Source: a virus
Taxonomy: Duplodnaviria; Heunggongvirae; Uroviricota; Caudoviricetes
Length of the DNA: 64,000 nt
Virus record (IMG/VR): IMGVR_UViG_2579779105_000001
Strand: one strand, 5' to 3'
Part shown: positions 1-64,000 of the stretch, one piece after another
How positions within the stretch are numbered: position 1 is the first letter of the stretch
How the letters are laid out: each line of letters opens with the position of its first letter
Position numbers and translations under genes: made by a program
Notes under the pieces: generated by a model
What the model saw: only the letters and a program-made list of their open reading frames with translations
Databases searched by the model: none
Told to the model about the DNA's origin: nothing

Positions 1-2556
1 GTCTTTAATGCCGCCGAAATGGGGCGTCTTGACCTGGCGTCAGGCAAGCACCGTGATGCGCAGAAGAAGAACAAGATTAAGGACCAGGCCGCGAATACCG
101 GTACAGCGAAGAAGCAGAATATCCCGTACTTTGAGGATATGAACTTCGATAGCGTAATTGCCGACGAAGGGCACAACTACCGCAACTCCTTTGGTGCCGG
201 GCGTGAAGCGGGGCAACTGGCATATTTACCTAATCCGGCGGTATCCAAAATGGCCCGTGACATGGCTGTAAAAGCTGCGTACATGATGAAACGTCACAAT
301 GGGCGCGGCGTCGTAATGCTGACAGCAACTCCGCTGGTTAATAGCCCTATTGACGCCTTCAACATGCTGTCAACGGTGATCCCTCAGCACGAGTGGATGC
401 ACATGGGGATTATTACCCCTGACGACTTTGTCCGAGTGTTCGGTAAAACAGCCACTGTTCAGGTCCAGAAAATTTCTGGCGAAGTGGAAGAGAAACAGGG
501 GCTGGTGGGCTTCCAGAACCTTGATGGTCTGCGTGGCATTTTCCACCGCTGGACAACGCTTAAAACGGCTTCCGATGTTGGTGCAACGGTAAAAATCCCG
601 GATATCGTCGAAAACACCTTGCAGATCCCAATGACTCCAGAGCAGCAAGCAGCTTATGAAGAGCTTCGTAAACGCGCGCAGGAGTTAAGTCGTGGTGATG
701 ACGTCACTGTCGATGATGAAGGCAATATCACTCGCGGGAAACCGGATGATTTCATTTTCTCTATCATTCGCGACATGGATAAGGTCGCTATCGACCCGGA
801 TCTTTACGCCAGCGCTATCACATTCCAGTTCCCTGTAGAACTTACTGAACAGGTGAAGTCTATAGCTAATAACCTACCAAAAGTGGCTGGTGGGAAAGCG
901 GCAGACGATGCAGAAGAAGCAGAGGAGGATGCGACCGGAGGCCTGGTCAGTACCCGTACCAGCAAGGTTGTAGCTACAACATTTAGTGAGCATCCAAATC
1001 ACGTCGAATTGCGTGCCAGCATTGACCTGGAGGCTGAAATACTCAAGGCAATTGCTGATGCAGGCATCGACATGAAACAGGTGTCACACCCGATCCCGCC
1101 TAAGTATGCCGCACTTATCGAGAACCTTCGTGAAGGGCTTAAGAACGGTAAGCAAATTATCTTTATCGACGAGAAAGCCCAGCACCAGAAACTACGTCGC
1201 ATCATTGCCAGTGCGTTGCAAATGCCAGAGCAGGAGATAGGCATTATCAATGCTACGACTGTTAGCCAGGCTGGTGGTGTTAAGCTGAAAAAGGTCAAAA
1301 AACCGACCGAACCGACGCCAAACAAAGACGGTGAATACAAAGAAGGCGCATGGGAAACCTACTACAGTAAACTGGCCCAATATGAGGATTATCTCTCTGC
1401 TAAAAATGATGCTGGCCTTGAGGGGATGGAAGGTATTGCTGCCGACTATAACGAAGGGCGCACGCAAATCATTATCTGTAACAAGAAAGCCGAAGTAGGT
1501 ATCAACCTGCATATTGGAACGACCGATATTCACCACCTGACACTACCCTGGACTCCTGCCAGTATCGACCAACGAAATGGGCGCGGTGCGCGCGTAGGTT
1601 CTCCGCAAGAGAAGGTTAATGTTCACTATTATTGTGGCAAAGGCACATTCGATGACTTCCGTCTGGATACGCTTAAACGTAAGAAAGACTGGATCAAGAT
1701 GGTGATGACCTCCGATATGTCAGAGATCGCCAATGGTGATGCGGATGACGCTGATGAACGCGCCATTATGCTGGCGGCAAATCCGGAAGAACGACGCGCA
1801 ATTATGGCTCGTCAGTCGAAAGAACGTGAGGAACGCCTGCGACTTAAAGCGCAACGCGAAGCCAATAATGCTCTCGATAACTACCTGAAAGCGGCGAATG
1901 CTGCCGGGAAGGATATCGGCATGATGGAGGCAGAACTGAAAAGCGCGATGGAGCAGGCGCAACGATACCAGAGTGATCTGGATGGACTGATTAAGAGCGG
2001 CATCAACAAAAACGGACAGAAATATACGCTTTCAGCACTAAGCAAAGCTAAAAAAAGAGTGCGTGAATTGCGATTTGCAATCACCAGGGCGAAGGACGCG
2101 GATACTGTTATGAAACGCTCTCGTGGTGATGTGGAGCGTGCTATTAAGTCTGGTGTGCTGGATATCAGTATCGATGTTATTCAGAACCCGCAGGAGTATA
2201 TGCGCACTGGCAAGAACATCCTGTTGCATAAAGGTAGTTACTACCGTGCAGTCATTGATGCTGAATACGAGACAACGGCGATTGTACGCGTGACACAAAT
2301 TGAGGGCGAAAAAGCGCAATACACCTGCCGCGTCGCCTGGCTGGATAGAGCAAGTCGCAACTCTCGTTCTCCTGGCTCAACCATGACATTACCGTTTGAC
2401 TCAGTGGTTGAAGCGGTAACATTTGAAGAGGGGGTGGCTGAATCACGAGAAATAGCGGCACGTGGTGTTCAAAGCCACCAGCTTTCAACCTCTCTTTCTC
2501 GCGATCAATTCTATGACGCTATTCGTAGCGGTGTTATGCGGGTAACCGCACGCTGA
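1..2556 (+). CDS. SNF2/DExH-family helicase-domain protein, DarB-like; 5' end lies outside the window
   Basis: Frame 1 is open from the window edge to the stop at 2554-2556. Translation contains DEGHNYRN (DExH box) and LTATPLVNSP (SNF2 motif III-like), followed by a long coiled-coil C-terminal region. Confidence 0.55.
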   Translation, partial: VFNAAEMGRLDLASGKHRDAQKKNKIKDQAANTGTAKKQNIPYFEDMNFDSVIADEGHNYRNSFGAGREAGQLAYLPNPAVSKMARDMAVKAAYMMKRHNGRGVVMLTATPLVNSPIDAFNMLSTVIPQHEWMHMGIITPDDFVRVFGKTATVQVQKISGEVEEKQGLVGFQNLDGLRGIFHRWTTLKTASDVGATVKIPDIVENTLQIPMTPEQQAAYEELRKRAQELSRGDDVTVDDEGNITRGKPDDFIFSIIRDMDKVAIDPDLYASAITFQFPVELTEQVKSIANNLPKVAGGKAADDAEEAEEDATGGLVSTRTSKVVATTFSEHPNHVELRASIDLEAEILKAIADAGIDMKQVSHPIPPKYAALIENLREGLKNGKQIIFIDEKAQHQKLRRIIASALQMPEQEIGIINATTVSQAGGVKLKKVKKPTEPTPNKDGEYKEGAWETYYSKLAQYEDYLSAKNDAGLEGMEGIAADYNEGRTQIIICNKKAEVGINLHIGTTDIHHLTLPWTPASIDQRNGRGARVGSPQEKVNVHYYCGKGTFDDFRLDTLKRKKDWIKMVMTSDMSEIANGDADDADERAIMLAANPEERRAIMARQSKEREERLRLKAQREANNALDNYLKAANAAGKDIGMMEAELKSAMEQAQRYQSDLDGLIKSGINKNGQKYTLSALSKAKKRVRELRFAITRAKDADTVMKRSRGDVERAIKSGVLDISIDVIQNPQEYMRTGKNILLHKGSYYRAVIDAEYETTAIVRVTQIEGEKAQYTCRVAWLDRASRNSRSPGSTMTLPFDSVVEAVTFEEGVAESREIAARGVQSHQLSTSLSRDQFYDAIRSGVMRVTAR

Positions 2557-2648
2557 AAAGAGAGCGCCGGGAACTAAAAGAGCGTTTAACCAGGCTCAAT
2601 CAGCAATGCATTGATTATCAAGGCGAAGGCGTCACACTGCGTAAAAAG

Positions 2649-3281
2649 TTGGCTACAGCGCAGAGCATTATCGAAACATTAAAGCGAGAGTGCTCACAGC
2701 TTGGTCACGATCTGAACCGTGCTTGTGGCATGGGACAAAGACCAGAGACATTTCCACTTATGTATGATGGGCGGGATGCCATTGCCTACATCCATGAGTA
2801 TCCGCACGGCCTGGTTGCGGAAACTGGGCAGCGTGGCGAAGCACTGCTGACGGCTAATTACCATCAACAAATCAGAACCAATCGCCTGTTAACGATGGAT
2901 GTGATCCCATCGGTGTGGGGAACGCCGCTTTACTATCGCCTGCCGGGCTTCGAAAAGGACTGGAATACCGACATAGACGAATGTCTCGCAGATAAAATTA
3001 TGGCGTACCTGGAGACGGATTTTCCGCGCTTATATCGCCGGATTATGGACTCTAAGGATGCGCCAATCGATGAATTAAAAATGCGTCCGGAGACGCTGGA
3101 GGCAATCAAGCAGACGGAGTTTGATACTGTATTCAGTGTGGCCTGCATTCCAAGCTGTTTCCATGAAAGCATTCCGTTCATGCAAGGAGATCGTCGTCAG
3201 GAAATCATTGACGCTTGCCGGGTATGGGCGAACGAATGGGATAAGAAGAATGGGGGTGTAGAAGATCTTTACGGGAAATAA
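2649..3281 (+). CDS. hypothetical protein
   Basis: 210-aa ORF with a TTG start in the track; the true start is uncertain (possible ATG near 2727). No recognisable motif. Confidence 0.35.
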   Translation: MATAQSIIETLKRECSQLGHDLNRACGMGQRPETFPLMYDGRDAIAYIHEYPHGLVAETGQRGEALLTANYHQQIRTNRLLTMDVIPSVWGTPLYYRLPGFEKDWNTDIDECLADKIMAYLETDFPRLYRRIMDSKDAPIDELKMRPETLEAIKQTEFDTVFSVACIPSCFHESIPFMQGDRRQEIIDACRVWANEWDKKNGGVEDLYGK

Positions 3282-3295
3282 TGTGTTAGAAATCT
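3281..3295 (-). promoter_or_regulatory. putative C1-type operator-like site (TTTCTAACA core)
   Basis: The reverse complement reads ATTTCTAACACAT, matching the motif that recurs at about ten intergenic positions in this window. Confidence 0.4.
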
Positions 3296-3350
3296 AAAAT
3301 TACGATTCGAATGTATTGATTGTGAAGGTAACTTAACATAGAATTTTCCT

Positions 3351-3424
3351 TGCTGGTGGGCGGCACCCACGTTTCGCTTGCTGGGCTTGATAGTCACTTA
3401 TTGGTTATTGTTCGCCCACCAGCA
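3351..3424. repeat. 12-bp perfect inverted repeat (TGCTGGTGGGCG / CGCCCACCAGCA) with a 50-nt loop
   Basis: Read directly from the sequence. Confidence 0.6.
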
Positions 3425-3652
3425 TTTAACAAATTAAAGCGTTAGAAAAGTATAGTAACGCAAGAGCACGCTTTGGCACCGTGCAGGCCAAAGTTCAGCA
3501 GGTTTAGTGCGGAAAGTGGTTTCAGAGAGAGCACTTTGCGGAGTAAACGACAGTACATGTTGAGCCACGGAAGGTCTTTTTAAGGTGTTCATTGATGATG
3601 GTCCGGCAGAGAGTAACGGTACATGCTGCATCTAATCATCAATGCACATCTT

Positions 3653-3717
3653 CAACATTAAGGAGGCATAGGGATTTTTGTGGCGGTTACCTTTTGCCCT
3701 GAGTCTCCTTAATGTTG
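3653..3717. repeat. 13-bp perfect inverted repeat (CAACATTAAGGAG / CTCCTTAATGTTG) enclosing an AAGGAGG Shine-Dalgarno-like element
   Basis: Read directly from the sequence. Confidence 0.6.
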
Positions 3718-3934
3718 CGGTAATGCACCTATGCGGATGTGGCCTTGCATTGTGTCTTGAAAGAATGGGGTAAGGCCGGGGACATCCCCAGGGGGAGGCA
3801 CCCCCGCTGCAACGAACAGCCACAGACGGCAGTCGAGTGATGGGAACGTGCAAAGACTTTAAACCTCGTTATGGCTGGCGTGGCAAACGCGACAACCGAG
3901 ACAGAGCGGTGACGGGCGGAGAGAGTGCCGCATC

Positions 3935-4011
3935 AAGAAAGAAGCCGACTTGTGATCCCTTTCAGCGGGCATTTGAAAGTGAATCCAGTTCAGGCAGTCG
4001 GCTTCTTTCTT
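3935..4011. repeat. 16-bp perfect inverted repeat (AAGAAAGAAGCCGACT / AGTCGGCTTCTTTCTT) with a 45-nt loop
   Basis: Read directly from the sequence. Confidence 0.6.
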
Positions 4012-4031
4012 GTGTGAGATGTAGCGTATTT

Positions 4032-4055
4032 GCCCATCTTCGGGTGGGCTTTTTT
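4032..4055 (+). terminator. rho-independent terminator-like hairpin
   Basis: GCCCATC-TTCG-GGTGGGC stem-loop followed by TTTTTT. Confidence 0.45.
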
Positions 4056-4222
4056 AGGGTTTTCGTCATGGTTAGCGACTTTGCGGCGGTTTAGAACCCG
4101 ACCATTAAAGTAAATGCAAACGATGATCTGATGATGGTAGCGGCCTAAGAAGCCTGACGCCACGGGGTATGAGTCGTCCCCCGTCAAAAAATCGACCGCA
4201 GAGTGTCCCCGTCTGTGTATTA

Positions 4223-4335
4223 GGGAACGGGGAGGCATAACAGGCAAGGGCGCTGGTGTGATTAACCAGATGAATGAGAAGGGTCAGGTCTTTCTGGTCA
4301 GCGCCCTTACCTGTTACGTCCCTCCCGCGTAACAG
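4223..4335. repeat. extended imperfect inverted repeat (17-bp core AACAGGCAAGGGCGCTG / CAGCGCCCTTACCTGTT, one mismatch)
   Basis: Read directly from the sequence; flanking GGGAACGGGGAGG / CCTCCCGCG segments extend the pairing. Confidence 0.5.
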
Positions 4336-4514
4336 CCATTGCTTGATGGTATATGGGAAAGTTTGTTGGTTACGGGTATATCCCGTCATGCTGAAGGCGC
4401 TAATCACGCTGGAAGCCAGGGTTATGCATCCCCTGTTACTGAATTGCAGCCAGGGCGCGGTGCGCCGAAAAGCATACGGAGGTGGAAGCCCTCGCCGGAG
4501 ACGTACCCGGCAAG

Positions 4515-4590
4515 TGATGGTGTAGCTCAGCGGTTAGAGCGGTTGACTGTTAATCAACGGGTCGATGGTTCAAATCCATCCACCATCGCC
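4515..4590 (+). tRNA. tRNA-Asn (anticodon GTT)
   Basis: Manual cloverleaf: acceptor GATGGTG/CACCATC, D-arm TAGCTCAGCGGTTAGAGC, anticodon loop CTGTTAA, T-loop GGTTCAAATCC, 3' CCA encoded. Confidence 0.85.
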
Positions 4591-4592
4591 AA

Positions 4593-4668
4593 TGCCGGTT
4601 TAGCTCAGTTGGTAGAGCGCCTGCCTTGTAAGCAGGATGTCAGCGGTTCGAGTCCGTTAACCGGCACC
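4593..4668 (+). tRNA. tRNA-Thr (anticodon TGT)
   Basis: Acceptor GCCGGTT/AACCGGC, anticodon stem-loop CCTGC-CTTGTAA-GCAGG, T-loop GGTTCGAGTCC, CCA encoded. Confidence 0.85.
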
Positions 4669-4677
4669 AACACAACA

Positions 4678-4750
4678 GGTAAGGGTATTTTGCGACGTCG
4701 GAGATCGCCGTGCTTGGCAGAGGGTTCGAATCCCTACGAAGTACCCTTAC
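4678..4750 (+). pseudogene. degenerate tRNA-like element
   Basis: 10-bp perfect outer stem (GGTAAGGGTA / TACCCTTACC) encloses a T-arm-like AGGGTTCGAATCCCT hairpin, but the T-arm is not adjacent to the acceptor stem and no D or anticodon arm fits. Confidence 0.3.
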
Positions 4751-4882
4751 CGTTGTGATGAAGTGCAGCTCTTTGAAGCAACCAGAAGATAAGCATCTGG
4801 CTTCACAACATAAACCGCAGGAACGACCAATAAACGGTAGTCCGTATGGAGAACACCCCGTTGAGGAAGAGGCCTGGCCGGA

Positions 4883-4993
4883 ACCGTAACCGGCACCACA
4901 ACGTTGAGAACATTGGCGTAACGGGATCATATCCCAATCTATGAATAAATGTCGCGAGGCAGCGTGACAACCAGTGTTCTCAACGTTGTGGTG
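4883..4993. repeat. 19-bp perfect inverted repeat (CACCACAACGTTGAGAACA and its reverse complement) around a 73-nt loop
   Basis: Read directly from the sequence; the loop contains a GGGATCATATCCC palindrome with a GATC site. Confidence 0.6.
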
Positions 4994-5133
4994 GATTCGC
5001 AGACTGATGCGATAGCTTTCTTGGATGTTAGGGAAATGCGGCCGCAAATCTTCCCTTTCGCGAGCGGTGATCGTCCGTAGTCCTAATTGGCTGCACCGTA
5101 TGCCGGAGATTCAGTACCGGCCACCACAACGGC

Positions 5134-5220
5134 CGGAGAGTAGGGAGCATGGTGCTCAAGCGGTCTTGAAAACCGTCCCATTGCGCAAGCGATGATGGTT
5201 CGATTCCATTACTCTCCGCC
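5134..5220 (+). tRNA. tRNA-Ser-like (anticodon TGA), class II with long variable arm; slightly non-canonical D-arm
   Basis: Acceptor GGAGAGT/ACTCTCC, anticodon arm GCGGT-CTTGAAA-ACCGT (near-identical to the E. coli tRNA-Ser(UGA) arm), T-arm GATGG-TTCGATT-CCATT, discriminator G, CCA encoded. Confidence 0.5.
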
Positions 5221-5484
5221 AGCGCAACGTTAAGAGTATTTGGCTAATTAAGCGAATGCCGGAAGCAGAACCGGATCACCAAATGCGTACAGGCGTCATC
5301 GCCGCCCAGCCAGCCAAGTGCTCTTACCATTGCGGTGAATGCGGCTAAGCGCACGCGGAACAGTTAAAACAATCCTTATTAGTGGTTAAATCAAACATCC
5401 CGGCGTTAATTGTTAACTGGTTAACGTCACCTGGAGGCACCAGGCACCGCAGCTTTTTTATTCGTTAAATAATGGAGTGAGAGG

Positions 5485-5703
5485 ATGCAGAACAATCCGA
5501 ACAAATGTCGAACGCTATGGGTGCGGCTATATATTTATGTCGTCCTCTGTTTGATTGTGTCACTGGTTCTGTATGTTTGGCTTTTGCCAAATATGATCTC
5601 ATCTGACAGCACAATACTTGTATTGTTGGGAGTCCTTCTCGCGCTCATTTACCCGGCTTTTGCAGTAGTCTTTTTTCGCAAAAAAATCCAGGAAATTGAT
5701 TAA
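5485..5703 (+). CDS. small hydrophobic membrane protein (two predicted TM helices)
   Basis: 72-aa ORF with hydrophobic segments; its stop overlaps the start of the next gene (ATTAATG). Confidence 0.45.
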   Translation: MQNNPNKCRTLWVRLYIYVVLCLIVSLVLYVWLLPNMISSDSTILVLLGVLLALIYPAFAVVFFRKKIQEID

Positions 5704-6530
5704 TGAAAAAAACGTTGATTAGTGCAGCGATTATTTTTGGTTCTTTATGTCTGACCGGATGCGACCGGGTAGAACCAGGCAATGTAGGGATCAAAGTAAA
5801 TAAGCTGGGGGATGATAAAGGTGTCGGCGAAGTAGTTGGCGTTGGTCGCTACTGGACAGGCTGGAACACAGAAGTTTATATCTTCCCGACCTTTAAGCAA
5901 ATGAAGACCTATGATGATCCGTTCAGCTTCCAAATGAGCGACGGGACAACAATTGGTTACCACATTGGTGTAGCTTACAAGGTTGATCCGGCAAAAGTCA
6001 CAACTGTATTTCAGACCTACCGCAAAGGCGTGGATGACATTACCGACACCGACCTGCGCCAGAAGATTGCCGACGCACTTAACCGACTGGCCAGCAAAAT
6101 GACCACCGACAAATTTATCGACGGTGGCAAGTCTGAACTGCTGGATGCAGCTCTTAAAGACATCCAGGAAGAAATGACGCCCATCGGTATTCAGGTAATG
6201 AGCCTCTCATATGTGGGCAAGCCGGAGTACCCGCCAACCGTTATCGACAGCATTAATGCCAAAGTCACGGCGAACCAGAAAACTCTGCAACGCGAGCAGG
6301 AAGTCAAGCAACGCGAAGCAGAAGCCAACATGCTGCGCGCAGAAGCTGCCGGACAGGCCGATGCCATTCGCACAAAAGCCCAGGCTGAAGCTGATGCCAT
6401 TCGTTTACGCGGTGAGGCTCTGCGCCAGAACCCCGGCGTTATGGAGTTGGAAGCGATCAACAAATGGAACGGAACGCTACCGCAGTATATGACCAGTAAT
6501 ACCGCTGTTCCGTTTGTTCCGGTGAAATAA
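5703..6530 (+). CDS. SPFH/band-7 (HflK/C-stomatin-like) domain lipoprotein
   Basis: Lipoprotein signal with LTGC lipobox; SPFH-like core and a C-terminal Ala/Glu/Arg-rich coiled coil (AEANMLRAEAAGQADAIRTKAQAEADAIRLRGEA). Confidence 0.6.
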   Translation: MKKTLISAAIIFGSLCLTGCDRVEPGNVGIKVNKLGDDKGVGEVVGVGRYWTGWNTEVYIFPTFKQMKTYDDPFSFQMSDGTTIGYHIGVAYKVDPAKVTTVFQTYRKGVDDITDTDLRQKIADALNRLASKMTTDKFIDGGKSELLDAALKDIQEEMTPIGIQVMSLSYVGKPEYPPTVIDSINAKVTANQKTLQREQEVKQREAEANMLRAEAAGQADAIRTKAQAEADAIRLRGEALRQNPGVMELEAINKWNGTLPQYMTSNTAVPFVPVK

Positions 6531-6543
6531 CCAAATAGAGAAC

Positions 6544-6675
6544 ATGATGGAATTTTGGACGTTTGCCGACAAGAACCCTTGGTGGACATTTTTATTTCTG
6601 CTGGTGGTTGCATATGGGGTCGAGCAAGCAGCAAAAGCCTTACGCGGTCCTGGCAAAAAGCGTAAGCGGAATTAA
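6544..6675 (+). CDS. small membrane protein (43 aa), below the ORF-track length cutoff
   Basis: Translation MMEFWTFADKNPWWTFLFLLVVAYGVEQAAKALRGPGKKRKRN: one TM segment and a basic tail, immediately downstream of the SPFH gene. Confidence 0.3.
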   Translation: MMEFWTFADKNPWWTFLFLLVVAYGVEQAAKALRGPGKKRKRN

Positions 6676-6684
6676 CAGTAATCT

Positions 6685-6760
6685 GGCCCTTTAGCTCAGT
6701 GGTTAGAGCTGGCGACTCATAATCGCACGGTCACCGGTTCAAGTCCGGTAGGGGCCACCA
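6685..6760 (+). tRNA. tRNA with CAT anticodon (Met, or Ile2 if lysidine-modified)
   Basis: Acceptor GGCCCTT/AGGGGCC with one G-U pair, D-arm TAGCTCAGTGGTTAGAGC, anticodon loop CTCATAA, T-loop GGTTCAAGTCC, CCA encoded. Confidence 0.8.
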
Positions 6761-7214
6761 TATTTGGTTGTAACACGGCGTATGGCACATGCGTCGTTAG
6801 CGGTCTGGTGACGTTAAAGGGGTTATCTTTTCCCCTAGCTCAGGCAACAAACCAGGTAGCCGGAATGTGCAAGCCCCGTTCATATCGTCGGACCGAGGAC
6901 TCACCATCCTGGCGATTCGGTGTGACAGCCGGAAGAGTACGGCGCACAACAGGAAAAGGCGTTTAATTAACGCGAGCGCCGTTTCCGTTGTGGTAATTGC
7001 GGCTATGCGCTCGTGGCGAAGCCATTTTCATTCATTGAGGTTCTGATAAGTGTCGTCGCCGGGCGTGGCTGACCTGGCAGGTGGAGGCACCACCGCCACA
7101 ACTCCTTTCAATTCATCATATAGCCGCTCAGGCTGTAACCCTTAATTAATACGAAGTTTCGACATCTCTATCGGTTTAACCGAGAGATGGTCGCGCGTGT
7201 AAAAAGGAGACGTT

Positions 7215-7790
7215 ATGTTAATGGCGAACGATAACGCATATGCAGAAGAAGATCTCATTTTGAGTGACTTCATAGGGAAGCAGGAACGCTGGACCCAAAA
7301 GCGAGAGGAACTTTACGCCTCATTAGTTCGCAAAGGCGTCAATATCGAAACCGCACAGAGCGGCGATATGACAGTGGTAAGCGTTGGATTGCACGGTGTA
7401 AGCGTGTCAGCAATCAATCATGAGCCATACGTTGCGTTATCCGAGTCAATGGTAAGGTTAGTTAAGTTCCTGAAGTACACAGAAGCGAATAATGTAATCA
7501 TTGGCAAAAAGAATATCCCTTTTTCCTCGGCTTTTTACTGGATGATGAAAGGGCTTGATGCCAGGCGGACATCATGGCCTAAAGGGAGCTATATATCGAT
7601 GTTCCGTGGCAGCATTGGCAGCAAAGAAAAGCTCTTCGAATTCTTGCCGGAAGAGGCATTCGATATTGTGGAAGGGTGCGATGTGATGGTGATGCCTCGC
7701 CTGGTAATGATGAATGGTGATTTACAGGCGCAGACAGACTGGTTTGCAACTGGTGTGGATATTATCGCGACTGACTGGGAGGCTTTCTGA
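7215..7790 (+). CDS. hypothetical phage protein with DUF2829-like C-terminal motif
   Basis: 191-aa ORF with an upstream AAAGGAGA RBS; the C-terminus (AFYWMMKGLDARRTSW ... ATDWEAF) resembles the motif in the 15441-16142 protein. Confidence 0.5.
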   Translation: MLMANDNAYAEEDLILSDFIGKQERWTQKREELYASLVRKGVNIETAQSGDMTVVSVGLHGVSVSAINHEPYVALSESMVRLVKFLKYTEANNVIIGKKNIPFSSAFYWMMKGLDARRTSWPKGSYISMFRGSIGSKEKLFEFLPEEAFDIVEGCDVMVMPRLVMMNGDLQAQTDWFATGVDIIATDWEAF

Positions 7791-8182
7791 TGTACGGGAC
7801 TACCAAATTAAGCACTCAACAGGCCACCAATATGGAGTGGTCTATCGCTAACTGTAAGATCGTGTCATGCAATGCCACGCGTACTGATGTGGGCCATAAA
7901 AGCACTATAACAGGCTATCTGGTAATGACCACCAGGGGGATGAGGGTTAGATTTCGCTGGAAAGCAGAGCAAGTAACGCCATTCAGAGAGCCATCAATGC
8001 CGCTGCAGGTTGAGCAGGATTATCTATGTTTACCAGAAATAGATGGCGGAATGCTGGTGGAGTCTGATGGTAGTAAGGCTGATTTTGAAGCCAATTTGAA
8101 GCTGGCACAGGCCGTAATCAATAGTTATCGCGGACAGTGGATCGCAAAAGTGAAACATGTTGTTCGTTTGTCTCGCTGGTAG
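7790..8182 (+). CDS. hypothetical protein
   Basis: 130-aa ORF; its start overlaps the stop of the upstream gene (translational coupling). Confidence 0.45.
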   Translation: MYGTTKLSTQQATNMEWSIANCKIVSCNATRTDVGHKSTITGYLVMTTRGMRVRFRWKAEQVTPFREPSMPLQVEQDYLCLPEIDGGMLVESDGSKADFEANLKLAQAVINSYRGQWIAKVKHVVRLSRW

Positions 8183-8200
8183 CATTAGATATTTAGTATT

Positions 8201-8215
8201 AATTTTCTAATACAA
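8201..8215 (+). promoter_or_regulatory. variant operator-like site (TTTTCTAATACA)
   Basis: Shares the TTTTCTAA core; lies upstream of the lpa-like gene. Confidence 0.3.
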
Positions 8216-8290
8216 TCATCTTTTTGCCAGTCTATACAGTTTTAACATTCTCATTATCATCCCCTCGGTCATTTCCTGCCCGGGGGATTA

Positions 8291-8683
8291 ATGGAACAAA
8301 TCAGCAGCGCAGAAATTGCGGATATCATGATTAGGGCTGACTGCTATCTGACAGTCACTGAAATTACCATTCTCGCCAAAGAAAAATACCCTCATCTCCA
8401 TGTTTCACGGGTAAGTGTAACTAACATCATTCGTCATTTTGTTCGTTCAAGCAGGGCAATCTGTGAGCTTGATGATCGCGTTTACCCACGAAAATACTGG
8501 TTGCATGGCCTGAACGGATATCAGTTCAAGGTGCGTGGGCGAACCCCTGAATACGGCAGTTTACTGGTTAAAAACTGTAGCAGGAAATCAGTCGAACAGG
8601 CGCGAAAAGAGCAACGAGAGCTGGTGGACATGGCGAATAAGCTGTGGAATGCCGCCGTTAAAAAGCGTGGTGTTGCTTTATGA
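8291..8683 (+). CDS. putative late promoter activator (Lpa-like), by position upstream of pacA
   Basis: 130-aa ORF overlapping the pacA start by 4 nt. P1 has lpa directly upstream of pacA; no sequence comparison was possible. Confidence 0.35.
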   Translation: MEQISSAEIADIMIRADCYLTVTEITILAKEKYPHLHVSRVSVTNIIRHFVRSSRAICELDDRVYPRKYWLHGLNGYQFKVRGRTPEYGSLLVKNCSRKSVEQARKEQRELVDMANKLWNAAVKKRGVAL

Positions 8684-10044
8684 GTCTGGTTAATTGGGAG
8701 GAGCACCGCGCCCGCTTTATAGCGTTGCGTGAAGAAAAAGGGATCACTGTAAAGGAATACTGTGAGGAGCATGGCCTTAGCTTCAATACAGCCAGAAAGC
8801 ATCTCAATATGAAAAAAAATGAGGTGCGGTCGCAGGTAAAGACAACAAAAAAAAGCACCAAATCACCTGAAAAAAAACGGGCAGGAAGAGCAACAAAAAA
8901 GCAGGAAGAGGGTGCAGGAAAAACAAAATTTACAGAAATTGACAATTCGCAGGGCGCAGGTTCTTTCCGAAGTATGCCGAGAAAGAAAACTTCGGATCAT
9001 GAAAATAATTCAAATAATAACAATGAGATAAAAGAATCCGTCAGGAGATCATTACGCGAAAAAATGGCGAAAATGATCCCCGAAGAAGATAAAAGCGCCC
9101 CAAAAATTGAGGGATCTTCTGCAATGATCCCTGACGGTGCTGTGCAGCGTGCCACATTGCCAACTACGAATGTAGCTCGCGATATGATGAAGAACGGCGC
9201 AGAAGAACACCTGCGGTTAGCAATTCAAATGGCGCAAGAGCGCGCACTTCAGTATCAAAGCATTGTTGATCAGGAGGCCGAACGTCTACAGGCGGAAATA
9301 GACACCCTGGGCGATAAAGAGCCAGAAGGAATGCACCCTGGGCAGCGCCTTCTCGGTCTAATCAGTGACGCGGCCTACTACATGAATGATTTTATCAGTA
9401 GGTTGGCAGCTATTTATCAGTCCGAACAAAAGCTGCGACAGGGGGATGAAAAGCTTCGTCAGAGCGCTCGCCAGCAAGCATTCAAAGAGGCTGAGGCCAG
9501 AGAAAAACTCGAATTAGCACGCCTACAGGCCGAACAGCGTGGCAAAGAGATTGAATATCGCATTGGCGCTGACGCACGCGCAGCCAGAGTTATCGCCGCC
9601 GCTATACGTATGCGTGAGCGCGAGGAACTGGATGATATCGGTGTTGCTGAATACATCGAGCGCCAGGGTGTCAGCGTCCCGGCTATCCTCGCGGCGCGCG
9701 CGGCGAAAGCTATCACTCTTCTCGAACCACCTGTTTCTGACGTCAATGATGTTGATGATGAACAGCTGGACAAAGAGGCAAGGGAGTTTGCAACGCTTCA
9801 GGCTAACCATCCGCAATGGCTGGCAGAGCGCCGGGCGGATGTGGCAACCATTGTTGAAGAATTGGGGTGCGGAGATTACGACCGCAATGGCGAGCGTAAA
9901 GCTGGAGAATTCGAGGCCAACGACGAAGAGCTGGATATTGACCCTTCGGCAACGGCTGAAATTTACGGTGATTATGATGCATCTGATGCAGGGTATGACG
10001 CCGGAGATGATGATATCGCGATAGAACCGCCGGAGGATGATTAA
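8680..10044 (+). CDS. pacA: terminase small subunit / pac-site recognition protein (PacA-like)
   Basis: 454-aa ORF with N-terminal HTH-like region, basic/acidic low-complexity linker and acidic C-terminus; lies directly upstream of the large terminase. Confidence 0.55.
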   Translation: MSLVNWEEHRARFIALREEKGITVKEYCEEHGLSFNTARKHLNMKKNEVRSQVKTTKKSTKSPEKKRAGRATKKQEEGAGKTKFTEIDNSQGAGSFRSMPRKKTSDHENNSNNNNEIKESVRRSLREKMAKMIPEEDKSAPKIEGSSAMIPDGAVQRATLPTTNVARDMMKNGAEEHLRLAIQMAQERALQYQSIVDQEAERLQAEIDTLGDKEPEGMHPGQRLLGLISDAAYYMNDFISRLAAIYQSEQKLRQGDEKLRQSARQQAFKEAEAREKLELARLQAEQRGKEIEYRIGADARAARVIAAAIRMREREELDDIGVAEYIERQGVSVPAILAARAAKAITLLEPPVSDVNDVDDEQLDKEAREFATLQANHPQWLAERRADVATIVEELGCGDYDRNGERKAGEFEANDEELDIDPSATAEIYGDYDASDAGYDAGDDDIAIEPPEDD

Positions 10045-11552
10045 TGGCTGGCAGGCGCAAGGTTAAATGCGTCACCAGAGATCCACGCTGGCGCGATATG
10101 GTAATCAAATACCGCTACAACTTTACCCAGGCTGTTGTCGATATTTTTGGGATGTTCCCCTCCCACCAGCAGCAGCAGATCATTCAGTCCGTACAGGAAA
10201 CGGGGAGTAGGACTACCGTCACGTCCGGACACGGAACGGGGAAGTCGTCCCTTACCGCGATGTTGCTGTTGATTTTTATGATCCTGTTCCCCGATGCCCG
10301 TGTCATCATTGTTGCTAACAAGATAGGCCAGGTAAAAACAGGCGTATTCAAATACGTTAAACAGTATTGGGCGAATGCAGTTAAGCGTCATGGGTGGTTG
10401 CAGACCTATTTTGTCCTCTCTGACACCATGTTTTATGAGCGCTCCCGTAAGGGGATTTGGGAAGTTCTCTGCAAAGGTTATCGACTCGGCAACGAAGAAG
10501 CGCTGGCGGGGGAACACGCGGCACATTTGCTTCTAATTCTGGATGAAGCATCTGGTATATCTGATAAGGCGATCGGCGTAATGACCGGTGCTCTTACTGA
10601 AGAAGATAACCGGATGTTGATGCTATCCCAGCCAACAAGGCCAAGTGGTTATTTCTACGATTCGCACCATTCTCGAGCAAAAACCCCAGACAACCCGAAA
10701 GGGATCTGGACAGCAATTGTTCTTAACTCGGAAGAATCACCGTTCGTCACACCACAATTCATCAAGGAGAAGCTTCTGGAATATGGCGGGCGCGATTCTA
10801 TTGAGTACATGGTCAAGGTGCTTGGTCAGTTCCCACGAGAAATTAACGGCTATTTGCTTGGTCGTGATGAATGCGATCGCGCTGCTCGCCGCAAGGTGTT
10901 GTTGGAGAAAAACTGGGGATGGGTGGCAACGGCTGACGTTGGTAATGGGCGAGATAAGTCGGTCCTCAACATCTGCAAGGTATCAGGTCACAGGGATAAG
11001 CGGCGCGTTGTTAACTTTAAGGTAATGGAGATGCCTGGCACTATGGACCCATTGGCCTTTGCTGACTTCATATATAACGAATGTACGCCGGAAAAATACC
11101 CGAATATAACAATCGCGGTTGATGCTGATGGTTTTGGTTCTGATACGTGTGCGCAGTTGGTGCGTCGTGGTGCGAACCCGGTACGTATTCGGTGGGGAAA
11201 ACCCATGTTTGCGAACAAAGACAGGGAGCGATTTGTTAATCAGCGAGCCTACGCAAATATTATGGCGCGTGATGCCATAAAGTCAGGGCGTATGCGGATA
11301 GACAGTGACTCTAAAACGGCAGAGCAAGCGTCAAAAATCCCCTTTTTACTGAATGAAGAAGGGAAAATGGCGATGATGCGCAAAGAGCACATGCGGCAAA
11401 AGCTAAACATCAAATCGCCTGACCGATGGGATACCTACTGCTTCACTATGCTGGTGGACTATGTGCCTGCTAATGAAGATATTGGTGCCGAAATGGCAAC
11501 TTTCCGAGATCAGGTTCTGGCGGATATCGAAATGCCGGATCTGGATATATAA
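10044..11552 (+). CDS. pacB: terminase large subunit (PacB-like)
   Basis: 502-aa ORF with Walker A-like GHGTGKSS and LILDEAS Walker B-like motifs; start overlaps the pacA stop. Confidence 0.6.
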   Translation: MAGRRKVKCVTRDPRWRDMVIKYRYNFTQAVVDIFGMFPSHQQQQIIQSVQETGSRTTVTSGHGTGKSSLTAMLLLIFMILFPDARVIIVANKIGQVKTGVFKYVKQYWANAVKRHGWLQTYFVLSDTMFYERSRKGIWEVLCKGYRLGNEEALAGEHAAHLLLILDEASGISDKAIGVMTGALTEEDNRMLMLSQPTRPSGYFYDSHHSRAKTPDNPKGIWTAIVLNSEESPFVTPQFIKEKLLEYGGRDSIEYMVKVLGQFPREINGYLLGRDECDRAARRKVLLEKNWGWVATADVGNGRDKSVLNICKVSGHRDKRRVVNFKVMEMPGTMDPLAFADFIYNECTPEKYPNITIAVDADGFGSDTCAQLVRRGANPVRIRWGKPMFANKDRERFVNQRAYANIMARDAIKSGRMRIDSDSKTAEQASKIPFLLNEEGKMAMMRKEHMRQKLNIKSPDRWDTYCFTMLVDYVPANEDIGAEMATFRDQVLADIEMPDLDI

Positions 11553-11555
11553 AAG

Positions 11556-11572
11556 CCCCGCAGTGCGGGGCC
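11556..11572 (-). terminator. hairpin GCCCCGCAGTGCGGGGC between convergent pacB and the 11581-12618 gene
   Basis: On the minus strand the hairpin is followed by TTTTAT. Confidence 0.4.
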
Positions 11573-11580
11573 GGTGGTGA

Positions 11581-12618
11581 TTACCAGAGCTTTGCGGCGC
11601 GCTGCGTTTGGGGGAATGTGTATCCGTAACGTTCTTCGATTGCTTTGCCGTATTTTTTACGCGCTTCATTCAGTTTGATGCCGGTCAGGTCGTCTCCAGA
11701 GGCCATCATTACGTCTAACAATTCCAGATCCATTTTATCCAGCCTTGCCATTGCTTCACGCGATGTACGAATCTTACGTTCAATGATATGGCGAATAGCC
11801 GGATCGGCATCCTCCAGCATCTTAGCTGATTTCTGCTTAAGGTTTTCGTTGCGGATATCGATGTTCCTTAAGATATACGACTTCGCAACGTAGCTTGGCT
11901 GATGTTTTTCCAGGTCACGAACACGATATAAGCTAAAGTCGCCGAGAAGGCTGCAAGGCACCGATTCGACGCCAGAATAAATTGTAATGCTACGGCGTTC
12001 ACCAACATTATTGACAACGGGGATCGTTGTCTTCGGTAGTTTTGCGAAAACGAATGCGCCATGTGCGCCAACTCTAAAGCGAGAAAGGGCATTGCTGCCT
12101 TCGATGTTTGTTGTCAGCACAACATCTGTATATGCCTCTTTACGCGCCCGGTAGACCTCGCCTTCAGGCTCAGCTTCAAAGAAGCGCTGTTCTTCTTCAA
12201 GAGCACCTACGATTTGAGAAAAAACCCTATTTTTCAGGCTTTTCTTTATGATTTTGTCGTATTTTTTGAGCAATTGTTCACGTGTAAATGTACGTGTTGT
12301 TGTAGCGCTTTGCACAACAACATGCGTGCTTTGATTGGTGTCCTCAATGATGAATGGGATCGGAGAATATACAGACTCAACAATGTTAGACGCTTTGCCG
12401 TCAGCATTACGGCACAAGTCAACAAAGGCTTTCCATTCTGCGAGGCACTTTTCAGCTTCTTCTAGTACATTTTGGTCGTGTGTTAGTGCAACGTGGCGGA
12501 ATTCCTCGCCAGCATAACTGGTATCATGGAAAACAGAGTTTGCGACCACCAGCTCTTTCCACCGTTCAGCGGTTTGCAGGAACCGTTTGTACTCTTTCTC
12601 GATCGACTTCTTACTCAT
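11581..12618 (-). CDS. hypothetical protein; candidate C1-like repressor by position and operator context
   Basis: 345-aa ORF convergent with pacB; an operator-like motif sits just upstream at 12637-12652. No sequence-level confirmation. Confidence 0.3.
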   Translation of the reverse strand: MSKKSIEKEYKRFLQTAERWKELVVANSVFHDTSYAGEEFRHVALTHDQNVLEEAEKCLAEWKAFVDLCRNADGKASNIVESVYSPIPFIIEDTNQSTHVVVQSATTTRTFTREQLLKKYDKIIKKSLKNRVFSQIVGALEEEQRFFEAEPEGEVYRARKEAYTDVVLTTNIEGSNALSRFRVGAHGAFVFAKLPKTTIPVVNNVGERRSITIYSGVESVPCSLLGDFSLYRVRDLEKHQPSYVAKSYILRNIDIRNENLKQKSAKMLEDADPAIRHIIERKIRTSREAMARLDKMDLELLDVMMASGDDLTGIKLNEARKKYGKAIEERYGYTFPQTQRAAKLW

Positions 12619-12636
12619 TATTCCTACTCGATTTAG

Positions 12637-12652
12637 TTTTCTAACATAAAAT
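12637..12652 (+). promoter_or_regulatory. operator-like site TTTTCTAACATAAAAT
   Basis: Motif instance 19 bp upstream of the start of the 11581-12618 gene. Confidence 0.45.
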
Positions 12653-12830
12653 CCCTATGACAAATCTATGTCGAATAACAGAGTGAGTAAAGGATCGAAC
12701 TATGATTTTTTTGTCATCAACTTTAGAAAACCAACCGTTGAAACCACACTTCGCAAATTAAAGACCATGAAGGCAACGTGTTACTGTCCATCATCAATCT
12801 ATGATGGATTACAAAAAAAATCGGCATTTT

Positions 12831-12864
12831 ATAACTTTAAATAATGGGGATTATTTAAAGTTAG
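12831..12864. other. lox-like recombination site (13-bp inverted arms, 8-bp spacer)
   Basis: ATAACTTTAAATA-ATGGGGAT-TATTTAAAGTTAG; arms match 12/13. Same architecture as loxP (ATAACTTCGTATA-ATGTATGC-TATACGAAGTTAT), sharing the outer ATAACTT and the spacer ATG start; 150 bp upstream of the Cre-like gene. Confidence 0.65.
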
Positions 12865-13015
12865 GCTATAATCATGTGTAGATGAACAGTATTGACATCA
12901 CTGAAAATACGTGCCTCGAATCAAAGGCTTGTATTTTGAAAATTAACTTATAGCTACCCTGTCATTTTTATATTTTTCGCGTAGCGTCATATGTATATAG
13001 AGGCGAAATAGTTTC

Positions 13016-14044
13016 ATGGGAGAATTAATTATCTCTGGCAGTTCCGGTGGTTTTCTGCGCAACATTGGCAAAGAGTACCAGGAAGCCGCAGAAAACTTTA
13101 TGCGGTTCATGAATGACCAGGGGGCTTATGCGCCGAATACTCTGCGCGACCTCCGGTTGGTGTTTCATTCCTGGGCGCGCTGGTGTCACGCTCGCCAGCT
13201 CGCCTGGTTCCCGATCTCACCAGAAATGGCCCGCGAGTATTTTCTTCAGCTGCATGATGCCGATCTGGCTTCGACCACCATTGATAAGCACTACGCCATG
13301 CTGAACATGCTGCTTTCGCATTGTGGCCTTCCGCCACTTTCGGATGATAAAAGTGTTTCTCTGGCTATGCGGCGCATCCGGCGCGAAGCGGCAACTGAAA
13401 AAGGCGAACGAACAGGCCAGGCTATACCGCTGCGGTGGGACGATCTGAAACTGCTCGACGTCCTGTTGTCCAGGTCAGAACGGCTGGTGGACCTGCGCAA
13501 CCGGGCTTTTCTCTTTGTTGCATACAATACGCTGATGCGTATGTCGGAAATCTCGCGTATTCGTGTAGGAGATCTGGACCAAACAGGTGACACTGTCACG
13601 CTACATATTTCACACACGAAGACAATAACGACCGCCGCCGGGCTTGATAAGGTGCTTTCCCGTCGCACTACCGCTGTGCTGAATGACTGGCTGGATGTTT
13701 CCGGGCTTCGCGAACATCGTGACGCAGTGCTGTTCCCGCCGATACACCGTAGCAATAAGGCCAGGATCACGACAACGCCCCTTACTGCACCTGCAATGGA
13801 GAAAATATTCAGCGACGCCTGGGTGTTGCTGAATAAAAGAGATGCTACGCCAAACAAAGGGAGATACCGGACGTGGACCGGGCATAGTGCACGCGTCGGG
13901 GCCGCTATTGATATGGCTGAAAAGCAGGTGTCTATGGTGGAGATCATGCAGGAAGGAACCTGGAAGAAACCGGAAACACTTATGCGGTATCTGCGCCGTG
14001 GCGGTGTGTCTGTGGGGGCTAATAGCCGCCTGATGGATTCGTAA
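13016..14044 (+). CDS. Cre-like tyrosine site-specific recombinase (divergent from P1 Cre)
   Basis: 342 aa. Conserved blocks shared with Cre: WFPxxPEDVRDYLL-like, SVSLAMRRIRREA, LAFxxIAYNTLLRIAEIARIRVxDI, WSGHSARVGAAxDMA, and the C-terminal Tyr region (MRYLRR). Confidence 0.85.
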   Translation: MGELIISGSSGGFLRNIGKEYQEAAENFMRFMNDQGAYAPNTLRDLRLVFHSWARWCHARQLAWFPISPEMAREYFLQLHDADLASTTIDKHYAMLNMLLSHCGLPPLSDDKSVSLAMRRIRREAATEKGERTGQAIPLRWDDLKLLDVLLSRSERLVDLRNRAFLFVAYNTLMRMSEISRIRVGDLDQTGDTVTLHISHTKTITTAAGLDKVLSRRTTAVLNDWLDVSGLREHRDAVLFPPIHRSNKARITTTPLTAPAMEKIFSDAWVLLNKRDATPNKGRYRTWTGHSARVGAAIDMAEKQVSMVEIMQEGTWKKPETLMRYLRRGGVSVGANSRLMDS

Positions 14045-14047
14045 ATT

Positions 14048-14062
14048 AAATTTCTAACACAT
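14048..14062 (+). promoter_or_regulatory. operator-like site AAATTTCTAACACAT
   Basis: Motif instance just after the cre-like stop and upstream of the 14118 ORF. Confidence 0.4.
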
Positions 14063-14117
14063 CTTTTTAGATTAACGCCTTTGATGTAAAGTACCCTCGC
14101 CTATTTAGGAGGGTGCT

Positions 14118-14462
14118 TTGCAGAGTCAAATCACGGAATCAAGACGCTTCAAGGTGGATGGTTACACCGTAACCTTCGCTGCTGGTGTTAAGAACAGTCA
14201 TGCTGTCGTTGTGTTCGGCATCATGACCGGGCTTGAGGCCGTCCCTGTGTTTACCCTCGAAAAAAACTGGCGAAATCTGGAGGAAGCAGAAAGCTACGTC
14301 CGGAAAGTAACCATCATTGCCGCCGAAAAACTCCTGGCCCACTATCAGGAAAATTATCGCACTATGGTCGAGAAGATTAATCTCGCTTTCACTCGCCCCA
14401 CTACCGGCTTTATTGCACCGGATACTAATGCAGGTCGCTATCCTGCAAGGGGGCGTCGGTGA
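14118..14462 (+). CDS. hypothetical protein (cra-like position)
   Basis: 114-aa ORF downstream of the cre-like gene; stop overlaps the next start. Confidence 0.4.
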   Translation: MQSQITESRRFKVDGYTVTFAAGVKNSHAVVVFGIMTGLEAVPVFTLEKNWRNLEEAESYVRKVTIIAAEKLLAHYQENYRTMVEKINLAFTRPTTGFIAPDTNAGRYPARGRR

Positions 14463-14935
14463 AAACTTATTACACATCTCTGAATTGTTACCCGTCTTCC
14501 TATCCAGAATTATCCGGGAAGCTGTTAGCTCTATTAGCTAAAGCACCTACGGAATGGTTTAAGCCAGTCGTTATCAATCCACACTTCCTGGATTACGGAT
14601 CTGTTCGCACTCGTAACGAACTCAAAAACCTACTGGCGCATGGATTCATTCGACACCGTGCCGCGAAAGGCTATCAGTTAGCGATTGCGCCAGAAGAGGC
14701 TGTGCGGCTATTCGCATATCGTGACAGCCAGACAAAAGCTCGGGTAATAGCTCAAATACTTCATAACGGCAGCACCTATGCCCGCCAGTTTGGCGGCGAC
14801 ACGTCGCAGTTCTTGCGGGCGGTGCGATCGCTGGAGGAGCAAGGAGTTATTGAAAGTTCCTGTCTTCCTGTTCCTACCGTTCCACATATCAAACGTCGGG
14901 TTTACACCTTCACGCAGAGAGCTAAAAAACAATGA
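14459..14935 (+). CDS. hypothetical protein
   Basis: 158-aa ORF, translationally coupled to its neighbours. Confidence 0.4.
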   Translation: MKTYYTSLNCYPSSYPELSGKLLALLAKAPTEWFKPVVINPHFLDYGSVRTRNELKNLLAHGFIRHRAAKGYQLAIAPEEAVRLFAYRDSQTKARVIAQILHNGSTYARQFGGDTSQFLRAVRSLEEQGVIESSCLPVPTVPHIKRRVYTFTQRAKKQ

Positions 14936-15426
14936 TTTACGTAAAAGTGAAACGCCTACATCCGGCAGCAAAACTTCCAGCTTATGCCACCTCCGGATCG
15001 GCGGCGATGGATTTTGAGGCTGTTGAAATAAAACCATGCGTCGATAGCAATGGTGCAATTTCCTCAAGCTGGTGGGTGTATACCGGACTGGCTATGGAGA
15101 TCCCGCCCGGCTGGTGTCTGAAACTCTATCCGCGATCCGGATTGGGCTGCAAAAAACATACTCGCCTGGCTAACTGCGTAGGAATTATCGACTCCGATTA
15201 TCGCGGCGAAATCATGGCAAAACTGATTACTGATCCCGGCGGGGAAGGCGTTTGTCTCAAGCCTGGAATGGCTGTCATGCAAGGAATTTTTGAACGTGTT
15301 GAACAAGTCTCACTAGTCGAGGTTGAGGAACTCAACGAAACGGAACGTGGTGCTGGTGGCTTTGGTAGCACATCGGAAGGCCACTTTGAAATTAAGCGTT
15401 CACCGCTTCAGTACGAAAAGTTATAA
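14932..15426 (+). CDS. dut: dUTP diphosphatase (dUTPase)
   Basis: Motifs PRSGLG (II), GIIDSDYRGE (III) and ERGAGGFGST (V); motif IV is divergent (GMAVMQGIF rather than GERIAQ). Confidence 0.75.
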   Translation: MIYVKVKRLHPAAKLPAYATSGSAAMDFEAVEIKPCVDSNGAISSSWWVYTGLAMEIPPGWCLKLYPRSGLGCKKHTRLANCVGIIDSDYRGEIMAKLITDPGGEGVCLKPGMAVMQGIFERVEQVSLVEVEELNETERGAGGFGSTSEGHFEIKRSPLQYEKL

Positions 15427-15440
15427 GCAGAGAAAAGACT

Positions 15441-16142
15441 ATGAATAACATGGCAACGAAAGAGCTTTTTAAGTTCCTTCCCAAATACAAAGCTCACAAA
15501 AACGTTAGTGCATCGAAAATCAAAAATGTTGTTATTTTCGGAGTAACTGATGCCCCACTTTGGGGCAGCATCGAACTCGTTGAACCAAAAGGGGCAACAG
15601 TTTGTGTTGACGCAATGTTTTTACAAAAACACCGACCAAAAACTGGCGGGTATCTGATCGTTTATGAAAACGGTTATCTGTTCTATGCCCCGGAGAAACC
15701 ATTTGAGGAACGCTATGGCCTGGTTAACGACGTCTCCAAAAATGGAACCACGGTCATCATTACGGATGACAACGGCGAGATGATTAATCTTACCGGGAGC
15801 GTAACTATTTCTGCTGGTGGCATCACCACCCAGCAAGAAGAAATCGACCTTGAAGCAGCCGACTTTTCTGACGCGCTGATGTGGCTGAAGGATGGCAAGA
15901 AAGTTGCCCGGCGCGGGTGGAACGGCGAAAACCAATTCTGCTGGCTGGTTCCAGACAAACACGGCGCTTCAAGACTAACCCCTATAAAACATGCCATCAA
16001 TGGAGAGCTTGAAATCAATTTCGACTCTCCTCTTGCTCCTTATGGTACGCATTTCGCTTTGAAAAATGCACAAGGTGTAGTTGTTCCGTGGGTGCCTTCT
16101 GTAGGCGACTTACTGGCATGTGACTGGTTTGTAGTGGAGTGA
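15441..16142 (+). CDS. phage protein with DUF2829-like C-terminal domain
   Basis: ALMWLKDGKKVARRGWNG ... VVPWVPSVGDLLACDWFVVE; family name recalled from memory, not verified. Confidence 0.45.
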   Translation: MNNMATKELFKFLPKYKAHKNVSASKIKNVVIFGVTDAPLWGSIELVEPKGATVCVDAMFLQKHRPKTGGYLIVYENGYLFYAPEKPFEERYGLVNDVSKNGTTVIITDDNGEMINLTGSVTISAGGITTQQEEIDLEAADFSDALMWLKDGKKVARRGWNGENQFCWLVPDKHGASRLTPIKHAINGELEINFDSPLAPYGTHFALKNAQGVVVPWVPSVGDLLACDWFVVE

Positions 16143-16148
16143 TTTAAC

Positions 16149-16949
16149 GTGGAAAATACTAAAGCAATTCAATACCGCTTGCGTAATGGCCTGCTGGTGG
16201 CTGTTAACGCCGACATGTCACTGCCGTTTGACACGATTGAACGTACTATCATGACGTATCTCGGCTTTAATGAAGAGCTGAATGAAGAGCATGGCGTAGC
16301 TATATGGAGTGATGCAGGAAGCGGCGTTCATCGTTACATCACCGCCAGGGGCAAAGACTACTCTCTGGAAGAACTGTTTACCCTTGCACAGTCTTTCGAA
16401 TGTGTAGCATTAGACATGTTTAATGATCCTGCTATAGCGCAACGACTTATACGCGAGCTTGGGCTATCCGTTACACCAATTATCTTTAAGAATGGCAGCC
16501 TGACTGGCACATGGCGCGTAGAACGCATCTCAAACTACCTTCCATATAACCGACAGTTAAATGGAGTAATCTCCGGCGTTAATCAGCCCGTAGCGTGTGA
16601 AAATGTAAACCTGGTTGCCGCTGTTTTGGCAACCGCATGTCGTGTTATCGGTTTGGCTAAACAGGCTTTTATTCATTTCCCAAATGGTGCAGAAGGTAGC
16701 GCAGAGATTATCGCGTGTGATTTCGAATTTACCTGGATGCTACGCGAATATCTGGACCAAACAGTGTTCCGCGCCGAAGAACTGGATATGTATATCACGT
16801 CAACGATTCCTGATGATGTACGTGCTGAAGCAATCGCCACAGCAAGGGCCAAATGCCGTGCGGCGATTGCAGAGCAGGCCAAAGAAGAACCGTCCGATGA
16901 AGCCGTGGCTGATGTTGAAGCAGAGGTAGCGGAGGATGCTGACGCCTAA
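16149..16949 (+). CDS. hypothetical protein with acidic C-terminus
   Basis: 266-aa ORF followed by a terminator hairpin. Confidence 0.45.
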   Translation: MENTKAIQYRLRNGLLVAVNADMSLPFDTIERTIMTYLGFNEELNEEHGVAIWSDAGSGVHRYITARGKDYSLEELFTLAQSFECVALDMFNDPAIAQRLIRELGLSVTPIIFKNGSLTGTWRVERISNYLPYNRQLNGVISGVNQPVACENVNLVAAVLATACRVIGLAKQAFIHFPNGAEGSAEIIACDFEFTWMLREYLDQTVFRAEELDMYITSTIPDDVRAEAIATARAKCRAAIAEQAKEEPSDEAVADVEAEVAEDADA

Positions 16950-17004
16950 AAACATCACCGAATTAGCTGGCTGACAGCAGAAAAAATCATTGAGTGATAG
17001 TAGG

Positions 17005-17034
17005 AAGCCCGCCTGGTTGAGCGGGCTTCTTTTC
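17005..17034. terminator. bidirectional terminator-like hairpin (GAAGCCCGC ... GCGGGCTTC)
   Basis: Sits between the convergent 16149-16949 gene and doc; flanked by A-rich and T-rich runs. Confidence 0.5.
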
Positions 17035-17413
17035 AAATATTGGGACCAAATAATTCACGTAGTTTTTCCGCTACTGAAGATACGGGGATTTCACCAGTTG
17101 CGGCCCCCACCGCTAGTTCCACCAGCACGGGAGAATCATATACCTGTATGCCGTTACGGCGTAGAAATAGCAGCGCACTGTTTAGCGCGGTACGCTTATT
17201 GGCATCATTGAATATATGCCCTCTCGCCGTAGCTACCAGGTAGGTGGCGGAGACTTCGAAAAGGTCGGTGATCTCTTCGTAGGCAACTCTGGCCTGAACT
17301 CTACCGATAATGGCCTCTGCCCTACCCGGATCTGACATTCCCGGCAGGCCGCCGTAGCGGCTTATATTCGCATCATGAAGCGCAATAAGTTCTTCCGGTG
17401 ATATATGCCTCAT
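17033..17413 (-). CDS. doc: Doc toxin (death on curing; Fic-fold kinase)
   Basis: 126 aa, [39 protein letters not shown]...; close to P1 Doc as recalled. Confidence 0.9.
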
Positions 17414-17634
17414 TATCGGTTAACCAGTTCCTTGTTGGTGGAGTCCAGGGTGTCAAACAGGGATGCAAATTCAGCATCCAGCGCCGCTTTTTTGTAGGCT
17501 TCAAAAGTAGCCTTGCTGACAATTACTGCTGGCTCTCGGCCTCTGCGGGTGATTTCAACCTCTTCCCCGGCTTCAACATTGTTGAGCACTTCAGAAAGGT
17601 TGCCGCGCGCGGTACGGAAGTTAATGGATTGCAT
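17413..17634 (-). CDS. phd: Phd antitoxin (prevent host death)
   Basis: 73 aa from [73 protein letters not shown]; matches P1 Phd as recalled. Overlaps the doc start. Confidence 0.9.
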
Positions 17635-17706
17635 AAACACCTCATGTACTCGTTATGTGTACACAACTATAAACTTCACAGGTATAAAGCACCAGCACTT
17701 TGCAGC

Positions 17707-18096
17707 TTAAATCACCGGACAATCGTCAAATTCCCCACTTCGGACATCATTGATGACATGAGTGATCACACCAAAAACAGCATTACTCCCCGTGCATCCA
17801 TCGTCATCCACTGGTAACGCCTCTTTCCTCCCGGTGCTTAAATCCTCCAGGTGCTGGCGCGGATACTTCCTGTATCTCTTTATGCGATATTCACCCTCCA
17901 TAGCGCACACAAGCAGAGAACCATCAACCGGAGTAAGCGAGGAATCAACCACCAGCAAAGCACCCTGCAATATTCCCTCACGGTGATGGCTATCAGCTGC
18001 CCGCATGAAGTAGGTTGCTGATGGATGCCTGATTAGTTGCTGATCAAGAGAAATTCGGCTTTCAACATAATCCGCCGCAGGAGAAGGGAAGCCCAT
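17707..18096 (-). CDS. humD: UmuD-like protein (HumD homolog)
   Basis: LIRHPSATYFMRA ... VVDSSLTPVDGSLLVCAMEGEYRIKRY ... VFGVITHVIN matches the UmuD' peptidase S24 fold. Confidence 0.8.
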   Translation of the reverse strand: MGFPSPAADYVESRISLDQQLIRHPSATYFMRAADSHHREGILQGALLVVDSSLTPVDGSLLVCAMEGEYRIKRYRKYPRQHLEDLSTGRKEALPVDDDGCTGSNAVFGVITHVINDVRSGEFDDCPVI

Positions 18097-18194
18097 AGCG
18101 TTTTACCTCAATGATACTGTTTATTCATACAGTATACATTAAAGATGCTTGAAGTGTGCAATAGCGCGATGCTTTGCGCTCGCCTGGTGGTGCG

Positions 18195-18446
18195 TTATTT
18201 TTTGGCTATATCTTCTTTCTGATACACCGGATCGCTCCCTTTTGGCAACTGGAGGCTTAACTGCCGGTAGTGCCGTAGCCGTTCCATGAAATAGGCGCGC
18301 AGGTTTTCCGGTTGCTCACGGGCCACCTGCTCTGCAATCACAGGTATATTCAGCCGTTCTTTGTAAGCAACGCCGCTGGCGGCAAGGTCTACGTTCACCT
18401 TGTCTCGCTCTTCCTGGCTTTTAGCTGCTATATTTCGATCTGACAC
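18195..18446 (-). CDS. hot: DNA polymerase III theta-subunit homolog (Hot)
   Basis: [43 protein letters not shown] aligns with E. coli HolE ([43 protein letters not shown]). Confidence 0.8.
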
Positions 18447-18478
18447 AAGAAACCTCCAGGAGTTAGTGGATCAGGCAC

Positions 18479-18829
18479 ATGCACAACAACGTTCTCAATG
18501 TTAGCCGTTCAATTCAGACAATCAGAGACTGCACCAGTGTGGTGGCATCAATCCCATTGCGAAACAGCATAGACGAACTGCAAATTCGTGTATTGAATCT
18601 GAATCAGGCTAATAAGCAATTGCGCTTTATTTTGACGCTGAAAAGTGAAACAGAGGGGATAAAGCACAGCGTAAAAGTATTTTCTGAGGCCATTCTGCTT
18701 AATGAGAAGCTCCGGCATCTGGTAAGGCCAGAACGTCAATATCCTGACGTCCTGGCGCGTGAAAAAGACCTTCTTTCTGAAGTTCAGGATAGGGTGATCG
18801 ATTTCGTCAAATGCTATCCCCTGCATTGA
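18479..18829 (+). CDS. hypothetical protein
   Basis: 116-aa ORF divergent from hot; preferred over the overlapping antisense ORF 18548-18826 on composition. Confidence 0.3.
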   Translation: MHNNVLNVSRSIQTIRDCTSVVASIPLRNSIDELQIRVLNLNQANKQLRFILTLKSETEGIKHSVKVFSEAILLNEKLRHLVRPERQYPDVLAREKDLLSEVQDRVIDFVKCYPLH

Positions 18830-19098
18830 GGGCAGGTGTTCCCTTCCGCAAAGTAGGGAAAACTGCTATCAAGTTCATCACACCATCTGCGATGGTCGTA
18901 GCACCAAAACGCCTCCCACGGTGCACGGAAATACTTCATCCACCAGGACACTCGATCAGGTATATCTGCTGGTGGCAGTTCTTCTGGCAATAATTTGCCT
19001 GATAATTCCCTTTCCGCCCGCGACAGCATTTTTTTGAGGCTCGCGTTCTCTTTTTCAAGCTCATCTACGCGCACCTGTAATTCAGCTTTCGTTGGCAT
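18814..19098 (-). CDS. hypothetical protein with C-terminal CPQC zinc-ribbon-like motif
   Basis: Start placed at internal Met (MPTKAEL); coiled-coil region. Confidence 0.35.
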   Translation of the reverse strand: MPTKAELQVRVDELEKENASLKKMLSRAERELSGKLLPEELPPADIPDRVSWWMKYFRAPWEAFWCYDHRRWCDELDSSFPYFAEGNTCPQCRG

Positions 19099-20020
19099 GG
19101 CCCGCCTCATGCTTTTCAGCCACCAGCGGCAATAAAGCCCTGGCCATCTTATGAACCAATAGTGCATCAATAATGCCAAGCGTATGCCCCGGCTTAATGT
19201 TTAATGCCGCCTCAAGGTGACACCTTTCCAGGCCACTTTTCTCGGCTTGTTTATGATGATCTGGTGTAATAACGTCGCCCAAAACACGGCTAATTCTTTC
19301 TCGTAATTGCTGGGTGCCAGCACACTTGATCGCTGTATCGTGGAGACGGTTAACCAGTTCGCGATAAACATGCGGCTTAATTCGGATACGTTCACCGGTG
19401 ACGCCCTTTCCTGGCGCTGGCACCGAACTATCCGGAATATCCGGATAGTTGCCAGCCTCGTAAGCTACCCGCAGCCAGTGCATGAATGTTTCAGTGGACA
19501 CACAACCACAGTCCACATCGATTTTCCCGCGTTGCTGTTCCAGCCATTGCCCAAAATCCAACCTGTAAGTCTTACTTTCAAGTTCATCACCATTGAACTC
19601 GACTTTCTGCGACGCTATGAGAGCTGATTCGTATTGTTCGCGAGTGACAACTGACTGGTATTCATCGCTATCAAGGTCACCAATTGGAAGCTCAATCTCA
19701 CAACAAAAATTGCGCCCAAAGAAAGTGTCTTTTTTGTGGTCTGAGCCAAAAGCAAAAGTCGCGCATGGTGCCATTAAATTGACACTGGGTAGGTAACAAT
19801 AACTCATTCCATCAGGCCACCCGCCGCACTTAGGCAGCTCCTTCACTAACAAGTCGATAAGCTTCATTTTTTTATCATCTTTGCAAGCCGCCAAAGCCAT
19901 TTGGGCAAGTGCCAATACTTCATCTGCCGTATATCCAGCACCGTGACCATACATTTCGATACGGGAAATAATCTCTGATATACGCTCTTCAGTGATTCTG
20001 GTCATTTCTTTTTGCGCCAT
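19082..20020 (-). CDS. hypothetical phage protein
   Basis: 312 aa; shares the segment HxYRELVNxLxD...GT(Q/E)QLRERL with the 29161-29772 protein. Confidence 0.5.
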   Translation of the reverse strand: MAQKEMTRITEERISEIISRIEMYGHGAGYTADEVLALAQMALAACKDDKKMKLIDLLVKELPKCGGWPDGMSYCYLPSVNLMAPCATFAFGSDHKKDTFFGRNFCCEIELPIGDLDSDEYQSVVTREQYESALIASQKVEFNGDELESKTYRLDFGQWLEQQRGKIDVDCGCVSTETFMHWLRVAYEAGNYPDIPDSSVPAPGKGVTGERIRIKPHVYRELVNRLHDTAIKCAGTQQLRERISRVLGDVITPDHHKQAEKSGLERCHLEAALNIKPGHTLGIIDALLVHKMARALLPLVAEKHEAGHANES

Positions 20021-20376
20021 TTCTTTTCACATTCCTTAGTCCATTTTTCAATGTTCATTTTGGCAATATCAGTCATTCCATCACCTAAGAAATACTTTCT
20101 CCGGTATGTCTTGCACTTAAACCACACTACAACAGCCACCAGCCAGAAAATAAAAGGCCATACAGCAATACCAACGACAGCCGCGATAAAGCCCAATATC
20201 CATAAATGAAGCTCTCCAACTTCTGTTTCCGGCAATATTCTTAAAGAATTAAACAGCAGGCTGAACGAATGGTCGTATGCATTGGCAGTATAAGACATGC
20301 AATCCATATAATTAAAGTCATAGCCTGCGGCTGCCGCCCCTAATGGGGGGGCAAGAAAAAGTTTTTGTGTCATCAT
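20002..20376 (-). CDS. small membrane protein
   Basis: 124 aa with two hydrophobic helices and a basic C-terminal tail. Confidence 0.4.
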   Translation of the reverse strand: MMTQKLFLAPPLGAAAAGYDFNYMDCMSYTANAYDHSFSLLFNSLRILPETEVGELHLWILGFIAAVVGIAVWPFIFWLVAVVVWFKCKTYRRKYFLGDGMTDIAKMNIEKWTKECEKKWRKKK

Positions 20377-20382
20377 ATTAAT

Positions 20383-20772
20383 TTAAGGTTCAGACCAGTT
20401 ATCTTCAATAGCAATGCTTAATCTTTGTAGCCATTCTGCTAATTTCAGCATTGCTTCTCTTTCGCTTAAACCACGAGGAAAATCATCAAGCGATATTGTT
20501 GGCTTGAAGCCCCCGTAATTATCCATTTCAACGGTCAGATTTTGCTCCAGTACGGTATTCCTTACGCGGCTATTGTGGCGAAGCAAATATACTGAACGTG
20601 ATTTATTGGTTTTGTGGTCGAGCTGATGTTCGGTAAGTATCATCTGGCTTTTGCCATGACTATTACCTCTCCACATACTTACCTCACTTAATAAAACAAC
20701 TCCATACGTAGTTGATGATTTTTTCCCACGTAATATAAATCTGCACTCCGGCAGTAAAACCAAAGCCAACAA
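20383..20772 (-). CDS. hypothetical protein
   Basis: 129-aa ORF; start uncertain. Confidence 0.35.
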   Translation of the reverse strand: MLALVLLPECRFILRGKKSSTTYGVVLLSEVSMWRGNSHGKSQMILTEHQLDHKTNKSRSVYLLRHNSRVRNTVLEQNLTVEMDNYGGFKPTISLDDFPRGLSEREAMLKLAEWLQRLSIAIEDNWSEP

Positions 20773-20854
20773 TTGCTGAAAAAATCAAAACATTTACTTT
20801 TGACATTATAAATTTTCTCTCGGTGTCGTAGGTGATAGCACCATAATTGATAAT

Positions 20855-21106
20855 TTAGTGAGTTAGCAGTTCCATTTTTTGGATGATTTCCGCATGAGCA
20901 TCATCGTTATCAACACTTAACTCGTTTAATGCCTCTCGCACCACATCAACTTCTTCTGGTTGGAAGAAATCATCTCGGTAGTCACCAAATAGAACCGAAA
21001 CAAGCCTGCCACCAGCAACATCAAGATTGGCGCTAACAGGTGGCTCTTTACCATCCTCAAATTCGACTACAAAAGTTATTTTTCCCATCGTTACCACCAG
21101 CGACAA
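20855..21106 (-). CDS. hypothetical protein
   Basis: 83-aa acidic ORF. Confidence 0.35.
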   Translation of the reverse strand: MSLVVTMGKITFVVEFEDGKEPPVSANLDVAGGRLVSVLFGDYRDDFFQPEEVDVVREALNELSVDNDDAHAEIIQKMELLTH

Positions 21107-21170
21107 ATTGAATACAAACCCAGTGCTGCCGCCATCACAATTCCTACCGTGGTGAATGCTTCAGGCCAGC

Positions 21171-22013
21171 TCATTGATTCACCTCCTGCGGCGGTTCTGG
21201 TAGCGGCATCCAGTGGGTTACCTCTTTGAGATGCAGGTCTTCGCCGTCGCCGTCATCCCACGTTGGATTGCCATCATCAAACCAGTCGCCATATACGCCA
21301 ACCTGAGTGTTTGGTATGTTGGGCCAATAGTTATTTTTGAAATCAGCAGCTAATACATAGCGCTGCTTTTCACCCATTTCCGGCATCCGCTCGCTTACCG
21401 GAATCCATTTACCCGGCACGGTAGCGGGTTCACTGCCGGGTAGTTGCGGCGCGGCTGCGAGCATGGCCTCGGTTTCCGCAATCAGGTTGTGAGGTAGTTG
21501 GCATCCTGCATTTTGCATGCCGTGGCCAAATGCCAGCCAGCGCCGAAGCATGTCCGCTGAACCATCCGGAATTACCGGAGAGTTGCCAGCCAGCGCGTTC
21601 AACTTGTAAGCCTGGCTTACAGGTTCGGCACTATGAAGCATGGCAGCTCGGCAGGCGTTCCAGCCAGATGTTCGCCCAAGCGCGTAAACTTCAGATGGCT
21701 CAAGATAATCAATGTCATGCCCGTCCTCATCGTCGTTCTCAGGTAATGCAGCAGGTACTACCGGTACTGGCGGGGCGGCATAAACAGGAATAACGTCCGA
21801 TTGCTCTTTATTGCTTTCATCCGTTAAAGCCCAGAATAATTTTCCAGCCGGATGTTTGAAAATATAAGCAACTGGTTCTGCTTCCAGCGATGCCAGAGCA
21901 ATTCGTGCCAGTTCTTCCGCTTCTTCTGCTGGCAGTACAACGTTGCTACCAGGTCCGTATGTTTCGCGCCACTGCTTGATTGTCAGCAGTCGCTCTTTGG
22001 TAATAGTGGTCAT
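21171..22013 (-). CDS. phage protein with DUF551-like C-terminus
   Basis: 280 aa ending ...VTHWMPLPEPPQ, typical of lambdoid prophage accessory proteins; family name from memory. Confidence 0.5.
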   Translation of the reverse strand: MTTITKERLLTIKQWRETYGPGSNVVLPAEEAEELARIALASLEAEPVAYIFKHPAGKLFWALTDESNKEQSDVIPVYAAPPVPVVPAALPENDDEDGHDIDYLEPSEVYALGRTSGWNACRAAMLHSAEPVSQAYKLNALAGNSPVIPDGSADMLRRWLAFGHGMQNAGCQLPHNLIAETEAMLAAAPQLPGSEPATVPGKWIPVSERMPEMGEKQRYVLAADFKNNYWPNIPNTQVGVYGDWFDDGNPTWDDGDGEDLHLKEVTHWMPLPEPPQEVNQ

Positions 22014-22351
22014 TTGTTAATCCTCAAAACTTTATGCCCGGGCGCAAAAGCACGCGTTTTGTCTTTGCTTATTCGCCAGCCATCCTTGCGCGCCTCTTTT
22101 GCACAGCCAGCCCATGACGTACCTATATACTCACCGAAGTCTGGCGACTTATATTTGCCATCTGTACACTGGAGGCAGTCACAATAGAGATGCATGGTGT
22201 AACTTGCGGCAATAGCCATATCACTCTCCTTTAGTGCGCAAATGGTTTTTTCCAGCGGTTTTGCGCCGCGCTGGGCTTTTTGCAAAAACCACAATCCATC
22301 ATCCCGTAATATTTCATCAACCCCATCCGTCGGTTGCTGAGTCTCACCCAC
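22010..22351 (-). CDS. hypothetical Cys-rich protein
   Basis: 113-aa ORF containing CDCLQC. Confidence 0.35.
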   Translation of the reverse strand: MGETQQPTDGVDEILRDDGLWFLQKAQRGAKPLEKTICALKESDMAIAASYTMHLYCDCLQCTDGKYKSPDFGEYIGTSWAGCAKEARKDGWRISKDKTRAFAPGHKVLRINK

Positions 22352-22582
22352 TGCCAGACGCCAGGAGCGTTTCTACGAACTAACAGAATCTTTGCTTTAC
22401 GGTTTTTCATCGCTTTGCTCTCCTGCGTCTCTTTGCTGCTCGTCGTGCCGCTGCAATACCGGTATGGCGGCGCTTTGGTGCCGGGATGATGTTGTCAGCC
22501 ATCAGGACATGTGGCTTTGCAATTAGCGCAGAAGCCCAAAAACGAGTCGGGTACGGTAACAAGCCGATACATGCCACACGCA

Positions 22583-22840
22583 TTACTCACCTCCTTTAAT
22601 GCGAATGCCAGCGGCGCGGATGGCGTCAGCGCAATAATCGATAGCGCAGTTGTGTCCTTTGCCGAAATCATCCTCAGCCATCACTTTGTCATCGAGTTTT
22701 ATCTCGATAGCTGCGCGAGATGCCTGCCATGCCCTCCATGCCATTTCCGTGGATGAATAAACATACCCGCAATCACCATATACAAGGCTTAAATTTTGCT
22801 TTTTCGCGAACTCCAAAAACTGCTTTCTTGATTCGTCCAT
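22583..22840 (-). CDS. hypothetical protein ending ...GIRIKGGE
   Basis: Start set at the ATG immediately after the upstream stop (AAAGGAGAGTGATATG junction). Confidence 0.4.
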   Translation of the reverse strand: MDESRKQFLEFAKKQNLSLVYGDCGYVYSSTEMAWRAWQASRAAIEIKLDDKVMAEDDFGKGHNCAIDYCADAIRAAGIRIKGGE

Positions 22841-22841
22841 A

Positions 22842-23744
22842 TCACTCTCCTTTGATGCGAATACCAGCAAGCCAGTTTCTTATGCCGATATATTCAGCAT
22901 TCCTGAAACCGCTTTTTACATATATAAATGGCAAGCGAAGATTGTGACCATTGGCTGCCAGGTAGTCTTTACAACCCTGTTCGGTGAAACAGCAGGTAAC
23001 GAATTCATCAATATCTTTCACAGCAACGCGCCGCCATTTTTCTGGTGGCTCTCGAAAGTTTTCGTGAAGTAGTTCGAGACGACGACTTTGGCGTTTATTG
23101 GCTTCATTGCCATCTTCATCAACCCAGACAATCCGGTCATAGTCATAATCAGCATCAACAACGATTTCGCGCTTTTGATACACACAAAACATAGGGTCTG
23201 ACGTTATTCGATTATCCTGTGTTCGAATATTTTCACCGATGATGCCAAACGAATCTGGTGCAGATTTTGTCTGCAACTCTTCGATACGTTCAGCCATCGC
23301 AGCACACTCTTCAAAGTTGCTTAATGCTTTTCGCTCCGATTCAGCGCATTGTTTTTCCAGTTCTGCTATGCGCTTACCTCCATCCGCGATTACTCCCTCG
23401 TAATGCTCGCGCTGCTCGTTGAGTTTTGATTTTGCCGACTCCAGTTGTTTTGTTAGTTCCACAATACGGCAAACATCGTTGATACGCGTTTCCTCTAATG
23501 CGTTGATCTCATCCAGTAGTGCCAGTGCAACTTTTGGTGGGATAGCCGCGATATAACGGGCATTGGCACTAGCGTTCCTCTGTCCATCAATGCCAGGCCA
23601 GTCAATAAAGTATCCGCAATGCCTACCCTCAGACGTGCGCGCAGGATAAATGCCGTTATGTCCCGGCAAAATATATGCTACCCATTCATCTTGCGTTGCC
23701 TGCTCCGCTGCCTCGCGCAACTCCTGATAGTTAGTTTCACTCAC
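22842..23744 (-). CDS. Ead/Ea22-like protein (lambdoid ea-region family)
   Basis: 300 aa; N-terminal MSETNYQELREAAEQATQDEW motif, central coiled coil, C-terminus ...GIRIKGE. Confidence 0.5.
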   Translation of the reverse strand: MSETNYQELREAAEQATQDEWVAYILPGHNGIYPARTSEGRHCGYFIDWPGIDGQRNASANARYIAAIPPKVALALLDEINALEETRINDVCRIVELTKQLESAKSKLNEQREHYEGVIADGGKRIAELEKQCAESERKALSNFEECAAMAERIEELQTKSAPDSFGIIGENIRTQDNRITSDPMFCVYQKREIVVDADYDYDRIVWVDEDGNEANKRQSRRLELLHENFREPPEKWRRVAVKDIDEFVTCCFTEQGCKDYLAANGHNLRLPFIYVKSGFRNAEYIGIRNWLAGIRIKGE

Positions 23745-23931
23745 TATCTGCTCCTTCCGCTTTCTCTGCTTTATCCGCCATGATTTCCAGCTTTTGTGCT
23801 GCTGATGCCGCTAACATTTGAAATTCTTCATCTGTTTCAACTGGAATTGGTACAAACCTGACTCCAATTTGAGCAAGGCTATGCGCCATCTCTAGACTTG
23901 CTCTTAACTCTGCTGGTGAGGCTTTATTCAT
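23737..23931 (-). CDS. hypothetical small protein
   Basis: 64-aa ORF overlapping the downstream start. Confidence 0.3.
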   Translation of the reverse strand: MNKASPAELRASLEMAHSLAQIGVRFVPIPVETDEEFQMLAASAAQKLEIMADKAEKAEGADSE

Positions 23932-24027
23932 TTGGCTTCCTCCTTCCGATACATCATGATTGCCAGACCTCCCTTTGTAGTAATGCGGATGGTGCTGCCT
24001 GGCTCCATGCTCATGCCTTTATCCCAA

Positions 24028-25023
24028 TCAGTTATTAAACGTGATTACTCCGCGCTCGATGGCGAAGTCAAAAAGCTGGTTAGCGGCTACGTAAAGGCGT
24101 ATGCCATGTGCTTTTTCCCATGCCCGGACATCGTTTTCTGCGCTTCTGGCGCAGTCATCGCAAAGAGGAACAGCCCAGCGGTCGTGTTCGTTTAACGAGC
24201 GGGCGCGGTACATGAACGGGTGGTTAACTTTGCCACCGCATCCGATGCACGGACGAGAAACCACAAACCGGAGATAAGCCGGGCTTTTACCGAGGACCGC
24301 TTTTGGTCGGCGCATATAAAGCAGGCCGGAATCCTCATCTACAGACAGGTTGACGATCTGCTCTGCGGTTATGTCCACCAGCTCGCGGGTACTGTGCTCC
24401 CAGGTGATATCTGATTCTTTCAGCGTACCGGTAGGGATTTCAGTTTTTGGCTGACAAAATGCAATGCGACCGGCTTCATCTGGCAGCTCATCTTTCAGAT
24501 TCCGGCGAATGGCCCAAAAAGTGAGTTCAACCATACTCAGATCGCGTTCTGGCGGTAGTTTTAACTCGCTCGCAGCCCAGTTCATAACCCAGTTGGCACG
24601 ATTCAGGGATAACTGGTCGTCCAGCTTGCTGTACCCCTTCATCATGTATTCCGCATCATGCTTCCAGCACAGGCGAACGGCAGAGCCGTTATAGAAATGA
24701 GTGGTTAGCTGGTGGCTGCAATCGCGCTTATCGTGCGCCTGGCAATCGTGGATATTGGAACTTACCCAATGAACAAGCGAATCTTCACCGCCCAACGCGT
24801 TAAATACGCGCTCGCTTTGAAAAAACGGTTTCAGAGACTGGTTGGCAACCAGCGAATAATTCAGATCCACTACGCCATCTGGAGTGTTTTCAGCCTGTTC
24901 ACGCGGAAGTGGGGAGATAATGAAACGGCGACCTGCGCCAATGTAGTTACTGGTGGGCTTGTCTACCGGAAAGACAGCCACACCAGCTCCGTTTACGAAA
25001 TGAGGTGTGATTATTGCACTCAT
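24028..25023 (-). CDS. hypothetical protein with C-terminal Cys-cluster (CIGCGG ... CDDC)
   Basis: 331-aa ORF; operator-like motifs sit in its upstream region. Confidence 0.45.
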   Translation of the reverse strand: MSAIITPHFVNGAGVAVFPVDKPTSNYIGAGRRFIISPLPREQAENTPDGVVDLNYSLVANQSLKPFFQSERVFNALGGEDSLVHWVSSNIHDCQAHDKRDCSHQLTTHFYNGSAVRLCWKHDAEYMMKGYSKLDDQLSLNRANWVMNWAASELKLPPERDLSMVELTFWAIRRNLKDELPDEAGRIAFCQPKTEIPTGTLKESDITWEHSTRELVDITAEQIVNLSVDEDSGLLYMRRPKAVLGKSPAYLRFVVSRPCIGCGGKVNHPFMYRARSLNEHDRWAVPLCDDCARSAENDVRAWEKAHGIRLYVAANQLFDFAIERGVITFNN

Positions 25024-25064
25024 AATGTATACCGACTCTGTTTTGTTCCGAGCGGTAAAATAAT

Positions 25065-25098
25065 ATGTTAGAAAACTAAAATCAACGTTCTAACGTAA
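25065..25098. promoter_or_regulatory. two operator-like sites (ATGTTAGAAAACT and GTTCTAACGTA)
   Basis: Motif instances between the phosphatase gene and the 24028-25023 gene. Confidence 0.4.
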
Positions 25099-25121
25099 TT
25101 TTGAGTGCGTAAATGATTTGA

Positions 25122-25814
25122 TCAGACTTTAAGCTGCCCTCCCTTCACCTGCATTAGCGTCAGATTTCCGCAAAAAACCGCGCCCGTGTCTATGTAGTGC
25201 TGATTCCAGTATGCTTTTGGTCTTCGTACCGGTGTGTGCCCAAAGATAAAGCGATCTGCGCCTGTGATTTCTCCACCAATGCCATCTATCGAATCACCGA
25301 CGCGACTGCGCGACCAGACAACATCAAAAAGCGACACATCCTTACCGAACTGGTACTCTCCACCTGGATAGTCGGCATGGGCTATAACGATAGTTTCATG
25401 CCCGGTGTTCAGCTCAATGATATAGGGCAGACGCTTTACCAGCTCCACCAGCGCCCAGGCTAATATTTCCTGATCAGTGTCCAGCATGAAGAACCATTGT
25501 CCGCCATTCATTAGCCAGTTATTCACGTTGCCATCAGGACTTAACGCATCAAGCATCAACCGCTCATGGTTCCCCATTACTGCCCTGAACCAGGGCATCT
25601 GCAATAGTTCCAGACATTCGACATTTTCAGTACCGCGATCGATAAGGTCGCCAACCGATATCAGTAAATCCTGCGCCGGGTCAAAATCCACACGATGGAG
25701 TTCGGACATCAGTCTGGTGTAGCAACCATGCAGATCACCAACAACCCATATGTTTCTATAGCCAGAACCATCAATACGGCTATATAAATTCACTTCATGC
25801 AGAGCCTGGGTCAT
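25122..25814 (-). CDS. ppp: Ser/Thr protein phosphatase (lambda PPase / P1 Ppp-like metallophosphatase)
   Basis: GDLHG, GDLIDRG and GNHE metallophosphoesterase motifs. Confidence 0.8.
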
Positions 25815-26122
25815 GCGGCAACCTTCTCACGCAGCCAGATACAAACCGGACCATCTTCAGTGTCATGAATAGAGCCAACAAACCAGCCTTCACCCTCTGG
25901 TCGCTCCGGTTCCCAGGCGGCAATATCGGGACCAGCTGCGTCCAGATCAAAATCATCTTCATCCATACTGCGAATAGTCCACTGAAGATTATTTTCCTTC
26001 ATCCAGGCGTCAAATTCCTCAGTGGAAATATATTCACGGCCTGCGCAAAACTTTTCATACTCCGGATGTGTCCAGCAGCCATATTCATCACGTTCTACCG
26101 GCATTTCTTTAATTGTGCTCAC
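25811..26122 (-). CDS. hypothetical protein
   Basis: 103-aa acidic ORF, translationally coupled. Confidence 0.4.
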
Positions 26123-26343
26123 TCTTCATCCTCCAAGTCGGCAACGGCCTCCATCACATCAGAACCGCGAATAAACTCAAAAGCACGGCAAGCCATTTCA
26201 AACACCTGTTGTTCTTGCGGATGCGGTGACTCCCAATACTTAAAACCAGGTCGATGCTCGTAACCCATCATGGAATAAAAATCGCCAGCAAGTTCAATCG
26301 CGGCATCAACAAGTTCGCGATTTGTCATCGTTTGTTCTGTCAT
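26119..26343 (-). CDS. hypothetical protein
   Basis: 74-aa ORF, coupled. Confidence 0.35.
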   Translation of the reverse strand: MTEQTMTNRELVDAAIELAGDFYSMMGYEHRPGFKYWESPHPQEQQVFEMACRAFEFIRGSDVMEAVADLEDEE

Positions 26344-26648
26344 TTTGTTTTCTCCTGTCTGAACATCACTATCATCAGGTCGCCTTTTGTCGCTATCCTC
26401 GCTGTTGTGCCTGGTTCAATGCTGCCAAGTTCAAATGCGTCATAGAACGCTTCTAATGCCTTCTGGCGTAGTTCCTGTTTGCGCCGTTTTTTCCACTGTT
26501 TCAGGAAAATGGAACCCAGCCATCGCCATGTACGGGACATGATGAAAAACCAACCGAGAAGTGCCAGACCGGTATTCAGGAGCGTATCGATCGTTATTGT
26601 CGTGTCGATATTCACTGGCTGCTTCCGTTGCGAATCTGTTCCGCCCAT
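26340..26648 (-). CDS. small membrane protein
   Basis: 102-aa ORF with a hydrophobic helix. Confidence 0.35.
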   Translation of the reverse strand: MGGTDSQRKQPVNIDTTITIDTLLNTGLALLGWFFIMSRTWRWLGSIFLKQWKKRRKQELRQKALEAFYDAFELGSIEPGTTARIATKGDLMIVMFRQEKTK

Positions 26649-27544
26649 TCTTCAAGGGATTTCTCCGCATATTCACCGGACAGGCCATCAAGCGGATGCG
26701 GTTCATTAGCCAACTCTTCTTTCGCTGACAAAATCATGCGTGTAACGTCGAAAACTTCACGCAAAGACTTATTGATAAATCCGTGATTGAACGCAGCAGC
26801 AAGACGGCTTGCGGTGTAGTTAATCCCCTCGTTGCGTGCCTCCGCACGTACTTCAGCCAGGAAAGCGTCGGTTGCTGGGGTGTCGATATTAGGCAGAAGC
26901 GCATAATCGCAAATCGTATCGATCGCAGGATCACAACAGTCATCCTCGTTGCGTGGTCGTTCGCCAACCTTCGTTGACGATTGCATGATGATTCCCCAGC
27001 AAATACTATCGACCTCTTCGCTCCATCCATCGCAAGCATCACCGCGATAGTCGTCGATTGCAGCCTCAGCCGATTCGATAGCTTCCTCAGCAGTTTTGTG
27101 CCATTCGAAATTATGCTCAGAGCCATATGAGAAATATGAATGTCCCGCCTTCAGCCCCGCATTCTCCGCCGCCAGCGCCGCGCAATTACCCTCCAGCTCT
27201 GCAATGCGCTGTTTTGCGGCATCAAGTTCAATCGATAATTTTTCCAACTGCTCTTTATGCTTCTTGTATTCCTGATATGCGTGCCAGGACTGACCTTTGC
27301 GCACACTATCAGTAATATCAGTAATCTGTTCTGGTGTTAGCGTGGTCAGTGGCTGTGCTGGGAAAATCAGCACTTTCCCGGAATCCCAATCAAAACCAGC
27401 GTGAATTGACTGAACCTCAACTGAAGGTGTTGAACCAATGCTGCCAGGCGAATGAACAACGATCGTTACATCCATATCGCGACGATGGCTGTGGTTGTTG
27501 GACAAAATACGATTCACCAACTCAGAAAATTTGGAAAATTTCAT
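26612..27544 (-). CDS. hypothetical coiled-coil protein, paralog of 28348-28857
   Basis: Start set at MKFSKF; shares [17 protein letters not shown] ... RMILSAKE and [11 protein letters not shown] segments with its paralog. Confidence 0.5.
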
Positions 27545-27864
27545 GCTGATTCCCTTTGATCTTCCTGGATAATGTTGTTGCAATCTTTCACGCACTCGTT
27601 GCAGATGAAAGCGTTGTCCCCAGCAATTAACTTTTTAACGGTGTGCTGGGATTTGTTGCAGAAGCTGCAATAAAGCGTTGGACTGGCTGATACGGATGGT
27701 GCGCCAGATGTCAGCCGCGCGATGTCGTTCTTGCGACGCAATATCACACGGCTGCACTCAACCAGCATCTCCGGGGATATACCCTCCTCCGTGGCGAGCG
27801 CCTCCAGACGTTCGAGCAAGCGAAATACTTTTTCCTGGGTGATTGCATAATGCGATGTGGTCAT
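27541..27864 (-). CDS. small protein with ClpX-type N-terminal zinc-binding domain (ZBD-like C4 zinc finger)
   Basis: C-terminus [38 protein letters not shown] aligns with E. coli ClpX residues about 13-50 ([38 protein letters not shown]). Confidence 0.6.
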
Positions 27865-27865
27865 C

Positions 27866-28351
27866 TCACTCTCCTTTGATGCGAATGCCTGTTGCAATGC
27901 TGTTTATGATGCTGTCAGTGCATGGGGTAGAAAGCTGGGCATCTCCAGCAATTTTCATGACATCAACATCTGCATATCGAATACCGAGGTGTATCAGACC
28001 GGCTATACCTGACTTAAGCCGAGCATTTTCCATAAACAGATCCTTTGCCCGCTGTTTTTCTGCCTCAAGCTCAACGCGCAACTTCCCTACCGTTAGCGCA
28101 ATATCCTCGTTCTCCTGGTCGCGGCGTTTGATGTACTGCTGGTTTCTTTCCCGTTCATCCAGTAGTGCCAGCACGGTTTCTGGTCCGGCCAGAAATTTGA
28201 AGGCGTTGAGCGCATCAATATCCACACCGTAATCTTTAAGTTCCTGTTCACTTAACAAATCATCATCAGCTGGCAACATTAACAGGCGTTCCATTGCTGG
28301 AATTGCACGTTCCGCCGCCTCACGCAGTGCCTGATAATCAATCTTGCTCAT
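27866..28351 (-). CDS. Ead/Ea22-like protein (paralog of 22842-23744)
   Basis: N-terminal [16 protein letters not shown] and C-terminus ...GIRIKGE. Confidence 0.5.
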
Positions 28352-28857
28352 TGGATGACTCCTTTACGAAGCTGTTCGGCGATATCTTCGAGAACGCCAT
28401 CAGAGAATGAGCGGTCAAAATCGCCTTCCGGCGCATTAGCCATAAACTCAGTAGAGGTAAGAATCATCCGGGCAATATCCGCGGCGTTCTTCGCAGTATC
28501 ATCAATAAAACCAGCTACCCAGGCAGCCAGCATTCTGTTCGCCACAAAGTAAGCGCCCTCCTTGCGTGCTTCAGTCTTCACTTCATCCAGGAAAGTGTCG
28601 GTCGCAGGAGTAGTTTTTTGTGGTGATAGGGCGATACGAATTGTTTCAAGAGCTGGATCTATTTCCACTGTTGGCACCTTGATAAAACCAAGCTGCACGC
28701 CATTCATAATGAACGTGCGGCGATCCTCACATATCGCCTTCAGTCTCGCATTCTCCGCAGCCAGCGCCGCGCGCTCTTTCTCAAGTCGGGAAATTTCCGT
28801 TACATACTCAGCGTTACGCTCTGCCAGTTGTGCGGGCGTTAAACCTTCAGACTTCAT
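28348..28857 (-). CDS. hypothetical coiled-coil protein, paralog of 26612-27544
   Basis: LAAENARLKAI and ATDTFLDEVKTEARKEG ... RMILTSTE segments. Confidence 0.5.
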   Translation of the reverse strand: MKSEGLTPAQLAERNAEYVTEISRLEKERAALAAENARLKAICEDRRTFIMNGVQLGFIKVPTVEIDPALETIRIALSPQKTTPATDTFLDEVKTEARKEGAYFVANRMLAAWVAGFIDDTAKNAADIARMILTSTEFMANAPEGDFDRSFSDGVLEDIAEQLRKGVIQ

Positions 28858-29164
28858 ACACTCTCCTTTCGAAATAAACGTACTGATTAATCATGCCCAG
28901 GGGCATTTCGAGTTTTTCTGCGATCTCACGGCGGGGAACACCACACCGATGAAGCTGCCGTGCCAGTTCTATATCGCCCTGCCGGTATTTGGCTGACGGG
29001 TGAAAGTCTCCTTTCAGAATCATGCAGATCCGCAGTTGCCGCGCTTTGGTTCTGACAGCACTACCGGTACGCCCGATCAGCCTCCCAATACTCTCGACTG
29101 TCATAGTCCCGGCGCACTGGCGGAGTATCATGATTTCTGCCCTTCCCCATCCCCGCCAGCTCAC
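28847..29164 (-). CDS. hypothetical protein (possible HTH)
   Basis: 105-aa ORF. Confidence 0.35.
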   Translation of the reverse strand: MSWRGWGRAEIMILRQCAGTMTVESIGRLIGRTGSAVRTKARQLRICMILKGDFHPSAKYRQGDIELARQLHRCGVPRREIAEKLEMPLGMINQYVYFERRVYEV

Positions 29165-29772
29165 ACAGAACTCCTTCTAACCAAAAGAACGCCATCTTCA
29201 GAAACAACGTTGCAGGACTTCAGGTAATTCATTGCCTCTTTCGGTAATGGATTCTTTGGATCGGCGTTTGCCAGGGATTTCGATAACCTCATGATAAATT
29301 TGATCATTACCTTCTGGCGGAGCTTGTGCTCATGAGATAAAGACAGGTAATAGGAAATGGTATGGGCTAAACGCTCACGAAGCTGTTCTGTGCCGTGATA
29401 TACAGCAGCGATATCACGCAGTGCATTGACCAGTTCCCGGTAAATATGCGGAGCAACCTGGCATTCAATGTTGGTTGGTGACTCATAAATTACATTCAGC
29501 CCCAGCTTTTTAGCCAGCTCGTGCTCTGCACGAGCGCCAACTGATTCCTCCCACCCCTTGAGCAAATAGACCGCATTAGCCGAACGCACCATTGCAAGGC
29601 AAATATCCATGTATTCGCTCTGGCAGAGGCCAGCAGGTAACAGCGCCGGATTCATAACAATATGCCCTACCTCCATCAGCTCTTTTGCTTTCGAAAAAAA
29701 CGCTGTGCGGTTGTAGTCGGGATAACCAGTCATCGGACCCGCGATGTAAATTTTCATAATGCGTTTTGACAT
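29161..29772 (-). CDS. DUF4406-like (nucleoside 2-deoxyribosyltransferase-like fold) phage protein
   Basis: KIYIAGPMTG motif; start set at MSKRIM with a GGGGA RBS. Confidence 0.5.
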   Translation of the reverse strand: MSKRIMKIYIAGPMTGYPDYNRTAFFSKAKELMEVGHIVMNPALLPAGLCQSEYMDICLAMVRSANAVYLLKGWEESVGARAEHELAKKLGLNVIYESPTNIECQVAPHIYRELVNALRDIAAVYHGTEQLRERLAHTISYYLSLSHEHKLRQKVMIKFIMRLSKSLANADPKNPLPKEAMNYLKSCNVVSEDGVLLVRRSSV

Positions 29773-29967
29773 CAAAGTTTCCCCAGGAACGTTACGCAAA
29801 AGTTGATGAGAGCAAAGAGTTCAATGCCCAGCTCAAACAACGCCAGGACAGTGAAAAACAGGACATATAGCAACCCAATTTCTGTATCGGATTGCTGGTG
29901 GATTGCACTAATTGCGACAAGCATCATGACCTCCTGATATAGCGTCTGAAAAAAGTATCTTCATTTT

Positions 29968-29997
29968 GTGTTAGAAAATCAATTTTGATTTTCTAAC
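29968..29997. promoter_or_regulatory. palindromic double operator (TGTTAGAAAATCAA / TTGATTTTCTAACA)
   Basis: Perfect 14-bp inverted repeat of the recurring motif, in the divergent promoter region between the 29161-29772 gene and the ref-like gene. Confidence 0.55.
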
Positions 29998-30043
29998 ATG
30001 TTTGATCAACCATAGCGGCTATGTAGACAAACCGGGTATTTCT

Positions 30044-30619
30044 ATGAAGCAAAGCTATTGGGAGAAACAGACACAAAAAGCCCTGCAAAAACTGGCTGAT
30101 CCGAAATGGCGGGAGGAACAAAGGGCAAAGCGTCTTCAGCAAGCTCAACGCCAGCAGCAGCGTGCGCGAGAAAAAGCCGCATCGCCTGAATATCGGCAAA
30201 AGAAAATTGAAAAAGCGAAGCAATATGAACAGCGAAGAAAAGAGAAGGCCGCTTCTGCTCCTGTCAAAAAAACTCGCGCGTCACGCGGCCTGAAAGGCAG
30301 AACACTCACAGCAGATGAGCGCCGGATACAAACTGCCATCGGTGCTCTCCCCTGCATTGCCTGCCATATGCACGGACAGCATAGCCCTGTGGTATCCCTG
30401 CACCACATCTTCGGAAGAACAGCAGAGAACGCGCATAAATACGTCCTCCCTTTGTGTAAATGGCACCATCAACACGCAGCGCCAGCAGAGATCCGCGAGC
30501 AATACCCCTGGTTGGTTCCTGTTCATGCTGATGGAAAAATAGGCGGTAAAGCAGATTTCAGGCGGCACAATGCTGATGAAATGACGTTGTATCAGATGGC
30601 GATTGAATTGACGAATTAG
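30044..30619 (+). CDS. ref: Ref-like HNH endonuclease (recombination enhancement function)
   Basis: Highly basic N-terminal region plus C-terminal HNH-like Cys/His cluster (CIACHMHG ... HHIFG ... CKWHHQH). In P1, ref is C1-controlled, consistent with the upstream operator palindrome. Confidence 0.55.
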   Translation: MKQSYWEKQTQKALQKLADPKWREEQRAKRLQQAQRQQQRAREKAASPEYRQKKIEKAKQYEQRRKEKAASAPVKKTRASRGLKGRTLTADERRIQTAIGALPCIACHMHGQHSPVVSLHHIFGRTAENAHKYVLPLCKWHHQHAAPAEIREQYPWLVPVHADGKIGGKADFRRHNADEMTLYQMAIELTN

Positions 30620-30634
30620 TTTTCTAACATTTTA
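30618..30634 (+). promoter_or_regulatory. operator-like site AGTTTTCTAACATTTTA
   Basis: Motif instance overlapping the ref stop codon. Confidence 0.4.
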
Positions 30635-30950
30635 AGTTGAATTATAAATTTCTCCGATGTACATTCACTACCGATTGGCACACCGGTCAACTTTTTGAGA
30701 CAAACTGTATAGTTTTTCGTATTATTGCCGCCGCCATACCTATGGCGGTGCAATATAGGTGGCTGAAAAGCCCCCGTTGACTCACGGTGTTCCAGCCTTT
30801 ATTGCGCCGCCACCAGACCGTGGAACAGTCGATGGCGGCTCCGAAAGCAAGGAGTCACTACACTATGAACAGCTACTGTCTTTTCCCGTCACTCGTTGTC
30901 CGCCACTCACGCGATAATCTGCATTCTTTACTCGCGCTGGGGGTGTCAAA

Positions 30951-31118
30951 ATGACCGTTCGCTACCTCAACTTTCAAATCCAGAACATCACTGGCGGTTG
31001 CTATGACTGGTTTGTCACTCTCGGAAAAGAAGTGATCACCGGGAAGCTGGATGAAGTGAAAGCTAAAGCAATGGCCTACGCCTGCAAGCAAGCCCGGAAG
31101 AAATCCGCCAAAGCATAA
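30951..31118 (+). CDS. small ORF (55 aa), below the ORF-track cutoff
   Basis: ATG preceded by a GGGGGTG RBS-like element; translation MTVRYLNFQIQNITGGCYDWFVTLGKEVITGKLDEVKAKAMAYACKQARKKSAKA. Confidence 0.25.
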   Translation: MTVRYLNFQIQNITGGCYDWFVTLGKEVITGKLDEVKAKAMAYACKQARKKSAKA

Positions 31119-31505
31119 AATACTGACTTTTGCGCCCTGGCATTATCGTGGGGTATATTTCTACGGCACCTTAGAAAAACGGGTGCCGGGATTGGAACCT
31201 CACGCGGTAGCTCCTTAACTTAGTCAAAGGAGGCTGCCAATATCGCTACTATCCCCACCCCAACTCATTCTGAATTTATCTGGCGTTTCTATTCCTGCCA
31301 AAAACACCTGTATATCTGCGTCATGGCTGCAACCGAAGCAGAAGCTCGTTCATACCTTCCCCTGGCGGAACGGGGCGTAATTGGTGATAAACAGATACTG
31401 GGAAACAGTGGAACTACATGAGGCGGGAGTAATTCGTGACCTGATGGAGAATTCCGTTCCCCGCCGCTATCGTGCAGGGAACGGCATCTCCGTGGTTAAA
31501 GGTGT

Positions 31506-31898
31506 TTAAAGCTCACCTGCGCGCTGTTTTTCAAGCACAGATTTAACATTTGGCGCTTTCCCTTTAAAAGAATGGAAAGTGCCACATTTTTCTGTTTTAA
31601 CCTCGCGCAGAGCTTCGCCGTCGGCGTTCTGCCATTGATGGGATAATGTCATATCACCGCGAGAAGGAACATCCAGCGAGTACAGCGTGTAAGTTCCCCC
31701 CATCTCCGCATACTCCTGGAACACATAGCTCATTACGTCAGATTCAGTTTTTCGGTGTGCGTTATCAACCTTATTCCCATTCAGAAATATGGCATCTGGA
31801 TAGATTTTTATATCAAACCGACCGCACTTAACTTGTAAATCTCCGGCGCTCGCGATCAAAGGGAAAGACGCCAGTAAAGCAATAGCCAATCTTTTCAA
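31506..31898 (-). CDS. secreted protein with signal peptide
   Basis: N-terminal MKRLAIALLASFPLIASA signal-peptide-like sequence; 130 aa. Confidence 0.5.
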   Translation of the reverse strand: MKRLAIALLASFPLIASAGDLQVKCGRFDIKIYPDAIFLNGNKVDNAHRKTESDVMSYVFQEYAEMGGTYTLYSLDVPSRGDMTLSHQWQNADGEALREVKTEKCGTFHSFKGKAPNVKSVLEKQRAGEL

Positions 31899-31918
31899 TT
31901 CTGCCTCCGCTGCGTAAC

Positions 31919-32542
31919 TTATTGCCCGTATTTTTTACACCATTGCTCTGCCATTTGTTTGGCTAAAGGCCCGGCTACTGCACTGTATTCTGCTGTTTTA
32001 CTTTGCACACATGAAGCAGATGGTTTTTTATTTCGCTGCTCGGTTAGTTTGCGCTCATAAGCCATCATGCTATCGAACCCGGCAATATCACTTTGGCGAA
32101 GCATTCCCTTTTTAACCAAAAATTGCTGCCCCTCTGGCACCAACGCAAGCATAAAAAGAGGTTGCAATAACTCACCTAATCCTTGCTGGCGATACACTTC
32201 GAATTGCTGCCATCCCTGACTTAATCTGGAAAGAGTATCTTTGGTTGAATAACCTGTTTTTGTTATAGCTTTGTCCGTCAGATATGCTGTATATGCAAAA
32301 ACGCAAAAGTCAGTTTTACCAATAAACTGAGTTCCAACAGGCCGTAATGGAATGCCCTCCCTCTTGCAAAAGTCCATAATGGCCGCTTGTGAATGAACTC
32401 CACCAGCGTTATTCATAACCTGCTGCCCTGCCCTGAATTGTGCAGGTAACGCAGTTGCATTGGCAGTATTAGCAGATACGCATCCCAACATAGCCGCGAG
32501 CGCGGCCCCTAAAGCCCTTAACTTCACTACACCATCCTTCAT
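31919..32542 (-). CDS. secreted or periplasmic protein with signal peptide
   Basis: Signal-like N-terminus ...ALGAALAAMLGCVSANTANA; 207 aa. Confidence 0.5.
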   Translation of the reverse strand: MKDGVVKLRALGAALAAMLGCVSANTANATALPAQFRAGQQVMNNAGGVHSQAAIMDFCKREGIPLRPVGTQFIGKTDFCVFAYTAYLTDKAITKTGYSTKDTLSRLSQGWQQFEVYRQQGLGELLQPLFMLALVPEGQQFLVKKGMLRQSDIAGFDSMMAYERKLTEQRNKKPSASCVQSKTAEYSAVAGPLAKQMAEQWCKKYGQ

Positions 32543-32758
32543 GCAAACAAAATGAAGTTTTATGTTATAAAAACAATTAACTACATAAACATGATTTAGG
32601 CCAAATTTCGGTTAAAAAATAAAATCCACCAAAAGTGGTTGACACTATTTTGGAAATCACAAACTGCACATAATCCATCGCGCTAACGGCTCCCGTTGAA
32701 GGTTCTTTTGACGATTAACTTTCAGCCGAAGCGCGGTAGGGAGTCATAACGCCAAAGC

Positions 32759-32783
32759 AGGCCGCCATGTGCGGCCTTTTTTT
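32759..32783 (+). terminator. terminator-like hairpin AGGCCGC-CATGT-GCGGCCT + T7
   Basis: Read directly from the sequence; lies 28 bp upstream of the 32811 start, so it could be a leader or attenuator. Confidence 0.4.
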
Positions 32784-32810
32784 GTATCCGTCATCCGTGG
32801 AGGAAGGACA

Positions 32811-33464
32811 ATGGAAAAGATCGCAATATTCAGCCTGACCACCAGCAAGCCTCAAATGCTCACTGCAATACTGAAAGACGGTGCTCTCATTATTAACGAA
32901 GTAAAACCCCTTCCCGCGTCAGCATTGGAGCAAAAGCAAAAAATTCCTCCAGCTATAGCAGCCCTGCGGAAAAGCAAATTTAAGGTACTGGTAGACGAAA
33001 TTACGCCAACGATCTCCGCTGGCACCGGAGCAAGCCAGGTGACTCTCAAGACCCGTCATGCCGATGGCAGAGCAGCAATCATCGTCGGGATGGAAAGATA
33101 CAGAGAGTTAAAACTCCAGAAGCTATTATCCCTGCCGCAAAATAACAAAGGTGCTTTCGAAATCCCTGACTCCATCGTTGACACCGAATACAACGGTAAC
33201 GGAGAAGAAGTCTACCGGGTGAACTGGCAGGATATCAGGCCGGAGCATATTTTGATGATCCTGTGTTGCTACGCGACCGTATACCACAATGTAGCCAGTG
33301 CGGATTACGTAGAGCAGATGACCGGTACAGTCGAGAAAGAGCAAAAAACAGGCATACTCGCTTCGTTCCTGTCCATTATTGGGCATGAAAAAGTTAAAGC
33401 AGGCACCTCCCAGCCAAAGGCACTGACTGGGAAAGAAGTTGATGAAGATACCGTGATACTTTGA
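32811..33464 (+). CDS. hypothetical protein
   Basis: Start set at MEKIAIF with a GGAGGAAGG RBS. Confidence 0.5.
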   Translation: MEKIAIFSLTTSKPQMLTAILKDGALIINEVKPLPASALEQKQKIPPAIAALRKSKFKVLVDEITPTISAGTGASQVTLKTRHADGRAAIIVGMERYRELKLQKLLSLPQNNKGAFEIPDSIVDTEYNGNGEEVYRVNWQDIRPEHILMILCCYATVYHNVASADYVEQMTGTVEKEQKTGILASFLSIIGHEKVKAGTSQPKALTGKEVDEDTVIL

Positions 33465-33792
33465 TCACATTAGTAGCTTTGTTAACTCCCTCAATACCAG
33501 GTAGAAGAGTAACAAAAATATTGACGCCAGTATTTGCGTGGTCAATGAAGCGTTCATAAACAGATCAATTAGCATTAATAATTCGAAGATAACATCCATG
33601 TCATTCACTCCGTTTAATTTTTAATCTAATGCCAGCAAATGAAGCTGGCCCCCGCATAAAGATTAATGAAAGTCACTTGTCACCAGTGAGGGGATTTATG
33701 AACCACATCCCCCTGAACTGGTGTCCTGTCTGTTTCTCGCATTTCACACCCTGCATACAGTTTCCCCCAGGTTATGACTGAGAGGCTTTGTT

Positions 33793-34122
33793 ATGGGCTA
33801 TAGCAGACTCGACGATAGGTACATTGAAGACGATATTTTTCGTGCGCTGTTTCACCAGGAAATGATTAAGCGGGTATCGGAGTATCACTCTGATAATTTC
33901 CAGTACACGATAAAGATTGATGAAGTATATCGTTCAGACCTTGCAGCCTACAGGGCGTATGGCAATGCAGATTTGCGCTGGGTATTCCGGGTGCTGGTGG
34001 GCCATGAGTCAGAAATGGAAGAAATGCCCGCCGGGACCACGTTAACTCTTCCTGATGTGGCATGGCTGAGGAACAAGATCCGTGATTACGCGAGCGCGGA
34101 ACCGGAGATAGAAAATGCCTGA
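33793..34122 (+). CDS. hypothetical protein
   Basis: 109-aa ORF overlapping the next start. Confidence 0.45.
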   Translation: MGYSRLDDRYIEDDIFRALFHQEMIKRVSEYHSDNFQYTIKIDEVYRSDLAAYRAYGNADLRWVFRVLVGHESEMEEMPAGTTLTLPDVAWLRNKIRDYASAEPEIENA

Positions 34123-35308
34123 TTTCCTGAAAAAACAGGACGGGCGCTATATCACTGACGGCCTGTCCTCTAAGGACTTCACGCGTTTATTCGAGATTAT
34201 CAGGAAAGAACAAACCCGTAAGCGCCGACAAGCTCACCGGACGCTGACGCCAGGTAGACTGAGGAACAAATCCGCCGAAGATATTCTCAAGTTAGGGAAG
34301 AAAAAAGGCGGCACGTTCTTCACGCGAGACGACCTGAAAGGTTTCGAAAAGCTACGGAGTAAAACGCGCGAAAAATATGACAGCAAGACGGCTGGCATCA
34401 CATACGCCCAGCTGGTGGCATCCAGCCAGGCAATCGATATTAAGCGTGCAAATAACGCCGTGGATGACGGATCTGGTATCAAAAGAGCTACCCCCGTATC
34501 TCTTCGCCACAATGTGATTAATATCCGCGTAGAAGCATCGGATATATCCGTCCACCAGCACCATATCGTCCGGATACGCTTTGAAGAATGGGATCAGATG
34601 GTTGATGACATCGCAGAAGACGATAAATCAGCTCTCAAAATCACTAAATCACTGTGCGCCGGGCGAGTGTCTTTCGATTGTGACTGTGGTCGTCATCAAT
34701 ACTGGTATCGTTACATCGCCACTGCGGGTAACTTTGCCCTGGCACCGCCAAAAGAATACGCCTATCCAAAAGTTCGCAACCCGAACCTGCAAGGCGTCGC
34801 CTGTAAACACGTGATCCACTCAATGACGCGGTTACAGTCCGCCAGTTGGCAAATGAGTATTGCTCGTGCGCTACAAAAGGCTGCAACGCAAATTGCATTT
34901 GGTGACGATCGCCGCCGTACAACCAAACACTTCTCAAAAGAAGACGAGAAGGAGTTTAATCGCAATCGTAGCAGTAAAACGAACGTTGAAGCCGCCAAAC
35001 GCGAATGGAGACTCTATCAGAAGCGCCAGGCAGCTTTAAGTTCAAAACTGGCAAAGGACAACGGCAAGATCGACAAGCTACGTGACCAATTGACCAGGGC
35101 CAGAAAGTTGTCAGACGCACAGAAAAAACGGGCGGCTGCAAAAGAAGCGGCCTTGCAACGAGAGAAGCAGAAAAACAAGGAGCTTCAGCAACGCCTTGCC
35201 GATCAGTTCGCACTGAAGAAGCAGGCGTTCATTGATGCGCTTGTCATGGCAGGAACGTCACCTGAGCAAGCTGAAAAAATGTTTATAGAGTACGTGAAAA
35301 AAGCATAA
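34115..35308 (+). CDS. hypothetical protein with Cys/His cluster (zinc-finger-like) and basic coiled-coil C-terminus
   Basis: FDCDCGRH ... CKHVIH cluster; Lys/Arg-rich C-terminal coiled coil. Confidence 0.5.
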   Translation: MPDFLKKQDGRYITDGLSSKDFTRLFEIIRKEQTRKRRQAHRTLTPGRLRNKSAEDILKLGKKKGGTFFTRDDLKGFEKLRSKTREKYDSKTAGITYAQLVASSQAIDIKRANNAVDDGSGIKRATPVSLRHNVINIRVEASDISVHQHHIVRIRFEEWDQMVDDIAEDDKSALKITKSLCAGRVSFDCDCGRHQYWYRYIATAGNFALAPPKEYAYPKVRNPNLQGVACKHVIHSMTRLQSASWQMSIARALQKAATQIAFGDDRRRTTKHFSKEDEKEFNRNRSSKTNVEAAKREWRLYQKRQAALSSKLAKDNGKIDKLRDQLTRARKLSDAQKKRAAAKEAALQREKQKNKELQQRLADQFALKKQAFIDALVMAGTSPEQAEKMFIEYVKKA

Positions 35309-35341
35309 ACCACACATAGCCTAGTAGTTTATGCTGGGCTT

Positions 35342-36070
35342 TCATTTTTTTGAAAGATCAATTCCAGTATTATCAAATAAACTGGAAATATCAGACACCA
35401 ATTTATTAAAATGCTTGTCATCATTATAGAATGATGTGCTTTTTATAGCGACTATAAAATCACATAAATCTTGCGGAGATTCAATGCTAACACCCTTATT
35501 TTTATATAGTTCAATAATACTGCCAACATCAGTATGCAATAGTTTTATCGCACCACAAATTTCTCGCTGTTTCGTAGCTAGGTCATTAAGTTTATTTTCA
35601 TTTTCATCTAATATTTGTTTTGAATATTTAGCGTCATTGGTTGCTTGATTTAACTTTGTTTTCTTTCTTTGCAATTCTATTCTTTTATCATAATCAGCAA
35701 CTTCATCTAAATATCTTATTTCAGTGTATAATTTACTTGTTAGCTTAGATATCGTCAGTGTGAGAATAGGAGCTAATACAGATGCAAATACTCCATAAAT
35801 AAATGGGATTACAACGTGACAAACCCACGGGGGTACAATCCAATTATCAAAGAACGGTACATTACCACCAACAAAAACAATAGATAATGTATATAGGATG
35901 TCGTCCTTTGACTTTAATATAATTAAAATATCCTTCCAGTTAAGGATTAGAAAAGAAATGACAACATATGCAAAAACCTTGTTAAATATTTTATCTTTTA
36001 TTATTTCAGAAAATGATTTTAGTTCTGTTTCATTTATAGACGGATTATCTTTAACTTTTTCTGACATCAT
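35342..36070 (-). CDS. AT-rich membrane protein (three predicted TM helices plus cytoplasmic coiled coil)
   Basis: 242-aa ORF with visibly lower GC than its neighbours; hydrophobic segments near the N-terminus; Asn/Lys-rich. Confidence 0.5.
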   Translation of the reverse strand: MMSEKVKDNPSINETELKSFSEIIKDKIFNKVFAYVVISFLILNWKDILIILKSKDDILYTLSIVFVGGNVPFFDNWIVPPWVCHVVIPFIYGVFASVLAPILTLTISKLTSKLYTEIRYLDEVADYDKRIELQRKKTKLNQATNDAKYSKQILDENENKLNDLATKQREICGAIKLLHTDVGSIIELYKNKGVSIESPQDLCDFIVAIKSTSFYNDDKHFNKLVSDISSLFDNTGIDLSKK

Positions 36071-36091
36071 AGCTTATCCTGATTACTTTTA

Positions 36092-36292
36092 TTATGGATA
36101 GTTAAAAGATTCAACAGGTGATGGTGGCTGAATTGGGTAATGTTTCTTCTCGTACTCCTCAATGAGAAGACTCATAACCTCAAAGAAATCACCTTCCGGA
36201 GTATTCATTTCCGGTTCGTTATCGAACATCGGTTCGACCGCACGCAGTGCGGCCTCATAATCTTGTTCTGTACGGATAGGTTTAATGTTCAT
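36092..36292 (-). CDS. small acidic protein resembling the N-terminal region of HigA-type antitoxins
   Basis: 66 aa; IRTEQDYEAALRAVEPMF resembles the HigA N-terminal segment, recalled from memory. Confidence 0.35.
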   Translation of the reverse strand: MNIKPIRTEQDYEAALRAVEPMFDNEPEMNTPEGDFFEVMSLLIEEYEKKHYPIQPPSPVESFNYP

Positions 36293-36348
36293 TAATTACA
36301 AAGGAAAGCCCACTTGCTAAGTGGGCTTTTTGTATGTGTTTTACTATA

Positions 36349-36687
36349 TCAGGCTGCTTTTTTATTCATGTTCCGCTGAGAAATAAATTTTTCAGCAGTA
36401 TTGATACGACTTAACTCTTCCTGAACGCGCATATCATTTTCGACTTCCCACAGATCTACTGCGGTCTGAAGATTAATCCAAAAATCTACAGAAGTATCGA
36501 ATGCTTTTGCCAGGCGATATGCCATATCCATCGTTAGCTTACGATTATTATTAACAAGAGCACTTACGGTGTTACGATGAACATGAAGTATTTCTGCTAA
36601 CTCGTTGATCTTCAGCTCTAACGGCTCCAGGTATTCGTACAGCAGGATATCACCTACGGTCGTCGGTTTTCTGGTTGCCTGTTTCAT
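36349..36687 (-). CDS. higA: HigA-family antitoxin (XRE-type HTH)
   Basis: HTH LKINELAEILHVHRNTVSALVNNNRKLTMDMAYRLAKAF; directly downstream of higB. Confidence 0.65.
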   Translation of the reverse strand: MKQATRKPTTVGDILLYEYLEPLELKINELAEILHVHRNTVSALVNNNRKLTMDMAYRLAKAFDTSVDFWINLQTAVDLWEVENDMRVQEELSRINTAEKFISQRNMNKKAA

Positions 36688-36758
36688 TTTTTTGCCCTTA
36701 CTAGCGTGCGTATTAAGTGGACTCTGGTCAGAACCCGGTCCGTAACCGGGTATCTGTT

Positions 36759-37061
36759 TTAGTATTTGTGAGGGTCGAGATACAAGTCCTCGGCCTTTCC
36801 GTTAACCCACTTAAAAATTAACCTATATTGCTTATTCACCCTTACTGATGAATAGCCATTTAGCTTCCCTGACAGTTCCTCATACCGATTACCTGGTGGT
36901 GATCTTAAATCCTTACAGGTAGTTGCGGCATTGATAATGTCCAACTTCCGTGACAATGTCATATGAATATCAGGAGGTATCTTTCTATGTGGTGTTGAAA
37001 ATTCAAAAAAATCATCAAGCCACGCATCCCTGAAATCCTTTATGTTAATTTTTTTGGTCAT
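36759..37061 (-). CDS. higB: HigB toxin (RelE/ParE superfamily, killer protein)
   Basis: 100 aa with ...LRSPPGNRYEELSGKLNGYSSVRVNKQYRLIFKW ... LDPHKY signature; toxin-upstream arrangement typical of higBA. Confidence 0.65.
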   Translation of the reverse strand: MTKKINIKDFRDAWLDDFFEFSTPHRKIPPDIHMTLSRKLDIINAATTCKDLRSPPGNRYEELSGKLNGYSSVRVNKQYRLIFKWVNGKAEDLYLDPHKY

Positions 37062-37211
37062 TAGTCATTTGATCCTCCGTGATGATTACCGAATGCCATA
37101 ACTATAGCGCACCGTTGCACTGTGCGCAAGTGCATTTTATGAATTCCCCCTCCTTCATCCAAAATCACAATCTCCCGAAAATCTTCCTTTCGATACCTGA
37201 CAGATCGACCT

Positions 37212-38015
37212 TTGAGGATGCTTATGGGCCGTTTTGACGAATGGTTTGCTGACGATGCAAACCTGGCAAGTAAGGAGTCAGAACATGACAGCACGCAGAG
37301 AGAAACGCCAGCGCCGATTGAAGCGAATGCAGGAGGCGCGCCGGAACATGGCAATACCGGTTCGGATTCATTCAGCATTCTGGAAGAGCAACCCGCCGCC
37401 AAAGCTGATAGCCATGATAATTTTGCTGATAGCAACGGTGGCCTTACTCCGGATGCTGGCGAATCAGATATAGCCATACTTCCACCTTCCCTGGCTGGCA
37501 GAGAACCAACTCCACAGCTAAAAGCACGCTATAACGGGCATAAAGCCTTTAACGACCAAATCCGCGCAGACTGGATGCTGATTATTGAATCCAGCCCAGA
37601 CGCGTTTCAGGCTCTCTTATATCGACCAGATGTTGGCACATATGGGGTAGTCAGCGACGAAACAGGAGAAGAGTCATTCACTGAACTGGATAACAACCAA
37701 CGCGAACTGACTTACCAGGAACCTGAAATCGTTTATGTGCTGGATAACCCTGACGGACGTGACTCTTTCCATGCGATTGACGCAGACGGTGAGCAGGATG
37801 GCTTAACCGATGATGTTCTGATTCTGCGTATTGCAGCAAATAACGTCCCCGTCGGCTCAATTCTTGAATGGAATGAAGAGATGGTAAACGGCGTAGCCCG
37901 CCGCTGGTGGTACGTGCACCGTATTTTTAGCTACGGCACACAGCATGTTGGTTCGCTTTACTACTGCATACCTGCCAGGAATTTTGATACGACTCAAAAC
38001 GGAGTGATCGAATGA
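37212..38015 (+). CDS. hypothetical acidic protein
   Basis: 267-aa ORF, first of four coupled plus-strand genes upstream of hrdC. Confidence 0.45.
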   Translation: MRMLMGRFDEWFADDANLASKESEHDSTQRETPAPIEANAGGAPEHGNTGSDSFSILEEQPAAKADSHDNFADSNGGLTPDAGESDIAILPPSLAGREPTPQLKARYNGHKAFNDQIRADWMLIIESSPDAFQALLYRPDVGTYGVVSDETGEESFTELDNNQRELTYQEPEIVYVLDNPDGRDSFHAIDADGEQDGLTDDVLILRIAANNVPVGSILEWNEEMVNGVARRWWYVHRIFSYGTQHVGSLYYCIPARNFDTTQNGVIE

Positions 38016-38779
38016 CTTCAAATAAAACCCTCCTGGCGCGAACAGGTGAATGGCAAACCTCACGCACAGGAAAATTCCAGACCACGGGCTTTGAAAACGT
38101 GGATAACGCGTTTGCGACGCTAATCAGCAACATTTTTTCTGATATCTTACTGGTGGCCCCCGCGCCGGAAGAAAAACGCTTTGCGTCATTCCTGAATCGT
38201 CCACCAGCAGAGCGTGTCTATGTGGCCCGTTTCGACAATGCGATCGAGTTTCTTAAAGCAGTTCGTCGCGCAAATGCCGGGCAAGGGAGAAAACCTGAAA
38301 ACCAGAACATTAACCGGGATGCTCTCCCCCTGGTCAATATCTCACGCACTATGGATATCAATTATATCAACGATGATCAGCAGATTGACCGCAAAAAAGT
38401 AGCCAGTTTTTGCGAACCAGATACCGGAATGCCTTTAGCAGAACTGGAATACACCCAGGCCATTCTGACGTATGACGTTACGTTAATGGCAACTGATAAA
38501 GCGACCATGAGTCTGATGTGTAATTCGCTGGGCGCACGGCTTCGCCTGATGACAGGTACACAATTTGAAGCAACCACTCACCTTGTTCGTGTCCCGGTCC
38601 CGCTGATTTGCTCGATACAGGATGCCAAAGAAGTCGGCTTTACGGATGTTTCAGCACCAATTGGAGAAGAGCGTATTTATGCCACACAAGCGCCGATAAG
38701 TGTGATTGCAGACGTGATCACAGCATGGGAGTTGGACGCAAAACGTATTATTACCGAAACCTCGATATCTATGGGGTGA
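38012..38779 (+). CDS. hypothetical protein
   Basis: 255-aa ORF, coupled. Confidence 0.45.
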   Translation: MTSNKTLLARTGEWQTSRTGKFQTTGFENVDNAFATLISNIFSDILLVAPAPEEKRFASFLNRPPAERVYVARFDNAIEFLKAVRRANAGQGRKPENQNINRDALPLVNISRTMDINYINDDQQIDRKKVASFCEPDTGMPLAELEYTQAILTYDVTLMATDKATMSLMCNSLGARLRLMTGTQFEATTHLVRVPVPLICSIQDAKEVGFTDVSAPIGEERIYATQAPISVIADVITAWELDAKRIITETSISMG

Positions 38780-38782
38780 TAA

Positions 38783-39763
38783 GTGGCCCAGGAGTTACAA
38801 CAATATTTTCTACAGTCAGTGCTCATTAACGATAACAAAGTGCCACGAGACTGGATTTTTACCGCAGTATATGTAGAAAAAACCAGCCTCAAAGCCCCTT
38901 TGCTAAAACTGGAAATTCATGACGCTACCGGCACCGTAATTGATGACTGGAAAGCCAAATACGGTGCATCGCTGGTGGCTGAAATGGGCGATCCAAACGG
39001 TAATGCAGGCACTTTTAAAACAGATTTCTTTGTTACGTCTGCAATGCTGGCTGGTGATGTTGTTACCGTTATTGCTGTCAGTGAAGACGTGCGCAGGTTT
39101 AAGATCCCCTCCCCGCGCACAAATTTACATACCAACAAAACACCAGACGCTATATTCAAGGCATATTCCGGCAAACTTAAAATTACCAGCAGCGTGCTAA
39201 AACGCGCAGTTACATATCATCTGAATGCTGGTGACAAACCGTCAAAAATGCTTTCGGAGATAGCGCGAGACAAAGGTGCATTGTGTTGGGTATGTCGGGG
39301 GGAATTTAACTTTTACACCCTGGCTGATCTGATGAAGCAAACGCCATCATTTACCTACGAGGGGAATAACCCTAAAGCAGAATACACTTTGTCCAAAATG
39401 CGCCTACTCCAACAGGAACATGCGACAACAGCAAAGAATCAATATCGTTTTGTTGGGTATTCCATGACCGATGGCTACGTCGAATATGGCGATAGCTCAC
39501 TCCCAGTGCGTTATATATCCGACTCTGATATGGAAACTCTTCGCAATATGCAGCTGTCTCTCGTCCCCAAAATGGATATAGAAGTCGCAGGCAATCCTGA
39601 TATAAAACCGGGGATGGTAATAGAGATTATCGTATACCGCTATGACCAGGAAAACCGCATTGATGAATCAATGCCCCGTAAGCTGATAGTAAAAAATGTT
39701 GCGCACTTTGAGGACCGCGTAGGCTACACAACACGAATGATATTGGGAGTGCCTAACAAATGA
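38783..39763 (+). CDS. hypothetical protein (possible baseplate or tail component)
   Basis: 326-aa ORF, coupled. Confidence 0.4.
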   Translation: MAQELQQYFLQSVLINDNKVPRDWIFTAVYVEKTSLKAPLLKLEIHDATGTVIDDWKAKYGASLVAEMGDPNGNAGTFKTDFFVTSAMLAGDVVTVIAVSEDVRRFKIPSPRTNLHTNKTPDAIFKAYSGKLKITSSVLKRAVTYHLNAGDKPSKMLSEIARDKGALCWVCRGEFNFYTLADLMKQTPSFTYEGNNPKAEYTLSKMRLLQQEHATTAKNQYRFVGYSMTDGYVEYGDSSLPVRYISDSDMETLRNMQLSLVPKMDIEVAGNPDIKPGMVIEIIVYRYDQENRIDESMPRKLIVKNVAHFEDRVGYTTRMILGVPNK

Positions 39764-40413
39764 AGCGTAGAGCGCAAATTGTTGGAACTGTGCACCCGGC
39801 AGGGCTTATGCGTGCTCAAGTCCGTGTTTTACCTGACTGGAATGGCGTTCCTGATGACGATCTACCCTGGGCGGAATACCAGTTACCCATCGGGAACGCT
39901 TTTGTACCTACAGTCAAAGGTGACCTGGTCTGGGTAGAGTTTCCTTATTTAGATGTTAACGGTCGAATAGACACCAGACGCCCAATGATAGTTGGTGCCG
40001 CTCAGGATGCGCCAGGCGGAGTTCCAAACGTCGCGCCGGAGGCGTCAGGCAATGGTAGCGGCTGGACGCCGCCTGAAGTAGACGGAGCGCCTCCCCGCCC
40101 GCAATTTTCGGCGACAAAAGATTTCGTTATTCACCGCAATAATGTGCTAGAAGTGCGAACGGCTGGCGGTGGATATGAAATAGCCAATACGGCAGCAGGT
40201 TCAAGGATTGGCATGAATGAGTCCGGGCAGATATATATCATTGGTCCGGCTGATGTAATCGTGAATGCAGGAGGGAGTGTTAACGTCAAATCAGCCAACA
40301 ACATCAATGTTAATGGGGAAAATATTGCTGTCACCGCTAACGGGGACATAGCTTTCAAGGCAGGGGGAACCTTTCAGGCCACTGCTGGCAACTTCGATTT
40401 CAAGAAAGGATAG
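39760..40413 (+). CDS. possible baseplate spike/hub-like protein
   Basis: 217 aa; N-terminal OB-fold-like region and Gly/Asn-rich beta-strand-like C-terminus. Inference only. Confidence 0.35.
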   Translation: MKRRAQIVGTVHPAGLMRAQVRVLPDWNGVPDDDLPWAEYQLPIGNAFVPTVKGDLVWVEFPYLDVNGRIDTRRPMIVGAAQDAPGGVPNVAPEASGNGSGWTPPEVDGAPPRPQFSATKDFVIHRNNVLEVRTAGGGYEIANTAAGSRIGMNESGQIYIIGPADVIVNAGGSVNVKSANNINVNGENIAVTANGDIAFKAGGTFQATAGNFDFKKG

Positions 40414-40447
40414 AAAATGCACCCATTTGTGTTAGATAATTAACGCG

Positions 40448-40464
40448 TATTTTCTAACATAAAT
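40448..40464 (+). promoter_or_regulatory. operator-like site TATTTTCTAACATAAAT
   Basis: Motif instance 9 bp upstream of hrdC. Confidence 0.45.
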
Positions 40465-40472
40465 GGTGAGAA

Positions 40473-41378
40473 ATGAGATCAGTCGCTTTCAAAAATATCT
40501 TCATCTATCGTCTTTCACGCGAAGTTAACTGGGATACCGCAGAAGTAAATGCAGCCCTTAGCAAGTTTGTGTTTACCCCATGCGGTTCTCAGGATATGGC
40601 TAAAGCTGGTTGGACCCCAATTCTTGGCGACAACCTCACCCATGAATACCAGGGTTTTCTTCTGATGCAGCATAAACGAGAGGAAAAAATCCTGCCTTCT
40701 CAAGTACTCAAAGAAGAGTTACAGAAAAAAATCCTGAAACTTGAAGAAGAGCAAGACAGAAAGCTGAAGAAGACCGAAAAAGATTCGCTGAAGGATGAAG
40801 TGCTTCACTCTCTTCTTCCTCGCGCTTTCACGAGAAAATCAGTCGCTAAAATCCTGATAGACCGAAGCAATCATCTGGTTTTTGTCGAGGCCAGCAGTGC
40901 TAAAAAAGCAGAGGATCAGCTGGCTTTGTTACGGAAATCGCTTGGCAGCTTGCCCGTTGTCCCCTTCTCTCCGAAAGACCCATTAGAACTGACCATCACT
41001 GGCTGGATTAAAGATGGCTTCCCGAACGGTTTCCGTGCTGGTGAGGAAGCGACTTTAAAAGCATTGCTTGATGATGGCGGCGCGGTCCGCTGCAAAAAAG
41101 TGGACCTGCTATCCGACGAGATCATGAGTCATATAGAAGCTGGTAAGGTTGCAACCACAGTTGCGGTTAACTGGCAAGACCGTGCATTTTTCAGACTGAA
41201 TGACGATATGAGTATCAAGGCTTTGTCGTTCAGCGACGAATTGTACGACCAAAACGACGATATTGATCGAGAGGATGTAGCGCAACGATTTGACGCTGAC
41301 TTTATCCTGTTTACTGCTGAATTATCAGCCATGTTCACTTCGCTAGTGGAGGCCGTTGGTGGTGAAGCAGAACGTTAA
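40473..41378 (+). CDS. hrdC: RdgC-like recombination-associated protein (HrdC)
   Basis: Extended similarity to E. coli RdgC ([76 protein letters not shown]). Confidence 0.85.
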
Positions 41379-43650
41379 CCTTAGATATGGTTCTGTTTGC
41401 AGTGGAATTGAAGCAGCGAGCATTGCCTGGGAACCGTTGGGTATGCGTCCGGCGTGGTTTGCTGAAATCGAGCCTTTTCCATCTGCCGTTCTTGCGCACC
41501 GCTGGCCCCATGTCGCCAACCTTGGCGATATGACAAAACTTGCCAAAAAAGTCCTGGCTGGGGAAATCGAATCCCCTGATGTGCTCGTCGGGGGAACACC
41601 TTGTCAGGCATTCAGTATCGCGGGATTACGTGGTGGGCTTGATGATGAGCGTGGCGCGCTAACTTTAAAGTATGTGGAGCTTGCAAATGCAATTGACGAC
41701 AAACGGGCTGAGTCATTTCTCAAACCAGCCGTTATCGTCTGGGAAAATGTCCCAGGAGTCTTGTCATCGGCAGATAACGCCTTCGGATGTTTCCTTGCCG
41801 GATTGGCTGGAGAAGATGCGCCATTCGAACCAGGTGCTCGACCTGAATCACGAAAAAGTAACGCGTTCTGGCGGTGGGATGTCAAAACCAGTTGCCATGC
41901 TCCAAAGTGGCCGCAGTGTGGTTGTATTTATGGACCGCAGCGAAAAGTGGCCTGGAGAATCCTTGATGCCCAATACTTCGGAGTGGCACAACGACGCCGA
42001 CGCGTGTTTGTTGTCGCAAGTGCTCGAACAGACCTCGATCCCGCAACGATACTTTTTGAGTTCGAAGGCGTGCGCCGGAATATTGCGCCGAGCCGAAAAA
42101 AGAAGGAAATCGCTTCCGCCATTATTGCAAATGGCGCTGCAATCAGTGGCGAAAGTCTAAATCCATGCCTACACGCTGACATGCCCCCCGGTATGAAATC
42201 GACGAAAGCCGTAAACGCTTTCAGGATGGCGGCATTTGGGGAATATATTGACGATGAAACCGCATCGACAGTAAAGGCAAGAGACTTTAAAGATGCCACT
42301 GACCTTGCCGTTTTTAGCAGCACAGGAGCAGGTTTTTGGTCAGAGGGGCATGGTACATTGCGGGCGCGTGAGCAAGAAAGCCATGAGCATCTTGTTACAT
42401 TAGCTTTTCCTGAGCATATGAGCGGTACACAACATGCTGCAACTAAGAATACTTCACCATCTCTAATGGCTCAAAATCCAACAGCCGTTTGCTATGAAGC
42501 AAGAAACGCAAAAGTAGCTGTTCGCCGTCTTACCCCTGTCGAATGTGAAAGGCTGCAAGGTTTTCCTGATGGGCATACGTTGATCCCTACGGAAAAGCGT
42601 AAAACAATTTCCTCAGATGAACTGGCATACCTTCGCAATCACTATCCAGATTTAAGCGAAGAAGAGGCCGCGATGCTCGCTGCTGACGGGCCGCGTTACA
42701 AAGCGATTGGCAACAGCATGGCAGTTCCTGTTATGCAATGGATTGGGTGTTGCATTCTTGCGACTGTGGAAGCTAAACAGCCAAAAACAATAAATACCAT
42801 TACCTACACAAGAATACTCCGGACTCCGGATGAATATGAGCGTCCGATCTTCAAATGGGTAGGAGGTAAATTCTCAGAGTTACCTACAGTGCTTGAGCAT
42901 CTACCACACGGCAAGCGGTTAATAGAACCATTCGTTGGTGGCGGTTCCGTATTTACGAATGCAGGATTTCGCCACAACCTGCTTAATGATATTAACGGTG
43001 ACCTGATTAACTTCTATCAGACATTGCAGCGAGAAGGACATTCGCTCGTCACGCTGTCATATAGTTTTTTCCAAAATTACAACAACGCTGACGCTTACCT
43101 CGAAGTGCGTGAGGCATTTAACAGAGGAAAGTATGACCAGCTACATCATGCTGCCGCCTTTTTGTACCTTAATCGGCACTGTTTTAATGGCGTAACGCGG
43201 TACAACCAAAATGGCGAGTTCAACGTGGGGTATGGCAAATACAAAGCGCCCTACTTCCCACATGCAGAGATGGAGGCATTTTTGGCTGATGACGTACTCA
43301 AAAACACGTCCTTTGTATCAGGTGACTTTGCTGGCGTCATCGAGGCGGCTGGTGAAGGCGATGTGATTTTTTGCGATCCGCCGTATGAACCGCTGCCGGA
43401 TACAGAAGGGTTTACCAGTTATTCAGGAAATAGCTTCCGTTTCGACGAACAGAAACGGCTGGTATCTCTATTGGTGGAAGCCCACCAGCGCGGCGCTAAG
43501 GTAGTGATTACAAATAGTGGTGCGCCAAACATCCGTGAACTATATGAAGGAAACGGGTTTAAAGTACATCATATGGCAGCCAGACGGTCGGTTTCCTGCA
43601 AGGCGTCAACACGTGTAGTTGCTAACGATATAATTGCAATAATGAAGTAA
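41356..43650 (+). CDS. dmt: bifunctional DNA methyltransferase (N-terminal C5-cytosine MTase fused to C-terminal Dam-like N6-adenine MTase; Dmt-like)
   Basis: [12 protein letters not shown] (C5-MTase PCQ motif) and ENVPGV in the N-terminal half; WVGGKF and FCDPPYEP (DPPY) in the C-terminal half. Overlaps the hrdC 3' end. Confidence 0.8.
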
Positions 43651-43652
43651 AA

Positions 43653-43681
43653 AACGCCGCAGTAGCGGCGTTTACTTTTTT
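43653..43681. terminator. bidirectional rho-independent terminator (AACGCCGC-AGTA-GCGGCGTT)
   Basis: Flanked by A-run and T-run, between convergent dmt and glnS. Confidence 0.6.
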
Positions 43682-43698
43682 ATGTGGCGAAATACCTA

Positions 43699-45360
43699 TT
43701 AACCTAACTTCGCCCAGGTATCACGCAGCCCAACGGTGCGGTTAAATACCGGTTTTTCCGCCGTAGAATGGCGGCTGTCGAGGCAGAAATAACCTTCACG
43801 CTCAAACTGGAATGCTTTACCAGCTACCGCTTCTTTCAGCGACGGTTCAGCAAAGCCCTGTTTGATCACCAGCGATTCCGGGTTAATCACCGACAGAAAA
43901 TCATCCGCAGCACCTGGGTTCGGTACACTGAACAGACGGTCGTACAGGCGAATTTCAACCGGCAGCGCATGGGCCGCGCTTACCCAGTGGATAACGCCTT
44001 TCACTTTACGACCATCTGCCGGATCTTTGCTTAAAGTATCGGCATCGTAGGTACAGAAGATGGTGGTGATATTGCCTTCGGCATCTTTCTCCACGCGTTC
44101 AGCCTTAATGACGTAAGCATTACGCAGACGCACTTCTTTACCCAGCACCAGACGTTTGTACTGCTTGTTAGCTTCTTCGCGGAAATCGGCGCGGTCGATC
44201 CAAATCTCACCGCTAAACGGCACCTGACGGCTACCCATTTCCGGTTTGTTCGGATGGTTCGGCATGGTGACCATTTCGCCTTCGCCCTGGTAGTTTTCGA
44301 TAACCAGTTTCACCGGATCGATAACCGCCATTGCGCGCGGCGCATTTTCGTTGAGATCTTCACGGATGCAGGATTCCAGCGACGCCATCTCAATGGTGTT
44401 GTCCTGCTTGGTCACGCCGATGCGTTTGCAGAACTCACGAATAGAAGCCGCAGTGTAACCACGACGACGCAGACCGGAAATGGTCGGCATACGCGGGTCA
44501 TCCCAGCCTTCAACGTGCTTGTCGGTCACCAGCAGGTTCAGCTTACGCTTGGACATCACAGTGTATTCCAGATTCAGGCGCGAGAATTCGTACTGGCGCG
44601 GGTGAACAGGAATGGTGATGTTGTCCAGCACCCAGTCGTACAGGCGACGGTTGTCCTGGAACTCAAGCGTACACAGAGAGTGCGTAATACCTTCCAGCGC
44701 ATCGCTGATGCAGTGGGTGAAGTCGTACATCGGGTAGATGCACCACTTGTTGCCAGTCTGGTGGTGTTCAGCAAACTTAATGCGGTACAGCACCGGATCG
44801 CGCATCACGATAAACGGCGACGCCATGTCGATTTTCGCACGCAGGCAGGCTTTACCTTCTTCAAAACCACCGGCACGCATTTTTTCGAACAGCGCCAGGT
44901 TCTCTTCAACGCTGCGATCGCGGTACGGGCTGTTTTTACCCGGCTGCGTCAGGGTGCCGCGGTATTCGCGGATCTGTTCCGGCGTCAGTTCGTCAACATA
45001 CGCCAGGCCTTTGTTGATCAGTTCAACAGCATAGGCGTGGAGCTGATCAAAATAATCGGAGGAGTAACGGACGTTACCAGACCAGTGAAAACCTAACCAT
45101 TCAACGTCGTTTTTAATCGACTCGACGTACTCGATATCTTCTTTTACCGGGTTAGTGTCGTCGAAACGCAGGTTGCACTGGCCTTTATAGTCCTGGGCGA
45201 TCCCGAAGTTCAGGCAGATAGATTTCGCATGACCAATATGCAGATAGCCATTCGGTTCCGGCGGGAAACGGGTATGTACTGTGGTGTGCTTACCACTTGC
45301 CAGATCTTCATCGATGATCTGACGAATAAAGTTAGTCGGGCGGGCTTCTGCCTCACTCAT
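43699..45360 (-). CDS. glnS: glutaminyl-tRNA synthetase (full length, host-like)
   Basis: 553 aa, essentially co-linear with E. coli GlnS from [20 protein letters not shown] through the C-terminal anticodon-binding domain; HIGH motif (HIGH) and VMSKR present. Confidence 0.95.
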
Positions 45361-45628
45361 TGTGGATTCCTCAAAGCGTAAAAAACGTATAACAGCGTAT
45401 GATCTTATAAGCCGAATAGGCTGACAACCACTAGTTGATTAGAAATTGCTTTCTATCGTTATTTCAATAATGAGCTTTTTCATGAAGCCCACTTTTGCGC
45501 ATAAGTAAATTAATGACAAATGGTACACAATTGGAACCAAAAAGGATGTAAAGGTGCACCAAATTAGTGGTGTATTGGTGCATCTTTGGTTCAAGATTTT
45601 TTAAGTTCTAAAACCACCCTGAAAGACT

Positions 45629-45916
45629 TTATTTTGCTTCCTCAGACTCCGCTAACATGAGGATAGCATGGCGGATCATATTCAATTTGCTGCGATTATG
45701 CTTTTTACTTAACGCATCAAGTACCTGGTACTCGTATTCATTGAAACCAACACGAATAGATTTAAAATCACGTGGAGCGTCCTTATCGAGCACTTTGTTG
45801 TCTTCTGGTTGCTCACCCGGCACCAAATCAGCCTTACTTGCAAAATCCTCAATTCGGCGTTCAAGATCGGGGTCTTTTACTTCGGGGGCTTTTACCGATT
45901 TACGAGGTTTAATCAC
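45629..45916 (-). CDS. small centromere-binding partition protein (ParG/ParB-like, type Ib)
   Basis: 95 aa immediately downstream of and overlapping the ParA-like ATPase gene. Confidence 0.5.
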   Translation of the reverse strand: MIKPRKSVKAPEVKDPDLERRIEDFASKADLVPGEQPEDNKVLDKDAPRDFKSIRVGFNEYEYQVLDALSKKHNRSKLNMIRHAILMLAESEEAK

Positions 45917-46550
45917 TTAATAACTCCTTAACCAACATCTGGATTTCACCTTTAGCTTTCCCGTTGTCCATCTCAACAACGCCCTTCCCTTCAGCCATGC
46001 AATCGCGGTAAACCTTACGATCACGAATGATGGTTTTCAGCAACTTCAGTTGCGGATATTCAGCCAGGTACTCTTTGGCCTCATTGGTTTCATTCACAAC
46101 CGGATTGGATGGGGCCATTGTTAAGACTGCGAACGCCTTAATGCTAGGATTAGGCATCAGGTCCAAAGCCTCTTCAAACACTTCAACAAAGTGTGCCAGC
46201 GTGTCTAAATCTGGTTGAGATGGTCTGAATGGGACCAACACAATATCTGCAGCGGTTATGCCTGTACGCATCTCTTTGCTATCGCGCCCGGCTGTATCAA
46301 CAACTACAAATTCATAACGCTTATCCAGATCGAGAAGTGTTTCTCGAATATTACCAAACTTCTGGACACAATGAATTACAGGAGAAACCTCTGCCGTGTT
46401 ACGGTCAGCGGCCCAGCGGGCAGCTGTTCCTTGCTTGTCTGCATCTAGTAACACTACATCCTTATTTTCGCGGGCAAGCTCCGCACAGATGTTTACGCTT
46501 GTGGTTGATTTTCCACAGCCACCTTTTTGGCTGACTACCAATATAATCAT
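45909..46550 (-). CDS. ParA/ParF-family partition ATPase (small, type Ib)
   Basis: Deviant Walker A KGGCGKST at the N-terminus; 213 aa. Confidence 0.75.
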   Translation of the reverse strand: MIILVVSQKGGCGKSTTSVNICAELARENKDVVLLDADKQGTAARWAADRNTAEVSPVIHCVQKFGNIRETLLDLDKRYEFVVVDTAGRDSKEMRTGITAADIVLVPFRPSQPDLDTLAHFVEVFEEALDLMPNPSIKAFAVLTMAPSNPVVNETNEAKEYLAEYPQLKLLKTIIRDRKVYRDCMAEGKGVVEMDNGKAKGEIQMLVKELLSD

Positions 46551-46569
46551 ATCCGTTCCTCGGTGTTAT

Positions 46570-46800
46570 TTTGGTATCAAACTGGTTCCAAACAGAAGCC
46601 TTATTGATGCAGTTTTGGCTCTATAGTGGAGTCATTATGCTTTGCAAAAGTATAACACTAATCATTCTAAATTTGCCCTCTGTTGCATCCTGTTTAACAC
46701 GAAATCAGCCCTAAATTGGAACCAGATACAAAACTGCACCATAACAGCACCTAACCGGTGCCAGATTAACACCAATTAGGCACCATTAAGGCATAAAAAA
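46570..46800. repeat. centromere/operator-like repeat region upstream of the ParA-like gene
   Basis: Repeated TGGAACCA and (T/G)GCACCA motifs; related repeats also occur downstream at about 45530-45600. Confidence 0.4.
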
Positions 46801-46837
46801 GGCTGCAATTTGCAGCCTTAAACCAGCACATCTTCTG

Positions 46838-47182
46838 TCAATCAGGTAGAGAGTCAGCCAGATTGCGCGCCGACGCGCTTTTGGCAACAACTTGCTCCTT
46901 CACTGGCTCAATGGAGGCAGGGCGCTCCTCAACCGCAGCTGGTAGTTCCAGGAAGGATGCCAGCATTTTTCGGATCAGCTCCGGATTATTATCTTCGGTC
47001 AGCAGGGAAGCCAGTAATCCTGGAAGCCTGCTATCGACTTCTCCCAGCGCAAGCCCTGCCAACAATGCGGTTCTTGCCATATCGCTATGTTTTTTTATCT
47101 TCTCGCTCGCCGCCTTTTCATTGGCATAAGCCTCTGGGCGAAGATAAATCATCACTTTCTTACGTTCCTGAGACATGGACAT
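46838..47182 (-). CDS. parR: ParR (StbB-like) centromere-binding protein
   Basis: 114 aa downstream of parM; ARTALLAGLALG region resembles R1 ParR. Confidence 0.6.
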   Translation of the reverse strand: MSMSQERKKVMIYLRPEAYANEKAASEKIKKHSDMARTALLAGLALGEVDSRLPGLLASLLTEDNNPELIRKMLASFLELPAAVEERPASIEPVKEQVVAKSASARNLADSLPD

Positions 47183-47189
47183 TACCTCG

Positions 47190-48146
47190 TTAACCGATTG
47201 CTTTCAGGCCATGAACAAGAGCAAGTTGCGGGTCATCCGCCACGAAGAAACGGTCATCACGAATATTAACTTGCTCGCGAATTGCATCTGCCACCAGCGG
47301 TGCGCCACCACCGATCACCATGACATGCGTATATCCTTTAAAGTCGCCAATCACATCAAGAACGCGGGTACGCAGACGGTCAATGCTTGCGGCAATGGCC
47401 TTTTTCACATCACCAATCGCTGATGGGTCATTGATATTGTCGTTCAGATAATCTTCATCGTGGCGGTTAATAATGAGCTGATCGACATTGTAATTTGACG
47501 TTTCGGTATTGGCCCTTGCAAGTGCTTGCCTTACTTCCCTGGTGACCAGTGATACACCAAGATTCGAATCGCCAAAAACACGGGAAACTGCCGTCATTTG
47601 CCCGGCGACCATTGAAACATCAAGGGTAGTTCCACCCAAATCGACGATAAGAACAGAATGGGCAGGGTTCAGATTGTCGCACAGGCCAATTCCTGCCGGA
47701 ATAGACTCCGGTCGTACCGTAACTTTCTTAATCGTGAACACATTGCCTTTATTCAGCGTGACGGGGCGCATAAGACTGGCTTTCTTGCGCTCGATGTTAT
47801 CGAGATTGTATTGCGCGTCGTCGTCGTAAAACTCCGCCAGAGGCAGCGTGACCACAATTTCTACTTCCTGCGGCTCAATGCCACTTGTCAGCAGGGCATG
47901 GTGAACAGCCAGGACGTTAAGCGGGCTGTATTGCCATTCCACGTTATTCGTCGGCAGAACATCTGGCGAGATCAAATCATACGAATACTTTTCGTCGTCA
48001 ATGACATAGTTAAACGGCTTGCCCGCACCAAATGTTGCTGACCATCCGCGCTTAAAGCTGTTAGGGCTGATGTGAGTGCGAGTTTCCCCGTCGTGCTCCC
48101 ACAGCATTTTGATATTGGTTGAACCATCATCGATAAAAATGCGCAT
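47190..48146 (-). CDS. parM: ParM (StbA) actin-like partition ATPase
   Basis: Start set at MRIFIDDGSTNIK; extensive similarity to R1 ParM (ISPNSFKR, NVLAVHHALLTSG, IERKKA, MPESIPAG, IVDLGGTTLDVS, GDSNLGVSLVT, GYTHVMVIGGGA, RDDRFF). Confidence 0.85.
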   Translation of the reverse strand: MRIFIDDGSTNIKMLWEHDGETRTHISPNSFKRGWSATFGAGKPFNYVIDDEKYSYDLISPDVLPTNNVEWQYSPLNVLAVHHALLTSGIEPQEVEIVVTLPLAEFYDDDAQYNLDNIERKKASLMRPVTLNKGNVFTIKKVTVRPESIPAGIGLCDNLNPAHSVLIVDLGGTTLDVSMVAGQMTAVSRVFGDSNLGVSLVTREVRQALARANTETSNYNVDQLIINRHDEDYLNDNINDPSAIGDVKKAIAASIDRLRTRVLDVIGDFKGYTHVMVIGGGAPLVADAIREQVNIRDDRFFVADDPQLALVHGLKAIG

Positions 48147-48170
48147 CTTCTTGCTCCACTTCTGAGACAC

Positions 48171-48345
48171 ATTTGAGAATCATAATGCAATTTTAAAAGA
48201 GAAGCCCCCAAAAATCCACACCAAAAGAGATAAAAAAAGAGTGATTATTGAGTTCATTTTGAGAATACCTTAATCACCCAATGAATTATGGTCTGACAGT
48301 GAGATTTATTTGAGAATGAAGTGAGAATACAGAAATATTCCGAAA
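48171..48345. repeat. parC-like iteron region (repeated TTTGAGAAT units) upstream of parM
   Basis: At least four TGAGAAT-containing repeats. Confidence 0.45.
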
Positions 48346-48413
48346 TTTAACTCTCAGTTTGAATGATGAAATAACAAAGTGATGACAATAGGAGGATAAC
48401 CCGGAGGTGAAGA

Positions 48414-48698
48414 ATGAGCGCAATAGCCACCAGCGACACCCTTTGTTCTGGTCACGGAGGATTTCCGCCGCGACTGGTAGCTGAAACTGTTCCCTGGTTC
48501 ACCGTTAACGGTAAGCCAATTGTTGTAGATGGTGCCATGTTTCCCAGTCACACTGACGGTAACAGTGCACATCCAGGGGCAGCTGTATCGACGCGAGTAT
48601 GGTTTTCGATAGGTGGAAAGGGAGTTGTCTGTGTAGGCGATCCGCTTTCTTGTGGTTCTGTTATCGCCAACGGCGAGGATATTTTTCAGGTTGCATAA
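48414..48698 (+). CDS. PAAR-like (spike-tip) domain protein
   Basis: 94 aa, Gly/Cys/His-rich (CSGHGG ... NGKPIVVDGAMFPSH ... CVGDPLSCGS), resembling PAAR-repeat proteins; from memory. Confidence 0.4.
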   Translation: MSAIATSDTLCSGHGGFPPRLVAETVPWFTVNGKPIVVDGAMFPSHTDGNSAHPGAAVSTRVWFSIGGKGVVCVGDPLSCGSVIANGEDIFQVA

Positions 48699-49501
48699 TG
48701 CTTGATTCAATAGGTGAAGTTAAAGCCTTCAAAATTCTGTCAGATGCCGGTATCTCTACACCAGAATCTATAACCATAAGCCGGGCAGCGTCTGTAAAAG
48801 CCTCATCACTCGCCAGCGCCATACAGGGAATAGTTCACGCCGATAAAACCTATCCTGATTCTGTTTCGGCCTGGACTACTCAATTGCTTGGCTTTTCTGA
48901 ACAGCTCAATGAGGCCAGCAAAGCGTCTTCATTACTGGCTGATTCTCTTTCCCCATACACCAAGCCATCAGAGCTGTTACAGATGAAGATTGGCTGGGAA
49001 TGCTACGTAAAAGGTAACGAGCTGACCCCCATACCTGCTTTCGCCCTTGTTGAGGGGATGGGGAATGTTTCCATTCCGCAATCTCTAACGGACGCATTGA
49101 CGGCGCTAAAACTTGATGCTCTGAAAACCGCCATGAACGCCATTAACGCAAAAATAGAAGCTGCTGGAAGTGCTGGTGGTGATAGCAATGGTGGACAGGG
49201 TGGTGCTGGGGGCGCTCAGGCTCCAGTCATTACTCAGGATGAAATTGATGCTCTACGGGAAGCAGTGACAGCCGCCGAAGTTTTACTCTCCGAAATTAAC
49301 TCAGCAAGTGAGAGTGTCGTAGCCCTTACAGGTCGCATTAAAACGTCAACCACTCAGGCAACCAAAGGTTTAGAGAACGCTGTCGCCATCACGTTAACTG
49401 GTTCTCTACTGGATGATGCAGTAATGAGTCCGGCAATCAGTTTAATCATGCCACAAGGCGTTATCGATGCGCTCCAAAAGAACACCAAAAAGGAACAATA
49501 G
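48698..49501 (+). CDS. hypothetical protein (Ala/Ser/Gly-rich)
   Basis: Start set at MLDSIGEV overlapping the upstream stop. Confidence 0.45.
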   Translation: MLDSIGEVKAFKILSDAGISTPESITISRAASVKASSLASAIQGIVHADKTYPDSVSAWTTQLLGFSEQLNEASKASSLLADSLSPYTKPSELLQMKIGWECYVKGNELTPIPAFALVEGMGNVSIPQSLTDALTALKLDALKTAMNAINAKIEAAGSAGGDSNGGQGGAGGAQAPVITQDEIDALREAVTAAEVLLSEINSASESVVALTGRIKTSTTQATKGLENAVAITLTGSLLDDAVMSPAISLIMPQGVIDALQKNTKKEQ

Positions 49502-49571
49502 CAACACCACTTAGGAACACAAAAGGATGTAAATTGGTACATGTTTAACACCAATAGTAAACCTGAAGAGG

Positions 49572-50030
49572 ATGGTTTTGAAAAAGATAATTTTGATTGT
49601 AATTGCTCTTTTAGCCATTTCTGGAATTTACCGAACAACGACGGCAGTTATCGAACACATCAGGTATGTCCGATCGCTTGAAGACTCAAAATCACAACTG
49701 GAAAGCACGAACAACACGCTTTCTACCGCATTACAGTTAAGTGAGAACGCTCGCTCAGCCATGCTGACCGAAAACGAAAGAATTAAAGCACTGGAAAAGG
49801 AGTACCAACGCAAAACAGCAGAACTGAATGCCAACCTAATCAAACAACGGGAGGAAAGCCAGAATGAAATCACTCGTCTTGAAAATGCGTTACGCCGTGC
49901 TGGGATTAACGATGTACGTGTGCCTGATGACGTTATCAGGATGCAGCGGGAACGGGCAAAAGCCATCAACCAGCGTGCCAGTGAAAATTACCGTAGAAGC
50001 CACCAGCAGGCCGCAGGCAAATCTGATTGA
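49572..50030 (+). CDS. putative i-spanin-like protein (N-terminal TM anchor plus coiled coil)
   Basis: MVLKKIILIVIALLAISGIY TM segment followed by coiled coil. Confidence 0.4.
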   Translation: MVLKKIILIVIALLAISGIYRTTTAVIEHIRYVRSLEDSKSQLESTNNTLSTALQLSENARSAMLTENERIKALEKEYQRKTAELNANLIKQREESQNEITRLENALRRAGINDVRVPDDVIRMQRERAKAINQRASENYRRSHQQAAGKSD

Positions 50031-50196
50031 CTACTCCCCTTGTTTAGTGCCAGAAGACACGCCAGTGCTGTTAAACAAGTATCCGACATACGCTGAACAG
50101 TTATTCAGCACGATCGACGAATGCAACCAACGAAACGCACTGAATAACCAAAAAAACAGGGAGATTTGGGAAGGGAAGGGGGATCAAGGCTCCTGA
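49864..50196 (+). CDS. putative o-spanin-like lipoprotein, partly embedded in the +1 frame of the preceding gene
   Basis: Lipoprotein signal with LSGC lipobox; overlaps the 3' end of 49572-50030 in another frame. Confidence 0.35.
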   Translation: MKSLVLKMRYAVLGLTMYVCLMTLSGCSGNGQKPSTSVPVKITVEATSRPQANLIDYSPCLVPEDTPVLLNKYPTYAEQLFSTIDECNQRNALNNQKNREIWEGKGDQGS

Positions 50197-50642
50197 AGCC
50201 AGATGTCCTGGCTGTCAGCTTCTTCGAAACCGTGACAGACGTTAAAGTCACTCAAACGATACTGACGCTGACGGCCCCTATTTCGCTCATGCCAATGCAT
50301 ATATCCACCAGCAAATGCCAGCGGACAATCGCTATAGTCTATGTAACCAATACCATTCCCCAAACGTGCTTCGCGCGCACCAGCTTTCCAGGACAGTAGA
50401 AAAGAGTCACGATCCGCCAGCATAACAACAAAATCGTCCGGTTCTCCGATACAGTGAAGAATACCTGCCTTACATAACTGCTTGAGCGCTTTTGACTGGC
50501 TCAGGATGTCTTCTCCGTAATACTGAAAACAATCATCAACAACAGCGGGATAGCCTGTCGGGGGATTCAGGCTGGTTGGTATAGCTGACGCGATCGCCAG
50601 CATTAAGCGATATTGTGTTTTTGAGGGGTTAACGTGACTCAT
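50184..50642 (-). CDS. hypothetical protein
   Basis: 152-aa ORF. Confidence 0.4.
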   Translation of the reverse strand: MSHVNPSKTQYRLMLAIASAIPTSLNPPTGYPAVVDDCFQYYGEDILSQSKALKQLCKAGILHCIGEPDDFVVMLADRDSFLLSWKAGAREARLGNGIGYIDYSDCPLAFAGGYMHWHERNRGRQRQYRLSDFNVCHGFEEADSQDIWLQEP

Positions 50643-50658
50643 TTTGTCCCTTGTTTAC

Positions 50659-51051
50659 TCATTGTCGCCATGCATTTTTTAACTCAGGAATATCTGCCAT
50701 TTCAATTAACTTGCGAAGTCCAGCACTGACTTTCCCATTGCCAACCATAGCAAGCCAATCTCTTACAGCTTTCGGCATGTAGAGCGTTGCAGTTACCGGC
50801 TCTTCAACCCTGGCAGGACATCCGCATACAGGCCATTTAATTGATTCCATAACTTCGGATGCCGGGGTGAGGGTGGGGACATTGAGTATATCTCTACCAG
50901 AAAACTGGATAACGATCCGTTCAGCGAGCGAGAGTATCTCACTTTCGGCAAGAATTGATGCCAACTGCGCCTCAACAAGAAAGCGACTTGTTGTGTTCAG
51001 AGAGTGGCTCTTAGCGCCATTTTTATATGAAACAAAGATTCGATACGCCAT
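50659..51051 (-). CDS. hypothetical protein
   Basis: Start set at MAYRIF; an operator-like motif sits immediately upstream. Confidence 0.4.
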   Translation of the reverse strand: MAYRIFVSYKNGAKSHSLNTTSRFLVEAQLASILAESEILSLAERIVIQFSGRDILNVPTLTPASEVMESIKWPVCGCPARVEEPVTATLYMPKAVRDWLAMVGNGKVSAGLRKLIEMADIPELKNAWRQ

Positions 51052-51064
51052 AACTCTAATGTTT

Positions 51065-51078
51065 TGTGTTAGAAAATT
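51065..51078 (-). promoter_or_regulatory. operator-like site (reverse complement AATTTTCTAACACA)
   Basis: Motif instance in the promoter region of the 50659-51051 gene. Confidence 0.4.
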
Positions 51079-51209
51079 AAAATTAAAACACATAACAACA
51101 TGACTGTTAATAGATTTTATTTTACTAAAACTATTGACTAAATCACAAAGTAGGTATTGTTAGCCCGTCAAAAGAACCTTCACGCCGCGCCCGAATTTAG
51201 GGCTTAACC

Positions 51210-52907
51210 GTGAATAAAAACATTCAGCCAGCTCGTGATCGCGAGCGCGAGATTATGAATCGGGCGGCAAGCGTCATGGCTATGACCGTCGATCCGACCA
51301 CCGATGCAGCAGGCAACATGATTGCTGACCAGGCAGTAATGATGGAAAACCTGGATAAAGCAATCCAGAAAGTGCCTATGTTTGAAGGCGTAAATCCAGA
51401 GGTCGCTCGTCAGATCACTGGTGGGTGGGCTATGTCTCTGCATGAGTATAAACGTCAACATGGTCATTACCCGGCAAGTGACATCCTGGCGAACGCACAC
51501 ATGGCTCTTGAACGCCTGATGACTGAATGTGCCAGTGATACCCATGAAGGCACGGGTAAGGCAATGTTTGAGTCTGTCGCGCAATCAATGCGTAGCTCTG
51601 ACGGCGTAATGAAAGTTGCTCAATATGCTGCTCTAATTCTGCCTGCTTCTCTGGGCGCTGCTACCAGTGATGCCTGTACTTTTGTTCCTTGTGATCGTGA
51701 CGAGTCAAATATTTATGAACTGGTCAACGTAGCAGGCACAAAATTCGGCACCTTCAACCAAGGTGACGAACTGAATATGCAGTCAGCTGGTGTTTATTCT
51801 CAAATGAAGCGCCTGTATACCCTTACCACTAAAGGGGATGGCAGCACCAAAACCTTCCAGTTCAACATCCAAAATTTTGAGGGGCAATCCTGCCCGCTTC
51901 GCGCTGGTTATAACAAACTGCTGATCAACCGCAAACCGTCCAAAGTTGACGACGGCGATGGCAACCTTTATTTCAATGCTAAAGACAGCAAAGGTAATGC
52001 TTTCTCAGCGACTGCCAAAGTTGCTTATGACACTGGTGTCATTGACATTACATTTACCCAGGCTCCGCCAGAAGGTACTGAAATTGCTGTTCAGGTCGAA
52101 ATTAACATCGAGCGCAATCCAAGCCTGATTCCGGTGATCAACCAGGCTATGCGTAAGTACGAAGTTCGTCCGTCCCAGTACGTACTTGCTTCCGAACACA
52201 CGGTAATGTCCGCATCCGATTTAAGCCGTGAGCACGGCCTTGAATTAGCGGCACTTCAGTTCTCCGCGATGCGTAACTGGATCTCCCATGAAACCGACAT
52301 CATGCGTCTGCGCACCCTGGTATTCCATACCGTTTATGGTCGTGAATTTGATGTGGCTCTGCCGGAAGCTCAAAACTATGAGTCCTGGGTCGGCCTCCTG
52401 CGTCACGTAGTAAACGCTCTGTCTCAAGAAATGGCAAATCGTACCCTGACAACGGGTATTCGTGGCGGCTTTGCTGGTAGTGACGCCGCGAACTTCCTGC
52501 GCTCTTTGCCTCCACAGCACTTCCAGATCGCACCAGGTTACGTTCAGTCGCCGTATGTACAGTACATCGGCACCCTGTTTGGCACGATTCGTATTTACGA
52601 AGTGCCGCAACCTGTCTGTGAGCAATTCAAGGCACAGGGATATGACTTCGGGCTGGATGACATCTTCTTCTATGGGCGTGGCGAAGGCATCGGTAAAGCC
52701 GGGCTGATTGCTGGTGATGCAGTCCCAGCAATCCCTTACGTTCACGAAACCAATCCGTCTCTCGTTAACCGTACCACTCTCTGGGGCAGTGCCATCAACG
52801 AAGTACATCCTCGCAACGGTGAAAACTACTTCCCCCGCCTGCGTCTGACTCGTGCCAAAGAAGGTGCTATCGACATGCTGACAGGCAAGGTTAACGAAAA
52901 AAAGTGA
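51210..52907 (+). CDS. virion structural protein, probably major head protein (P1 gp23-like by size and position)
   Basis: 565-aa ORF with GTG start, directly upstream of the Ig-like and sheath genes. Assignment is inference. Confidence 0.45.
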   Translation: MNKNIQPARDREREIMNRAASVMAMTVDPTTDAAGNMIADQAVMMENLDKAIQKVPMFEGVNPEVARQITGGWAMSLHEYKRQHGHYPASDILANAHMALERLMTECASDTHEGTGKAMFESVAQSMRSSDGVMKVAQYAALILPASLGAATSDACTFVPCDRDESNIYELVNVAGTKFGTFNQGDELNMQSAGVYSQMKRLYTLTTKGDGSTKTFQFNIQNFEGQSCPLRAGYNKLLINRKPSKVDDGDGNLYFNAKDSKGNAFSATAKVAYDTGVIDITFTQAPPEGTEIAVQVEINIERNPSLIPVINQAMRKYEVRPSQYVLASEHTVMSASDLSREHGLELAALQFSAMRNWISHETDIMRLRTLVFHTVYGREFDVALPEAQNYESWVGLLRHVVNALSQEMANRTLTTGIRGGFAGSDAANFLRSLPPQHFQIAPGYVQSPYVQYIGTLFGTIRIYEVPQPVCEQFKAQGYDFGLDDIFFYGRGEGIGKAGLIAGDAVPAIPYVHETNPSLVNRTTLWGSAINEVHPRNGENYFPRLRLTRAKEGAIDMLTGKVNEKK

Positions 52908-53054
52908 TGGTGGCGAACGTGTCGGTATCACCAACATCACTTGACGTAGATGAAGGTGAAACTATCGCCGCGAACACTTCAAAGGCACAGAAAAAAACAA
53001 AGCAGAAGTAAGGAAAAAACACGCCCCTGATTAAGGGGCGTTCAGGAGAAAAAA

Positions 53055-53333
53055 ATGGCAAACATTCAAGTAACTATCACGCCATCTGACGCAACAGACA
53101 AATCTTTCACTGTTGAGTCAGATCACCCTGATATTGTCCAGGTTGATGGCACTACATGTACCGCTCTTAAGGCCGGGCAGGCAGTGCTGACAATCAAAAC
53201 AAATGACGGCAATAAAACCGCACAGTGCACAGTCACTGTTAGGGAGGCACATAAAAGCGTAAGCGCCGTCAGTGTTGAACCAACTACGAAAGAAGTAACC
53301 GTAGGCGATAACTTCACGGTAAGCGAATCCTGA
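53055..53333 (+). CDS. Ig-like (Big_2-type) domain protein, possible decoration protein
   Basis: Beta-rich 92-aa ORF with a Big_2-like pattern (VTITPSDATDKSFTVES ... LKAGQAVLTIKTNDG). Confidence 0.4.
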   Translation: MANIQVTITPSDATDKSFTVESDHPDIVQVDGTTCTALKAGQAVLTIKTNDGNKTAQCTVTVREAHKSVSAVSVEPTTKEVTVGDNFTVSES

Positions 53334-53400
53334 TCAGAGGCTGCCCATTAACCGTGGGTAGCCTTGCCTCGTTCTCTCGCTTTAGAGGATAAGAACCAGC

Positions 53401-55059
53401 ATGAATAAGATTAGTTTTTCGGTAGGGCAGGCAGCTGGCGTTGCTGTAATGTCAGTAAATGCTGACGCTAACCTCACCAATACCAGCGGTGGCGCATCCG
53501 TCTTTGCTGGGCTTGTAATATCGCGTCGTGGCGCACCGGGTAAGGTACTGAAAGTTGACGATACGACTTATCAAAGCGTATTAGGTTCACCGATTCACCC
53601 TCGCCTGGGCGCGGCTTTTGAACCATATCGCCACGTGGAGCGTGCAGTAAAAGGCGGCTCTGGATATGTCGTTCGAGTTTGCGCTAAAGACATGAAGGTG
53701 CCGGGTATTTCTGTTTCCGTTGTGGGCAAAGTAAAAGCGGCAAAGGCGAGTAAAGAACTTTCCGTTGAACCAACTGAAACCACAGTAAATCCAGGTGTCA
53801 CATTAAGCGTTGGTGTTGCTTCAACTGCAACGACTCAATCAGTGACCTTCACACCCAAAGAGACGCCCCAGATTAAAGGTGAAGAGAAGGCATTATTCTT
53901 CATCAAAGATGGTGATGCATCTCAAAATCGCACGTTATCACTAACTCGCGATGATGAAGAAAGCGAACTCTTTACGCTGACGCTGAAAGAAAAACAAACC
54001 GATGGGTCCATTGAGGTGCTGGAAAGCCACCAGGTGTCTTTCAATCCAGAAGGCACTAACGACATGGGCCAACCAGCATGGATTCCGACACTGCTTGAAA
54101 GCCAGTCCACTCGCATTGGTGCCGTACTGGCAGATAATGCAGAAGCATCCGCTGCTCAACTCATTTTTGAGGATGTAGCTTTTGAAGGTGGTACTGATGG
54201 AAATCTGTCCGAAATTGGCGCTGCAGACTATCTGGAAGCATTAAAGGTTCTCGAAGCTTCAGAGGTTAATTACACCGCATTGCTGTCATTGGGTTGTTAT
54301 GACGCATCCGCCTTAGCCGCAATCAAAAAGCTGGCTGAAGATGTTCGCGTAGACATGTTCTATGACCTGAAGGGCAACCAGACACCTGAAAACGCTATTT
54401 CAGAAGCGAAAAGCCATAATTTTGGCGGCTCACATCAACCAAGCCGTTACTACTTCCCGCTCTCCTGCCGAGATACTTTCACTGGAATGAATGTCGTCTA
54501 TGGCATTAGCTGCGACGCATTCGTAGCGAAGGCAAAAGGAGTGGCGCTGGTACCGGATGTTGGTGGTTGGCATTACGCACCGGCAGGTATATCACGCGCG
54601 ATTATTGATCGACAGAACATTGCCCGAATTCCAAATATCGGTGCAGTTGATCGTGAAGCGTTCGTTCTTGCGCGCATTAATCCAGTTTCAGTTGCTGCTG
54701 ACGGGTCCGTTTACATTGACGACTCTTTAACAACTTACAGCAAAAACAACTATCTGCGATTCCAGCATGTGTCTTCCTTGATGAACGCCATCGCCAGAGA
54801 TTTCTATGAAGTAGCTCAGGCGATTAAGCACGAACCGGATGGCATTACCAAAGAAGCGCTAATGAAAGCAATGACTGAATTGCTTGACCGTTACGTTGCA
54901 GCCGGTGCGCTGGTTACTCCACGTGACAAGTCCCAGGGTGAAGATCCATATGTTGTTCAGGTTGCCCAAAAGGACATCGATCTGTGGGAAGTGGCCTGGT
55001 CTGTTTGTCCGACCGGTACAGCTCGCCGAATCGTCGGTAAGCCAATTCTGATGCGCTGA
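53401..55059 (+). CDS. tail sheath protein
   Basis: 552 aa; C-terminal region (GGWHYAPAGISRAIIDR ... IGAVDREAFVLARINPV) resembles the conserved sheath C-terminal domain. Confidence 0.55.
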   Translation: MNKISFSVGQAAGVAVMSVNADANLTNTSGGASVFAGLVISRRGAPGKVLKVDDTTYQSVLGSPIHPRLGAAFEPYRHVERAVKGGSGYVVRVCAKDMKVPGISVSVVGKVKAAKASKELSVEPTETTVNPGVTLSVGVASTATTQSVTFTPKETPQIKGEEKALFFIKDGDASQNRTLSLTRDDEESELFTLTLKEKQTDGSIEVLESHQVSFNPEGTNDMGQPAWIPTLLESQSTRIGAVLADNAEASAAQLIFEDVAFEGGTDGNLSEIGAADYLEALKVLEASEVNYTALLSLGCYDASALAAIKKLAEDVRVDMFYDLKGNQTPENAISEAKSHNFGGSHQPSRYYFPLSCRDTFTGMNVVYGISCDAFVAKAKGVALVPDVGGWHYAPAGISRAIIDRQNIARIPNIGAVDREAFVLARINPVSVAADGSVYIDDSLTTYSKNNYLRFQHVSSLMNAIARDFYEVAQAIKHEPDGITKEALMKAMTELLDRYVAAGALVTPRDKSQGEDPYVVQVAQKDIDLWEVAWSVCPTGTARRIVGKPILMR

Positions 55060-55096
55060 TTTATAACCCCCGCTAAATGATGCGGGGGAGAGAGGT

Positions 55097-55837
55097 TTGA
55101 ATATGAAAAATTATACTGCTGATCCTTTTATGCGTGCGATTTTCGGTTCTGGCTGCTTTGAAAGCGGTGATAAATCCACTCAGGACAATAATGATAACGC
55201 CATGCTGGAAAGCGCAGGACAGAAAGGAAAGGACACTCAACCAAAGCCCAAAGACGACATTGAAACCGCGATGATGGAAGCGGTTGAATCCCGTGCACAA
55301 GGTGATATGCGCAGCCTGGCAGCGTCCATGCTTGCTGGTTGGGTTGAAGATGGTGATCCGGAGGCTGACTCATTTGATGCATTAGCAATCACTATGGCTG
55401 GCCTGGCTGATATCGATGAAGGCACCGATTTCACCGATGAACAAATCGATGCTTATAACGATGCTCTCGCAGCTCTTGCTGATGCAGCTGTTGCGCTTGG
55501 CGCTGATCAGGACGATGTAACCGAAATGATCGACGATGAAGATGACTCAGCTGCCGAACGTGTTTTTGACGCTCTTTCCGAAAGCGACACCGACATGATG
55601 GAAACAGCTATTGCCATTTACACCGTTGCTGGTGGTGATAGCGCAATGCTGGAAGCGGTACGTAAAAAAGTGGTTCGTGATGGCAAGGTTACCATCATCC
55701 GTAAACGCCCGCGTCCTCGCCGCATGACGTCATTGCAAAAACAGGCGCTGAAAAAAGCACGCCGCAAAGCGCATACATCCGTAGCGAATATCAACCGCAA
55801 AAAATCAATGCGCATTCGCAAAAAACGCGGTTTGTAA
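55097..55837 (+). CDS. acidic virion-associated protein with basic C-terminal tail
   Basis: 246 aa; Asp/Glu-rich with C-terminal RKRPRPRRM ... RIRKKRGL. Confidence 0.45.
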   Translation: MNMKNYTADPFMRAIFGSGCFESGDKSTQDNNDNAMLESAGQKGKDTQPKPKDDIETAMMEAVESRAQGDMRSLAASMLAGWVEDGDPEADSFDALAITMAGLADIDEGTDFTDEQIDAYNDALAALADAAVALGADQDDVTEMIDDEDDSAAERVFDALSESDTDMMETAIAIYTVAGGDSAMLEAVRKKVVRDGKVTIIRKRPRPRRMTSLQKQALKKARRKAHTSVANINRKKSMRIRKKRGL

Positions 55838-55928
55838 GTGACATAGGCCGCCTGCAAAGGTGGCCTCTACCTGGGAGAAATAGCGTTTGATTTGCGGCGC
55901 GATAATGCCTGACGGAATAAGTCCGTTA

Positions 55929-56477
55929 ATGAAGGTTTATATCCTCTCTTCAGAGGATATGGTCGTCGGTTATATCGGTGAAGGATCTACCGCAGAGCTA
56001 TCATCAATGTGGCAATCACCATTTGAAAACCAGTCAGTAGGAGGTTTGCTTGGTGGTATTAGCGCTGCGGCTGGCTCTCTTGCAGATACGCTTCAGACCG
56101 CAACCGGCGTAACAACAAAAACCCTCTTCAACTCAATGCTTGTTTGGGAAGGTCAGCAACCGCCTGAATTTAATCTGGTAATTGATTTCATGGCGACAAC
56201 GAACGCGCAACTTGAAGTGAACGCAGCCATTACAGCATTGCTGAAGATGGAATCGCCGGAACTGAACAATGTAGCGCCATTCGGTCGTCGCCCGGAGACA
56301 GTAACGTTAAACATAGGTAGGAACATAGCCCTTACCGACGTTGTTATCAAAAGCGTGAGTTACCAACTGGACGCCCCGCGCACACCAGAAGGCTATTTCA
56401 CTCATAACACGGTAACCCTGCAATGCAGCGGTAATACATCGATCAACCGTAGCAATATCTCATCTGTTTTTGTGTAG
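55929..56477 (+). CDS. putative tail tube protein
   Basis: Start set at MKVYIL; about 180 aa, beta-rich, downstream of sheath. Inference. Confidence 0.4.
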   Translation: MKVYILSSEDMVVGYIGEGSTAELSSMWQSPFENQSVGGLLGGISAAAGSLADTLQTATGVTTKTLFNSMLVWEGQQPPEFNLVIDFMATTNAQLEVNAAITALLKMESPELNNVAPFGRRPETVTLNIGRNIALTDVVIKSVSYQLDAPRTPEGYFTHNTVTLQCSGNTSINRSNISSVFV

Positions 56478-56485
56478 GAGTATTT

Positions 56486-56977
56486 ATGTCCGGTTTTGCA
56501 AATACAAAAGCCGATATGGCCTTTCTAAAATCCCGGTTTAATAAAAACCTGGCTGCAGGCGAAAAACTTATTGGTTCTGAATATTGGATGACCATTAAGG
56601 GTTACGAACATCTGTCTGTACTTGTTCGTTCCACTCAGTTACCAGAAATGACACGCGAAGATGTGGAGGATTACGCCCCTGGCGGCATGAAATTCAACCA
56701 GCACGGACCATTACGCAACTCTGGTGAATTTCAGGTCACATGCGCGGAAACTATCGAAGGCGCAGTTCTCGCCGCTGTAAAACAGATGGTATACGGAAAA
56801 GAATATCTGGAAATTACCTTACAGGCGGCGGCGGAATCGAATAGCGGTAACCATAAAGGTCTGATCCGCACATATTCTCATTGCAAAGTGTATTCCGACG
56901 CCGTGGACTTCTCATCCGAAGACGTAACAGCGGTCGTTAAGCCTTCCCTGCGTATTGTTTACAACTGGGTAGAGTGA
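56486..56977 (+). CDS. tail-associated protein (tube or assembly)
   Basis: 163-aa ORF in the tail module. Confidence 0.4.
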   Translation: MSGFANTKADMAFLKSRFNKNLAAGEKLIGSEYWMTIKGYEHLSVLVRSTQLPEMTREDVEDYAPGGMKFNQHGPLRNSGEFQVTCAETIEGAVLAAVKQMVYGKEYLEITLQAAAESNSGNHKGLIRTYSHCKVYSDAVDFSSEDVTAVVKPSLRIVYNWVE

Positions 56978-57029
56978 TCTTTTTCCCGCCCTTGTGGCGG
57001 GAATTCCTTGTATTTGAGTTGTAGGTACG

Positions 57030-57581
57030 ATGACACCAACCGAATTATTAGAAAGCGTTAAAGCACGATTTAATCCACTGCTTGTGCGTGAAGAAGAAAC
57101 GCTGAAAGCCTTCCTGATCAAAGCTCTGACCACGTATCAGGACAGGGCAGGGGTAGTGAAAACGTTAAAACTTGAAAAAGCTGGTGGTACTGCAATCCCG
57201 TTGCCAGAAGATTATCTCTCTCTGGTTCATGTTACCGACAACAATGGCTTGTTGGTCTATTCGGATGAATTATCCGGATTTATTGAATTAGAGCTAACAG
57301 GTTCAGAACGCTGGCCTTTTCGAATGCTGTATCTGGTTAATCTACGCGACAGAAAGCTGGATGAATGGCAAGTGCCTCCTGCAATCATTGGAATGCTGGA
57401 GGAATATCTGGAGGCGCTTATCAATGTAAGAAATGTCGCCCGGCAGCGTAGAGCGTCCATCGACGGGAAATTTGACTACTCCGATCTGCCCGATGAAGCC
57501 ACGCTATATGCCCGCGTGCAGGAGATTGAGGAAAAAATGTCCTCAAACCGGGCCATTATTCCGGGGGCTACCATTTTTTAA
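57030..57581 (+). CDS. hypothetical structural protein
   Basis: 183-aa ORF. Confidence 0.4.
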   Translation: MTPTELLESVKARFNPLLVREEETLKAFLIKALTTYQDRAGVVKTLKLEKAGGTAIPLPEDYLSLVHVTDNNGLLVYSDELSGFIELELTGSERWPFRMLYLVNLRDRKLDEWQVPPAIIGMLEEYLEALINVRNVARQRRASIDGKFDYSDLPDEATLYARVQEIEEKMSSNRAIIPGATIF

Positions 57582-57596
57582 CGCTGGAGGCGCAGA

Positions 57597-58304
57597 GTGA
57601 GTATTTTCAGCAGCGTTGGTAGAACGTTGACCACCGCATTGTCATTTAACACGAAATCATTCACCAGCAACCTCATTAGCGACATTCTTGATAAAGCCAT
57701 ATCAGGCGGCGGGGTAAGCGGGAATTACAGTAGCGATATTGCCTACGGGAAAAATATTGTTGCTGCCGCTATGCGTATCCGTTACGCCCAGGGGTGGCAG
57801 TGGACCGTTGAAGTGGATGGTCTGAACGGCTTCGATATGTTCGTGAAGGATATCACCTACAGCAGTGGGAACATCGAGACAGAAAGCAAGGTGATCGGCA
57901 GCGTAGAATTCAGCAAGCCAACCTATGTTAGCGCCGGACCGGTCACTATGACCGTGAGGGATACCGAAGATGGCAAGATCATGGACTGGTTCAAAGAGCG
58001 TCGTTCTCGTGTAACAAATCCTGATGGAACAATAAACCTTCCTCCGGAATATCTGATGAAAATCCGTGTCTACCGGGTAACTCAGGACGGCGGAAAAGAA
58101 CTGGAAGAAGAAATGCGCGTATTTCCTACTCAACTTGGGGAAATCACTCGCTCACGTGATCAGGTGTCAGAGTTCTTGTCATACCCAATCACTTTCCAGA
58201 AATACACATCCGCAGGCTCAGGTGTTTCTGCTTTGGTCAACGGTGCCGCTGGCATGGCTACAAGTGCGTTAAAGGGGGCTGTGAGTGGAGTGATCAAATT
58301 CTGA
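57597..58304 (+). CDS. hypothetical structural protein
   Basis: 235-aa ORF. Confidence 0.4.
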   Translation: MSIFSSVGRTLTTALSFNTKSFTSNLISDILDKAISGGGVSGNYSSDIAYGKNIVAAAMRIRYAQGWQWTVEVDGLNGFDMFVKDITYSSGNIETESKVIGSVEFSKPTYVSAGPVTMTVRDTEDGKIMDWFKERRSRVTNPDGTINLPPEYLMKIRVYRVTQDGGKELEEEMRVFPTQLGEITRSRDQVSEFLSYPITFQKYTSAGSGVSALVNGAAGMATSALKGAVSGVIKF

Positions 58305-58394
58305 ATAGCTTTAATTATGTGTGCTGGAGGGTTGCTCATTTCCCGTCAGCACCCACGACCTCAACGATAGCGGGTAGGGAAGGTAGCGCAATGT

Positions 58395-58688
58395 TGAGGG
58401 CATTTTTTACATCATCAATCCATCAGCAATGAAGGCATTCTTTACATATTTCAATAATATCAATCAGTTAACACAGTGAATGATAATAAAAAAGCGCAAT
58501 AAGAATGCACGATACGCACGATATTGGTTGAGGGCGATTTTTACATAATCCTTACATATCAATATGTTATATAAAAACACAACTTGCTAATAACGAGATA
58601 CATGCAATTAAGATGTAAAAATTGCCCTCAATTGCCGATCGTTAAGGGCAAATTCTACACCTTGAGAGGGGTGTAAAAATTGCCCTTA
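58395..58688. repeat. incA-like iteron cluster downstream of repA (at least 5 iterons, both orientations)
   Basis: TGAGGGC(A/G)(T/A)TTTTTACA-type units at about 58395, 58529, 58612 (inverted), 58643 and 58669 (inverted). Confidence 0.6.
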
Positions 58689-59441
58689 AGACTGCTGATA
58701 GGTAAATTTTATCCTGGTAACTTTGCCGCCTTCCGTCACCTCTGAGAAGACTATTTTCATTTTTGTATTTTTTTCAATCTCTGCTACAGCCTTCGTTAAA
58801 AAACTTCTCTTAAATTCGGCATACCGCTGATAACTTTTTGGTAACCCATAACGCTCCCGCATCCATTCGACGCCAAGTATGGCAAAGCCGCTTCCATCAT
58901 CCTTCCTGTACTGGCATAAGGACTCATAAAGCCGCATAGAATAAGGATTTGTAAGGCGAGATACTTCGGTAAAATTCAGCCTTGTGAATCTCTTATCAAG
59001 CAGAGTAAAAAACGGCATGAGATATGGATTAAGATGAATAATGTAAGTCCCGCGCCGTGGTGAATAGGCATCCTTAATCATCCAGGGATAAGACTCATAA
59101 CTGTCTTCTGATTCGGTCGATTCATCAGGGTTATATATCGTAACTTTCTTCTCGCTAAGACCTGAAATGGCCTTACGAATATCCTTGCTGGCTTCAGCAG
59201 AGGGCAAATTATACATCTCTGCATATTCGTTGACCGTCAACTCACAGGCACCTGAACCAAGAACGCCATCCTTAGAAGCATAGCGAAGTCTTCCCACCAC
59301 AATAAACAACAGTCGCTTTTGGTCGCGAGTCAGGTGATAAGCAGCCTCCGTGATCTCATTGGCTTGTGCCAGACTACGACTAATAGGTGTCGCTGACTCA
59401 ATCAGGCTGACGGCTTTTGCTGTTAATTCCGCTCTGTTCAT
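58686..59441 (-). CDS. repA: iteron-binding replication initiator RepA
   Basis: Start set at MNRAEL; flanked by origin iterons upstream and control iterons downstream, as in P1/RepFIB-type replicons. Confidence 0.7.
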   Translation of the reverse strand: MNRAELTAKAVSLIESATPISRSLAQANEITEAAYHLTRDQKRLLFIVVGRLRYASKDGVLGSGACELTVNEYAEMYNLPSAEASKDIRKAISGLSEKKVTIYNPDESTESEDSYESYPWMIKDAYSPRRGTYIIHLNPYLMPFFTLLDKRFTRLNFTEVSRLTNPYSMRLYESLCQYRKDDGSGFAILGVEWMRERYGLPKSYQRYAEFKRSFLTKAVAEIEKNTKMKIVFSEVTEGGKVTRIKFTYQQS

Positions 59442-59465
59442 AACCCTGTGTGATCCTTCAAATGG

Positions 59466-59583
59466 TGAGGGCAATTTTTACACCACTTTGAGGGCAATTA
59501 CTACACCTTTTGAGGGCAAATCTTACACCTTCTGAGGGCAAATCTTACACCGATCGTATTTAATTGAGGGCAAATCTTACACC
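59466..59583 (+). repeat. origin iterons: five direct 19-bp repeats TGAGGGCAA(A/T)T(C/T)TTACACC
   Basis: Units at 59466, 59489, 59511, 59533 and 59565; an inverted copy at 59706-59724. Confidence 0.8.
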
Positions 59584-59679
59584 AGCCTCCTCTACAGCCC
59601 GCGCCACTACTGGCCCCAGCGACGCCTAAAAAGGATCTAAAAAGGATTAAAAATGGAAAAAGGTTTATAAAAATACTCT

Positions 59680-59688
59680 GTGGATATG
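59680..59688 (-). promoter_or_regulatory. DnaA-box-like site (ATATCCACA)
   Basis: 8/9 match to TTATCCACA, adjacent to an AT-rich stretch with AAAAAGGAT repeats and the iterons. Confidence 0.4.
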
Positions 59689-59829
59689 TGAGTAGCGTCA
59701 CTTAAGGTGTAAAAATCACCCTCAATAATCGCTTCTCGACCGGCAAAGATCTTCATTCAATCCCCATCGCAAATCACACACTCCCTATCCTCTGGAAAAT
59801 GAACAGATACCTGCTTTTCGGAGGAATAA

Positions 59830-60651
59830 TTGAACATTCCAAAATTCCCATTGCCTTCCCGTCCTGAGACAGAAATTCAGTTCCACGCCCCTACCGTGAA
59901 GGATGCGCTGAAATATTCTGACCTGAACCCGGCAGAAGATGAGGCAACGACTACAGAGTACCTTAACTCTATGCAGGATGGTGAAATTAACGACAGTGCT
60001 AACTGGACAGTTCAGGATCGCAGAACTGCTCTTTGGTGGATATTTGTTAATTCGCGCCCCGATGCTGTAATGACCTACTCCTATGAGTGCAGTCACTGCG
60101 GTAATACGCATCATGCCGATATTAACCTGAGCGACCTGGCCCAAACAGTAGAAATACTCACTGTACCTCCTTACGTGAAAACCAACGTACCAGTAAATGG
60201 AGTACCAACTGACTGGATACTTAAACCATTAACCGGGAAAGGCGCGGAACTCCTTGAACGAATGCGAGCGTCACTTCCTGATATGAAAAGTCCCGAATAC
60301 AGTGCTGGCGTAGCACGGATGCGAATTGCTGAACTCGCTTTATGCACGGCGCTTAAAGACGATCCGGAGGACTTCACGCAGGCCGCTAACCGACGCTTTG
60401 ACATCATTGAAAGCATGGCGCTTGAAACCGAATTTACCCCGCTTGTGGCTCGCATACAGCTTATGCAAAAAGACCTACGCCACGGCCTGAAAATGTCTAT
60501 TGAGAGAGGCTCAAGCCGACTGATCCTGCCTCCGCAACATTGCAAAAACGCTAAGGAGGGTGCAGATGTGACAACCACACTGTACGTCCCCTTTCTCAAT
60601 AGAGAGTTTATCCCATCAATTAGATCTGAATGGATGGCTAACCATTATTAA
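59830..60651 (+). CDS. hypothetical protein
   Basis: 273-aa ORF downstream of the origin. Confidence 0.45.
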   Translation: MNIPKFPLPSRPETEIQFHAPTVKDALKYSDLNPAEDEATTTEYLNSMQDGEINDSANWTVQDRRTALWWIFVNSRPDAVMTYSYECSHCGNTHHADINLSDLAQTVEILTVPPYVKTNVPVNGVPTDWILKPLTGKGAELLERMRASLPDMKSPEYSAGVARMRIAELALCTALKDDPEDFTQAANRRFDIIESMALETEFTPLVARIQLMQKDLRHGLKMSIERGSSRLILPPQHCKNAKEGADVTTTLYVPFLNREFIPSIRSEWMANHY

Positions 60652-60705
60652 CAACCTGACTCTGTATGGATATCAGCCCGTTAGTGACGTTGAACAATTG
60701 CCACA

Positions 60706-63700
60706 ATGGCGAGCACTCCATATGTCAAAAGCCCTGGAAGAAAAATACAAAGCTCAAGCCGGGAAACGTTGATCGCCGCTGGCAAAAGAGAGGTTATTTT
60801 GAAAGAGAATAAAGACCGTATCGCAATAATTGACGCTATTCAGGGGGCGAGCACAAACGAACTTAACGCTCTTGCTGAGATCAAAGACGCCATTCTCTCT
60901 GGTAGAGGGTCTATAACTCAACTTGGTGAAAATCAAGGTAAAGTAAGTCAAAGACTATCCCGTAGACTCATAGCAAGCGAACCCTATGTCTCTGATGATG
61001 CCAAGAATACCCAAGCTAACCCATATATAAAACGCCTTCCGATGAAAAAAGGGAGGACGCAGATCAACAACGGAGAAGAACGTCTCATTGTTGCAACCAA
61101 CACATCAGAGCGCGTTCATTTTTCGTCATCACGCCAATCCGCCCAAAAGTTGAAAGGTTCTGTGCCAGTAGCCGCTAATTCTGCTCCTCTTGAACCACAA
61201 TCCCCCCAAAGCCAAAAAGGACCGCTTCGGGATAGTAACGGACGCTTTGTATCCCAGAAAAACAACGAAGATATAGCCAGAAAAAAAGAATGGCAGAAAG
61301 CACGTAAGGCTGACGCCAAACTACAAGAAGGCTTCCTCCGAAAATTAGGCTCCATTATAGGGGTAGATGGCAATCAGTCTTCCAGTGAAGAGTCTTTAAC
61401 AGATGCCGCAGGTGTTGGCGCTGGTGGTCCGTTGTGGATGGCTGCTCGCGGCATGTACGACATTACTAAAGAGATCACAGGTAAAGCAGTATCTCTTAAA
61501 GAATGGGTAGAAAAGGGGAAAGGTGAGGCTTCACCTTCGAAAGCGACATCTCCAGCTATCGCTTATCCGGCGGTGGTGAACACTCAAAAAGCAACCTCTG
61601 CAACAGCATTTAATAATGCTGTTGAGACAAAATCAGCACAAGCAGTAGAAGAGCAAACAAAAATTCTTCAGACCAATGACAACAAAATCATTGATGGTCT
61701 GGAAAATGTCTCCGACGAAGTAGTTAAGCTACGCAAATCAGTATCTTCTGGGAATAAGTTCGGCTTAAGTGATCTCTGGAAAAATCGAGCAAGCAGAAGA
61801 AATAAAATCAATATTGGCGATCAGGCTGGTAAAAATAAACGGAACAAACCGAAAAGGAAAGGTCGCAATCTGGGGAAAAAAGCCCTTTCTGTTGGTGAAA
61901 AAGCCGCTGCCGGAACCGCTGCTGCTGGAGCTGGTGCCGTAGCTGCAAAGACTGTTAAAACAAAGGTTAGTAAAGCCAAAGACATCAGCACCACAAGCGA
62001 CGCATCTAAGGGTATTGCTAAAGAAACAAAAAACACAACAAAGGCAGTTAAGTCAGCAGGTGTTGTTGCCGAAGAGGCCACAATTAAAACAGGTGAAACT
62101 GTTGCAAAGAAAAAAACCGAATCCTTAGCACTCAAAAGTGCTGCAAAAATAGGTGTTAAATCAGCTGCTTCTACAGCTGCAAGAGCTATCCCGATCATCG
62201 GCTCAGTGGCTATGGCGGGATATGACGCTATAGATGGTTACACTGATACAGATGCGCAAAAGGCAGCCTTTGGATTAAGTGACGATGATGCTGTATCCGA
62301 ACAGCAAAAAACGGCTTACGCAACAGCTAATGTGCTCGATATGGGGGGCTTGGTGTCGGGCGCAACTAACTTGATAGGGAAAGGAATTTCTGCGCTAGGA
62401 TTTGAAAGAGCAGGTGAAAAACTTCAGGATTTTGATACCGGAGATATTGCTCGTGGTGTTAACGGCGCGGTAGATATCACCAAATCTGTTTTTGGTAGCC
62501 TTAAGGATACATTTTTATCCACTGACGAAAACACGAAACAAGTAAAAAAAGCTGTTGAAGACGGCACCAAAAAAACTGTCGATGCGATTCATTCTCTAGG
62601 TGAACAATTACAAGGTGGGCGTAATGGCGAGGATGGAGTTGGTGAGCACGGGTATACTTCTCCAACTGAATTTAGTGCACCTGCCAACAACACCATTGCA
62701 GCGGATCTGAATATTGGCGGCAGCAACGCTAAAAACCGCAATTACCGAAATAATAATCTCGGCAATCTTGTTTTTGCCAACCAGGAAGGGGCGACACTGG
62801 AATCGCCAAATGCAAAAGGTGAACAACGTTTTGCGCGATTTAACACACCTGAAGAAGGGATCAGGGCACTGGCAAACCAGGTTTCCAGCTATTACAACGG
62901 CACCAGTGCCGCAGCGGGATATCAGAAGTTGCAGACGGTATCCAGCATCATTTCAAAATGGGCACCGCCAAATGAAAACAATACTAACCAATATATTGAT
63001 AACGTCAGTAAATATCTTGGTGTATCGCCTAATGAAAAAATAGATGTCAGCAAACCAGAGGTTATGACGCAATTAGTTCGTGCAATTGCGACGAAAGAAG
63101 GCGGAAATCCGGCAGTTAATAATGAGTTCATTAAGAACGCACTTGGAGCATTTAACACAAACACTGGTCGATGGGAGGGACAATTCTCTGACGAAACATT
63201 GGCGCGGATTAATAAAATTCAGAAAGAAAATGGTGGTCAGCTAATTGCCCGCGATTCGCAATATAGTGTTGGTCGCAAGGTAAAATATGCTAATGGAAAA
63301 TCTCCAGCTCAACCAGTTTTGAATGCCGTTCCGACAGCAACACAACAGCCAATTGAGGTTGCACAACATGCCCAGGCAGTCAAAAAGCCACAAAAAACAG
63401 GTAACCAACCACAACCGATTAATCCAGAGAACGCTGATGTTAATACCGGCTCTCCATCGAGTTTGCTTGAGCGGTTAATCGCAATAAATGAAAGCGGAAT
63501 CAGTGGTGCAAGTAATTTATTTGGCGGCGCGGCTACCAGCCTTGCTGGAACAAGTCTGGATCTGGTAAAGGATTTTGCGTTGGCTACTTCGTTTGGTTCT
63601 ATATCTTCGCTTTCCGAAAAAGCGAAAGGAATGGATCAGGCTCTTACTGAAAAGATATCCGGCTTAACCGGTAAATCTTTTGGATTTAAAAAAGCTTCTC

Positions 63701-64000
63701 AAGTGGCTGATATCGCAACAGCCATACAACAAAAACGCACTGTTAATCACGATACAGAAATCATTGATCTACTTCCGGGAGATCAAGTATCCCCTTTTAC
63801 TCCGAAAACCCCACAGCAGGAGCAGGCTCTAGCAATCAACCAGGCTATGGCGGGCTTTTCGTCTGCAGCGCCAGCACCGAAAACCCCACAGCAGGAGCAG
63901 GCTATAGCAATCAGCCAGGCTATGGAGGGCTTTTCGTCTGTAGCGCCAGCACCGAAAACCCCACAGCAGGAGCTGGCTCTAGCAATCAACCAGGCTATGG
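60706..64000 (+). CDS. large virion protein, tape-measure/Sit-like; 3' end lies outside the window
   Basis: Frame 1 is open from ATG 60706 to the window end (at least 1098 codons) and is absent from the ORF track because it has no stop. Gly/Ala-rich hydrophobic segments and C-terminal tandem repeats. Confidence 0.6.
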   Translation, partial: MASTPYVKSPGRKIQSSSRETLIAAGKREVILKENKDRIAIIDAIQGASTNELNALAEIKDAILSGRGSITQLGENQGKVSQRLSRRLIASEPYVSDDAKNTQANPYIKRLPMKKGRTQINNGEERLIVATNTSERVHFSSSRQSAQKLKGSVPVAANSAPLEPQSPQSQKGPLRDSNGRFVSQKNNEDIARKKEWQKARKADAKLQEGFLRKLGSIIGVDGNQSSSEESLTDAAGVGAGGPLWMAARGMYDITKEITGKAVSLKEWVEKGKGEASPSKATSPAIAYPAVVNTQKATSATAFNNAVETKSAQAVEEQTKILQTNDNKIIDGLENVSDEVVKLRKSVSSGNKFGLSDLWKNRASRRNKINIGDQAGKNKRNKPKRKGRNLGKKALSVGEKAAAGTAAAGAGAVAAKTVKTKVSKAKDISTTSDASKGIAKETKNTTKAVKSAGVVAEEATIKTGETVAKKKTESLALKSAAKIGVKSAASTAARAIPIIGSVAMAGYDAIDGYTDTDAQKAAFGLSDDDAVSEQQKTAYATANVLDMGGLVSGATNLIGKGISALGFERAGEKLQDFDTGDIARGVNGAVDITKSVFGSLKDTFLSTDENTKQVKKAVEDGTKKTVDAIHSLGEQLQGGRNGEDGVGEHGYTSPTEFSAPANNTIAADLNIGGSNAKNRNYRNNNLGNLVFANQEGATLESPNAKGEQRFARFNTPEEGIRALANQVSSYYNGTSAAAGYQKLQTVSSIISKWAPPNENNTNQYIDNVSKYLGVSPNEKIDVSKPEVMTQLVRAIATKEGGNPAVNNEFIKNALGAFNTNTGRWEGQFSDETLARINKIQKENGGQLIARDSQYSVGRKVKYANGKSPAQPVLNAVPTATQQPIEVAQHAQAVKKPQKTGNQPQPINPENADVNTGSPSSLLERLIAINESGISGASNLFGGAATSLAGTSLDLVKDFALATSFGSISSLSEKAKGMDQALTEKISGLTGKSFGFKKASQVADIATAIQQKRTVNHDTEIIDLLPGDQVSPFTPKTPQQEQALAINQAMAGFSSAAPAPKTPQQEQAIAISQAMEGFSSVAPAPKTPQQELALAINQAM
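63802..64000 (+). repeat. 75-bp tandem repeat (at least 2.6 copies) encoding a 25-aa unit PKTPQQEQALAINQAMAGFSSAAPA
   Basis: Copies begin at 63802, 63877 and 63952, with a few substitutions between copies. Confidence 0.85.

What the first reader, a model, noticed from the sequence alone, without database searches (positions are those of the whole stretch)
29968..29997. Recurring TTTTCTAACA(T/C) motif defines a putative repressor regulon
The motif occurs at 3281-3295, 8201-8215 (variant), 12637-12652, 14048-14062, 25065-25077, 25088-25098, 29968-29997 (perfect palindromic pair), 30618-30634, 40448-40464 and 51065-51078, almost always in promoter-proximal intergenic DNA. These sit next to genes that P1 C1 is known to control (ref, lpa) and to the C1-position gene. 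It resembles but differs from the P1 operator consensus ATTGCTCTAATAAATTT, suggesting a distinct immunity specificity.
Basis: partly seen in the sequence, partly recalled or inferred. Interest (0 to 1): 0.55.

Follow-up and report, generated by a model that had tools for sequence, protein, structure and literature searches.

The report
Operator set of a D6-type phage repressor
A 19-base DNA word repeated at about ten promoter regions of this D6-like (P1-related) plasmid prophage is very probably the binding site of its own C1-type master repressor. This is an expected P1-style immunity regulon with a different DNA specificity, and the repressor's predicted fold unexpectedly resembles the replication terminator protein Tus.

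Summary
TTTTCTAACAY occurs 7 times exactly (0.14 expected) and 15 times with one mismatch or fewer (2.9 expected). It extends to an asymmetric 19-bp consensus, AwATTArTTTTCTAACAyA. Eleven sites score 20-31 bits and the next best scores 13.4. Ten or eleven of them lie in the 14.6% of the window that is non-coding.

The window is a phage D6-like plasmid prophage. The gene at 11581-12618(-) is a distant full-length homologue of P1 C1 (20% identity, same PHROG, Pfam PF27008).

The sites sit where P1 has C1 operators: c1 itself, lpa, ref, a c4-like RNA, hrdC-dmt and the tRNA cluster. They are kept at the same positions in D6, a complete E. coli plasmid and about 60 metagenomic loci. In the most diverged of these they stand out as conserved islands in diverged DNA. 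P1 has none of these sites, and the window has no P1-type operator.

29969-29998 is a perfect 14+2+14 palindrome made of two head-to-head sites. This fixed geometry appears in 36 distinct pairs.

Binding and repression are inferred, not shown. The second candidate repressor (50659-51051) has no support.

The C1 model matches only Tus-Ter structures in the PDB. Verdict: a new member of a known kind, of moderate interest.

The parts
11581..12618 (-). c1-type repressor gene (345 aa), orthologue of D6 gene 1
   Evidence: 20% identity over 242 aa to P1 C1, E 5e-8. Same PHROG 1678 over its full length. NCBIfam phage_rep_C1 gives 25 bits against a cut-off of 500. Its homologues carry precomputed Pfam PF27008 Phage_P7_repressor_C1. 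D6 annotates the orthologue as 'prophage repressor, similar to P1 C1'.
12630..12650 (+). Operator upstream of c1 (29.3 bits), ending 12 bp from the c1 start codon, between the predicted c1 promoter and the ribosome-binding site
   Evidence: TTATGTTAGAAAA is an invariant island in an alignment of relatives with C1 48-100% identical. It is present at -32 from the c1 start in nearly all loci scanned.
12663..12691 (-). Predicted c1 promoter, TTTACT-N17-TAGATT
   Evidence: Lenient hexamer scan. Both hexamers are conserved in all seven diverged relatives. Inferred, no transcript data.
12721..12730 (-). Partial second site TTTTCTAAAG about 30 bp upstream of the c1 -35 hexamer
   Evidence: Invariant block TTT(T/C)CTAA in alignment A3. 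It is a full TTTTTCTAACA in the 52%-identity relative L006.
29965..29985 (-). Left half of the divalent operator between the DUF4406 operon (-) and ref (+), 28.9 bits
   Evidence: Invariant in every ref locus of D6-type relatives, although the flanking sequence falls into very different families.
29982..30002 (+). Right half of the divalent operator, nearest ref, 26.1 bits. Together with the left half it forms the 14+2+14 palindrome 29969-29998
   Evidence: Strong in the window clade and in L073. Degenerate in D6 and its closest relatives (TTGAATATCTAAC; 8 bits in D6, 11-20 bits in the others).
30613..30633 (+). Operator overlapping the ref stop codon (30619), upstream of a c4-like antisense RNA and an icd remnant, 25.9 bits
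   Evidence: present at +566/+569 from the ref start in all but one (truncated) D6-type ref locus; weaker, 16 bits at +590, in L073. C4 RNA model RF01695 hits 30738-30817 at 40.2 bits, E 5e-6, below the gathering score of 45. An icd N-terminal fragment lies at 31263-31361.
8196..8216 (+). Operator upstream of lpa (8291-8683), variant core TTTTCTAATAC, 27.2 bits. A degenerate partner lies at 8179-8199(-), 9.6 bits
   Evidence: (BPP1_LPA domain). TTTCTAA is invariant, and the partner is strong in some relatives.
3280..3300 (-). Operator just after the pmgS remnant, upstream of the tRNA-Asn/Thr/Ser...tRNA(CAT) cluster, 28.3 bits. A weak second site lies at 3436-3456(-), 11.5 bits here and 16.9 in D6
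14043..14063 (+). Operator at the stop codon of the cre/dre-type recombinase gene, upstream of the orf117-dut-isaA-like operon, 26.4 bits
   Evidence: (at about -1442 from c1 in every locus that reaches that far (below 14 bits in L006)), 102.
25062..25082 (-). Operator between the ppp gene and the DUF968 (pdcB-like) gene, 30.0 bits. A weak partner lies at 25079-25099(+), 9.0 bits here and 14.1 in D6
40426..40446 (-). Left half of the divalent operator upstream of hrdC(rdgC)-dcm-dmt, 25.4 bits
   Evidence: (RdgC domain).
40443..40463 (+). Right half of the divalent operator upstream of hrdC (start codon 40473), 20.1 bits
51063..51083 (-). Operator upstream of the D6 orf52-like gene (start codon 51051), 31.3 bits. 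Weak neighbours lie at 51074-51094(+) and 51114-51134(+)
   Evidence: The gene product has no known domain.
32559..32626 (-). Two weak sites (13.4 and 11.9 bits) between the simB-like gene and mat. They are present in D6 and the closest relatives
   Evidence: L042; the first also in L061. Status uncertain.

Best explanation
The motif is the operator of the element's C1-type master repressor, the product of 11581-12618(-). As in P1, a single protein recognises an asymmetric site of about 19 bp. These sites are scattered over the plasmid prophage at the promoters or leaders of early and lytic genes. The targets are lpa (the late-gene activator), ref, the DUF4406 operon, the c4-like/icd immunity module, hrdC-dmt, the tRNA cluster, and a few accessory operons. 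In complete relatives repL is also a target. The repressor's own gene carries a site too, which implies autoregulation. Occupied sites would keep the prophage quiescent and give immunity to superinfection by phages of the same specificity, but not by P1 or P7. At three places in the window two sites lie head to head with a fixed 17-nt offset (core centres 21 bp, two helical turns, apart). At 29969-29998 this pair is a perfect palindrome filling the centre of the 116-bp gap between divergent genes, so two bound repressors would cover both divergent promoters. Shown here: the motif, its statistics, its positions, its conservation and the repressor's homology. Inferred: binding by C1, repression, promoter positions and stoichiometry.
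For: Enrichment and a bimodal score distribution. Intergenic placement, p = 4e-8. The window is D6-like. The C1 homology is full-length. Site positions match annotated P1 C1 operators: Olpa, Oref, Oc4, Odmt, the Oban leader with tRNAs, and Oc1 in the window, plus OrepL in D6 and pCR-0543_3. P1's C1 biology is described in PMC8546580: 22 dispersed asymmetric 17-bp operators that control repL and lpa. The sites sit at the same offsets from c1 in the relatives scanned, though most of those are close relatives, so this alone is weak evidence. The stronger evidence is that they stand out as conserved islands in diverged intergenic DNA upstream of c1, lpa and ref. Specificity tracks repressor type: P1 has no site above 13 bits, the window has no P1 operator within 3 mismatches, and a P1-like ref locus (L071) carries TTTGCTCTAATAAATTT instead. 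The pair geometry is fixed: 36 distinct pairs, all in (-,+) order with offset 17. The site at c1 lies between a conserved promoter and the start codon.
Against: There are no binding or expression data. A stringent sigma-70 scan finds no canonical promoter over the 29969-29998 palindrome; only 8-of-12 hexamer matches are present, so promoter overlap is argued from position alone. C1 is only 20% identical to P1 C1 and scores far below the NCBIfam equivalog cut-off. No Lxc or Coi homologue is present in the window, so the circuit differs from P1's. The similarity between the D6-type and P1 operator sequences is not itself significant.
Confidence: 0.85

Rival explanations
1. The motif is bound by a different regulator encoded by the element (for example the orf52-like product of 50659-51051, an Ant/Rha-type protein or the HigA antitoxin) or by a host protein, and C1 recognises something else.
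For: Nothing links C1 to the motif physically. One site lies directly upstream of 50659-51051, which could indicate autoregulation.
Against: The orf52-like protein has no DNA-binding domain in Pfam or NCBIfam and belongs to an unknown-function PHROG. The only classical HTH protein found among the ORFs scanned is HigA, within a HigB/HigA pair, and no strong site lies next to it. The strongest conserved site sits 12 bp from the c1 start codon in relatives whose C1 is 48-100% identical. The target list reproduces the P1 C1 regulon. No other repeated motif that could serve as a C1 operator was seen.
Confidence: 0.07
2. The motif is mainly a promoter element of early genes, such as a shared -10-like TAACAT with an upstream T-tract, or a binding site for an activator, rather than a repressor operator.
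For: TAACAT/TAACAC within the core resembles a -10 hexamer. In most cases the motif points toward the downstream gene. In the paired sites the partner supplies a TAGAAA 16 bp upstream.
Against: The conserved block is 19 bp long, far more than a -10 element. At c1 the site is in the opposite orientation to the gene and lies downstream of a separately conserved promoter. P1 operators likewise embed promoter-like hexamers and are proven repressor sites (annotation). The two roles are not exclusive.
Confidence: 0.06
3. The recurrence is a compositional or chance effect of AT-rich intergenic DNA.
For: The motif is AT-rich and intergenic DNA is AT-rich.
Against: Seven exact copies against 0.14 expected; no shuffle exceeds 1. 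Scores are bimodal. P1, which has similar composition, has no strong site. Conservation is position-specific across diverged relatives.
Confidence: 0.01

Closest known systems
Phage P1/P7 C1 repressor and its dispersed operators (ImmC; consensus ATTGCTCTAATAAATTT)
   Same: The repressor is homologous (PF27008, PHROG 1678). The operators are asymmetric sites of about 17-19 bp, 11 in this 64-kb window and 12-16 per complete element, against 22 in P1. The same genes are targeted (c1, lpa, ref, c4/icd, dmt operon, tRNA/ban-type leader, repL). Monovalent and divalent operators are mixed. An operator overlaps the ref stop codon in both.
   Different: The operator sequence differs: no P1-type site within 3 mismatches here, and no D6-type site in P1. 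The repressors are only 20% identical. The D6-type C1 carries a C-terminal helical extension of about 75-100 aa that P1 C1 lacks. No Lxc, Coi or c8 homologue is in the window, and none is annotated in D6. Divalent operators are head to head with cores 21 bp apart, whereas P1 Obanab is tail to tail with a 6-bp overlap (11-bp offset).
Escherichia phage D6 (MF356679 / NC_050154) and D6-like plasmid prophages
   Same: The same motif sits at orthologous positions, with 12 sites of 25 bits or more in D6. C1 orthologues in related elements are 70-100% identical to the window's. D6-type c1 lies on plasmids in 99 of 5,426 complete E. coli genomes and never on a chromosome.
   Different: In D6 the ref-proximal half-site is degenerate (8 bits), while here it is part of a perfect palindrome. 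The window lacks the D6 segment 9827-13623 and the D6 icd/ant copy downstream of ref. The deposited D6 record annotates no operators. I could not read the D6 genome paper (Gilcrease and Casjens 2018) to see whether it lists them.
Tus-Ter replication terminator complex of E. coli
   Different: There is no detectable sequence similarity. TM-scores are only 0.33-0.38. Operator and Ter sequences are not significantly alike. The function here is transcriptional repression, not fork arrest.
Lambda-type CI repressors
   Same: Both are the master repressor of a temperate phage, are autoregulated, and define the immunity specificity.
   Different: Lambda CI is a dimeric HTH protein that binds symmetric operators clustered at two loci. 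Here the sites are asymmetric, scattered over ten or more loci, and the protein has no HTH domain.

Membership tests
P1-type C1 repressor/operator immunity system (ImmC) | The repressor is a homologue of P1 C1 | tested here: met
   BLASTP gives 20% identity over 242 aa, E 5e-8. Both proteins match PHROG 1678 end to end. Its homologues carry precomputed Pfam PF27008. The local Pfam copy gave no hit for the window protein. The gene sits in the same position next to the lox/rox site, the recombinase gene and pacB.
P1-type C1 repressor/operator immunity system (ImmC) | Many asymmetric operators of about 17 bp dispersed over the genome rather than clustered | tested here: met
   Eleven strong sites at ten loci in 64 kb. 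Complete elements have 12-13 strong and 2-4 intermediate sites. The 19-bp consensus has no internal dyad.
P1-type C1 repressor/operator immunity system (ImmC) | Operators located at c1, lpa, ref, c4/icd/ant, repL, dmt and ban-type operons | tested here: met
   Compared with the protein_bind features of NC_005856 and the site maps. The repL and first c4/icd/ant sites lie outside the window but are present in D6 and pCR-0543_3.
P1-type C1 repressor/operator immunity system (ImmC) | Operator sequence ATTGCTCTAATAAATTT (P1/P7 immunity specificity) | tested here: not met
   No match within 3 mismatches in the window. The D6-type matrix finds nothing above 13 bits in P1. The system therefore works in the same way but belongs to a different immunity group.
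P1-type C1 repressor/operator immunity system (ImmC) | Accessory factors Coi (inactivator) and Lxc (co-repressor) | tested here: not met
   tblastn with P1 Lxc, Coi and C8 against the window finds nothing significant. None is annotated in D6. About 28 kb of the element lies outside the window.
P1-type C1 repressor/operator immunity system (ImmC) | C1 binds the sites and represses the adjacent promoters | not testable with these tools
   Requires EMSA or footprinting, reporter assays or ChIP.
NCBIfam NF041318 phage_rep_C1 (equivalog of P1 C1) | Score at or above the curated cut-off of 500 bits | tested here: not met
   25.3 bits, E 9.6e-6. It is a homologue, not an equivalog.
Tus (replication terminus site-binding protein) fold | Three-dimensional similarity to Tus over most of the chain | tested here: inconclusive
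   [not shown]

The most novel reading that the evidence does not exclude
C1-family phage repressors (P1, P7, D6) are not HTH proteins but Tus-fold proteins that clamp an asymmetric site as monomers. That would explain why their operators lack symmetry. The D6 lineage would have added a C-terminal helical domain that lets two clamps pair head to head on 21-bp-spaced sites that double as bidirectional promoters. If the Tus analogy goes further, bound operators could also act as orientation-dependent barriers to replication or transcription on the plasmid prophage.
Probability: 0.35. Interest if true: 0.7.

Novelty: new member of a known kind. Interest (0 to 1): 0.4.

Why it matters
D6-like phage-plasmids are carried by about 2% of completely sequenced E. 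coli (99 of 5,426 genomes, always on plasmids) and also occur in Salmonella. In RefSeq their repressor is mostly annotated as 'hypothetical protein' and their operators are not annotated at all.

Knowing the operator gives three things. It provides a molecular basis for D6-type versus P1-type immunity. It gives a direct list of the genes silenced in the prophage state. It also supplies an orthogonal repressor/operator pair for P1-based tools.

Comparing the P1 operator with the D6-type operator, alongside the two repressors, offers a natural experiment on how this unusual repressor family reads DNA. P1 C1 is a monomer by my recollection, not checked here. The possible Tus-like fold, if confirmed, would connect a classic phage immunity protein to a fold so far seen in the PDB search here only in replication terminators.

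Tried and rejected
1. Literature. The D6 genome paper (Gilcrease and Casjens 2018, PMC5800970) and the P1 genome paper (PMC523184) are not held. Full-text searches for the motif and for D6 operators found nothing relevant. Prior description therefore cannot be excluded.

2. GTDB species genomes. The first alignment (A1) was too diverse to search with. The scan with A2 found no D6-type C1.

3. A 31%-identity C1 homologue (L008, 4 kb) carries no D6-type site. The contig is too short to define its own operator.

4. Sequence resemblance of the operator to TerB was rejected as chance level (p 0.07 for one site, 0.46 for the consensus). Gapped similarity between the D6-type and P1 operator consensus is also not significant (p 0.83).

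5. A profile of 37 C1-family proteins against PDB sequences finds no Tus. BFVD gives no significant hit. The afdb50 library was unavailable.

6. The stringent promoter scan finds no canonical sigma-70 promoter over the palindrome.

7. A P1 late-promoter box search found only two loose matches and was not pursued.

8. The candidate repressor 50659-51051 was rejected for lack of any DNA-binding signature.

9. No Lxc, Coi, C8, Ant1 or KilA homologue is present in the window.

Full report
**1. The observation**

The 11-mer TTTTCTAACAY occurs 7 times exactly in the 64-kb window. Dinucleotide-preserving shuffles give 0.14 on average and never more than 1. With one mismatch allowed there are 15 matches against 2.9 expected.

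The copy at 25088-25098 is degenerate.

Across 91 distinct strong sites from this window and its relatives the consensus is A-w-A-T-T-A-r-T-T-T-T-C-T-A-A-C-A-y-A, 19 bp with no internal dyad.

A 21-bp weight matrix gives a bimodal score distribution in the window. Eleven sites score 20-31 bits, none scores 14-20, and the next best scores 13.4. At 12 bits or more there are 13 hits against 1.2 on average in Markov-1 simulations. The matrix was built from the window's own sites, so those scores are circular. The exact-word test and the scans of other genomes are not.

Ten of the 11 strong sites lie in the 14.6% of the window outside long ORFs (binomial 4e-8). The eleventh is also intergenic if the start codon annotated in D6 (51051) is used.

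The pair at 29968-29997 is a true palindrome: arms 29969-29982 and 29985-29998, 14 nt, 100% complementary, 2 nt apart.

**2. What the window is**

- The window is a phage D6-like plasmid prophage, a distant relative of P1. It aligns at 81-98% identity over 53 kb with Escherichia phage D6 in reverse orientation.
- Hundreds of roughly 90-kb E. coli and Salmonella plasmids match part of the tested 6-kb region; 45 cover most of it.
- Window 2543-13000 is 100% identical to an IMG/VR contig.
- D6-type c1 is on plasmids in 99 of 5,426 complete E. coli genomes and never on a chromosome.

**3. The repressor**

- ORF 11581-12618(-), 345 aa, is the orthologue of D6 gene 1, annotated 'prophage repressor, similar to P1 C1'.
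- It lies where P1 has c1, between the lox-like rox site and recombinase gene on one side and pacB on the other.
- It is 20% identical to P1 C1 over 242 collinear residues, pairwise E 5e-8.
- Both proteins match PHROG 1678 end to end.
- Its homologues carry Pfam PF27008, Phage_P7_repressor_C1.
- Against NCBI's equivalog model for P1 C1 it scores 25 bits, with a cut-off of 500. It is therefore a homologue, not the same protein.
- The family is small: 62 representatives at 50% clustering among 1.84 billion proteins.
- D6-type members carry a conserved C-terminal extension (about residues 245-345) that P1 C1 lacks.

**4. Where the sites are**

The RefSeq record of P1 annotates its C1 operators, which allows a direct comparison.

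| Window site | Location | P1 counterpart |
|---|---|---|
| 12630-12650 | 12 bp upstream of the c1 start codon | Oc1 |
| 8196-8216 | upstream of lpa | Olpa |
| 29965-30002 | between ref and the divergent DUF4406 operon | Oref |
| 30613-30633 | overlaps the ref stop codon and precedes a c4-like RNA (RF01695, 40.2 bits, E 5e-6, below gathering) and an icd fragment | Omat by position, Oc4 by function |
| 40426-40463 | upstream of hrdC(rdgC)-dcm-dmt | Odmt |
| 3280-3300 (plus weak 3436) | head of the leader of a + strand tRNA-Asn/Thr/Ser...tRNA(CAT) cluster | resembles the P1 Oban leader, which carries tRNAs |
| 14043, 25062, 51063 | precede accessory operons | none assigned |

In complete elements (D6 and E. 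coli plasmid pCR-0543_3) further strong sites precede repL, the first c4/icd/ant module and pmgS. The target list therefore reproduces the P1 C1 regulon described in PMC8546580.

**5. Conservation and specificity**

In 32 IMG/VR loci with C1 70-100% identical, plus Logan contigs at 79%, 52% and 48%, the sites recur at the same offsets from c1 (-32, about -1442, about +4400, +8-9 kb, +9.5-10.6 kb).

- Upstream of c1, TTATGTTAGAAAA is the longest invariant block. A promoter, TTTACT-N17-TAGATT, and a second partial site are also conserved.
- Upstream of lpa, TTTCTAA is invariant.
- Upstream of ref, the left half-site is unchanged across clades whose flanking DNA is otherwise very different. The right half-site is strong in some clades and degenerate in D6.

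Specificity follows repressor type. P1 has no site above 13 bits. The window has no P1 operator within 3 mismatches. A P1-like ref locus carries TTTGCTCTAATAAATTT instead.

In the 52%-identity relative the core is retained but the 5' flank differs (CTAT rather than TTAR). This hints at finer sub-specificities.

**6. Architecture**

Paired sites always have the same geometry: (-,+) order with a 17-nt offset, in 36 distinct sequences. The cores are thus 21 bp, two helical turns, apart and head to head. P1's divalent Obanab is tail to tail with a 6-bp overlap.

In the window the pairs are at ref (both halves strong), at hrdC (both strong), and between ppp and the DUF968 gene (one strong, one weak). 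A fourth, degenerate pair lies upstream of lpa.

The ref palindrome sits in the centre of a 116-bp divergent intergenic region. Only weak hexamer matches overlap it: TAGAAA-16-TAACAT rightward, with the mirror image leftward. The stringent scan finds no canonical promoter there. Promoter occlusion is therefore an inference from position.

At c1 the site lies between the conserved -10 hexamer and the ribosome-binding site, which suggests negative autoregulation.

**7. How the protein might read an asymmetric site**

An AlphaFold2 model of C1 (10-sequence alignment, pLDDT 81.3, pTM 0.51) was compared with the PDB.

- Foldseek's only significant matches are the four E. coli Tus-Ter entries: E 5e-7 to 1e-5, probability 1.0, about 305 aligned columns, TM 0.33-0.38.
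- Tus binds an asymmetric Ter site very tightly (PMC4499146). From my own knowledge, not checked here, Tus and P1 C1 both bind as monomers.
- The family-invariant R157 and R159 lie on a long predicted beta-strand.
- There is no support from sequence: a family profile does not find Tus. BFVD gave no confirming hit. No paper in the library links C1 with Tus.
- The operator and Ter sequences are not significantly alike.

I treat the Tus-like fold as a lead, with a probability of about 0.35-0.5.

**8. Rivals**

- **A different regulator.** The only HTH protein found among the ORFs scanned is a HigA antitoxin.
- **A promoter or activator element.** This is not excluded, and it is compatible with an operator role. 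However, the orientation and position at c1 argue against a purely promoter function.
- **Chance.** Excluded.

**9. Novelty**

This is the expected kind of system, a C1-type dispersed operator regulon, with a different recognition sequence. It has some new features: no Lxc or Coi, a C-terminal extension on the repressor, and head-to-head divalent operators.

The deposited D6 record annotates rox and cix sites but no operators. I could not read the D6 genome paper, so prior description cannot be ruled out.

I rate it a new member of a known kind, with interest 0.4. The Tus-fold lead is the part that could raise that.

Noticed in passing
[not shown]
   Followed up: partly
window 12832-12863: The lox-like rox site TAACTTTAAATAAT-GGGG-ATTATTTAAAGTTA has spacer GGGG/CCCC. 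D6 and the relatives checked, down to 52% C1 identity, have TGGC/GCCA. The variant is shared only with the near-identical IMG/VR contig L010. It could be a heterospecific recombination site for the adjacent Cre/Dre-type recombinase (13016-14044).
   Followed up: partly
window 1-2556 and 2649-3281 (junction near 2540): An internal darB fragment (85% identical to D6) abuts the C-terminal part of pmgS. The D6 segment 9827-13623 (pmgS N-terminus, pmgR, pmgM, ulx, end of darB) is missing. The otherwise identical contig L010 does not share this junction, so this copy may be a deleted, possibly defective prophage or an assembly join.
   Followed up: partly
window 30738-30817 (+), 31263-31361 (+), 31362-32484: A C4 antisense-RNA-like element (40.2 bits, just under Rfam's gathering score) is followed by only the first third or so of icd (P1 Icd residues 8-40). 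After that comes 1.1 kb unrelated to D6, with two ORFs of unknown function, in place of the antirepressor gene. This second ImmI-like module therefore looks decayed or replaced.
   Followed up: partly
window about 8259-8287: A hairpin CCCCTCGG...CCGGGGG lies immediately before the lpa start codon. It is conserved in relatives with compensatory changes (CCCTCCGG/CCGGAGGG). It may control translation of the late-gene activator.
   Followed up: no
window 7215-7790 (+): An ORF with a Thoeris anti-defence Tad2-like domain (E 1.7e-9) lies just upstream of the lpa operator. It is annotated as a Tad2 family protein in plasmid pCR-0543_3.
   Followed up: no
window 4516-6760 (+) and 43699-45360 (-): The element carries four tRNA genes (Asn, Thr, Ser, and a CAT-anticodon Met/Ile2 type) and a full-length glutaminyl-tRNA synthetase gene, as D6 does. 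The D6 GenBank record lists the tRNAs on the strand opposite to the one ARAGORN and Rfam find here.
   Followed up: no
L006 (Logan SRR32291423 contig, C1 52% identical): The operator core TTTTCTAACA is kept at the orthologous places, but the 5' flank is CTAT/TAT instead of TTAR. This suggests sub-specificities within the D6-type C1 clade. The weak window site at 3436-3456 has this alternative flank.
   Followed up: partly

Follow-up and report, generated by a model that had tools for sequence, protein, structure and literature searches.

Phage-plasmids of the D6/P1 type are common in Escherichia coli, Shigella, and Salmonella, where they spread resistance genes, and the rules by which they enter an already occupied cell are poorly understood. 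The closest described systems are those of the sim locus of P1. According to the references cited in PMC8546580, P1 Sim was first described in the 1980s. P1-like plasmids have eight hypervariable regions, of which simABC is one (PMC9603915); these genes are non-essential in P1 (PMC10695390), and a substitution of simB has been reported in one D6-like prophage (PMC6799933). By annotation, SimC, the Sim protein that is processed and periplasmic, is the superimmunity-conferring one; SimA and SimB are listed only as 'putative accessory', so that links made through them to sim loci carry little functional weight and transfer no demonstrated function. To our knowledge, the mechanism of P1 Sim has apparently never been worked out. 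Phage T4 encodes Spackle (Sp), a small protein of the periplasm whose target of inhibition is the tail lysozyme of an incoming phage.

Here we describe a two-gene cassette from a stretch of 64,000 nucleotides of viral DNA (the window), which nucleotide comparisons identify as a D6-like (P1-related) phage-plasmid of E. coli. Positions 31300-32800 were 99.7% identical to non-mobilizable plasmids of ~89-97 kb from E. coli, Shigella, and Salmonella, and their flanks matched phage D6, a plasmid prophage related to P1. Compared with D6, the whole window is a mosaic in which ~53 kb aligned at 81-98% identity with ten replaced segments in between, one of which spans 31362-32484. The original prediction had pointed to two minus-strand open reading frames in this area, 31919..32542 (207 aa from an ATG) and 31506..31898 (130 aa), as adjacent secreted proteins that might form a Sim-like superinfection-exclusion module. 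Both reading frames were found at these positions and are referred to as orfA and orfB. For orfA, the GTG at 32527 is more likely to be the start than the ATG at 32542: AAGGA lies 7 nt ahead of it, and NCBI records also begin the protein there (P0001, 202 aa). The orfB start follows the orfA stop by 20 nt, an operon-like spacing.

The accessory location that had been proposed was also recovered: in this P1-group prophage the two genes adjoin the immI region (C4 RNA-icd) and occupy a variable slot between immI and mat, with pmgC and tub ~25 kb away. At the left-hand junction 1.28 kb is absent relative to sister plasmids (the 3' end of icd, a Rha-type antirepressor gene, and the 5' part of a pmgF-like gene), a loss that puts the icd remnant beside the orfB stop. 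The region upstream of orfA is 94.5% identical to phage D6 by megablast and alignment. The orfA-orfB promoter presumably lies within it, a placement based on its position; a simple promoter scan upstream of orfA gave no strong or convincing sigma-70 consensus. No P1 C1 operators were found across the window, and matches to the P1 late-promoter consensus were no commoner in the window than by chance, with none near orfA-orfB. The coordinates of all features are given in Table 1.

Table 1. Features of the orfA-orfB locus (positions in the window)
Feature	Position	Strand	Details
Local gene order			ref, C4 antisense RNA, short icd, orfB and orfA (-), mat and tail genes 26, 25 (+)
C4 antisense RNA	30738-30817		match of 40 bits
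Left-hand junction	31362..31381		basis: blastn, window versus L004/CP058777
orfB CDS	31506..31898	-	130 aa, TTG start
orfB signal peptide	31845..31898	-	18 codons, predicted cleavage between ASA and GD
orfB Shine-Dalgarno GGAGG	31904..31908	-	5 nt upstream of TTG, within the 20-nt gap
orfA CDS	31919..32527	-	202 aa from GTG 32527; in-frame ATG 32542 would give 207 aa
orfA signal peptide	32456..32527	-	24 codons, predicted cleavage between ANA and TALPA
Right-hand recombination breakpoint	32485..32491		inside orfA signal-peptide codons
orfA Shine-Dalgarno AAGGA	32535..32539	-	7 nt upstream of GTG, read from sequence
AT-rich upstream region, orfA to divergent mat	32543..32768	-	presumed orfA-orfB promoter region

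Both products are predicted to be periplasmic. The N-terminus of orfA (M-KLR-ALGAALAAMLGCV-SANTANA, then TALPA) and that of orfB (MKR-LAIALLASFPLI-ASA, then GD) have the layout of classical Sec-type signals, which agrees with the signal-peptide-like sequences noticed earlier. A simple rule-based scan of the window's ORFs of >=100 aa flagged 8 of 111, orfA and orfB among them. The export reading rests more on conservation, since every full-length relative has kept a signal peptide even though its sequence drifts. At identities down to ~30%, 16 of 17 orfA-family proteins and all five orfB-family proteins (5/5) retain both the positively charged n-region and the hydrophobic core. Members of the orfA family also share a mature N-terminus of the form (A/P)(L/M)P directly after the signal peptide. 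Only the closest alleles share the lipobox-like MLGC of orfA, which is followed by a conserved AXA-type site; signal peptidase I processing is therefore likely. We set aside a Cor/Llp-type lipoprotein exclusion protein, for which the lipobox with Cys at +1 is not conserved in orfA and is absent from orfB. Mature orfA (~178 aa) carries two conserved Cys pairs (four Cys) and mature orfB (~112 aa) carries one, which fits the oxidising periplasm. The dN/dS ratios, ~0.12 for orfB and ~0.16 for orfA where synonymous sites are not fully saturated, indicate that both are functional genes under purifying selection. Several deposited sequences carry orfB in a truncated or frameshifted form.

Database searches placed neither protein in a known family. 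Neither had matches in Pfam or NCBIfam, among PADLOC defence profiles at E<=1, or among PDB sequences by profile search; together with Foldseek, where nothing was significant, these results bear out the statement that recognisable enzymatic motifs are lacking. A tblastn search of both proteins against 50,697 annotated phage records returned zero matches, although PHROG families exist: orfA matched PHROG 12786 over its full length (1-207 of 207, E 4.7e-132) and orfB matched PHROG 13864 (1-130 of 130, E 1.5e-89), both of 'unknown function'. The orfB family was not found in species-representative genomes.

The AlphaFold2 model of mature orfA is all-alpha with nine helices (pLDDT 88.5), and only noise was retrieved with it from the PDB (best E 0.43) and BFVD (best E 0.63), with TM <0.25. 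As modelled, orfA is a novel all-helical domain with a confidently predicted fold. The last 29 residues were modelled as a single helix, which is incompatible with the conserved C-terminal disulfide; this part of the model is doubtful, and the residues around the AGP motif more probably form a helix-turn-helix. Mature orfB was modelled as an eight-strand beta meander followed by a C-terminal helix, at moderate quality (pLDDT 78, with one of five models above pLDDT 70). Fold libraries returned a weak calycin/VirK/avidin-like likeness (E >=0.09, TM <=0.49) that does not amount to an assignment. Several periplasmic enzyme inhibitors have a small calycin-type beta-barrel fold.

The two genes appear to act together as one two-domain unit, as suggested by their adjacency in nearly all loci and their fusion in two lineages. 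In IMG/VR, orfA was immediately upstream of, or fused to, orfB in 17 of 19 orfB loci, and the pair is also recognisable on a Vibrio plasmid. An exhaustive HMM search gave 22 cluster representatives, among which are the fusion proteins P0024 (277 aa, from Enterobacter hormaechei; its cluster has 13 members, drawn from independent assemblies) and P0027 (281 aa). Both consist of an orfA-like N-domain and an orfB-like C-domain, and each significantly matches both PHROGs, 12786 and 13864. The Enterobacter fusion occupies the syntenic position, flanked by mat and ref. The linker of the second lineage (P0027/P0084) is different and of low complexity, and the differing linkers indicate that fusion probably arose twice. 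Physical cooperation of the two proteins would be in keeping with this pattern, and each family also occurs alone at a few places.

Most orfA-family genes lie on contigs of phage-plasmid size at the immI-mat slot. The gene orfA itself was present in 67 PLSDB plasmids, of which 65 are non-mobilizable and ~80-97 kb in size. A Klebsiella prophage holds orfB remnants between PARIS-like and zeta-toxin-like genes, and an orfA homologue in Proteus lies beside an integrase gene and a Gabija-like gene pair.

The interpretation as a possible Sim-like module was only partly upheld: homology searches against the P1 Sim proteins by BLASTP, PHROG assignment, and hhalign were all negative, and three indirect links tie the cassette to sim loci. 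Membership of the SimC family (PHROG 14355) was ruled out by BLASTP (best E 3.9-10 in a six-sequence database), by PHROG assignment, which differs from those of orfA and orfB, and by hhalign (probability 0.1-0.3%). A tblastn search of the window found neither a SimC-like ORF nor a sim homologue anywhere. The SimB family (PHROG 14329 and the N-domain of PHROG 13054) was likewise excluded by BLASTP (E 0.28-20) and hhalign (probability 0.7-1.7%), in searches where the same methods readily found D6 orf79 and L017 (E 1e-23 to 1e-25) as true SimB homologues; D6 orf79 showed no homology to orfA or orfB. HMM and hhalign comparisons with the full-length SimA family (PHROG 3933) were negative over the whole length, and membership was rejected for the protein as a whole, the only common part being a C-terminal Cys hairpin of ~56 aa. 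Nor is the cassette in the P1 sim slot, which runs from pmgC to the c4-icd-ant operon; it lies instead on the icd-downstream side, divergent from mat.

The first of the links is that hairpin, in which full-length SimA-family proteins are homologous to the C-terminal part of orfA-family proteins (36% identity over 56 aa). The match reached 47 bits and E 1e-9 with P0061/62/65 of the orfA family and E 1e-5 with P0005/6/8. The P1 simA product (52 aa) is an N-terminal remnant of a family of 189-215 aa encoded at the sim locus of other P1-like phages. Another link is allelism: the window and D6 share the upstream region and the first ~12 codons of orfA, after which D6 continues into a SimB-domain gene, and D6 and ~56 plasmids carry this gene in exactly the orfA-orfB slot, preceded by that common upstream stretch. 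The alleles have similar frequencies, with ~57 (orfA) versus ~56 (D6-type) full-length matches. Since the complete genome deposited for D6, a phage whose listed host is E. coli C600, does without orfA-orfB, the cassette is accessory and dispensable for the phage. The remaining link comes from Citrobacter/Salmonella phage-plasmids in which three genes stand head to tail: one for a secreted protein of 123 aa, one for an orfA-family member of 163 aa, and, 17 nt after the latter, one for a homologue of SimB (42% identical to the P1 protein, E 1e-25). This trio lies just upstream of immI-like genes (icd-like and KilA-N antirepressor). Taken together, these comparisons identify orfA-orfB as outside the Sim families and as a distinct conserved two-protein (sometimes one-protein) accessory module in a sim-type slot, part of a pool of shuffled, putatively exported modules at the sim/immI regions of the P1 group.

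In terms of function, we tentatively favor, with slightly less than even confidence, a non-essential periplasmic module for envelope-level protection of the lysogen, for example by superinfection exclusion. In such a scheme, orfA and orfB would be co-transcribed as one cassette and expressed in the lysogen, and Sec would export both products, whose signal peptides would then be removed. Both proteins would fold in the periplasm, stabilised by disulfides, and the module would stop a superinfecting phage after adsorption. It might, for instance, bind or inhibit a portion of the phage's injection apparatus that is exposed to the periplasm, or else a host factor on which that apparatus depends. 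It would thus be a functional analogue of P1 Sim built from unrelated proteins. Exclusion is favored because of the locus, the sim-type allelism and neighbourhood, and the family members beside defence genes (Gabija-like in Proteus, PARIS-like/zeta-like in Klebsiella). The positional argument is one of guilt by association, which counts against exclusion, as do the lack of SimC homology and of structural matches to known exclusion proteins in the PDB and BFVD. The failure of the scan to turn up a convincing promoter and the damaged orfB copies in deposited sequences also weigh against it. Solitary orfA contexts, which fit a host-fitness role equally well, count against it too.

Those contexts suggest that the cassette could instead be a lysogenic-conversion envelope factor of the kind of lambda Bor/Lom or prophage SodC, serving host fitness or virulence with no part in phage conflict, an explanation we consider unlikely. 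A solitary orfA homologue (58% identical, with no orfB) occurs amid IS elements on plasmids of 94-168 kb, where it adjoins genes for an Ail/Lom-family outer-membrane protein and an M60/SslE-like peptidase; orfA-family genes are also found in Pantoea and Proteus chromosomes, and the isolates that yielded carrier plasmids are of gut, urinary, and animal origin. However, the Ail/Lom context also holds P1 remnants (a RepL fragment) and may be a decayed phage-plasmid segment, and most family members are at the immI-mat slot, where they alternate with a sim-type gene, or have simB neighbours elsewhere. A part in the phage's own lytic cycle, in which the two proteins might assist or regulate lysis or virion maturation from the periplasm, is highly improbable. 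The cassette does adjoin mat (maturation control), from which it diverges, and tail/baseplate genes are nearby, but D6 and about half of the D6-like plasmids lack it, the genes also occur outside phage contexts, and the D6 lysis genes lydA/lydB are located elsewhere.

Protection might also be directed not at phages but at exogenous toxins that attack the envelope (T6SS peptidoglycan effectors, bacteriocins, and lysozymes, for instance), with orfA-orfB as a periplasmic immunity or inhibitor pair. The observation behind this explanation is P0088, an orfB-family protein (~30% identity, with a signal peptide) whose gene, on a P1-like phage-plasmid, precedes by 2 nt the gene for a T6SS effector with a Tlde1 domain, after which comes hcp; the same arrangement was seen in one chromosome. 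Tldi1 is a periplasmic immunity protein of 138 aa with a Sec signal (PMC13478106), and the size and beta-rich make-up of P0088 resemble its published description; the weak calycin-type resemblance of orfB points in the same direction. Yet the Foldseek matches of orfB are all above E 0.09, neither the window nor D6-like plasmids have an effector gene in the vicinity of orfA-orfB, and an orfB-like gene is present at 1-2 of the 45 chromosomal loci that hold close relatives of the P0088-adjacent effector, the conserved downstream partner there being a 92-aa membrane protein. We regard an anti-toxin role as distinctly unlikely.

With regard to what an exclusion module might act on, Sit, the injection transglycosylase of the P1/D6 tail, is a candidate target, offered as a lead only. 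It is encoded by the most diverged gene of the 21-kb structural block (78-92% identity to D6, with the rest at 93-99.5%, mostly 97-99%), and sit is also the only other divergent region reported in the D6-like prophage mentioned above (PMC6799933). At least four classes of sit alleles were found in orfA-positive plasmids versus one in the D6-type plasmids sampled, a difference that is compatible with shared ancestry, and sit alleles and cassette types do not go strictly together. A more far-reaching proposal, which we consider doubtful, is that orfA-orfB and its fusions represent a superinfection-exclusion system that has so far gone unrecognised, made of two periplasmic domains and having a new all-helical fold, and one of the shuffled modules of the P1 group. 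This set would comprise orfA, orfB, SimA-type, SimB-type, the D6 C-domain, and a 158-aa partner, all at immunity-adjacent slots, and its members could be in an arms race with the rapidly diverging Sit of competing phages.

An exclusion module in a sim-type slot would be no surprise in kind. What these comparisons bring out is that sim-type slots hold a family of interchangeable, putatively exported modules, among which orfA-orfB is a natural two-gene as well as fused pair. The cassette is thus a testable candidate for envelope-level exclusion and a handle on the roles of SimA and SimB. If host fitness or anti-toxin immunity proved to be true, it would still represent a widespread, uncharacterised lysogenic-conversion function.

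Compared with known systems, P1 simA-simB-simC resembles orfA-orfB in consisting of genes for small, Sec-exported proteins (by prediction for orfA-orfB), carried by a P1-group prophage beside immI (C4-icd) in a hypervariable slot and non-essential. It differs in having three genes rather than two and in lying between pmgC and c4, whereas orfA-orfB lies across immI from there, upstream of mat; SimC, moreover, gives a weak OB/tRNA_anti-like signal and has no detectable homology to orfA or orfB. The D6 gene orf79 (PHROG 13054) shares with the cassette the identical slot, the upstream region, a secreted product, and a similar frequency, but encodes a single protein of 277-298 aa with a SimB-like N-domain and an unrelated C-domain, and its mature part is unrelated to orfA and orfB. 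Immunity proteins of the Tldi1 type are small, Sec-exported, beta-rich, and periplasmic, as is predicted for orfB in a comparison by description only, and differ in that adjacency to a cognate Tlde1 effector is not conserved for the orfB family. The orfA model has no PDB match (best E 0.43), which sets it apart from T4 Spackle; as a phage-encoded soluble periplasmic protein that acts after adsorption, Spackle nevertheless illustrates a conceivable mode of action for orfA-orfB.

The window lacks 1.28 kb that is present in sister plasmids such as CP058777, and the missing sequence comprises the 3′ end of icd, the entire Rha-type antirepressor gene and the 5′ part of a pmgF-like gene. Therefore, the immI-type operon of the window consists of the C4 RNA and a shortened icd, without the antirepressor. 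The C4 RNA match is positioned upstream of icd, as expected. Phage D6 carries a second icd and antirepressor pair (orf18/19, adjoining orf16, a putative peptidoglycan hydrolase gene), and thus two immI-like modules. Beyond orfA, a terminator-like hairpin was observed immediately upstream of mat. This hairpin would halt plus-strand transcripts arriving from the immI side, antisense to orfB and orfA.

Features of the window and of the comparison sequences
Feature	Sequence	Position	Strand	Details
C4 antisense RNA family match (Rfam RF01695)	window	30738-30817	+	40.2 bits, under the gathering score of 45; E 1.3e-5
icd remnant	window	about 31242-31421
Deletion junction	window	31362-31381		versus sister plasmids, e.g., CP058777
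Terminator-like hairpin and T run	window	32759-32787	+	7 bp, 6 GC; strong
Segment absent from D6	window	5452-6542
ORF in this segment	window	5703-6530	+	275 aa; lipoprotein-type N-terminus, MKKTLISAAIIFGSLCLTG|C
sit	window	60666-64000	+
icd and antirepressor pair orf18/19	L092 (phage D6)	19271-20917
orfA-family gene locus	L016 (Proteus)	219-6021
Truncated orfB-like ORF locus	L024-L026 (Klebsiella prophage)	3750-7609		ORF of 92 aa
T6SS cargo	L027 (P1-like phage-plasmid contig)	6001-7711
P1 simA	L003	2913-3071		52 aa
PHROG 3933 family member	L020 (Cronobacter phage JK004)	3001-3570
PHROG 3933 family member	L021 (phage Ro157c2YLVW)	3028-3675

Differences between the window and D6 were also found outside this region. 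The injection transglycosylase gene sit shares 78-92% nucleotide identity with that of D6, compared with mostly 97-99% for the rest of the 21-kb structural block, and at least four sit allele classes occur among the D6-like plasmids in PLSDB. A further segment, holding an ORF whose N-terminus is of the lipoprotein type, is absent from D6.

Relatives of orfA and orfB were located beside defence-type genes. In Proteus, the orfA-family gene is flanked on one side by a tyrosine integrase gene and on the other by a Gabija-like pair, in which an OLD-family ATPase/TOPRIM gene is accompanied by one for a UvrD helicase. In the Klebsiella prophage, the truncated orfB-like ORF separates a PARIS-like pair (AAA_15/21 ATPase and DUF4435) from a zeta-toxin/AAA_33 gene and its partner of 207 aa, and two phage-plasmid contigs (L022 and L023) carry a remnant of an orfA-orfB fusion followed by the same 240-aa and zeta-like pair as the prophage. 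The T6SS cargo of the P1-like contig comprises a secreted protein resembling orfB, an effector with a Tlde1 domain, a membrane protein of 92 aa that is likely the immunity protein, and Hcp. This cargo is flanked by toxin-antitoxin pairs, and genes for the C1 repressor, Lpa and VRR-NUC lie in the vicinity.

At the sim locus, other P1-like phages encode members of a secreted family of 189-215 aa (PHROG 3933) together with a 158-aa secreted partner, which replace simB/simC. SimA of P1 itself looks like a truncated N-terminus of this family.

What the first reader, a model, noticed from the sequence alone, without database searches (positions are those of the whole stretch)
35342..37061. AT-rich membrane protein and small acidic ORF co-oriented with a higBA module: candidate exclusion or abortive-infection island
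A 242-aa ORF with visibly lower GC than its surroundings, three predicted TM helices and an Asn/Lys-rich coiled coil lies immediately downstream of higB-higA and a 66-aa HigA-N-like ORF, all on the minus strand. The composition implies horizontal acquisition. Membrane-plus-coiled-coil proteins in prophage accessory regions are often superinfection-exclusion or Abi effectors. A palindrome (GCGCAC-CGTTGCACT-GTGCGC) upstream of higB is a likely autoregulatory operator.
Basis: partly seen in the sequence, partly recalled or inferred. Interest (0 to 1): 0.6.

Follow-up and report, generated by a model that had tools for sequence, protein, structure and literature searches.

The report
Swappable membrane-protein gene beside higBA
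A P1/D6-type plasmid-prophage of E. coli carries, wedged backwards between two tail genes, a toxin-antitoxin pair, the stump of a second antitoxin gene, and an AT-rich gene for an uncharacterised membrane protein; that last gene is swapped between near-identical plasmids like a cassette and is a reasonable but untested candidate for blocking rival phages.

Summary
All four minus-strand ORFs, the GC trough (0.28-0.32 against about 0.49) and the palindrome are at the stated coordinates.

The window is a D6-like P1-family phage-plasmid. The island lies between tail genes 25 and 7, which are 3 bp apart in P1.

The island has three modules:
- an intact higBA cassette (36300-37161) with a conserved promoter/operator block and a terminator hairpin;
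- a 66-aa stump of a YgjM-type HigA gene, which is full-length in D6 and is paired with a PD-lambda-2_A-like HigB in sibling plasmids;
- a variable cassette (35303-36102/36111) holding the 242-aa gene.

At least seven alleles of that gene (35-60% identity) occupy this slot in backbones that are 97-100% identical. The membrane half is conserved (mean 53%). The coiled coil and C-terminus are not (22-28%).

The family is confined to Enterobacteriaceae mobile elements. It sits in accessory positions of D6/P1-like, P2-like and lambdoid prophages, and beside PD-T7-4, PDC-S06, PARIS or GmrSD genes. Its members match five PHROGs, all of unknown function. It has no Pfam, PADLOC, PDB or fold relative.

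Exclusion or abortive infection is the best-supported reading, but the evidence is only circumstantial. I rate it an ordinary-to-good defence candidate, not a surprise.

The parts
35342..36070 (-). 242-aa membrane/coiled-coil protein gene ('mem'). It corresponds to D6 orf73 and is a member of phrog_8191.
   Evidence: ORF; phrog_8191 3e-122. dN/dS is 0.33 among 9 near-identical loci. The AF2 model (pLDDT 75.5) has helices 13-28, 31-43, 45-53, 58-67, one continuous helix 81-192, then 199-209 and 219-233. Hydropathy.
35296..35335 (-). Intrinsic-terminator-like hairpin plus U-run directly after the 242-aa gene. It overlaps the stop codon of tail gene 25 on the other strand.
   Evidence: Fold dG -15 kcal/mol, z -3.1. 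Sequence AGCATAAACCAC...GTGGTTTATGCTTTTTT read.
35303..36111 (.). Variable cassette: the 242-aa gene plus the last few codons of the 66-aa ORF. Identity to sibling plasmids collapses here, while the flanks stay at 97-99%.
   Evidence: blastn breakpoints at 36102/36111 and 35301-35303 in ten sibling loci; DNA alignment with D6.
36092..36292 (-). 66-aa ORF: the 5' remnant of a YgjM-type HigA antitoxin gene (D6 orf72, 119 aa). It keeps the N-terminal domain, has lost the HTH, and has no obvious Shine-Dalgarno sequence.
   Evidence: Near-identical to D6 orf72 (one mismatch) up to about codon 58, then divergent. D6 orf72 matches PD-Lambda-2_B positions 1-119/402 at 4e-43 and E. coli HigA 5IFG/5YCL at 8e-8. 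Upstream sequence read.
36305..36329 (.). Bidirectional terminator-like hairpin at the 3' end of the higBA cassette, 12 nt upstream of the 66-aa ORF's start codon.
   Evidence: Terminator scan on both strands; dG -17.9 kcal/mol, z -4.25.
36300..37161 (-). higBA cassette, including promoter/operator and terminator. It is present or absent as a unit among D6-like plasmids.
   Evidence: In loci without it, identity to the window stops at 37162 and resumes at 36299. It is at least 99% identical in 87 plasmid records.
36349..36687 (-). higA antitoxin (112 aa, HTH)
   Evidence: TIGR02607 7.9e-30; HTH_3 8.1e-11.
36759..37061 (-). higB toxin (100 aa, RelE/ParE superfamily, GraT-like)
   Evidence: PF05015 4.4e-35; PDB 6F8S_B 2.8e-14.
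37101..37134 (-). Putative higBA promoter/operator. The -10 is TATAGT (37101-37106) and the -35 is TTGCGC (37124-37129). The palindrome GCGCAC-N9-GTGCGC (37107-37127) fills the 17-nt spacer, and the overlapping repeat TGCACT-N7-AGTGCA lies at 37116-37134.
   Evidence: Sequence; inverted repeats; conserved block in a 74%-identical Salmonella homologue. The promoter assignment is my reading; it scores 8/12 and so was not listed by the scan.
34115..35308 (+). Tail gene 25 (left flank of the island)
   Evidence: 97.7% identical to D6 gp25 and 56% to P1 gp25; D6 annotation.
37212..38015 (+). Tail gene 7 (right flank of the island)
   Evidence: D6 annotation 'similar to P1 gene 7'. In P1, genes 25 and 7 are separated by 3 bp.

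Best explanation
The region is a modular, horizontally exchanged accessory island of a D6-like (P1-family) phage-plasmid. It is inserted backwards into the late tail operon between genes 25 and 7, and it has three parts.

(1) A self-contained higB-higA addiction cassette with its own operator-bearing promoter and terminator. It probably serves plasmid-prophage maintenance.

(2) A dead-end remnant of an older YgjM-type higA gene. Its cognate HigB (PD-lambda-2_A-like) survives in sibling plasmids. This remnant is probably non-functional.

(3) An AT-rich, cassette-swapped gene for an inner-membrane protein. It has a short cytoplasmic N-terminus, a conserved two-pass membrane module with a short intervening helix, a roughly 85-residue cytoplasmic coiled coil continuous with the second membrane helix, and a small variable C-terminal helical domain.

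The most likely role of this protein is a lysogen-expressed defence against other phages, either superinfection exclusion or abortive infection. In that reading the conserved membrane module is the effector, and the fast-diverging cytoplasmic coiled coil and C-terminal domain set specificity.

Shown: the anatomy, the modularity, the acquisition, the allele diversity, purifying selection, and the restriction of the family to mobile elements. Inferred: the topology, expression in the lysogen, and any anti-phage activity.
For: Island and modularity:
- P1 has genes 25 and 7 adjacent. D6 and 122 plasmid records carry the insertion.
- blastn breakpoints define a higBA cassette (36300-37161) and a variable cassette (35303-36102/36111).
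- All 22 IMG/VR loci carrying a homologue have it in this same slot. Tail genes 25 and 26 and the shared higBA/orf72 genes are mostly 96-100% identical (79-93% for genes 7/24 in L019-L021 and L024; 68-81% on the more divergent L022 backbone), while the membrane protein ranges from 35 to 100%.

Real gene:
- dN/dS is 0.33.
- The ORF is intact in nearly all alleles.
- There are 44 family representatives with conserved motifs.

Conserved versus variable parts: residues 20-125 average 53% pairwise identity, residues 126-195 average 22%, and residues 196-242 average 28%.

Accessory-gene behaviour elsewhere:
- Alone and backwards between gpV and gpS in Klebsiella P2-like prophages.
- Backwards between the replication and nin genes of a lambdoid prophage.
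- Next to ogr in a decayed P2-like prophage that carries PARIS.
- 12 nt downstream of a PD-T7-4 homologue.
- Beside PDC-S06.
- Beside a WYL regulator and GmrSD.

Composition: the gene is AT-rich relative to its flanks in all 18 loci tested.

Transcription unit: it has its own downstream terminator.

higBA part: family hits; conserved operator block. The D6-like higA-higB pair is regarded as a post-segregational killing system in PMC6799933.
Against: - No convincing promoter lies upstream of the gene in the window, so expression in the lysogen is unproven.
- dN/dS of 0.33 indicates purifying, not positive, selection within the allele. The diversity could come from swapping of old alleles rather than an arms race.
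- Some copies are truncated, frameshifted or IS-disrupted, so the gene is dispensable.
- Defence-gene neighbours are common in any mobile-element accessory region, which limits the weight of guilt by association.
Confidence: 0.45

Rival explanations
1. The membrane protein is the third, accessory component of a RelE-family toxin-antitoxin system, a tripartite TA-coupled defence in the style of PD-lambda-2 or CmdTAC. The HTH antitoxin would control or gate the membrane effector. The window would then hold a degenerate version.
For: - In the D6 slot the gene always follows a TA pair, of at least three toxin types: PF05015 HigB with TIGR02607 HigA; PF09907 HigB with YgjM-type HigA; and ParE with an HTH protein.
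- The HigB-HigA-membrane gene order also occurs at a different position in a Pseudocitrobacter P1-like element.
- The trio has moved as a unit into Klebsiella IncFIB plasmids.
- HigB2 and orf72 are homologous to PD-lambda-2 A and to the first 119 residues of B. PD-lambda-2 is a validated three-gene abortive-infection system (PMC9519451).
Against: - The family occurs without any TA in P2-like, lambdoid and island contexts.
- In the ancestral-type locus a terminator hairpin lies between higA2 and the membrane gene.
- The most common allele, the window's, has lost HigB2 and the HTH of HigA2, yet the membrane gene stays intact under purifying selection. It is in 51 complete E. coli genomes, and its protein cluster holds 535 member sequences.
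- It has no similarity to PD-lambda-2 C or to the peptidase part of B.
Confidence: 0.15
2. The protein is an accessory membrane protein with no anti-phage role. It could be a host-fitness or lysogenic-conversion factor, or a near-neutral hitchhiker that persists because it lies in a recombination-prone slot next to addiction modules.
For: - There is no link to any defence family.
- Selection is relaxed compared with neighbouring genes: dN/dS 0.33 against 0.06-0.13.
- Occasional pseudogenes exist.
- A stand-alone chromosomal copy lies among housekeeping genes in Enterobacter.
Against: - Motifs are conserved across genera at 16-30% identity.
- The gene repeatedly sits in prophage accessory slots and next to defence genes.
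- It is kept in about 59% of D6-type plasmids in complete E. coli genomes.
Confidence: 0.25
3. The protein works in the phage's own lytic cycle, as a holin-, antiholin- or spanin-like lysis factor or as a membrane-associated tail or injection accessory.
For: - It has a membrane anchor plus a coiled coil, and it lies inside a tail gene cluster.
- One family member gives a weak hit to an Rz-like spanin PHROG (0.0044).
Against: - It is oriented against the late operon and is absent from P1.
- It is flanked by terminators.
- It also occurs outside phages, in islands and in IncFIB plasmids.
- The spanin hit is in one of 31 members and lies in coiled-coil sequence.
- D6-like plasmid-prophages are reported to carry a LydA/LydB holin lysis module elsewhere in the genome (PMC6799933).
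Confidence: 0.07

Closest known systems
Prophage-encoded inner-membrane exclusion or abortive-infection proteins (P22 SieA/SieB, lambda RexB, T4 Imm, HK97 gp15). This comparison rests on my own knowledge.
   Same: It is a small membrane protein encoded by a temperate phage in an accessory ('moron') position, oriented against a late or tail operon, AT-rich, and dispensable for the phage.
   Different: There is no detectable sequence or fold similarity. All PHROG matches are to unknown-function families and the fold searches were negative. It is larger, with a long cytoplasmic coiled coil and a variable C-terminal domain. No phenotype is known.
PD-lambda-2 (Vassallo et al. 2022, PMC9519451)
   Same: Sibling plasmids have a HigB homologous to PD-lambda-2_A (2.6e-42) followed by a HigA-like gene homologous to residues 1-119 of PD-lambda-2_B (4e-43) and then a third gene. 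The window's 66-aa ORF matches PD-lambda-2_B positions 1-65.
   Different: The B homologue has no peptidase domain, the third gene is unrelated to PD-lambda-2 C, and the window lacks the A homologue altogether.
E. coli K-12 HigB-HigA (YgjN-YgjM; PDB 5IFG, 5YCL)
   Same: D6 orf72 aligns with HigA across the N-terminal domain and the HTH (8e-8). Sibling loci have the PF09907 HigB directly upstream, overlapping orf72.
   Different: In the window only the N-terminal 58 or so codons survive, followed by 8 unrelated codons. There is no HTH, no cognate toxin, and no Shine-Dalgarno sequence.
HigBA/GraTA-type type II TA of plasmids (PF05015 with TIGR02607; PDB 6F8S)
   Same: Toxin-first gene order, an HTH antitoxin, and a palindromic element in the promoter. 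It is already annotated in D6 and treated as a post-segregational killing system.
   Different: Nothing unusual. This part is already known.

Membership tests
Type II TA HigB/HigA (PF05015 toxin with TIGR02607 antitoxin) | RelE/ParE-fold HigB-like toxin | tested here: met
   PF05015 4.4e-35, above the curated cut-off; GraT 6F8S 2.8e-14.
Type II TA HigB/HigA (PF05015 toxin with TIGR02607 antitoxin) | HTH antitoxin encoded immediately downstream of the toxin (reversed TA order) | tested here: met
   TIGR02607 102.5 bits against a cut-off of 47.7.
Type II TA HigB/HigA (PF05015 toxin with TIGR02607 antitoxin) | Autoregulated promoter with a palindromic operator | tested here: inconclusive
   The palindrome fills the promoter spacer and is conserved in a 74%-identical homologue. 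Binding was not tested.
Type II TA HigB/HigA (PF05015 toxin with TIGR02607 antitoxin) | Toxicity of HigB neutralised by HigA | not testable with these tools
   Needs expression assays.
YgjM-type HigA antitoxin (for the 66-aa ORF) | N-terminal domain homologous to the HigA N-terminal domain | tested here: met
   PD-Lambda-2_B positions 1-65, 2.5e-16. Near-identical to D6 orf72 codons 1-58 (one mismatch), and orf72 aligns to 5IFG.
YgjM-type HigA antitoxin (for the 66-aa ORF) | C-terminal Xre-type HTH | tested here: not met
   No Pfam hit. The sequence diverges from orf72 before the HTH.
YgjM-type HigA antitoxin (for the 66-aa ORF) | Cognate PF09907 HigB directly upstream | tested here: not met
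   Absent in the window. It is present in L017, L022, L025 and L032.
PD-lambda-2 defence system | Three genes: HigB-like A, HigA-HTH-peptidase B, and P4-antitoxin-like C | tested here: not met
   The window has only the first 65 residues of B. The 242-aa protein hits no PADLOC model. Sibling loci have A plus a B fragment without the peptidase. System description from PMC9519451.
Known superinfection-exclusion families (SieA, SieB, Imm, Sim, RexB and others, as annotated in PHROGs) | Sequence similarity to an annotated exclusion family | tested here: not met
   The 31 family members mainly match phrog_8191, 13369, 4780, 35327 and 22645, all of unknown function. Among the 25 of 26 matched families listed, the only annotated ones are weak (E >= 0.0012), occur in one to three members each, and none is an exclusion family.
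Membrane abortive-infection effectors (generic class) | Membrane-spanning segments | tested here: met
   Hydropathy peaks at 32-52 and 82-107; helices in the AF2 model. No dedicated topology predictor was available.
Membrane abortive-infection effectors (generic class) | Infection-triggered membrane damage or growth arrest, and protection at low MOI only | not testable with these tools
   Needs infection assays.
Phage accessory gene ('moron'), as usually described: a horizontally acquired unit not needed for the lytic cycle | Absent from close relatives, of different composition, and carrying its own terminator | tested here: met
   Absent from P1. GC is 0.18 below the flanks. Terminator hairpin downstream.
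Phage accessory gene ('moron'), as usually described: a horizontally acquired unit not needed for the lytic cycle | Its own promoter, active in the lysogen | tested here: inconclusive
   No site scoring at least 9/12 lies upstream of the gene. There is only a possible extended -10 (TGATATAGT) at the higA stop codon, which is my reading.

The most novel reading that the evidence does not exclude
The membrane protein family is a new, widespread class of anti-phage effector in Enterobacteriaceae temperate phages. In this reading a conserved two-pass membrane module oligomerises through the long cytoplasmic coiled coil into a pore or channel-like assembly, and the hypervariable C-terminal domain recognises specific phage proteins. 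Its repeated placement behind RelE-family TA pairs would reflect a TA-gated, tripartite abortive-infection logic related to PD-lambda-2. The orphan HigA2 gene in D6, and its stump in the window, would be an anti-addiction relic from competition between incompatible sibling plasmids.
Probability: 0.12. Interest if true: 0.65.

Novelty: new member of a known kind. Interest (0 to 1): 0.4.

Why it matters
D6-like phage-plasmids occur in about 1.6% of complete E. coli genomes (87 of 5426). They also occur in Salmonella, Shigella and, as more divergent relatives, Enterobacter, and P1-like phage-plasmids in general have been reported to carry antibiotic-resistance genes.

The slot between tail genes 25 and 7 behaves as an exchange site for TA modules and for a fast-diversifying membrane protein. 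Nobody has characterised that protein, and its family covers five PHROGs of unknown function.

If the protein does exclude or abort phages, it would add a compact single-gene defence family carried by P1/D6-like, P2-like and lambdoid prophages. Its natural allele series, with a conserved membrane half and a variable cytoplasmic half, would be ready-made for mapping specificity.

If it does not, the locus is still a clear example of cassette replacement leaving an orphaned, truncated antitoxin gene.

Tried and rejected
- **Sequence searches on the 242-aa protein.** Pfam, NCBIfam and PADLOC gave nothing.
- **PDB profile search.** Only coiled-coil noise.
- **First AF2 run.** With 3 sequences the model was poor, at pLDDT 49.6. 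The rerun with 31 sequences was usable, at pLDDT 75.5.
- **Genome-contig scans.** They found none, and then one, relative among species-representative genomes.
- **Idea: the four genes form one operon.** Weakened by the hairpin between higA and the 66-aa ORF, and by a terminator between higA2 and the membrane gene in ancestral-type loci.
- **Idea: membrane-gene alleles co-vary with adjacent tail-gene alleles, as expected for exclusion specificity against self.** Not supported. L017 has a 37%-identical allele with 99%-identical gp7, and L019 has the same allele class with 79%-identical gp7.
- **Idea: positive selection within the window allele.** Rejected; dN/dS is 0.33.
- **A 9-mer identical to the P1 LP26 '-22 box' (AAATGACTA) overlaps the higB start.** I judged this to be chance, because no -10 element follows and about 0.5 matches are expected in 64 kb.
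- **The D6 genome paper (Gilcrease and Casjens 2018).** It is not held in the library. The P2/P4 hotspot papers do not mention this protein.
Full report
**1. What is at the coordinates**

The ORF list shows four co-oriented minus-strand ORFs:
- 242 aa at 35342-36070
- 66 aa at 36092-36292
- 112 aa at 36349-36687
- 100 aa at 36759-37061

The 100-aa protein is a HigB-like toxin (PF05015, 4.4e-35). Its closest solved relative is GraT, 6F8S. The 112-aa protein is a HigA antitoxin (TIGR02607 at 102.5 bits against a cut-off of 47.7; HTH_3).

GC falls to 0.28-0.32 across 35250-36150, against 0.44-0.53 on either side.

The palindrome GCGCAC-N9-GTGCGC is at 37107-37127 and overlaps a second inverted repeat.

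**2. Where the window comes from**

The region is 91.8% identical to Escherichia phage D6 and 99.4% identical to roughly 90-kb non-mobilizable E. coli plasmids. D6 annotates the four genes as orf70 (RelE-family toxin), orf71 and orf72 (both 'HigA family') and orf73 (hypothetical). They lie between homologues of P1 tail genes 25 and 7.

In P1 itself, genes 25 and 7 are separated by 3 bp. The roughly 1.9-kb block is therefore an insertion into the late tail operon, in the opposite orientation.

**3. The island is built of exchangeable cassettes**

A scan of IMG/VR with a family alignment returned 22 loci, and every one sits in this same slot. In tblastn comparisons, tail genes 25 and 26 and the shared higBA/orf72 genes are mostly 96-100% identical to the window. 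Genes 7 and 24 drop to 79-93% in four loci, and all flanks fall to 68-81% on the divergent L022 backbone. The membrane protein ranges from 35 to 100%.

blastn breakpoints define two units.

The first is a variable cassette from 35303 (the stop codon of gene 25) to 36102/36111. It holds the 242-aa gene.

The second is a higBA cassette at 36300-37161. In some plasmids it is replaced by a different gene. In L017 and L032 that gene is a PF09907 (YgjN-type) HigB that overlaps the start of orf72. The same is inferred for L019, L020, L023 and L024 from shared blastn breakpoints.

Other D6-like relatives carry, in the same place:
- a YgjN/YgjM-type pair (L022, and the Enterobacter plasmid L039)
- a ParE-HTH pair (L026)

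The most economical history is an ancestral arrangement higB2-higA2(orf72)-membrane gene. In the D6/window lineage, higB2 and its promoter were then replaced by the PF05015-type higBA cassette.

**4. The 66-aa ORF**

The DNA alignment with D6 has a single mismatch through about codon 58 of orf72 and then diverges. The window ORF ends after 8 unrelated codons.

D6 orf72 (119 aa) aligns with E. coli HigA (5IFG/5YCL) over both its N-terminal domain and its HTH. It also matches PD-Lambda-2_B positions 1-119 (4e-43).

The 66-aa ORF is therefore the N-terminal stump of a second antitoxin gene. It was left when a different membrane-gene allele recombined in. It has lost the HTH and has no cognate toxin.

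It begins 12 nt after a stable hairpin and has no Shine-Dalgarno sequence. I regard it as most likely non-functional. Its low dN/dS (0.12) rests on very few substitutions.

It is the commonest state: this allele is on plasmids in 51 of 5426 complete E. coli genomes, out of about 87 genomes with a D6-type gene 25.

**5. The higBA cassette**

Nothing here is unusual. It has a toxin-first order, an HTH antitoxin, a terminator-like hairpin (dG -17.9 kcal/mol, z -4.25) and a promoter-like TTGCGC-17-TATAGT whose spacer is the palindrome (my reading).

A 74%-identical higBA sits at a different position in a Salmonella Newport P1-like plasmid. It keeps the block AATGCACTTGCGCACAGTGC...GGTGCG exactly, while the neighbouring bases have diverged. 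This is a phylogenetic footprint and supports an operator/promoter role.

The literature already treats D6's higA-higB as a post-segregational killing system (PMC6799933).

**6. The 242-aa protein: is it a real gene, and what is it?**

Evidence that it is a real gene:
- It is under purifying selection (dN/dS 0.33 among nine near-identical loci, against 0.06-0.13 for most neighbours).
- It is intact in nearly all alleles.
- It belongs to a family of 44 representatives at 50% clustering.

Architecture:
- A conserved N-terminal motif, IKDKLFNKxFxYxxxSFxxxNWQxILIxxKSKxDIxxTL.
- A second hydrophobic helix, LPxxxGxxASxxxPxxT.
- A coiled coil, then a small C-terminal helical domain.
- Hydropathy shows two strong segments (32-52 and 82-107) and one weak segment.
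- The AF2 model built with 31 sequences (pLDDT 75.5) has helix 81-192 running continuously from the membrane into the coiled coil, followed by two short helices.
- The six K/R residues in 108-135, just after the second membrane helix, suggest that the coiled coil is cytoplasmic. This is an inference; no topology predictor was available.

Among the D6-slot alleles, mean pairwise identity is 53% for the membrane half, 22% for the coiled coil and 28% for the C-terminal domain.

**7. No known relative**

- Pfam, NCBIfam and PADLOC gave no match for the window protein. Three homologues scanned against PADLOC (P0024, P0039, P0031) gave only weak hits inside the coiled coil; a fourth (P0009) gave none.
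- All 31 aligned members match phrog_8191. Most also match phrog_13369 and phrog_4780, and 8-9 match phrog_35327 and phrog_22645. All five are 'unknown function'.
- Pfam hits are scattered coiled-coil noise, as are the PDB profile hits.
- Source annotations are uniformly 'hypothetical protein', in E. coli, Klebsiella, Citrobacter, Enterobacter, Kluyvera, Pantoea and Pseudocitrobacter.

**8. Context elsewhere**

With a TA pair upstream:
- The D6 slot (above).
- A Pseudocitrobacter P1-like element, at a different position.
- Klebsiella IncFIB plasmids, where the trio is nearly identical to L022 and the membrane gene is split by IS903B.

Without a TA pair:
- Klebsiella P2-like prophages, where it sits alone and backwards between gpV and gpS.
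- A lambdoid prophage, where it sits backwards between the replication and nin genes.
- A decayed P2-like prophage, just after ogr and 3-5 kb from PARIS.
- A Pantoea island, beside a PDC-S06/PrrC-like ATPase (2.6e-255).
- A mobile element where a PD-T7-4 homologue ends 12 nt upstream.
- An integrative island with a WYL regulator and GmrSD.
- A Buttiauxella island, next to a 985-aa P-loop protein.
- One stand-alone chromosomal copy in Enterobacter.

In all 18 loci tested, the gene is 0.06-0.22 lower in GC than its flanks.

**9. Interpretation**

The pattern is that of a prophage accessory gene working in conflicts between mobile elements:
- It is restricted to mobile elements.
- It is oriented backwards in late operons.
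- It is AT-rich.
- It has its own terminator.
- Its alleles are swapped as cassettes.
- It has a conserved membrane half and a variable cytoplasmic half.
- It repeatedly has defence genes as neighbours.

Exclusion or abortive infection is therefore the best explanation, and I put it at about 0.45.

The TA-coupled tripartite reading gains something from the recurrent TA-then-membrane-gene order and from the homology of HigB2 and orf72 to PD-lambda-2 A and B. It is weakened by three points:
- TA-free occurrences of the gene.
- A terminator between higA2 and the membrane gene in the ancestral-type locus.
- The window allele itself, which has lost HigB2 and the HTH while the membrane gene persists.

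A non-defence accessory role cannot be excluded. A lytic-cycle role is unlikely, given the gene's orientation, its absence from P1 and its occurrence outside phages.

**10. Verdict**

The higBA part is already known. The 66-aa ORF is a recombination scar. The 242-aa gene is an uncharacterised, hypervariable member of the broad class of prophage-encoded membrane accessory proteins.

It is a sensible candidate for a defence screen. It is not a surprising find, and nothing here shows a new kind of mechanism.

Noticed in passing
window 33594-33733 (between the mat homologue at 32769-33464 and tail gene 26 at 33793-34122): This is a second variable slot. In sibling locus L012 it holds another HigB/HigA-like pair (114-aa and 97-aa ORFs). 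L021 also has a HigA-like tblastn hit just beyond gene 26. In L023 the slot holds an IS3-family insertion. The window has only about 330 bp there.
   Followed up: partly
window 36303-36331, + strand: The hairpin at the end of the higBA cassette is an even better terminator on the + strand (13 pairs, followed by a T-rich tail, TTTTTGTATGTGTTT). It should therefore stop late transcription coming from genes 26-25 before it reaches gene 7. Genes 7-24-6-5 would then need their own late promoter in D6-like phages, and I did not find one.
   Followed up: partly
window 37062-37070: On the minus strand, the 9-mer AAATGACTA is identical to the annotated '-22 region' of the P1 late promoter LP26, and it overlaps the higB start codon. 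No -10 element follows, so it is probably chance (about 0.5 matches expected in 64 kb on both strands).
   Followed up: partly
L038 6153-8746 (Klebsiella pneumoniae IncFIB plasmid NZ_CP074520; 54 Klebsiella plasmid records match): The HigB(103 aa)-HigA(139 aa)-membrane-gene trio, nearly identical to that of the D6-like contig L022, sits on large non-phage plasmids. There the membrane gene is split by IS903B.
   Followed up: partly
L021 6811-7290: One D6-like contig has an extra 159-aa ORF of unknown function between the membrane gene and gene 25, and its orf72 is frameshifted. This is further evidence that the slot accumulates cargo.
   Followed up: no
L017 5190-5245: The promoter-like site of the ancestral higB2-higA2 pair (TTTACA-17-TACTAT) is flanked by repeated GTCCC/GGGAC palindromes. 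These are likely HigA2 operators, and they are absent from the window.
   Followed up: no
window 4516-6760: A cluster of four tRNA genes (Asn-GTT, Thr-TGT, Ser-TGA, Met-CAT) lies on the + strand, as reported for D6-like plasmid-prophages (four tRNAs, PMC6799933).
   Followed up: no
L001 7334-7693 (D6 orf72): D6 and many siblings keep a full-length orphan HigA2 without its HigB2. It could act as an anti-addiction factor against incompatible sibling plasmids that carry higB2-higA2. This is untested speculation.
   Followed up: no

Follow-up and report, generated by a model that had tools for sequence, protein, structure and literature searches.

The 64,000-nt stretch of viral DNA analyzed here (hereafter, the window) carries an intact, Escherichia-derived glnS gene as cargo of a D6-like phage-plasmid. 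The gene lies at positions 43699-45360 on the minus strand and encodes a full-length class I glutaminyl-tRNA synthetase (GlnRS) of 553 amino acids. That D6-like elements bear glnS is already known, since orf62 of Escherichia phage D6 (NC_050154) is recorded as 'glutaminyl-tRNA synthetase, similar to E. coli GlnS' and a 2019 study (PMC6799933) reported glnS in all D6-like genomes and called it a moron. Drawing a parallel with the plasmid cysS gene of S. Typhimurium D23580, the authors of that study speculated that glnS contributes to fitness or to the maintenance of the plasmid, and we found no functional test of a D6-like glnS in the literature. Our analysis adds to this the boundaries of the captured cassette, evidence pointing to a single capture, the finding that gene conversion with chromosomal glnS has produced mosaic alleles, and the detection of relatives in which the site is empty. 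Of these points, the exchange with chromosomal alleles is an incremental addition to the documented presence of the gene.

An intact Escherichia glnS on a D6-like phage-plasmid

The assignment of the gene, which begins with an ATG, relies on the ORF listing, a profile search, and alignments. Its product matched TIGR00440, the NCBIfam equivalog profile for glnS, over the entire profile (positions 1-524 of 524) with 1067.6 bits, the curated cut-off being 425.8 bits. It also aligned end to end with solved chains of E. coli GlnRS (residues 1-553 with 1o0b_A and 2-553 with 1gtr-type chains), and the anticodon-binding beta-barrel domains are present, given that the protein is co-linear to the C-terminus and only its last residues differ. 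More specifically, 550 of the 553 residues are identical to K-12 GlnS; the changes are I112V, D510E, and V552L, and the terminal E554 is absent, such that the tail reads AKLG* in the window vs AKVGE* in K-12. The class I motifs HIGH (residues 41-44) and VMSKR (residues 268-272; the E. coli GlnRS form of KMSKS) are kept in all 24 alleles compared. At the nucleotide level, identity with K-12 glnS is 96.2%, and nearly all of the 62 differences in 1650 nt (3.8%) are synonymous. In addition, glnS has the highest GC3 (0.61) of the 54 long ORFs in the window, compared with 0.47 +/- 0.06 for the backbone, and the GC profile agrees. A preliminary description of this DNA, made from the sequence alone, had placed a 553-aa GlnS-like ORF at exactly this position, had regarded it as host-derived cargo within a phage-plasmid, and had proposed comparing its GC content with that of the backbone; identity to K-12 and the host-like composition of the gene bear out this view of its origin.

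The same description had assumed a P1-type backbone. The backbone is instead that of a D6-like (P1-related) phage-plasmid and not of P1 proper, and glnS is a usual component of the D6 lineage. Indeed, window positions 43000-46000 are 98.1% identical to D6 with the same gene order, and synteny with D6 covers tail/baseplate genes, hrdC/rdgC, dmt, glnS, orf61, parA, a stbB-like gene, a parM-like gene, and upfC/upfB. This interval displays up to 99.8% identity to closed ~90-kb plasmids, and coverage of at least 80% was reached by 98 PLSDB plasmids, whose hosts are E. coli, Salmonella, and Shigella. The final 18 kb of the window are 99.8% identical to a ~90-kb D6-like plasmid, and the same family covers ~84% of the initial 25 kb; the ~90-kb plasmids that match the window ends are non-mobilizable. 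Among 5,426 complete E. coli genomes, the module formed by orf61 and parA, which flanks glnS, was found on 94 plasmids and on no chromosome. Judging by homology to these closed circular relatives, the element is most probably kept as an extrachromosomal circle, of which the window itself is a linear excerpt.

A mis-assembly that joined chromosomal glnS to a plasmid, or a window that is chromosomal, was also considered, as the preliminary description had raised the possibility of chimeric junctions or a chromosomal contig. This explanation, for which we found no supporting point, is ruled out by the recurrence of the same junctions in D6 and in ~100 independently assembled circular plasmids, and its probability is practically nil. 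One junction is located at the promoter and the other within the final codons, and not at repeat boundaries, both window ends consist of D6-like plasmid sequence, and the partition module is confined to plasmids (94 vs 0 chromosomes). The absence of this module from the chromosomes of the 5,426 E. coli genomes also led us to reject the idea that glnS serves as an integration site for homologous recombination.

The captured cassette and its surroundings

By aligning the region with K-12 and a further nine E. coli chromosomes, we delimited the segment that is homologous to the chromosomal glnS locus, namely a captured cassette of ~1.73 kb at positions 43709-45436 (minus strand), thereby locating the breakpoints that the preliminary description had suggested seeking by alignment to the host locus. 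Its 5' limit is found 76 nt upstream of the ATG, just before the -35 box (window position 45436), where homology starts with AACTA..GTTGTCAG. The 3' limit falls within the last three codons (~43709), and homology stops after ...TGGGCGAA. The cassette therefore contains the native promoter, leader, and ribosome-binding site, without the chromosomal terminator or flanks.

A promoter scan placed the native sigma-70 promoter of glnS (TTGTCA-17 nt-GATCAT) at positions 45399-45427 (minus strand); it is conserved in all plasmid alleles, and its -10 hexamer contains a GATC (Dam) site. Plasmid-specific substitutions are present in the spacer, plasmid alleles having GCCTATTCGG and chromosomes GCCTGTCCCG in the promoter, and just upstream of the -35 box the element has ACTAGTGG where chromosomes have ACTAACAG. 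We considered a late-promoter motif at ACTAGTGG and rejected it as a repeated regulatory motif, since ACTAGTG occurs twice in the window vs ~4 times expected by chance. The chromosomal glnS promoter is repressed by Dam methylation, according to Plumbridge & Soll (1987) as cited in PMC12369378, and the latter study found that deletion of dam derepresses chromosomal glnS ~2-fold (log2FC +1.08).

On the left, glnS is convergent with dmt (positions 41356-43650, plus strand), a single ORF for a 764-aa Dcm+Dam double methyltransferase that was recognized by the TIGR00571 (dam) and TIGR00675 (dcm) profiles and by the D6 annotation. The two genes are separated by a bidirectional intrinsic terminator at positions 43652-43673, detected by a terminator scan of both strands (9 pairs, of which 6 are G-C). 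This terminator is element sequence and not the chromosomal glnS terminator, and there is no similarity to the chromosomal locus 3' of the stop codon. On the right, orf61 (95 aa) and a small ParA ATPase (213 aa) lie upstream of, and co-directional with, glnS at positions 45629-46550 (minus strand; ORFs corresponding to D6 orf61/orf60); the ParA ATPase matched the NF041546 ParA_partition profile with 162.8 bits, slightly under the 180-bit cut-off. Beyond them is a ParM/StbA-type partition pair, and glnS is co-directional with two partition modules in the plasmid-maintenance region. The stretch from the cassette to orf61 (positions 45437-45628) is an element-specific spacer with nested inverted repeats (AAAGGTGCACCAA/TTGGTGCATCTTT and GAACCAAA/TTTGGTTC), which may act as a terminator or centromere-like site for the ParA/orf61 module. 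The location of glnS between the dmt terminator and the partition loci, as noted in the preliminary description, was thereby supported by ORFs, terminator scan, profiles, and D6 annotation.

The junctions of the cassette are informative about its history. We compared 12 alleles (i.e., those of the window, D6, and ten plasmids from E. coli, Salmonella, and Shigella) together with a 13th from a diverged E. fergusonii plasmid. All 13 alleles have an identical 5' junction, which indicates that a single old capture event probably lies behind all of them. Apart from the E. fergusonii plasmid, every allele (12 of 12) also displays common plasmid-private substitutions in the promoter spacer and leader, the AKLG* end, and the terminator. 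The E. fergusonii plasmid is 78.5% identical in the parA region and 94.8% identical in glnS. Synonymous divergence (dS) between the window and K-12 is 0.18; given that chromosomal glnS alleles of E. coli reach a maximum of ~2.7% divergence from K-12 and that E. ruysiae is at 5%, the plasmid alleles are placed at or slightly past the edge of E. coli diversity. The preliminary description had offered a recent capture as one possibility, a notion at odds with this dS value and with the occurrence of the same cassette and 5' junction in D6, ~100 closed plasmids, and the E. fergusonii plasmid. The allele of Salmonella pSa1423-90k (89% identity) looked host-flavored and was excluded, as its genes are indel-riddled and unannotated, probably owing to sequencing error.

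D6 orf62 and the D6-like prophages (e.g., pYU39_89) share with the window the dmt-orf61/parA position of glnS, the junctions, the promoter variants, and the AKLG* end. The GlnRS proteins of D6 and the window are 99.3% identical, and their genes differ at 46 of 1650 nt; in the 3' part of the gene the window keeps a divergent synonymous block where D6 has a K-12-like tract. The two elements also differ in dmt, which is one 764-aa ORF in the window vs two annotated in D6. The chromosomal gene of E. coli (b0680) resembles the window gene in being full-length and co-linear with it, and in its catalytic motifs, promoter hexamers, GATC site, and ribosome-binding region. Unlike b0680, the window gene has neither nagE upstream nor chiZ/chiP and the chromosomal terminator downstream, and it carries four promoter/leader substitutions and the altered tail.

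Not all related plasmids have the gene. Plasmid glnS was detected on 81 plasmids in the 5,426 complete E. coli genomes vs 94 plasmids with the orf61-parA module, and therefore ~13 of the 94 (~14%) lack glnS. The element can thus do without glnS. We inspected two empty-site relatives (E. coli NZ_CP159120.1 and E. marmotae NZ_CP056699.1), both of which have the same gene order with 135 bp from dmt to orf61. In these relatives, the 3' end of dmt is ~70% identical to that of the window, the terminator and spacer are different, and homology to the window resumes only at position 45631. Given that the entire stretch from the 3' end of dmt to orf61 is different, the empty site may be ancestral or may stem from a loss or replacement. 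As glnS-less relatives exist, the report that every D6-like genome carries glnS has to be qualified. We also considered other cargo at the glnS site in distant relatives; in E. coli W444 and S. dysenteriae 93-119, the plasmid offers no space for a gene at this position.

Constraint and exchange with chromosomal glnS

A comparison of the window gene with that of K-12 revealed 60 synonymous and 2 nonsynonymous differences (dN/dS 0.009), and the corresponding dN/dS for D6 glnS is 0.027. The reading frame is open in all 13 plasmid alleles, none of which is a pseudogene. Among private variants, 34 synonymous and 9 nonsynonymous changes are restricted to plasmids (the latter including six singleton amino-acid changes in 12 alleles), and 54 and 5, respectively, are restricted to chromosomes (Fisher p = 0.086). 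Plasmid glnS is therefore clearly constrained, albeit perhaps in a slightly relaxed manner.

In addition, the plasmid alleles are mosaics that arose by repeated exchange with chromosomal glnS. They are up to 54 nt apart from one another although their flanks are 98-99% identical. The allele of pAPEC201603 has a chromosomal B1-type tract from nt 1 to ~1500 and keeps the plasmid-type promoter and 3' end; it differs by only 12 nt from the HB-Coli0 chromosome vs 39-54 nt from the other plasmid alleles. K-12-like tracts were found at ~nt 1020-1570 in D6, pYU39_89, and an O111:H11 plasmid, and at ~nt 1260-1540 in p98228. Permutation of the max-chi-square statistic gave p <= 0.001 for each of pAPEC201603, D6/pYU39_89, and p98228. 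The exchange is episodic and not continuous, because the plasmid and chromosomal alleles of the same strain differ by 57 nt in EP91B and by 47 nt in 98228.

The 3' block of the window mentioned above corresponds to gene nt 1271-1470 (window positions 43891-44090, minus strand) and, according to the polymorphic-site table, contains synonymous differences only and is shared with a few plasmids (e.g., pIso00270_02). It is 6.5-10% away from every sampled chromosomal allele, the best chromosomal match being 93.5%, and all variant sites that are unique to the window/pIso00270_02 group are synonymous. When window positions 43711-44211 were used as a 501-nt query, only 6 E. coli records had at least 99% identity, and all of them are plasmids. 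A donor of the block was not found among E. coli chromosomes, E. ruysiae, and more distant genera, a set without the chromosomes of E. albertii, E. marmotae, and E. fergusonii.

The frequent and long conversion tracts raise the possibility that plasmid glnS is a neutral hitch-hiker, which brings no benefit and stays intact only through recombinational repair from the selected chromosomal copy. The higher nonsynonymous share among plasmid-private variants (9:34 vs 5:54, at the p value given above) and the ~14% of related plasmids that do without the gene are in line with such a scenario, which we nonetheless regard as unlikely. None of the 13 alleles has decayed into a pseudogene, the plasmid-private ratio of 9:34 is far under the neutral expectation, and the 47-57 nt that separate matched plasmid/chromosome pairs show that conversion does not proceed continuously. 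Moreover, the alleles resident in Salmonella are intact and E. coli-like, that of pYU39_89 being 2 nt from D6, even though the host gene (S. enterica chromosomal glnS, 82% identity in the 200-nt block tested) is too diverged for ready repair.

Possible function of the plasmid copy

Given this evidence, we propose that an ancestor of the D6 lineage acquired, in a single event and presumably by illegitimate recombination, a piece of ~1.73 kb from a host chromosome, which was placed between dmt and orf61. The captured piece would have brought along its Dam-sensitive sigma-70 promoter and would have gained the AKLG* tail and an element-encoded terminator. Later on, glnS remained intact under strong constraint, with internal tracts being swapped repeatedly with chromosomal alleles by homologous recombination. 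In the plasmid-prophage state, we infer that active GlnRS is made from the native promoter, each plasmid copy contributing one extra gene dose, with a much larger increase to be expected in lytic replication. The additional capacity for charging Gln-tRNA(Gln) might benefit the element, the lysogen, or both, a benefit that we postulate from the conservation of glnS. GlnRS overproduction mischarges non-cognate tRNAs in E. coli, and retention of the weak, Dam-repressed native promoter may keep the dose low enough to avoid this. As deduced from sequence comparisons, an extra, natively regulated dose of GlnRS is the most likely role of the gene, and the account as a whole (i.e., single capture, constraint with exchange, and extra dose) appears to us probable, with a substantial margin for error.

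There is no evidence of a special demand for GlnRS on the part of the element, since glutamine is not enriched in its ORF products (Gln 3.6%) and it has no tRNA-Gln. Indeed, ARAGORN detected only tRNAs for Asn, Thr, Ser, and Met(CAT) in the window (at 4.5-6.8 kb) and none for Gln, in agreement with the preliminary description. Likewise, nothing points to a moonlighting role of the plasmid GlnRS, which the preliminary description had listed as an option next to the extra glnS dose.

The extra GlnRS could also be a counter-measure or backup, protecting lysogens or lytic growth from a toxin, defence system, or inhibitor that hits GlnRS or tRNA-Gln charging. There are general precedents, as duplicated aminoacyl-tRNA synthetase genes often confer resistance to inhibitors of these enzymes and phages use tRNAs of their own to bypass anticodon nucleases; the element itself has four tRNAs. 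Such a function for plasmid glnS is very improbable, however, since the window holds neither a GlnRS-directed toxin nor a tRNA-Gln gene linked to glnS. Because the protein is ~99.5% identical to the host enzyme, it could not act as an insensitive variant, and only its dosage could matter.

Another explanation is addiction to an essential gene, whereby the plasmid copy takes over the supply of GlnRS (e.g., upon down-regulation of the chromosomal copy), plasmid loss becomes costly, and the element is stabilized. A precedent is known from pBT1 of S. Typhimurium D23580, on which cysS, like plasmid glnS, is a host-type class I aminoacyl-tRNA synthetase gene on a low-copy enterobacterial plasmid. 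Experiments showed that this cysS, which is 79% (nucleotide) and 89% (amino acid) identical to the chromosomal one, is required for growth and that chromosomal cysS is repressed (PMC6333337). Addiction was proposed for D6-like glnS by the authors of PMC6799933, and the position of the gene next to two co-directional partition modules would suit it. The probability that it applies here is nevertheless low. Unlike the two cysS copies, those of glnS are 96% (nucleotide) and 99.5% (amino acid) identical, and chromosomal glnS is intact in carriers. A match to the chromosomal gene was found in 5,425 of the 5,426 complete E. coli genomes (at 5,428 chromosomal places), and the chromosomal glnS of the carriers EP91B and 98228 is an intact 554-aa ORF with a normal promoter, which means that, at the gene level, the loss or inactivation of the chromosomal copy to be looked for under plasmid addiction was not seen in these two strains. 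In addition, the near-identity of the plasmid and chromosomal glnS promoters leaves no obvious mechanism for selective repression, and the element already possesses two toxin-antitoxin systems (PMC6799933), with higBA-like genes being present in the D6 annotation.

A bolder version would combine addiction with recombination. Here, plasmid glnS would be a maintained patch of homology for continual exchange between phage-plasmid and host, the chromosomal copy would be down-regulated or dispensable, as for cysS of pBT1, and the element would be addictive. We give this idea little credence; if it were true, the glnS mosaic of each plasmid would record its past hosts.

Plasmid glnS may be of broader significance. 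When a mobile, transducing replicon provides another copy of a gene that is essential for translation, this could have consequences for the fitness of lysogens, for the stability of the plasmid, and for the exchange of glnS alleles. E. coli, Salmonella, and Shigella commonly carry D6-like elements, and 94 of the 5,426 complete E. coli genomes possess the flanking partition module. Few temperate phages encode a full-length aminoacyl-tRNA synthetase. Full-length GlnRS proteins are also encoded by uncultured jumbo phages, human-gut 'Bacteriophage sp.' contigs, and 'Acinetobacter phage MD-2021a'; their protein identity to the window GlnRS is only 50-57% and their genomes are unrelated, and they are therefore independent acquisitions. 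Within the collection searched, D6-like elements are the only cultured-phage lineage with an enterobacterial-type glnS.

Neighbors of the glnS cassette

To the left of glnS, and convergent with it, lies dmt (window positions 41356-43650, plus strand), a Dcm and Dam fusion of 764 aa encoded by a single unbroken ORF. The phage D6 annotation, by contrast, divides dmt between orf64 and orf63, and many RefSeq plasmid records mark its Dam portion as an incomplete pseudogene.

On the other side, two unlike partition modules adjoin each other at positions 45629-48170 (minus strand). The first comprises a small ParA (213 aa) and orf61, whose 95-aa product matched no family, and the second pairs an actin-type ATPase of 326 aa that resembles ParM/StbA with a partner protein of 114 aa. 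Among plasmids that are alike in other parts, the identity of the ParA/orf61 module ranged from 77% to 100%, and this sequence comparison suggests module swapping at ParA/orf61.

The glnS cassette is separated from orf61 by a spacer (positions 45437-45628) that contains nested inverted repeats, AAAGGTGCACCAA/TTGGTGCATCTTT and GAACCAAA/TTTGGTTC, as well as a direct repeat, TGTAnnGGTGCA, with copies 24 nt apart. We postulate that this spacer may be a centromere-like site or a parA operon terminator. In the glnS-less relatives (i.e., plasmids with the same partition module but an empty site between dmt and orf61), the spacer differs from that of the window, yet it carries similar GGTAC/ACACC-type motifs.

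Plasmid and chromosomal glnS

The glnS allele of the D6-like plasmid pSa1423-90k from Salmonella sp. (NZ_MK356557.1), together with its flanks, has numerous small indels, and the record is nearly devoid of gene annotation. Low sequencing accuracy is probably the cause, and not true divergence of the allele. Among the plasmid copies compared, the most altered GlnRS protein is that encoded by Shigella flexneri plasmid CP058777.1, with W549R and Q235R, and these substitutions may reflect a case of relaxed constraint.

Analysis of 5,426 complete E. coli genomes uncovered one without any glnS match in three separate searches; some of these genomes have matches at up to three places. An IS200C transposase gene is situated ~230 bp from chromosomal glnS in two strains, 98228 (chromosomal locus L096, IS200C region at 1-68) and CFSAN018748 (chromosomal locus L103, 890-1348), being upstream of glnS in one and downstream in the other. 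In addition, B2-type chromosomes (loci L099-L101) have a DeoR/GlpR regulator gene in place of nagE upstream of glnS. Given these differences, the chromosomal glnS flanks are variable, up to a conserved CTAACTAACAG directly before the -35 box.

Window ends and tRNA genes

The last 18 kb of the window showed 100% coverage at 99.8% identity. Positions 1-25000 are ~84% covered by the closest plasmids, in 5-12 pieces at 95-96% identity, and this part therefore includes variable segments. It also hosts a cluster of four tRNA genes on the plus strand (positions 4516-6760), namely Asn(GTT), Thr(TGT), Ser(TGA), and a fourth with a CAT anticodon that was called as Met. The same four-tRNA set has been reported for the D6-like plasmid prophage pYU39_89 (PMC6799933).
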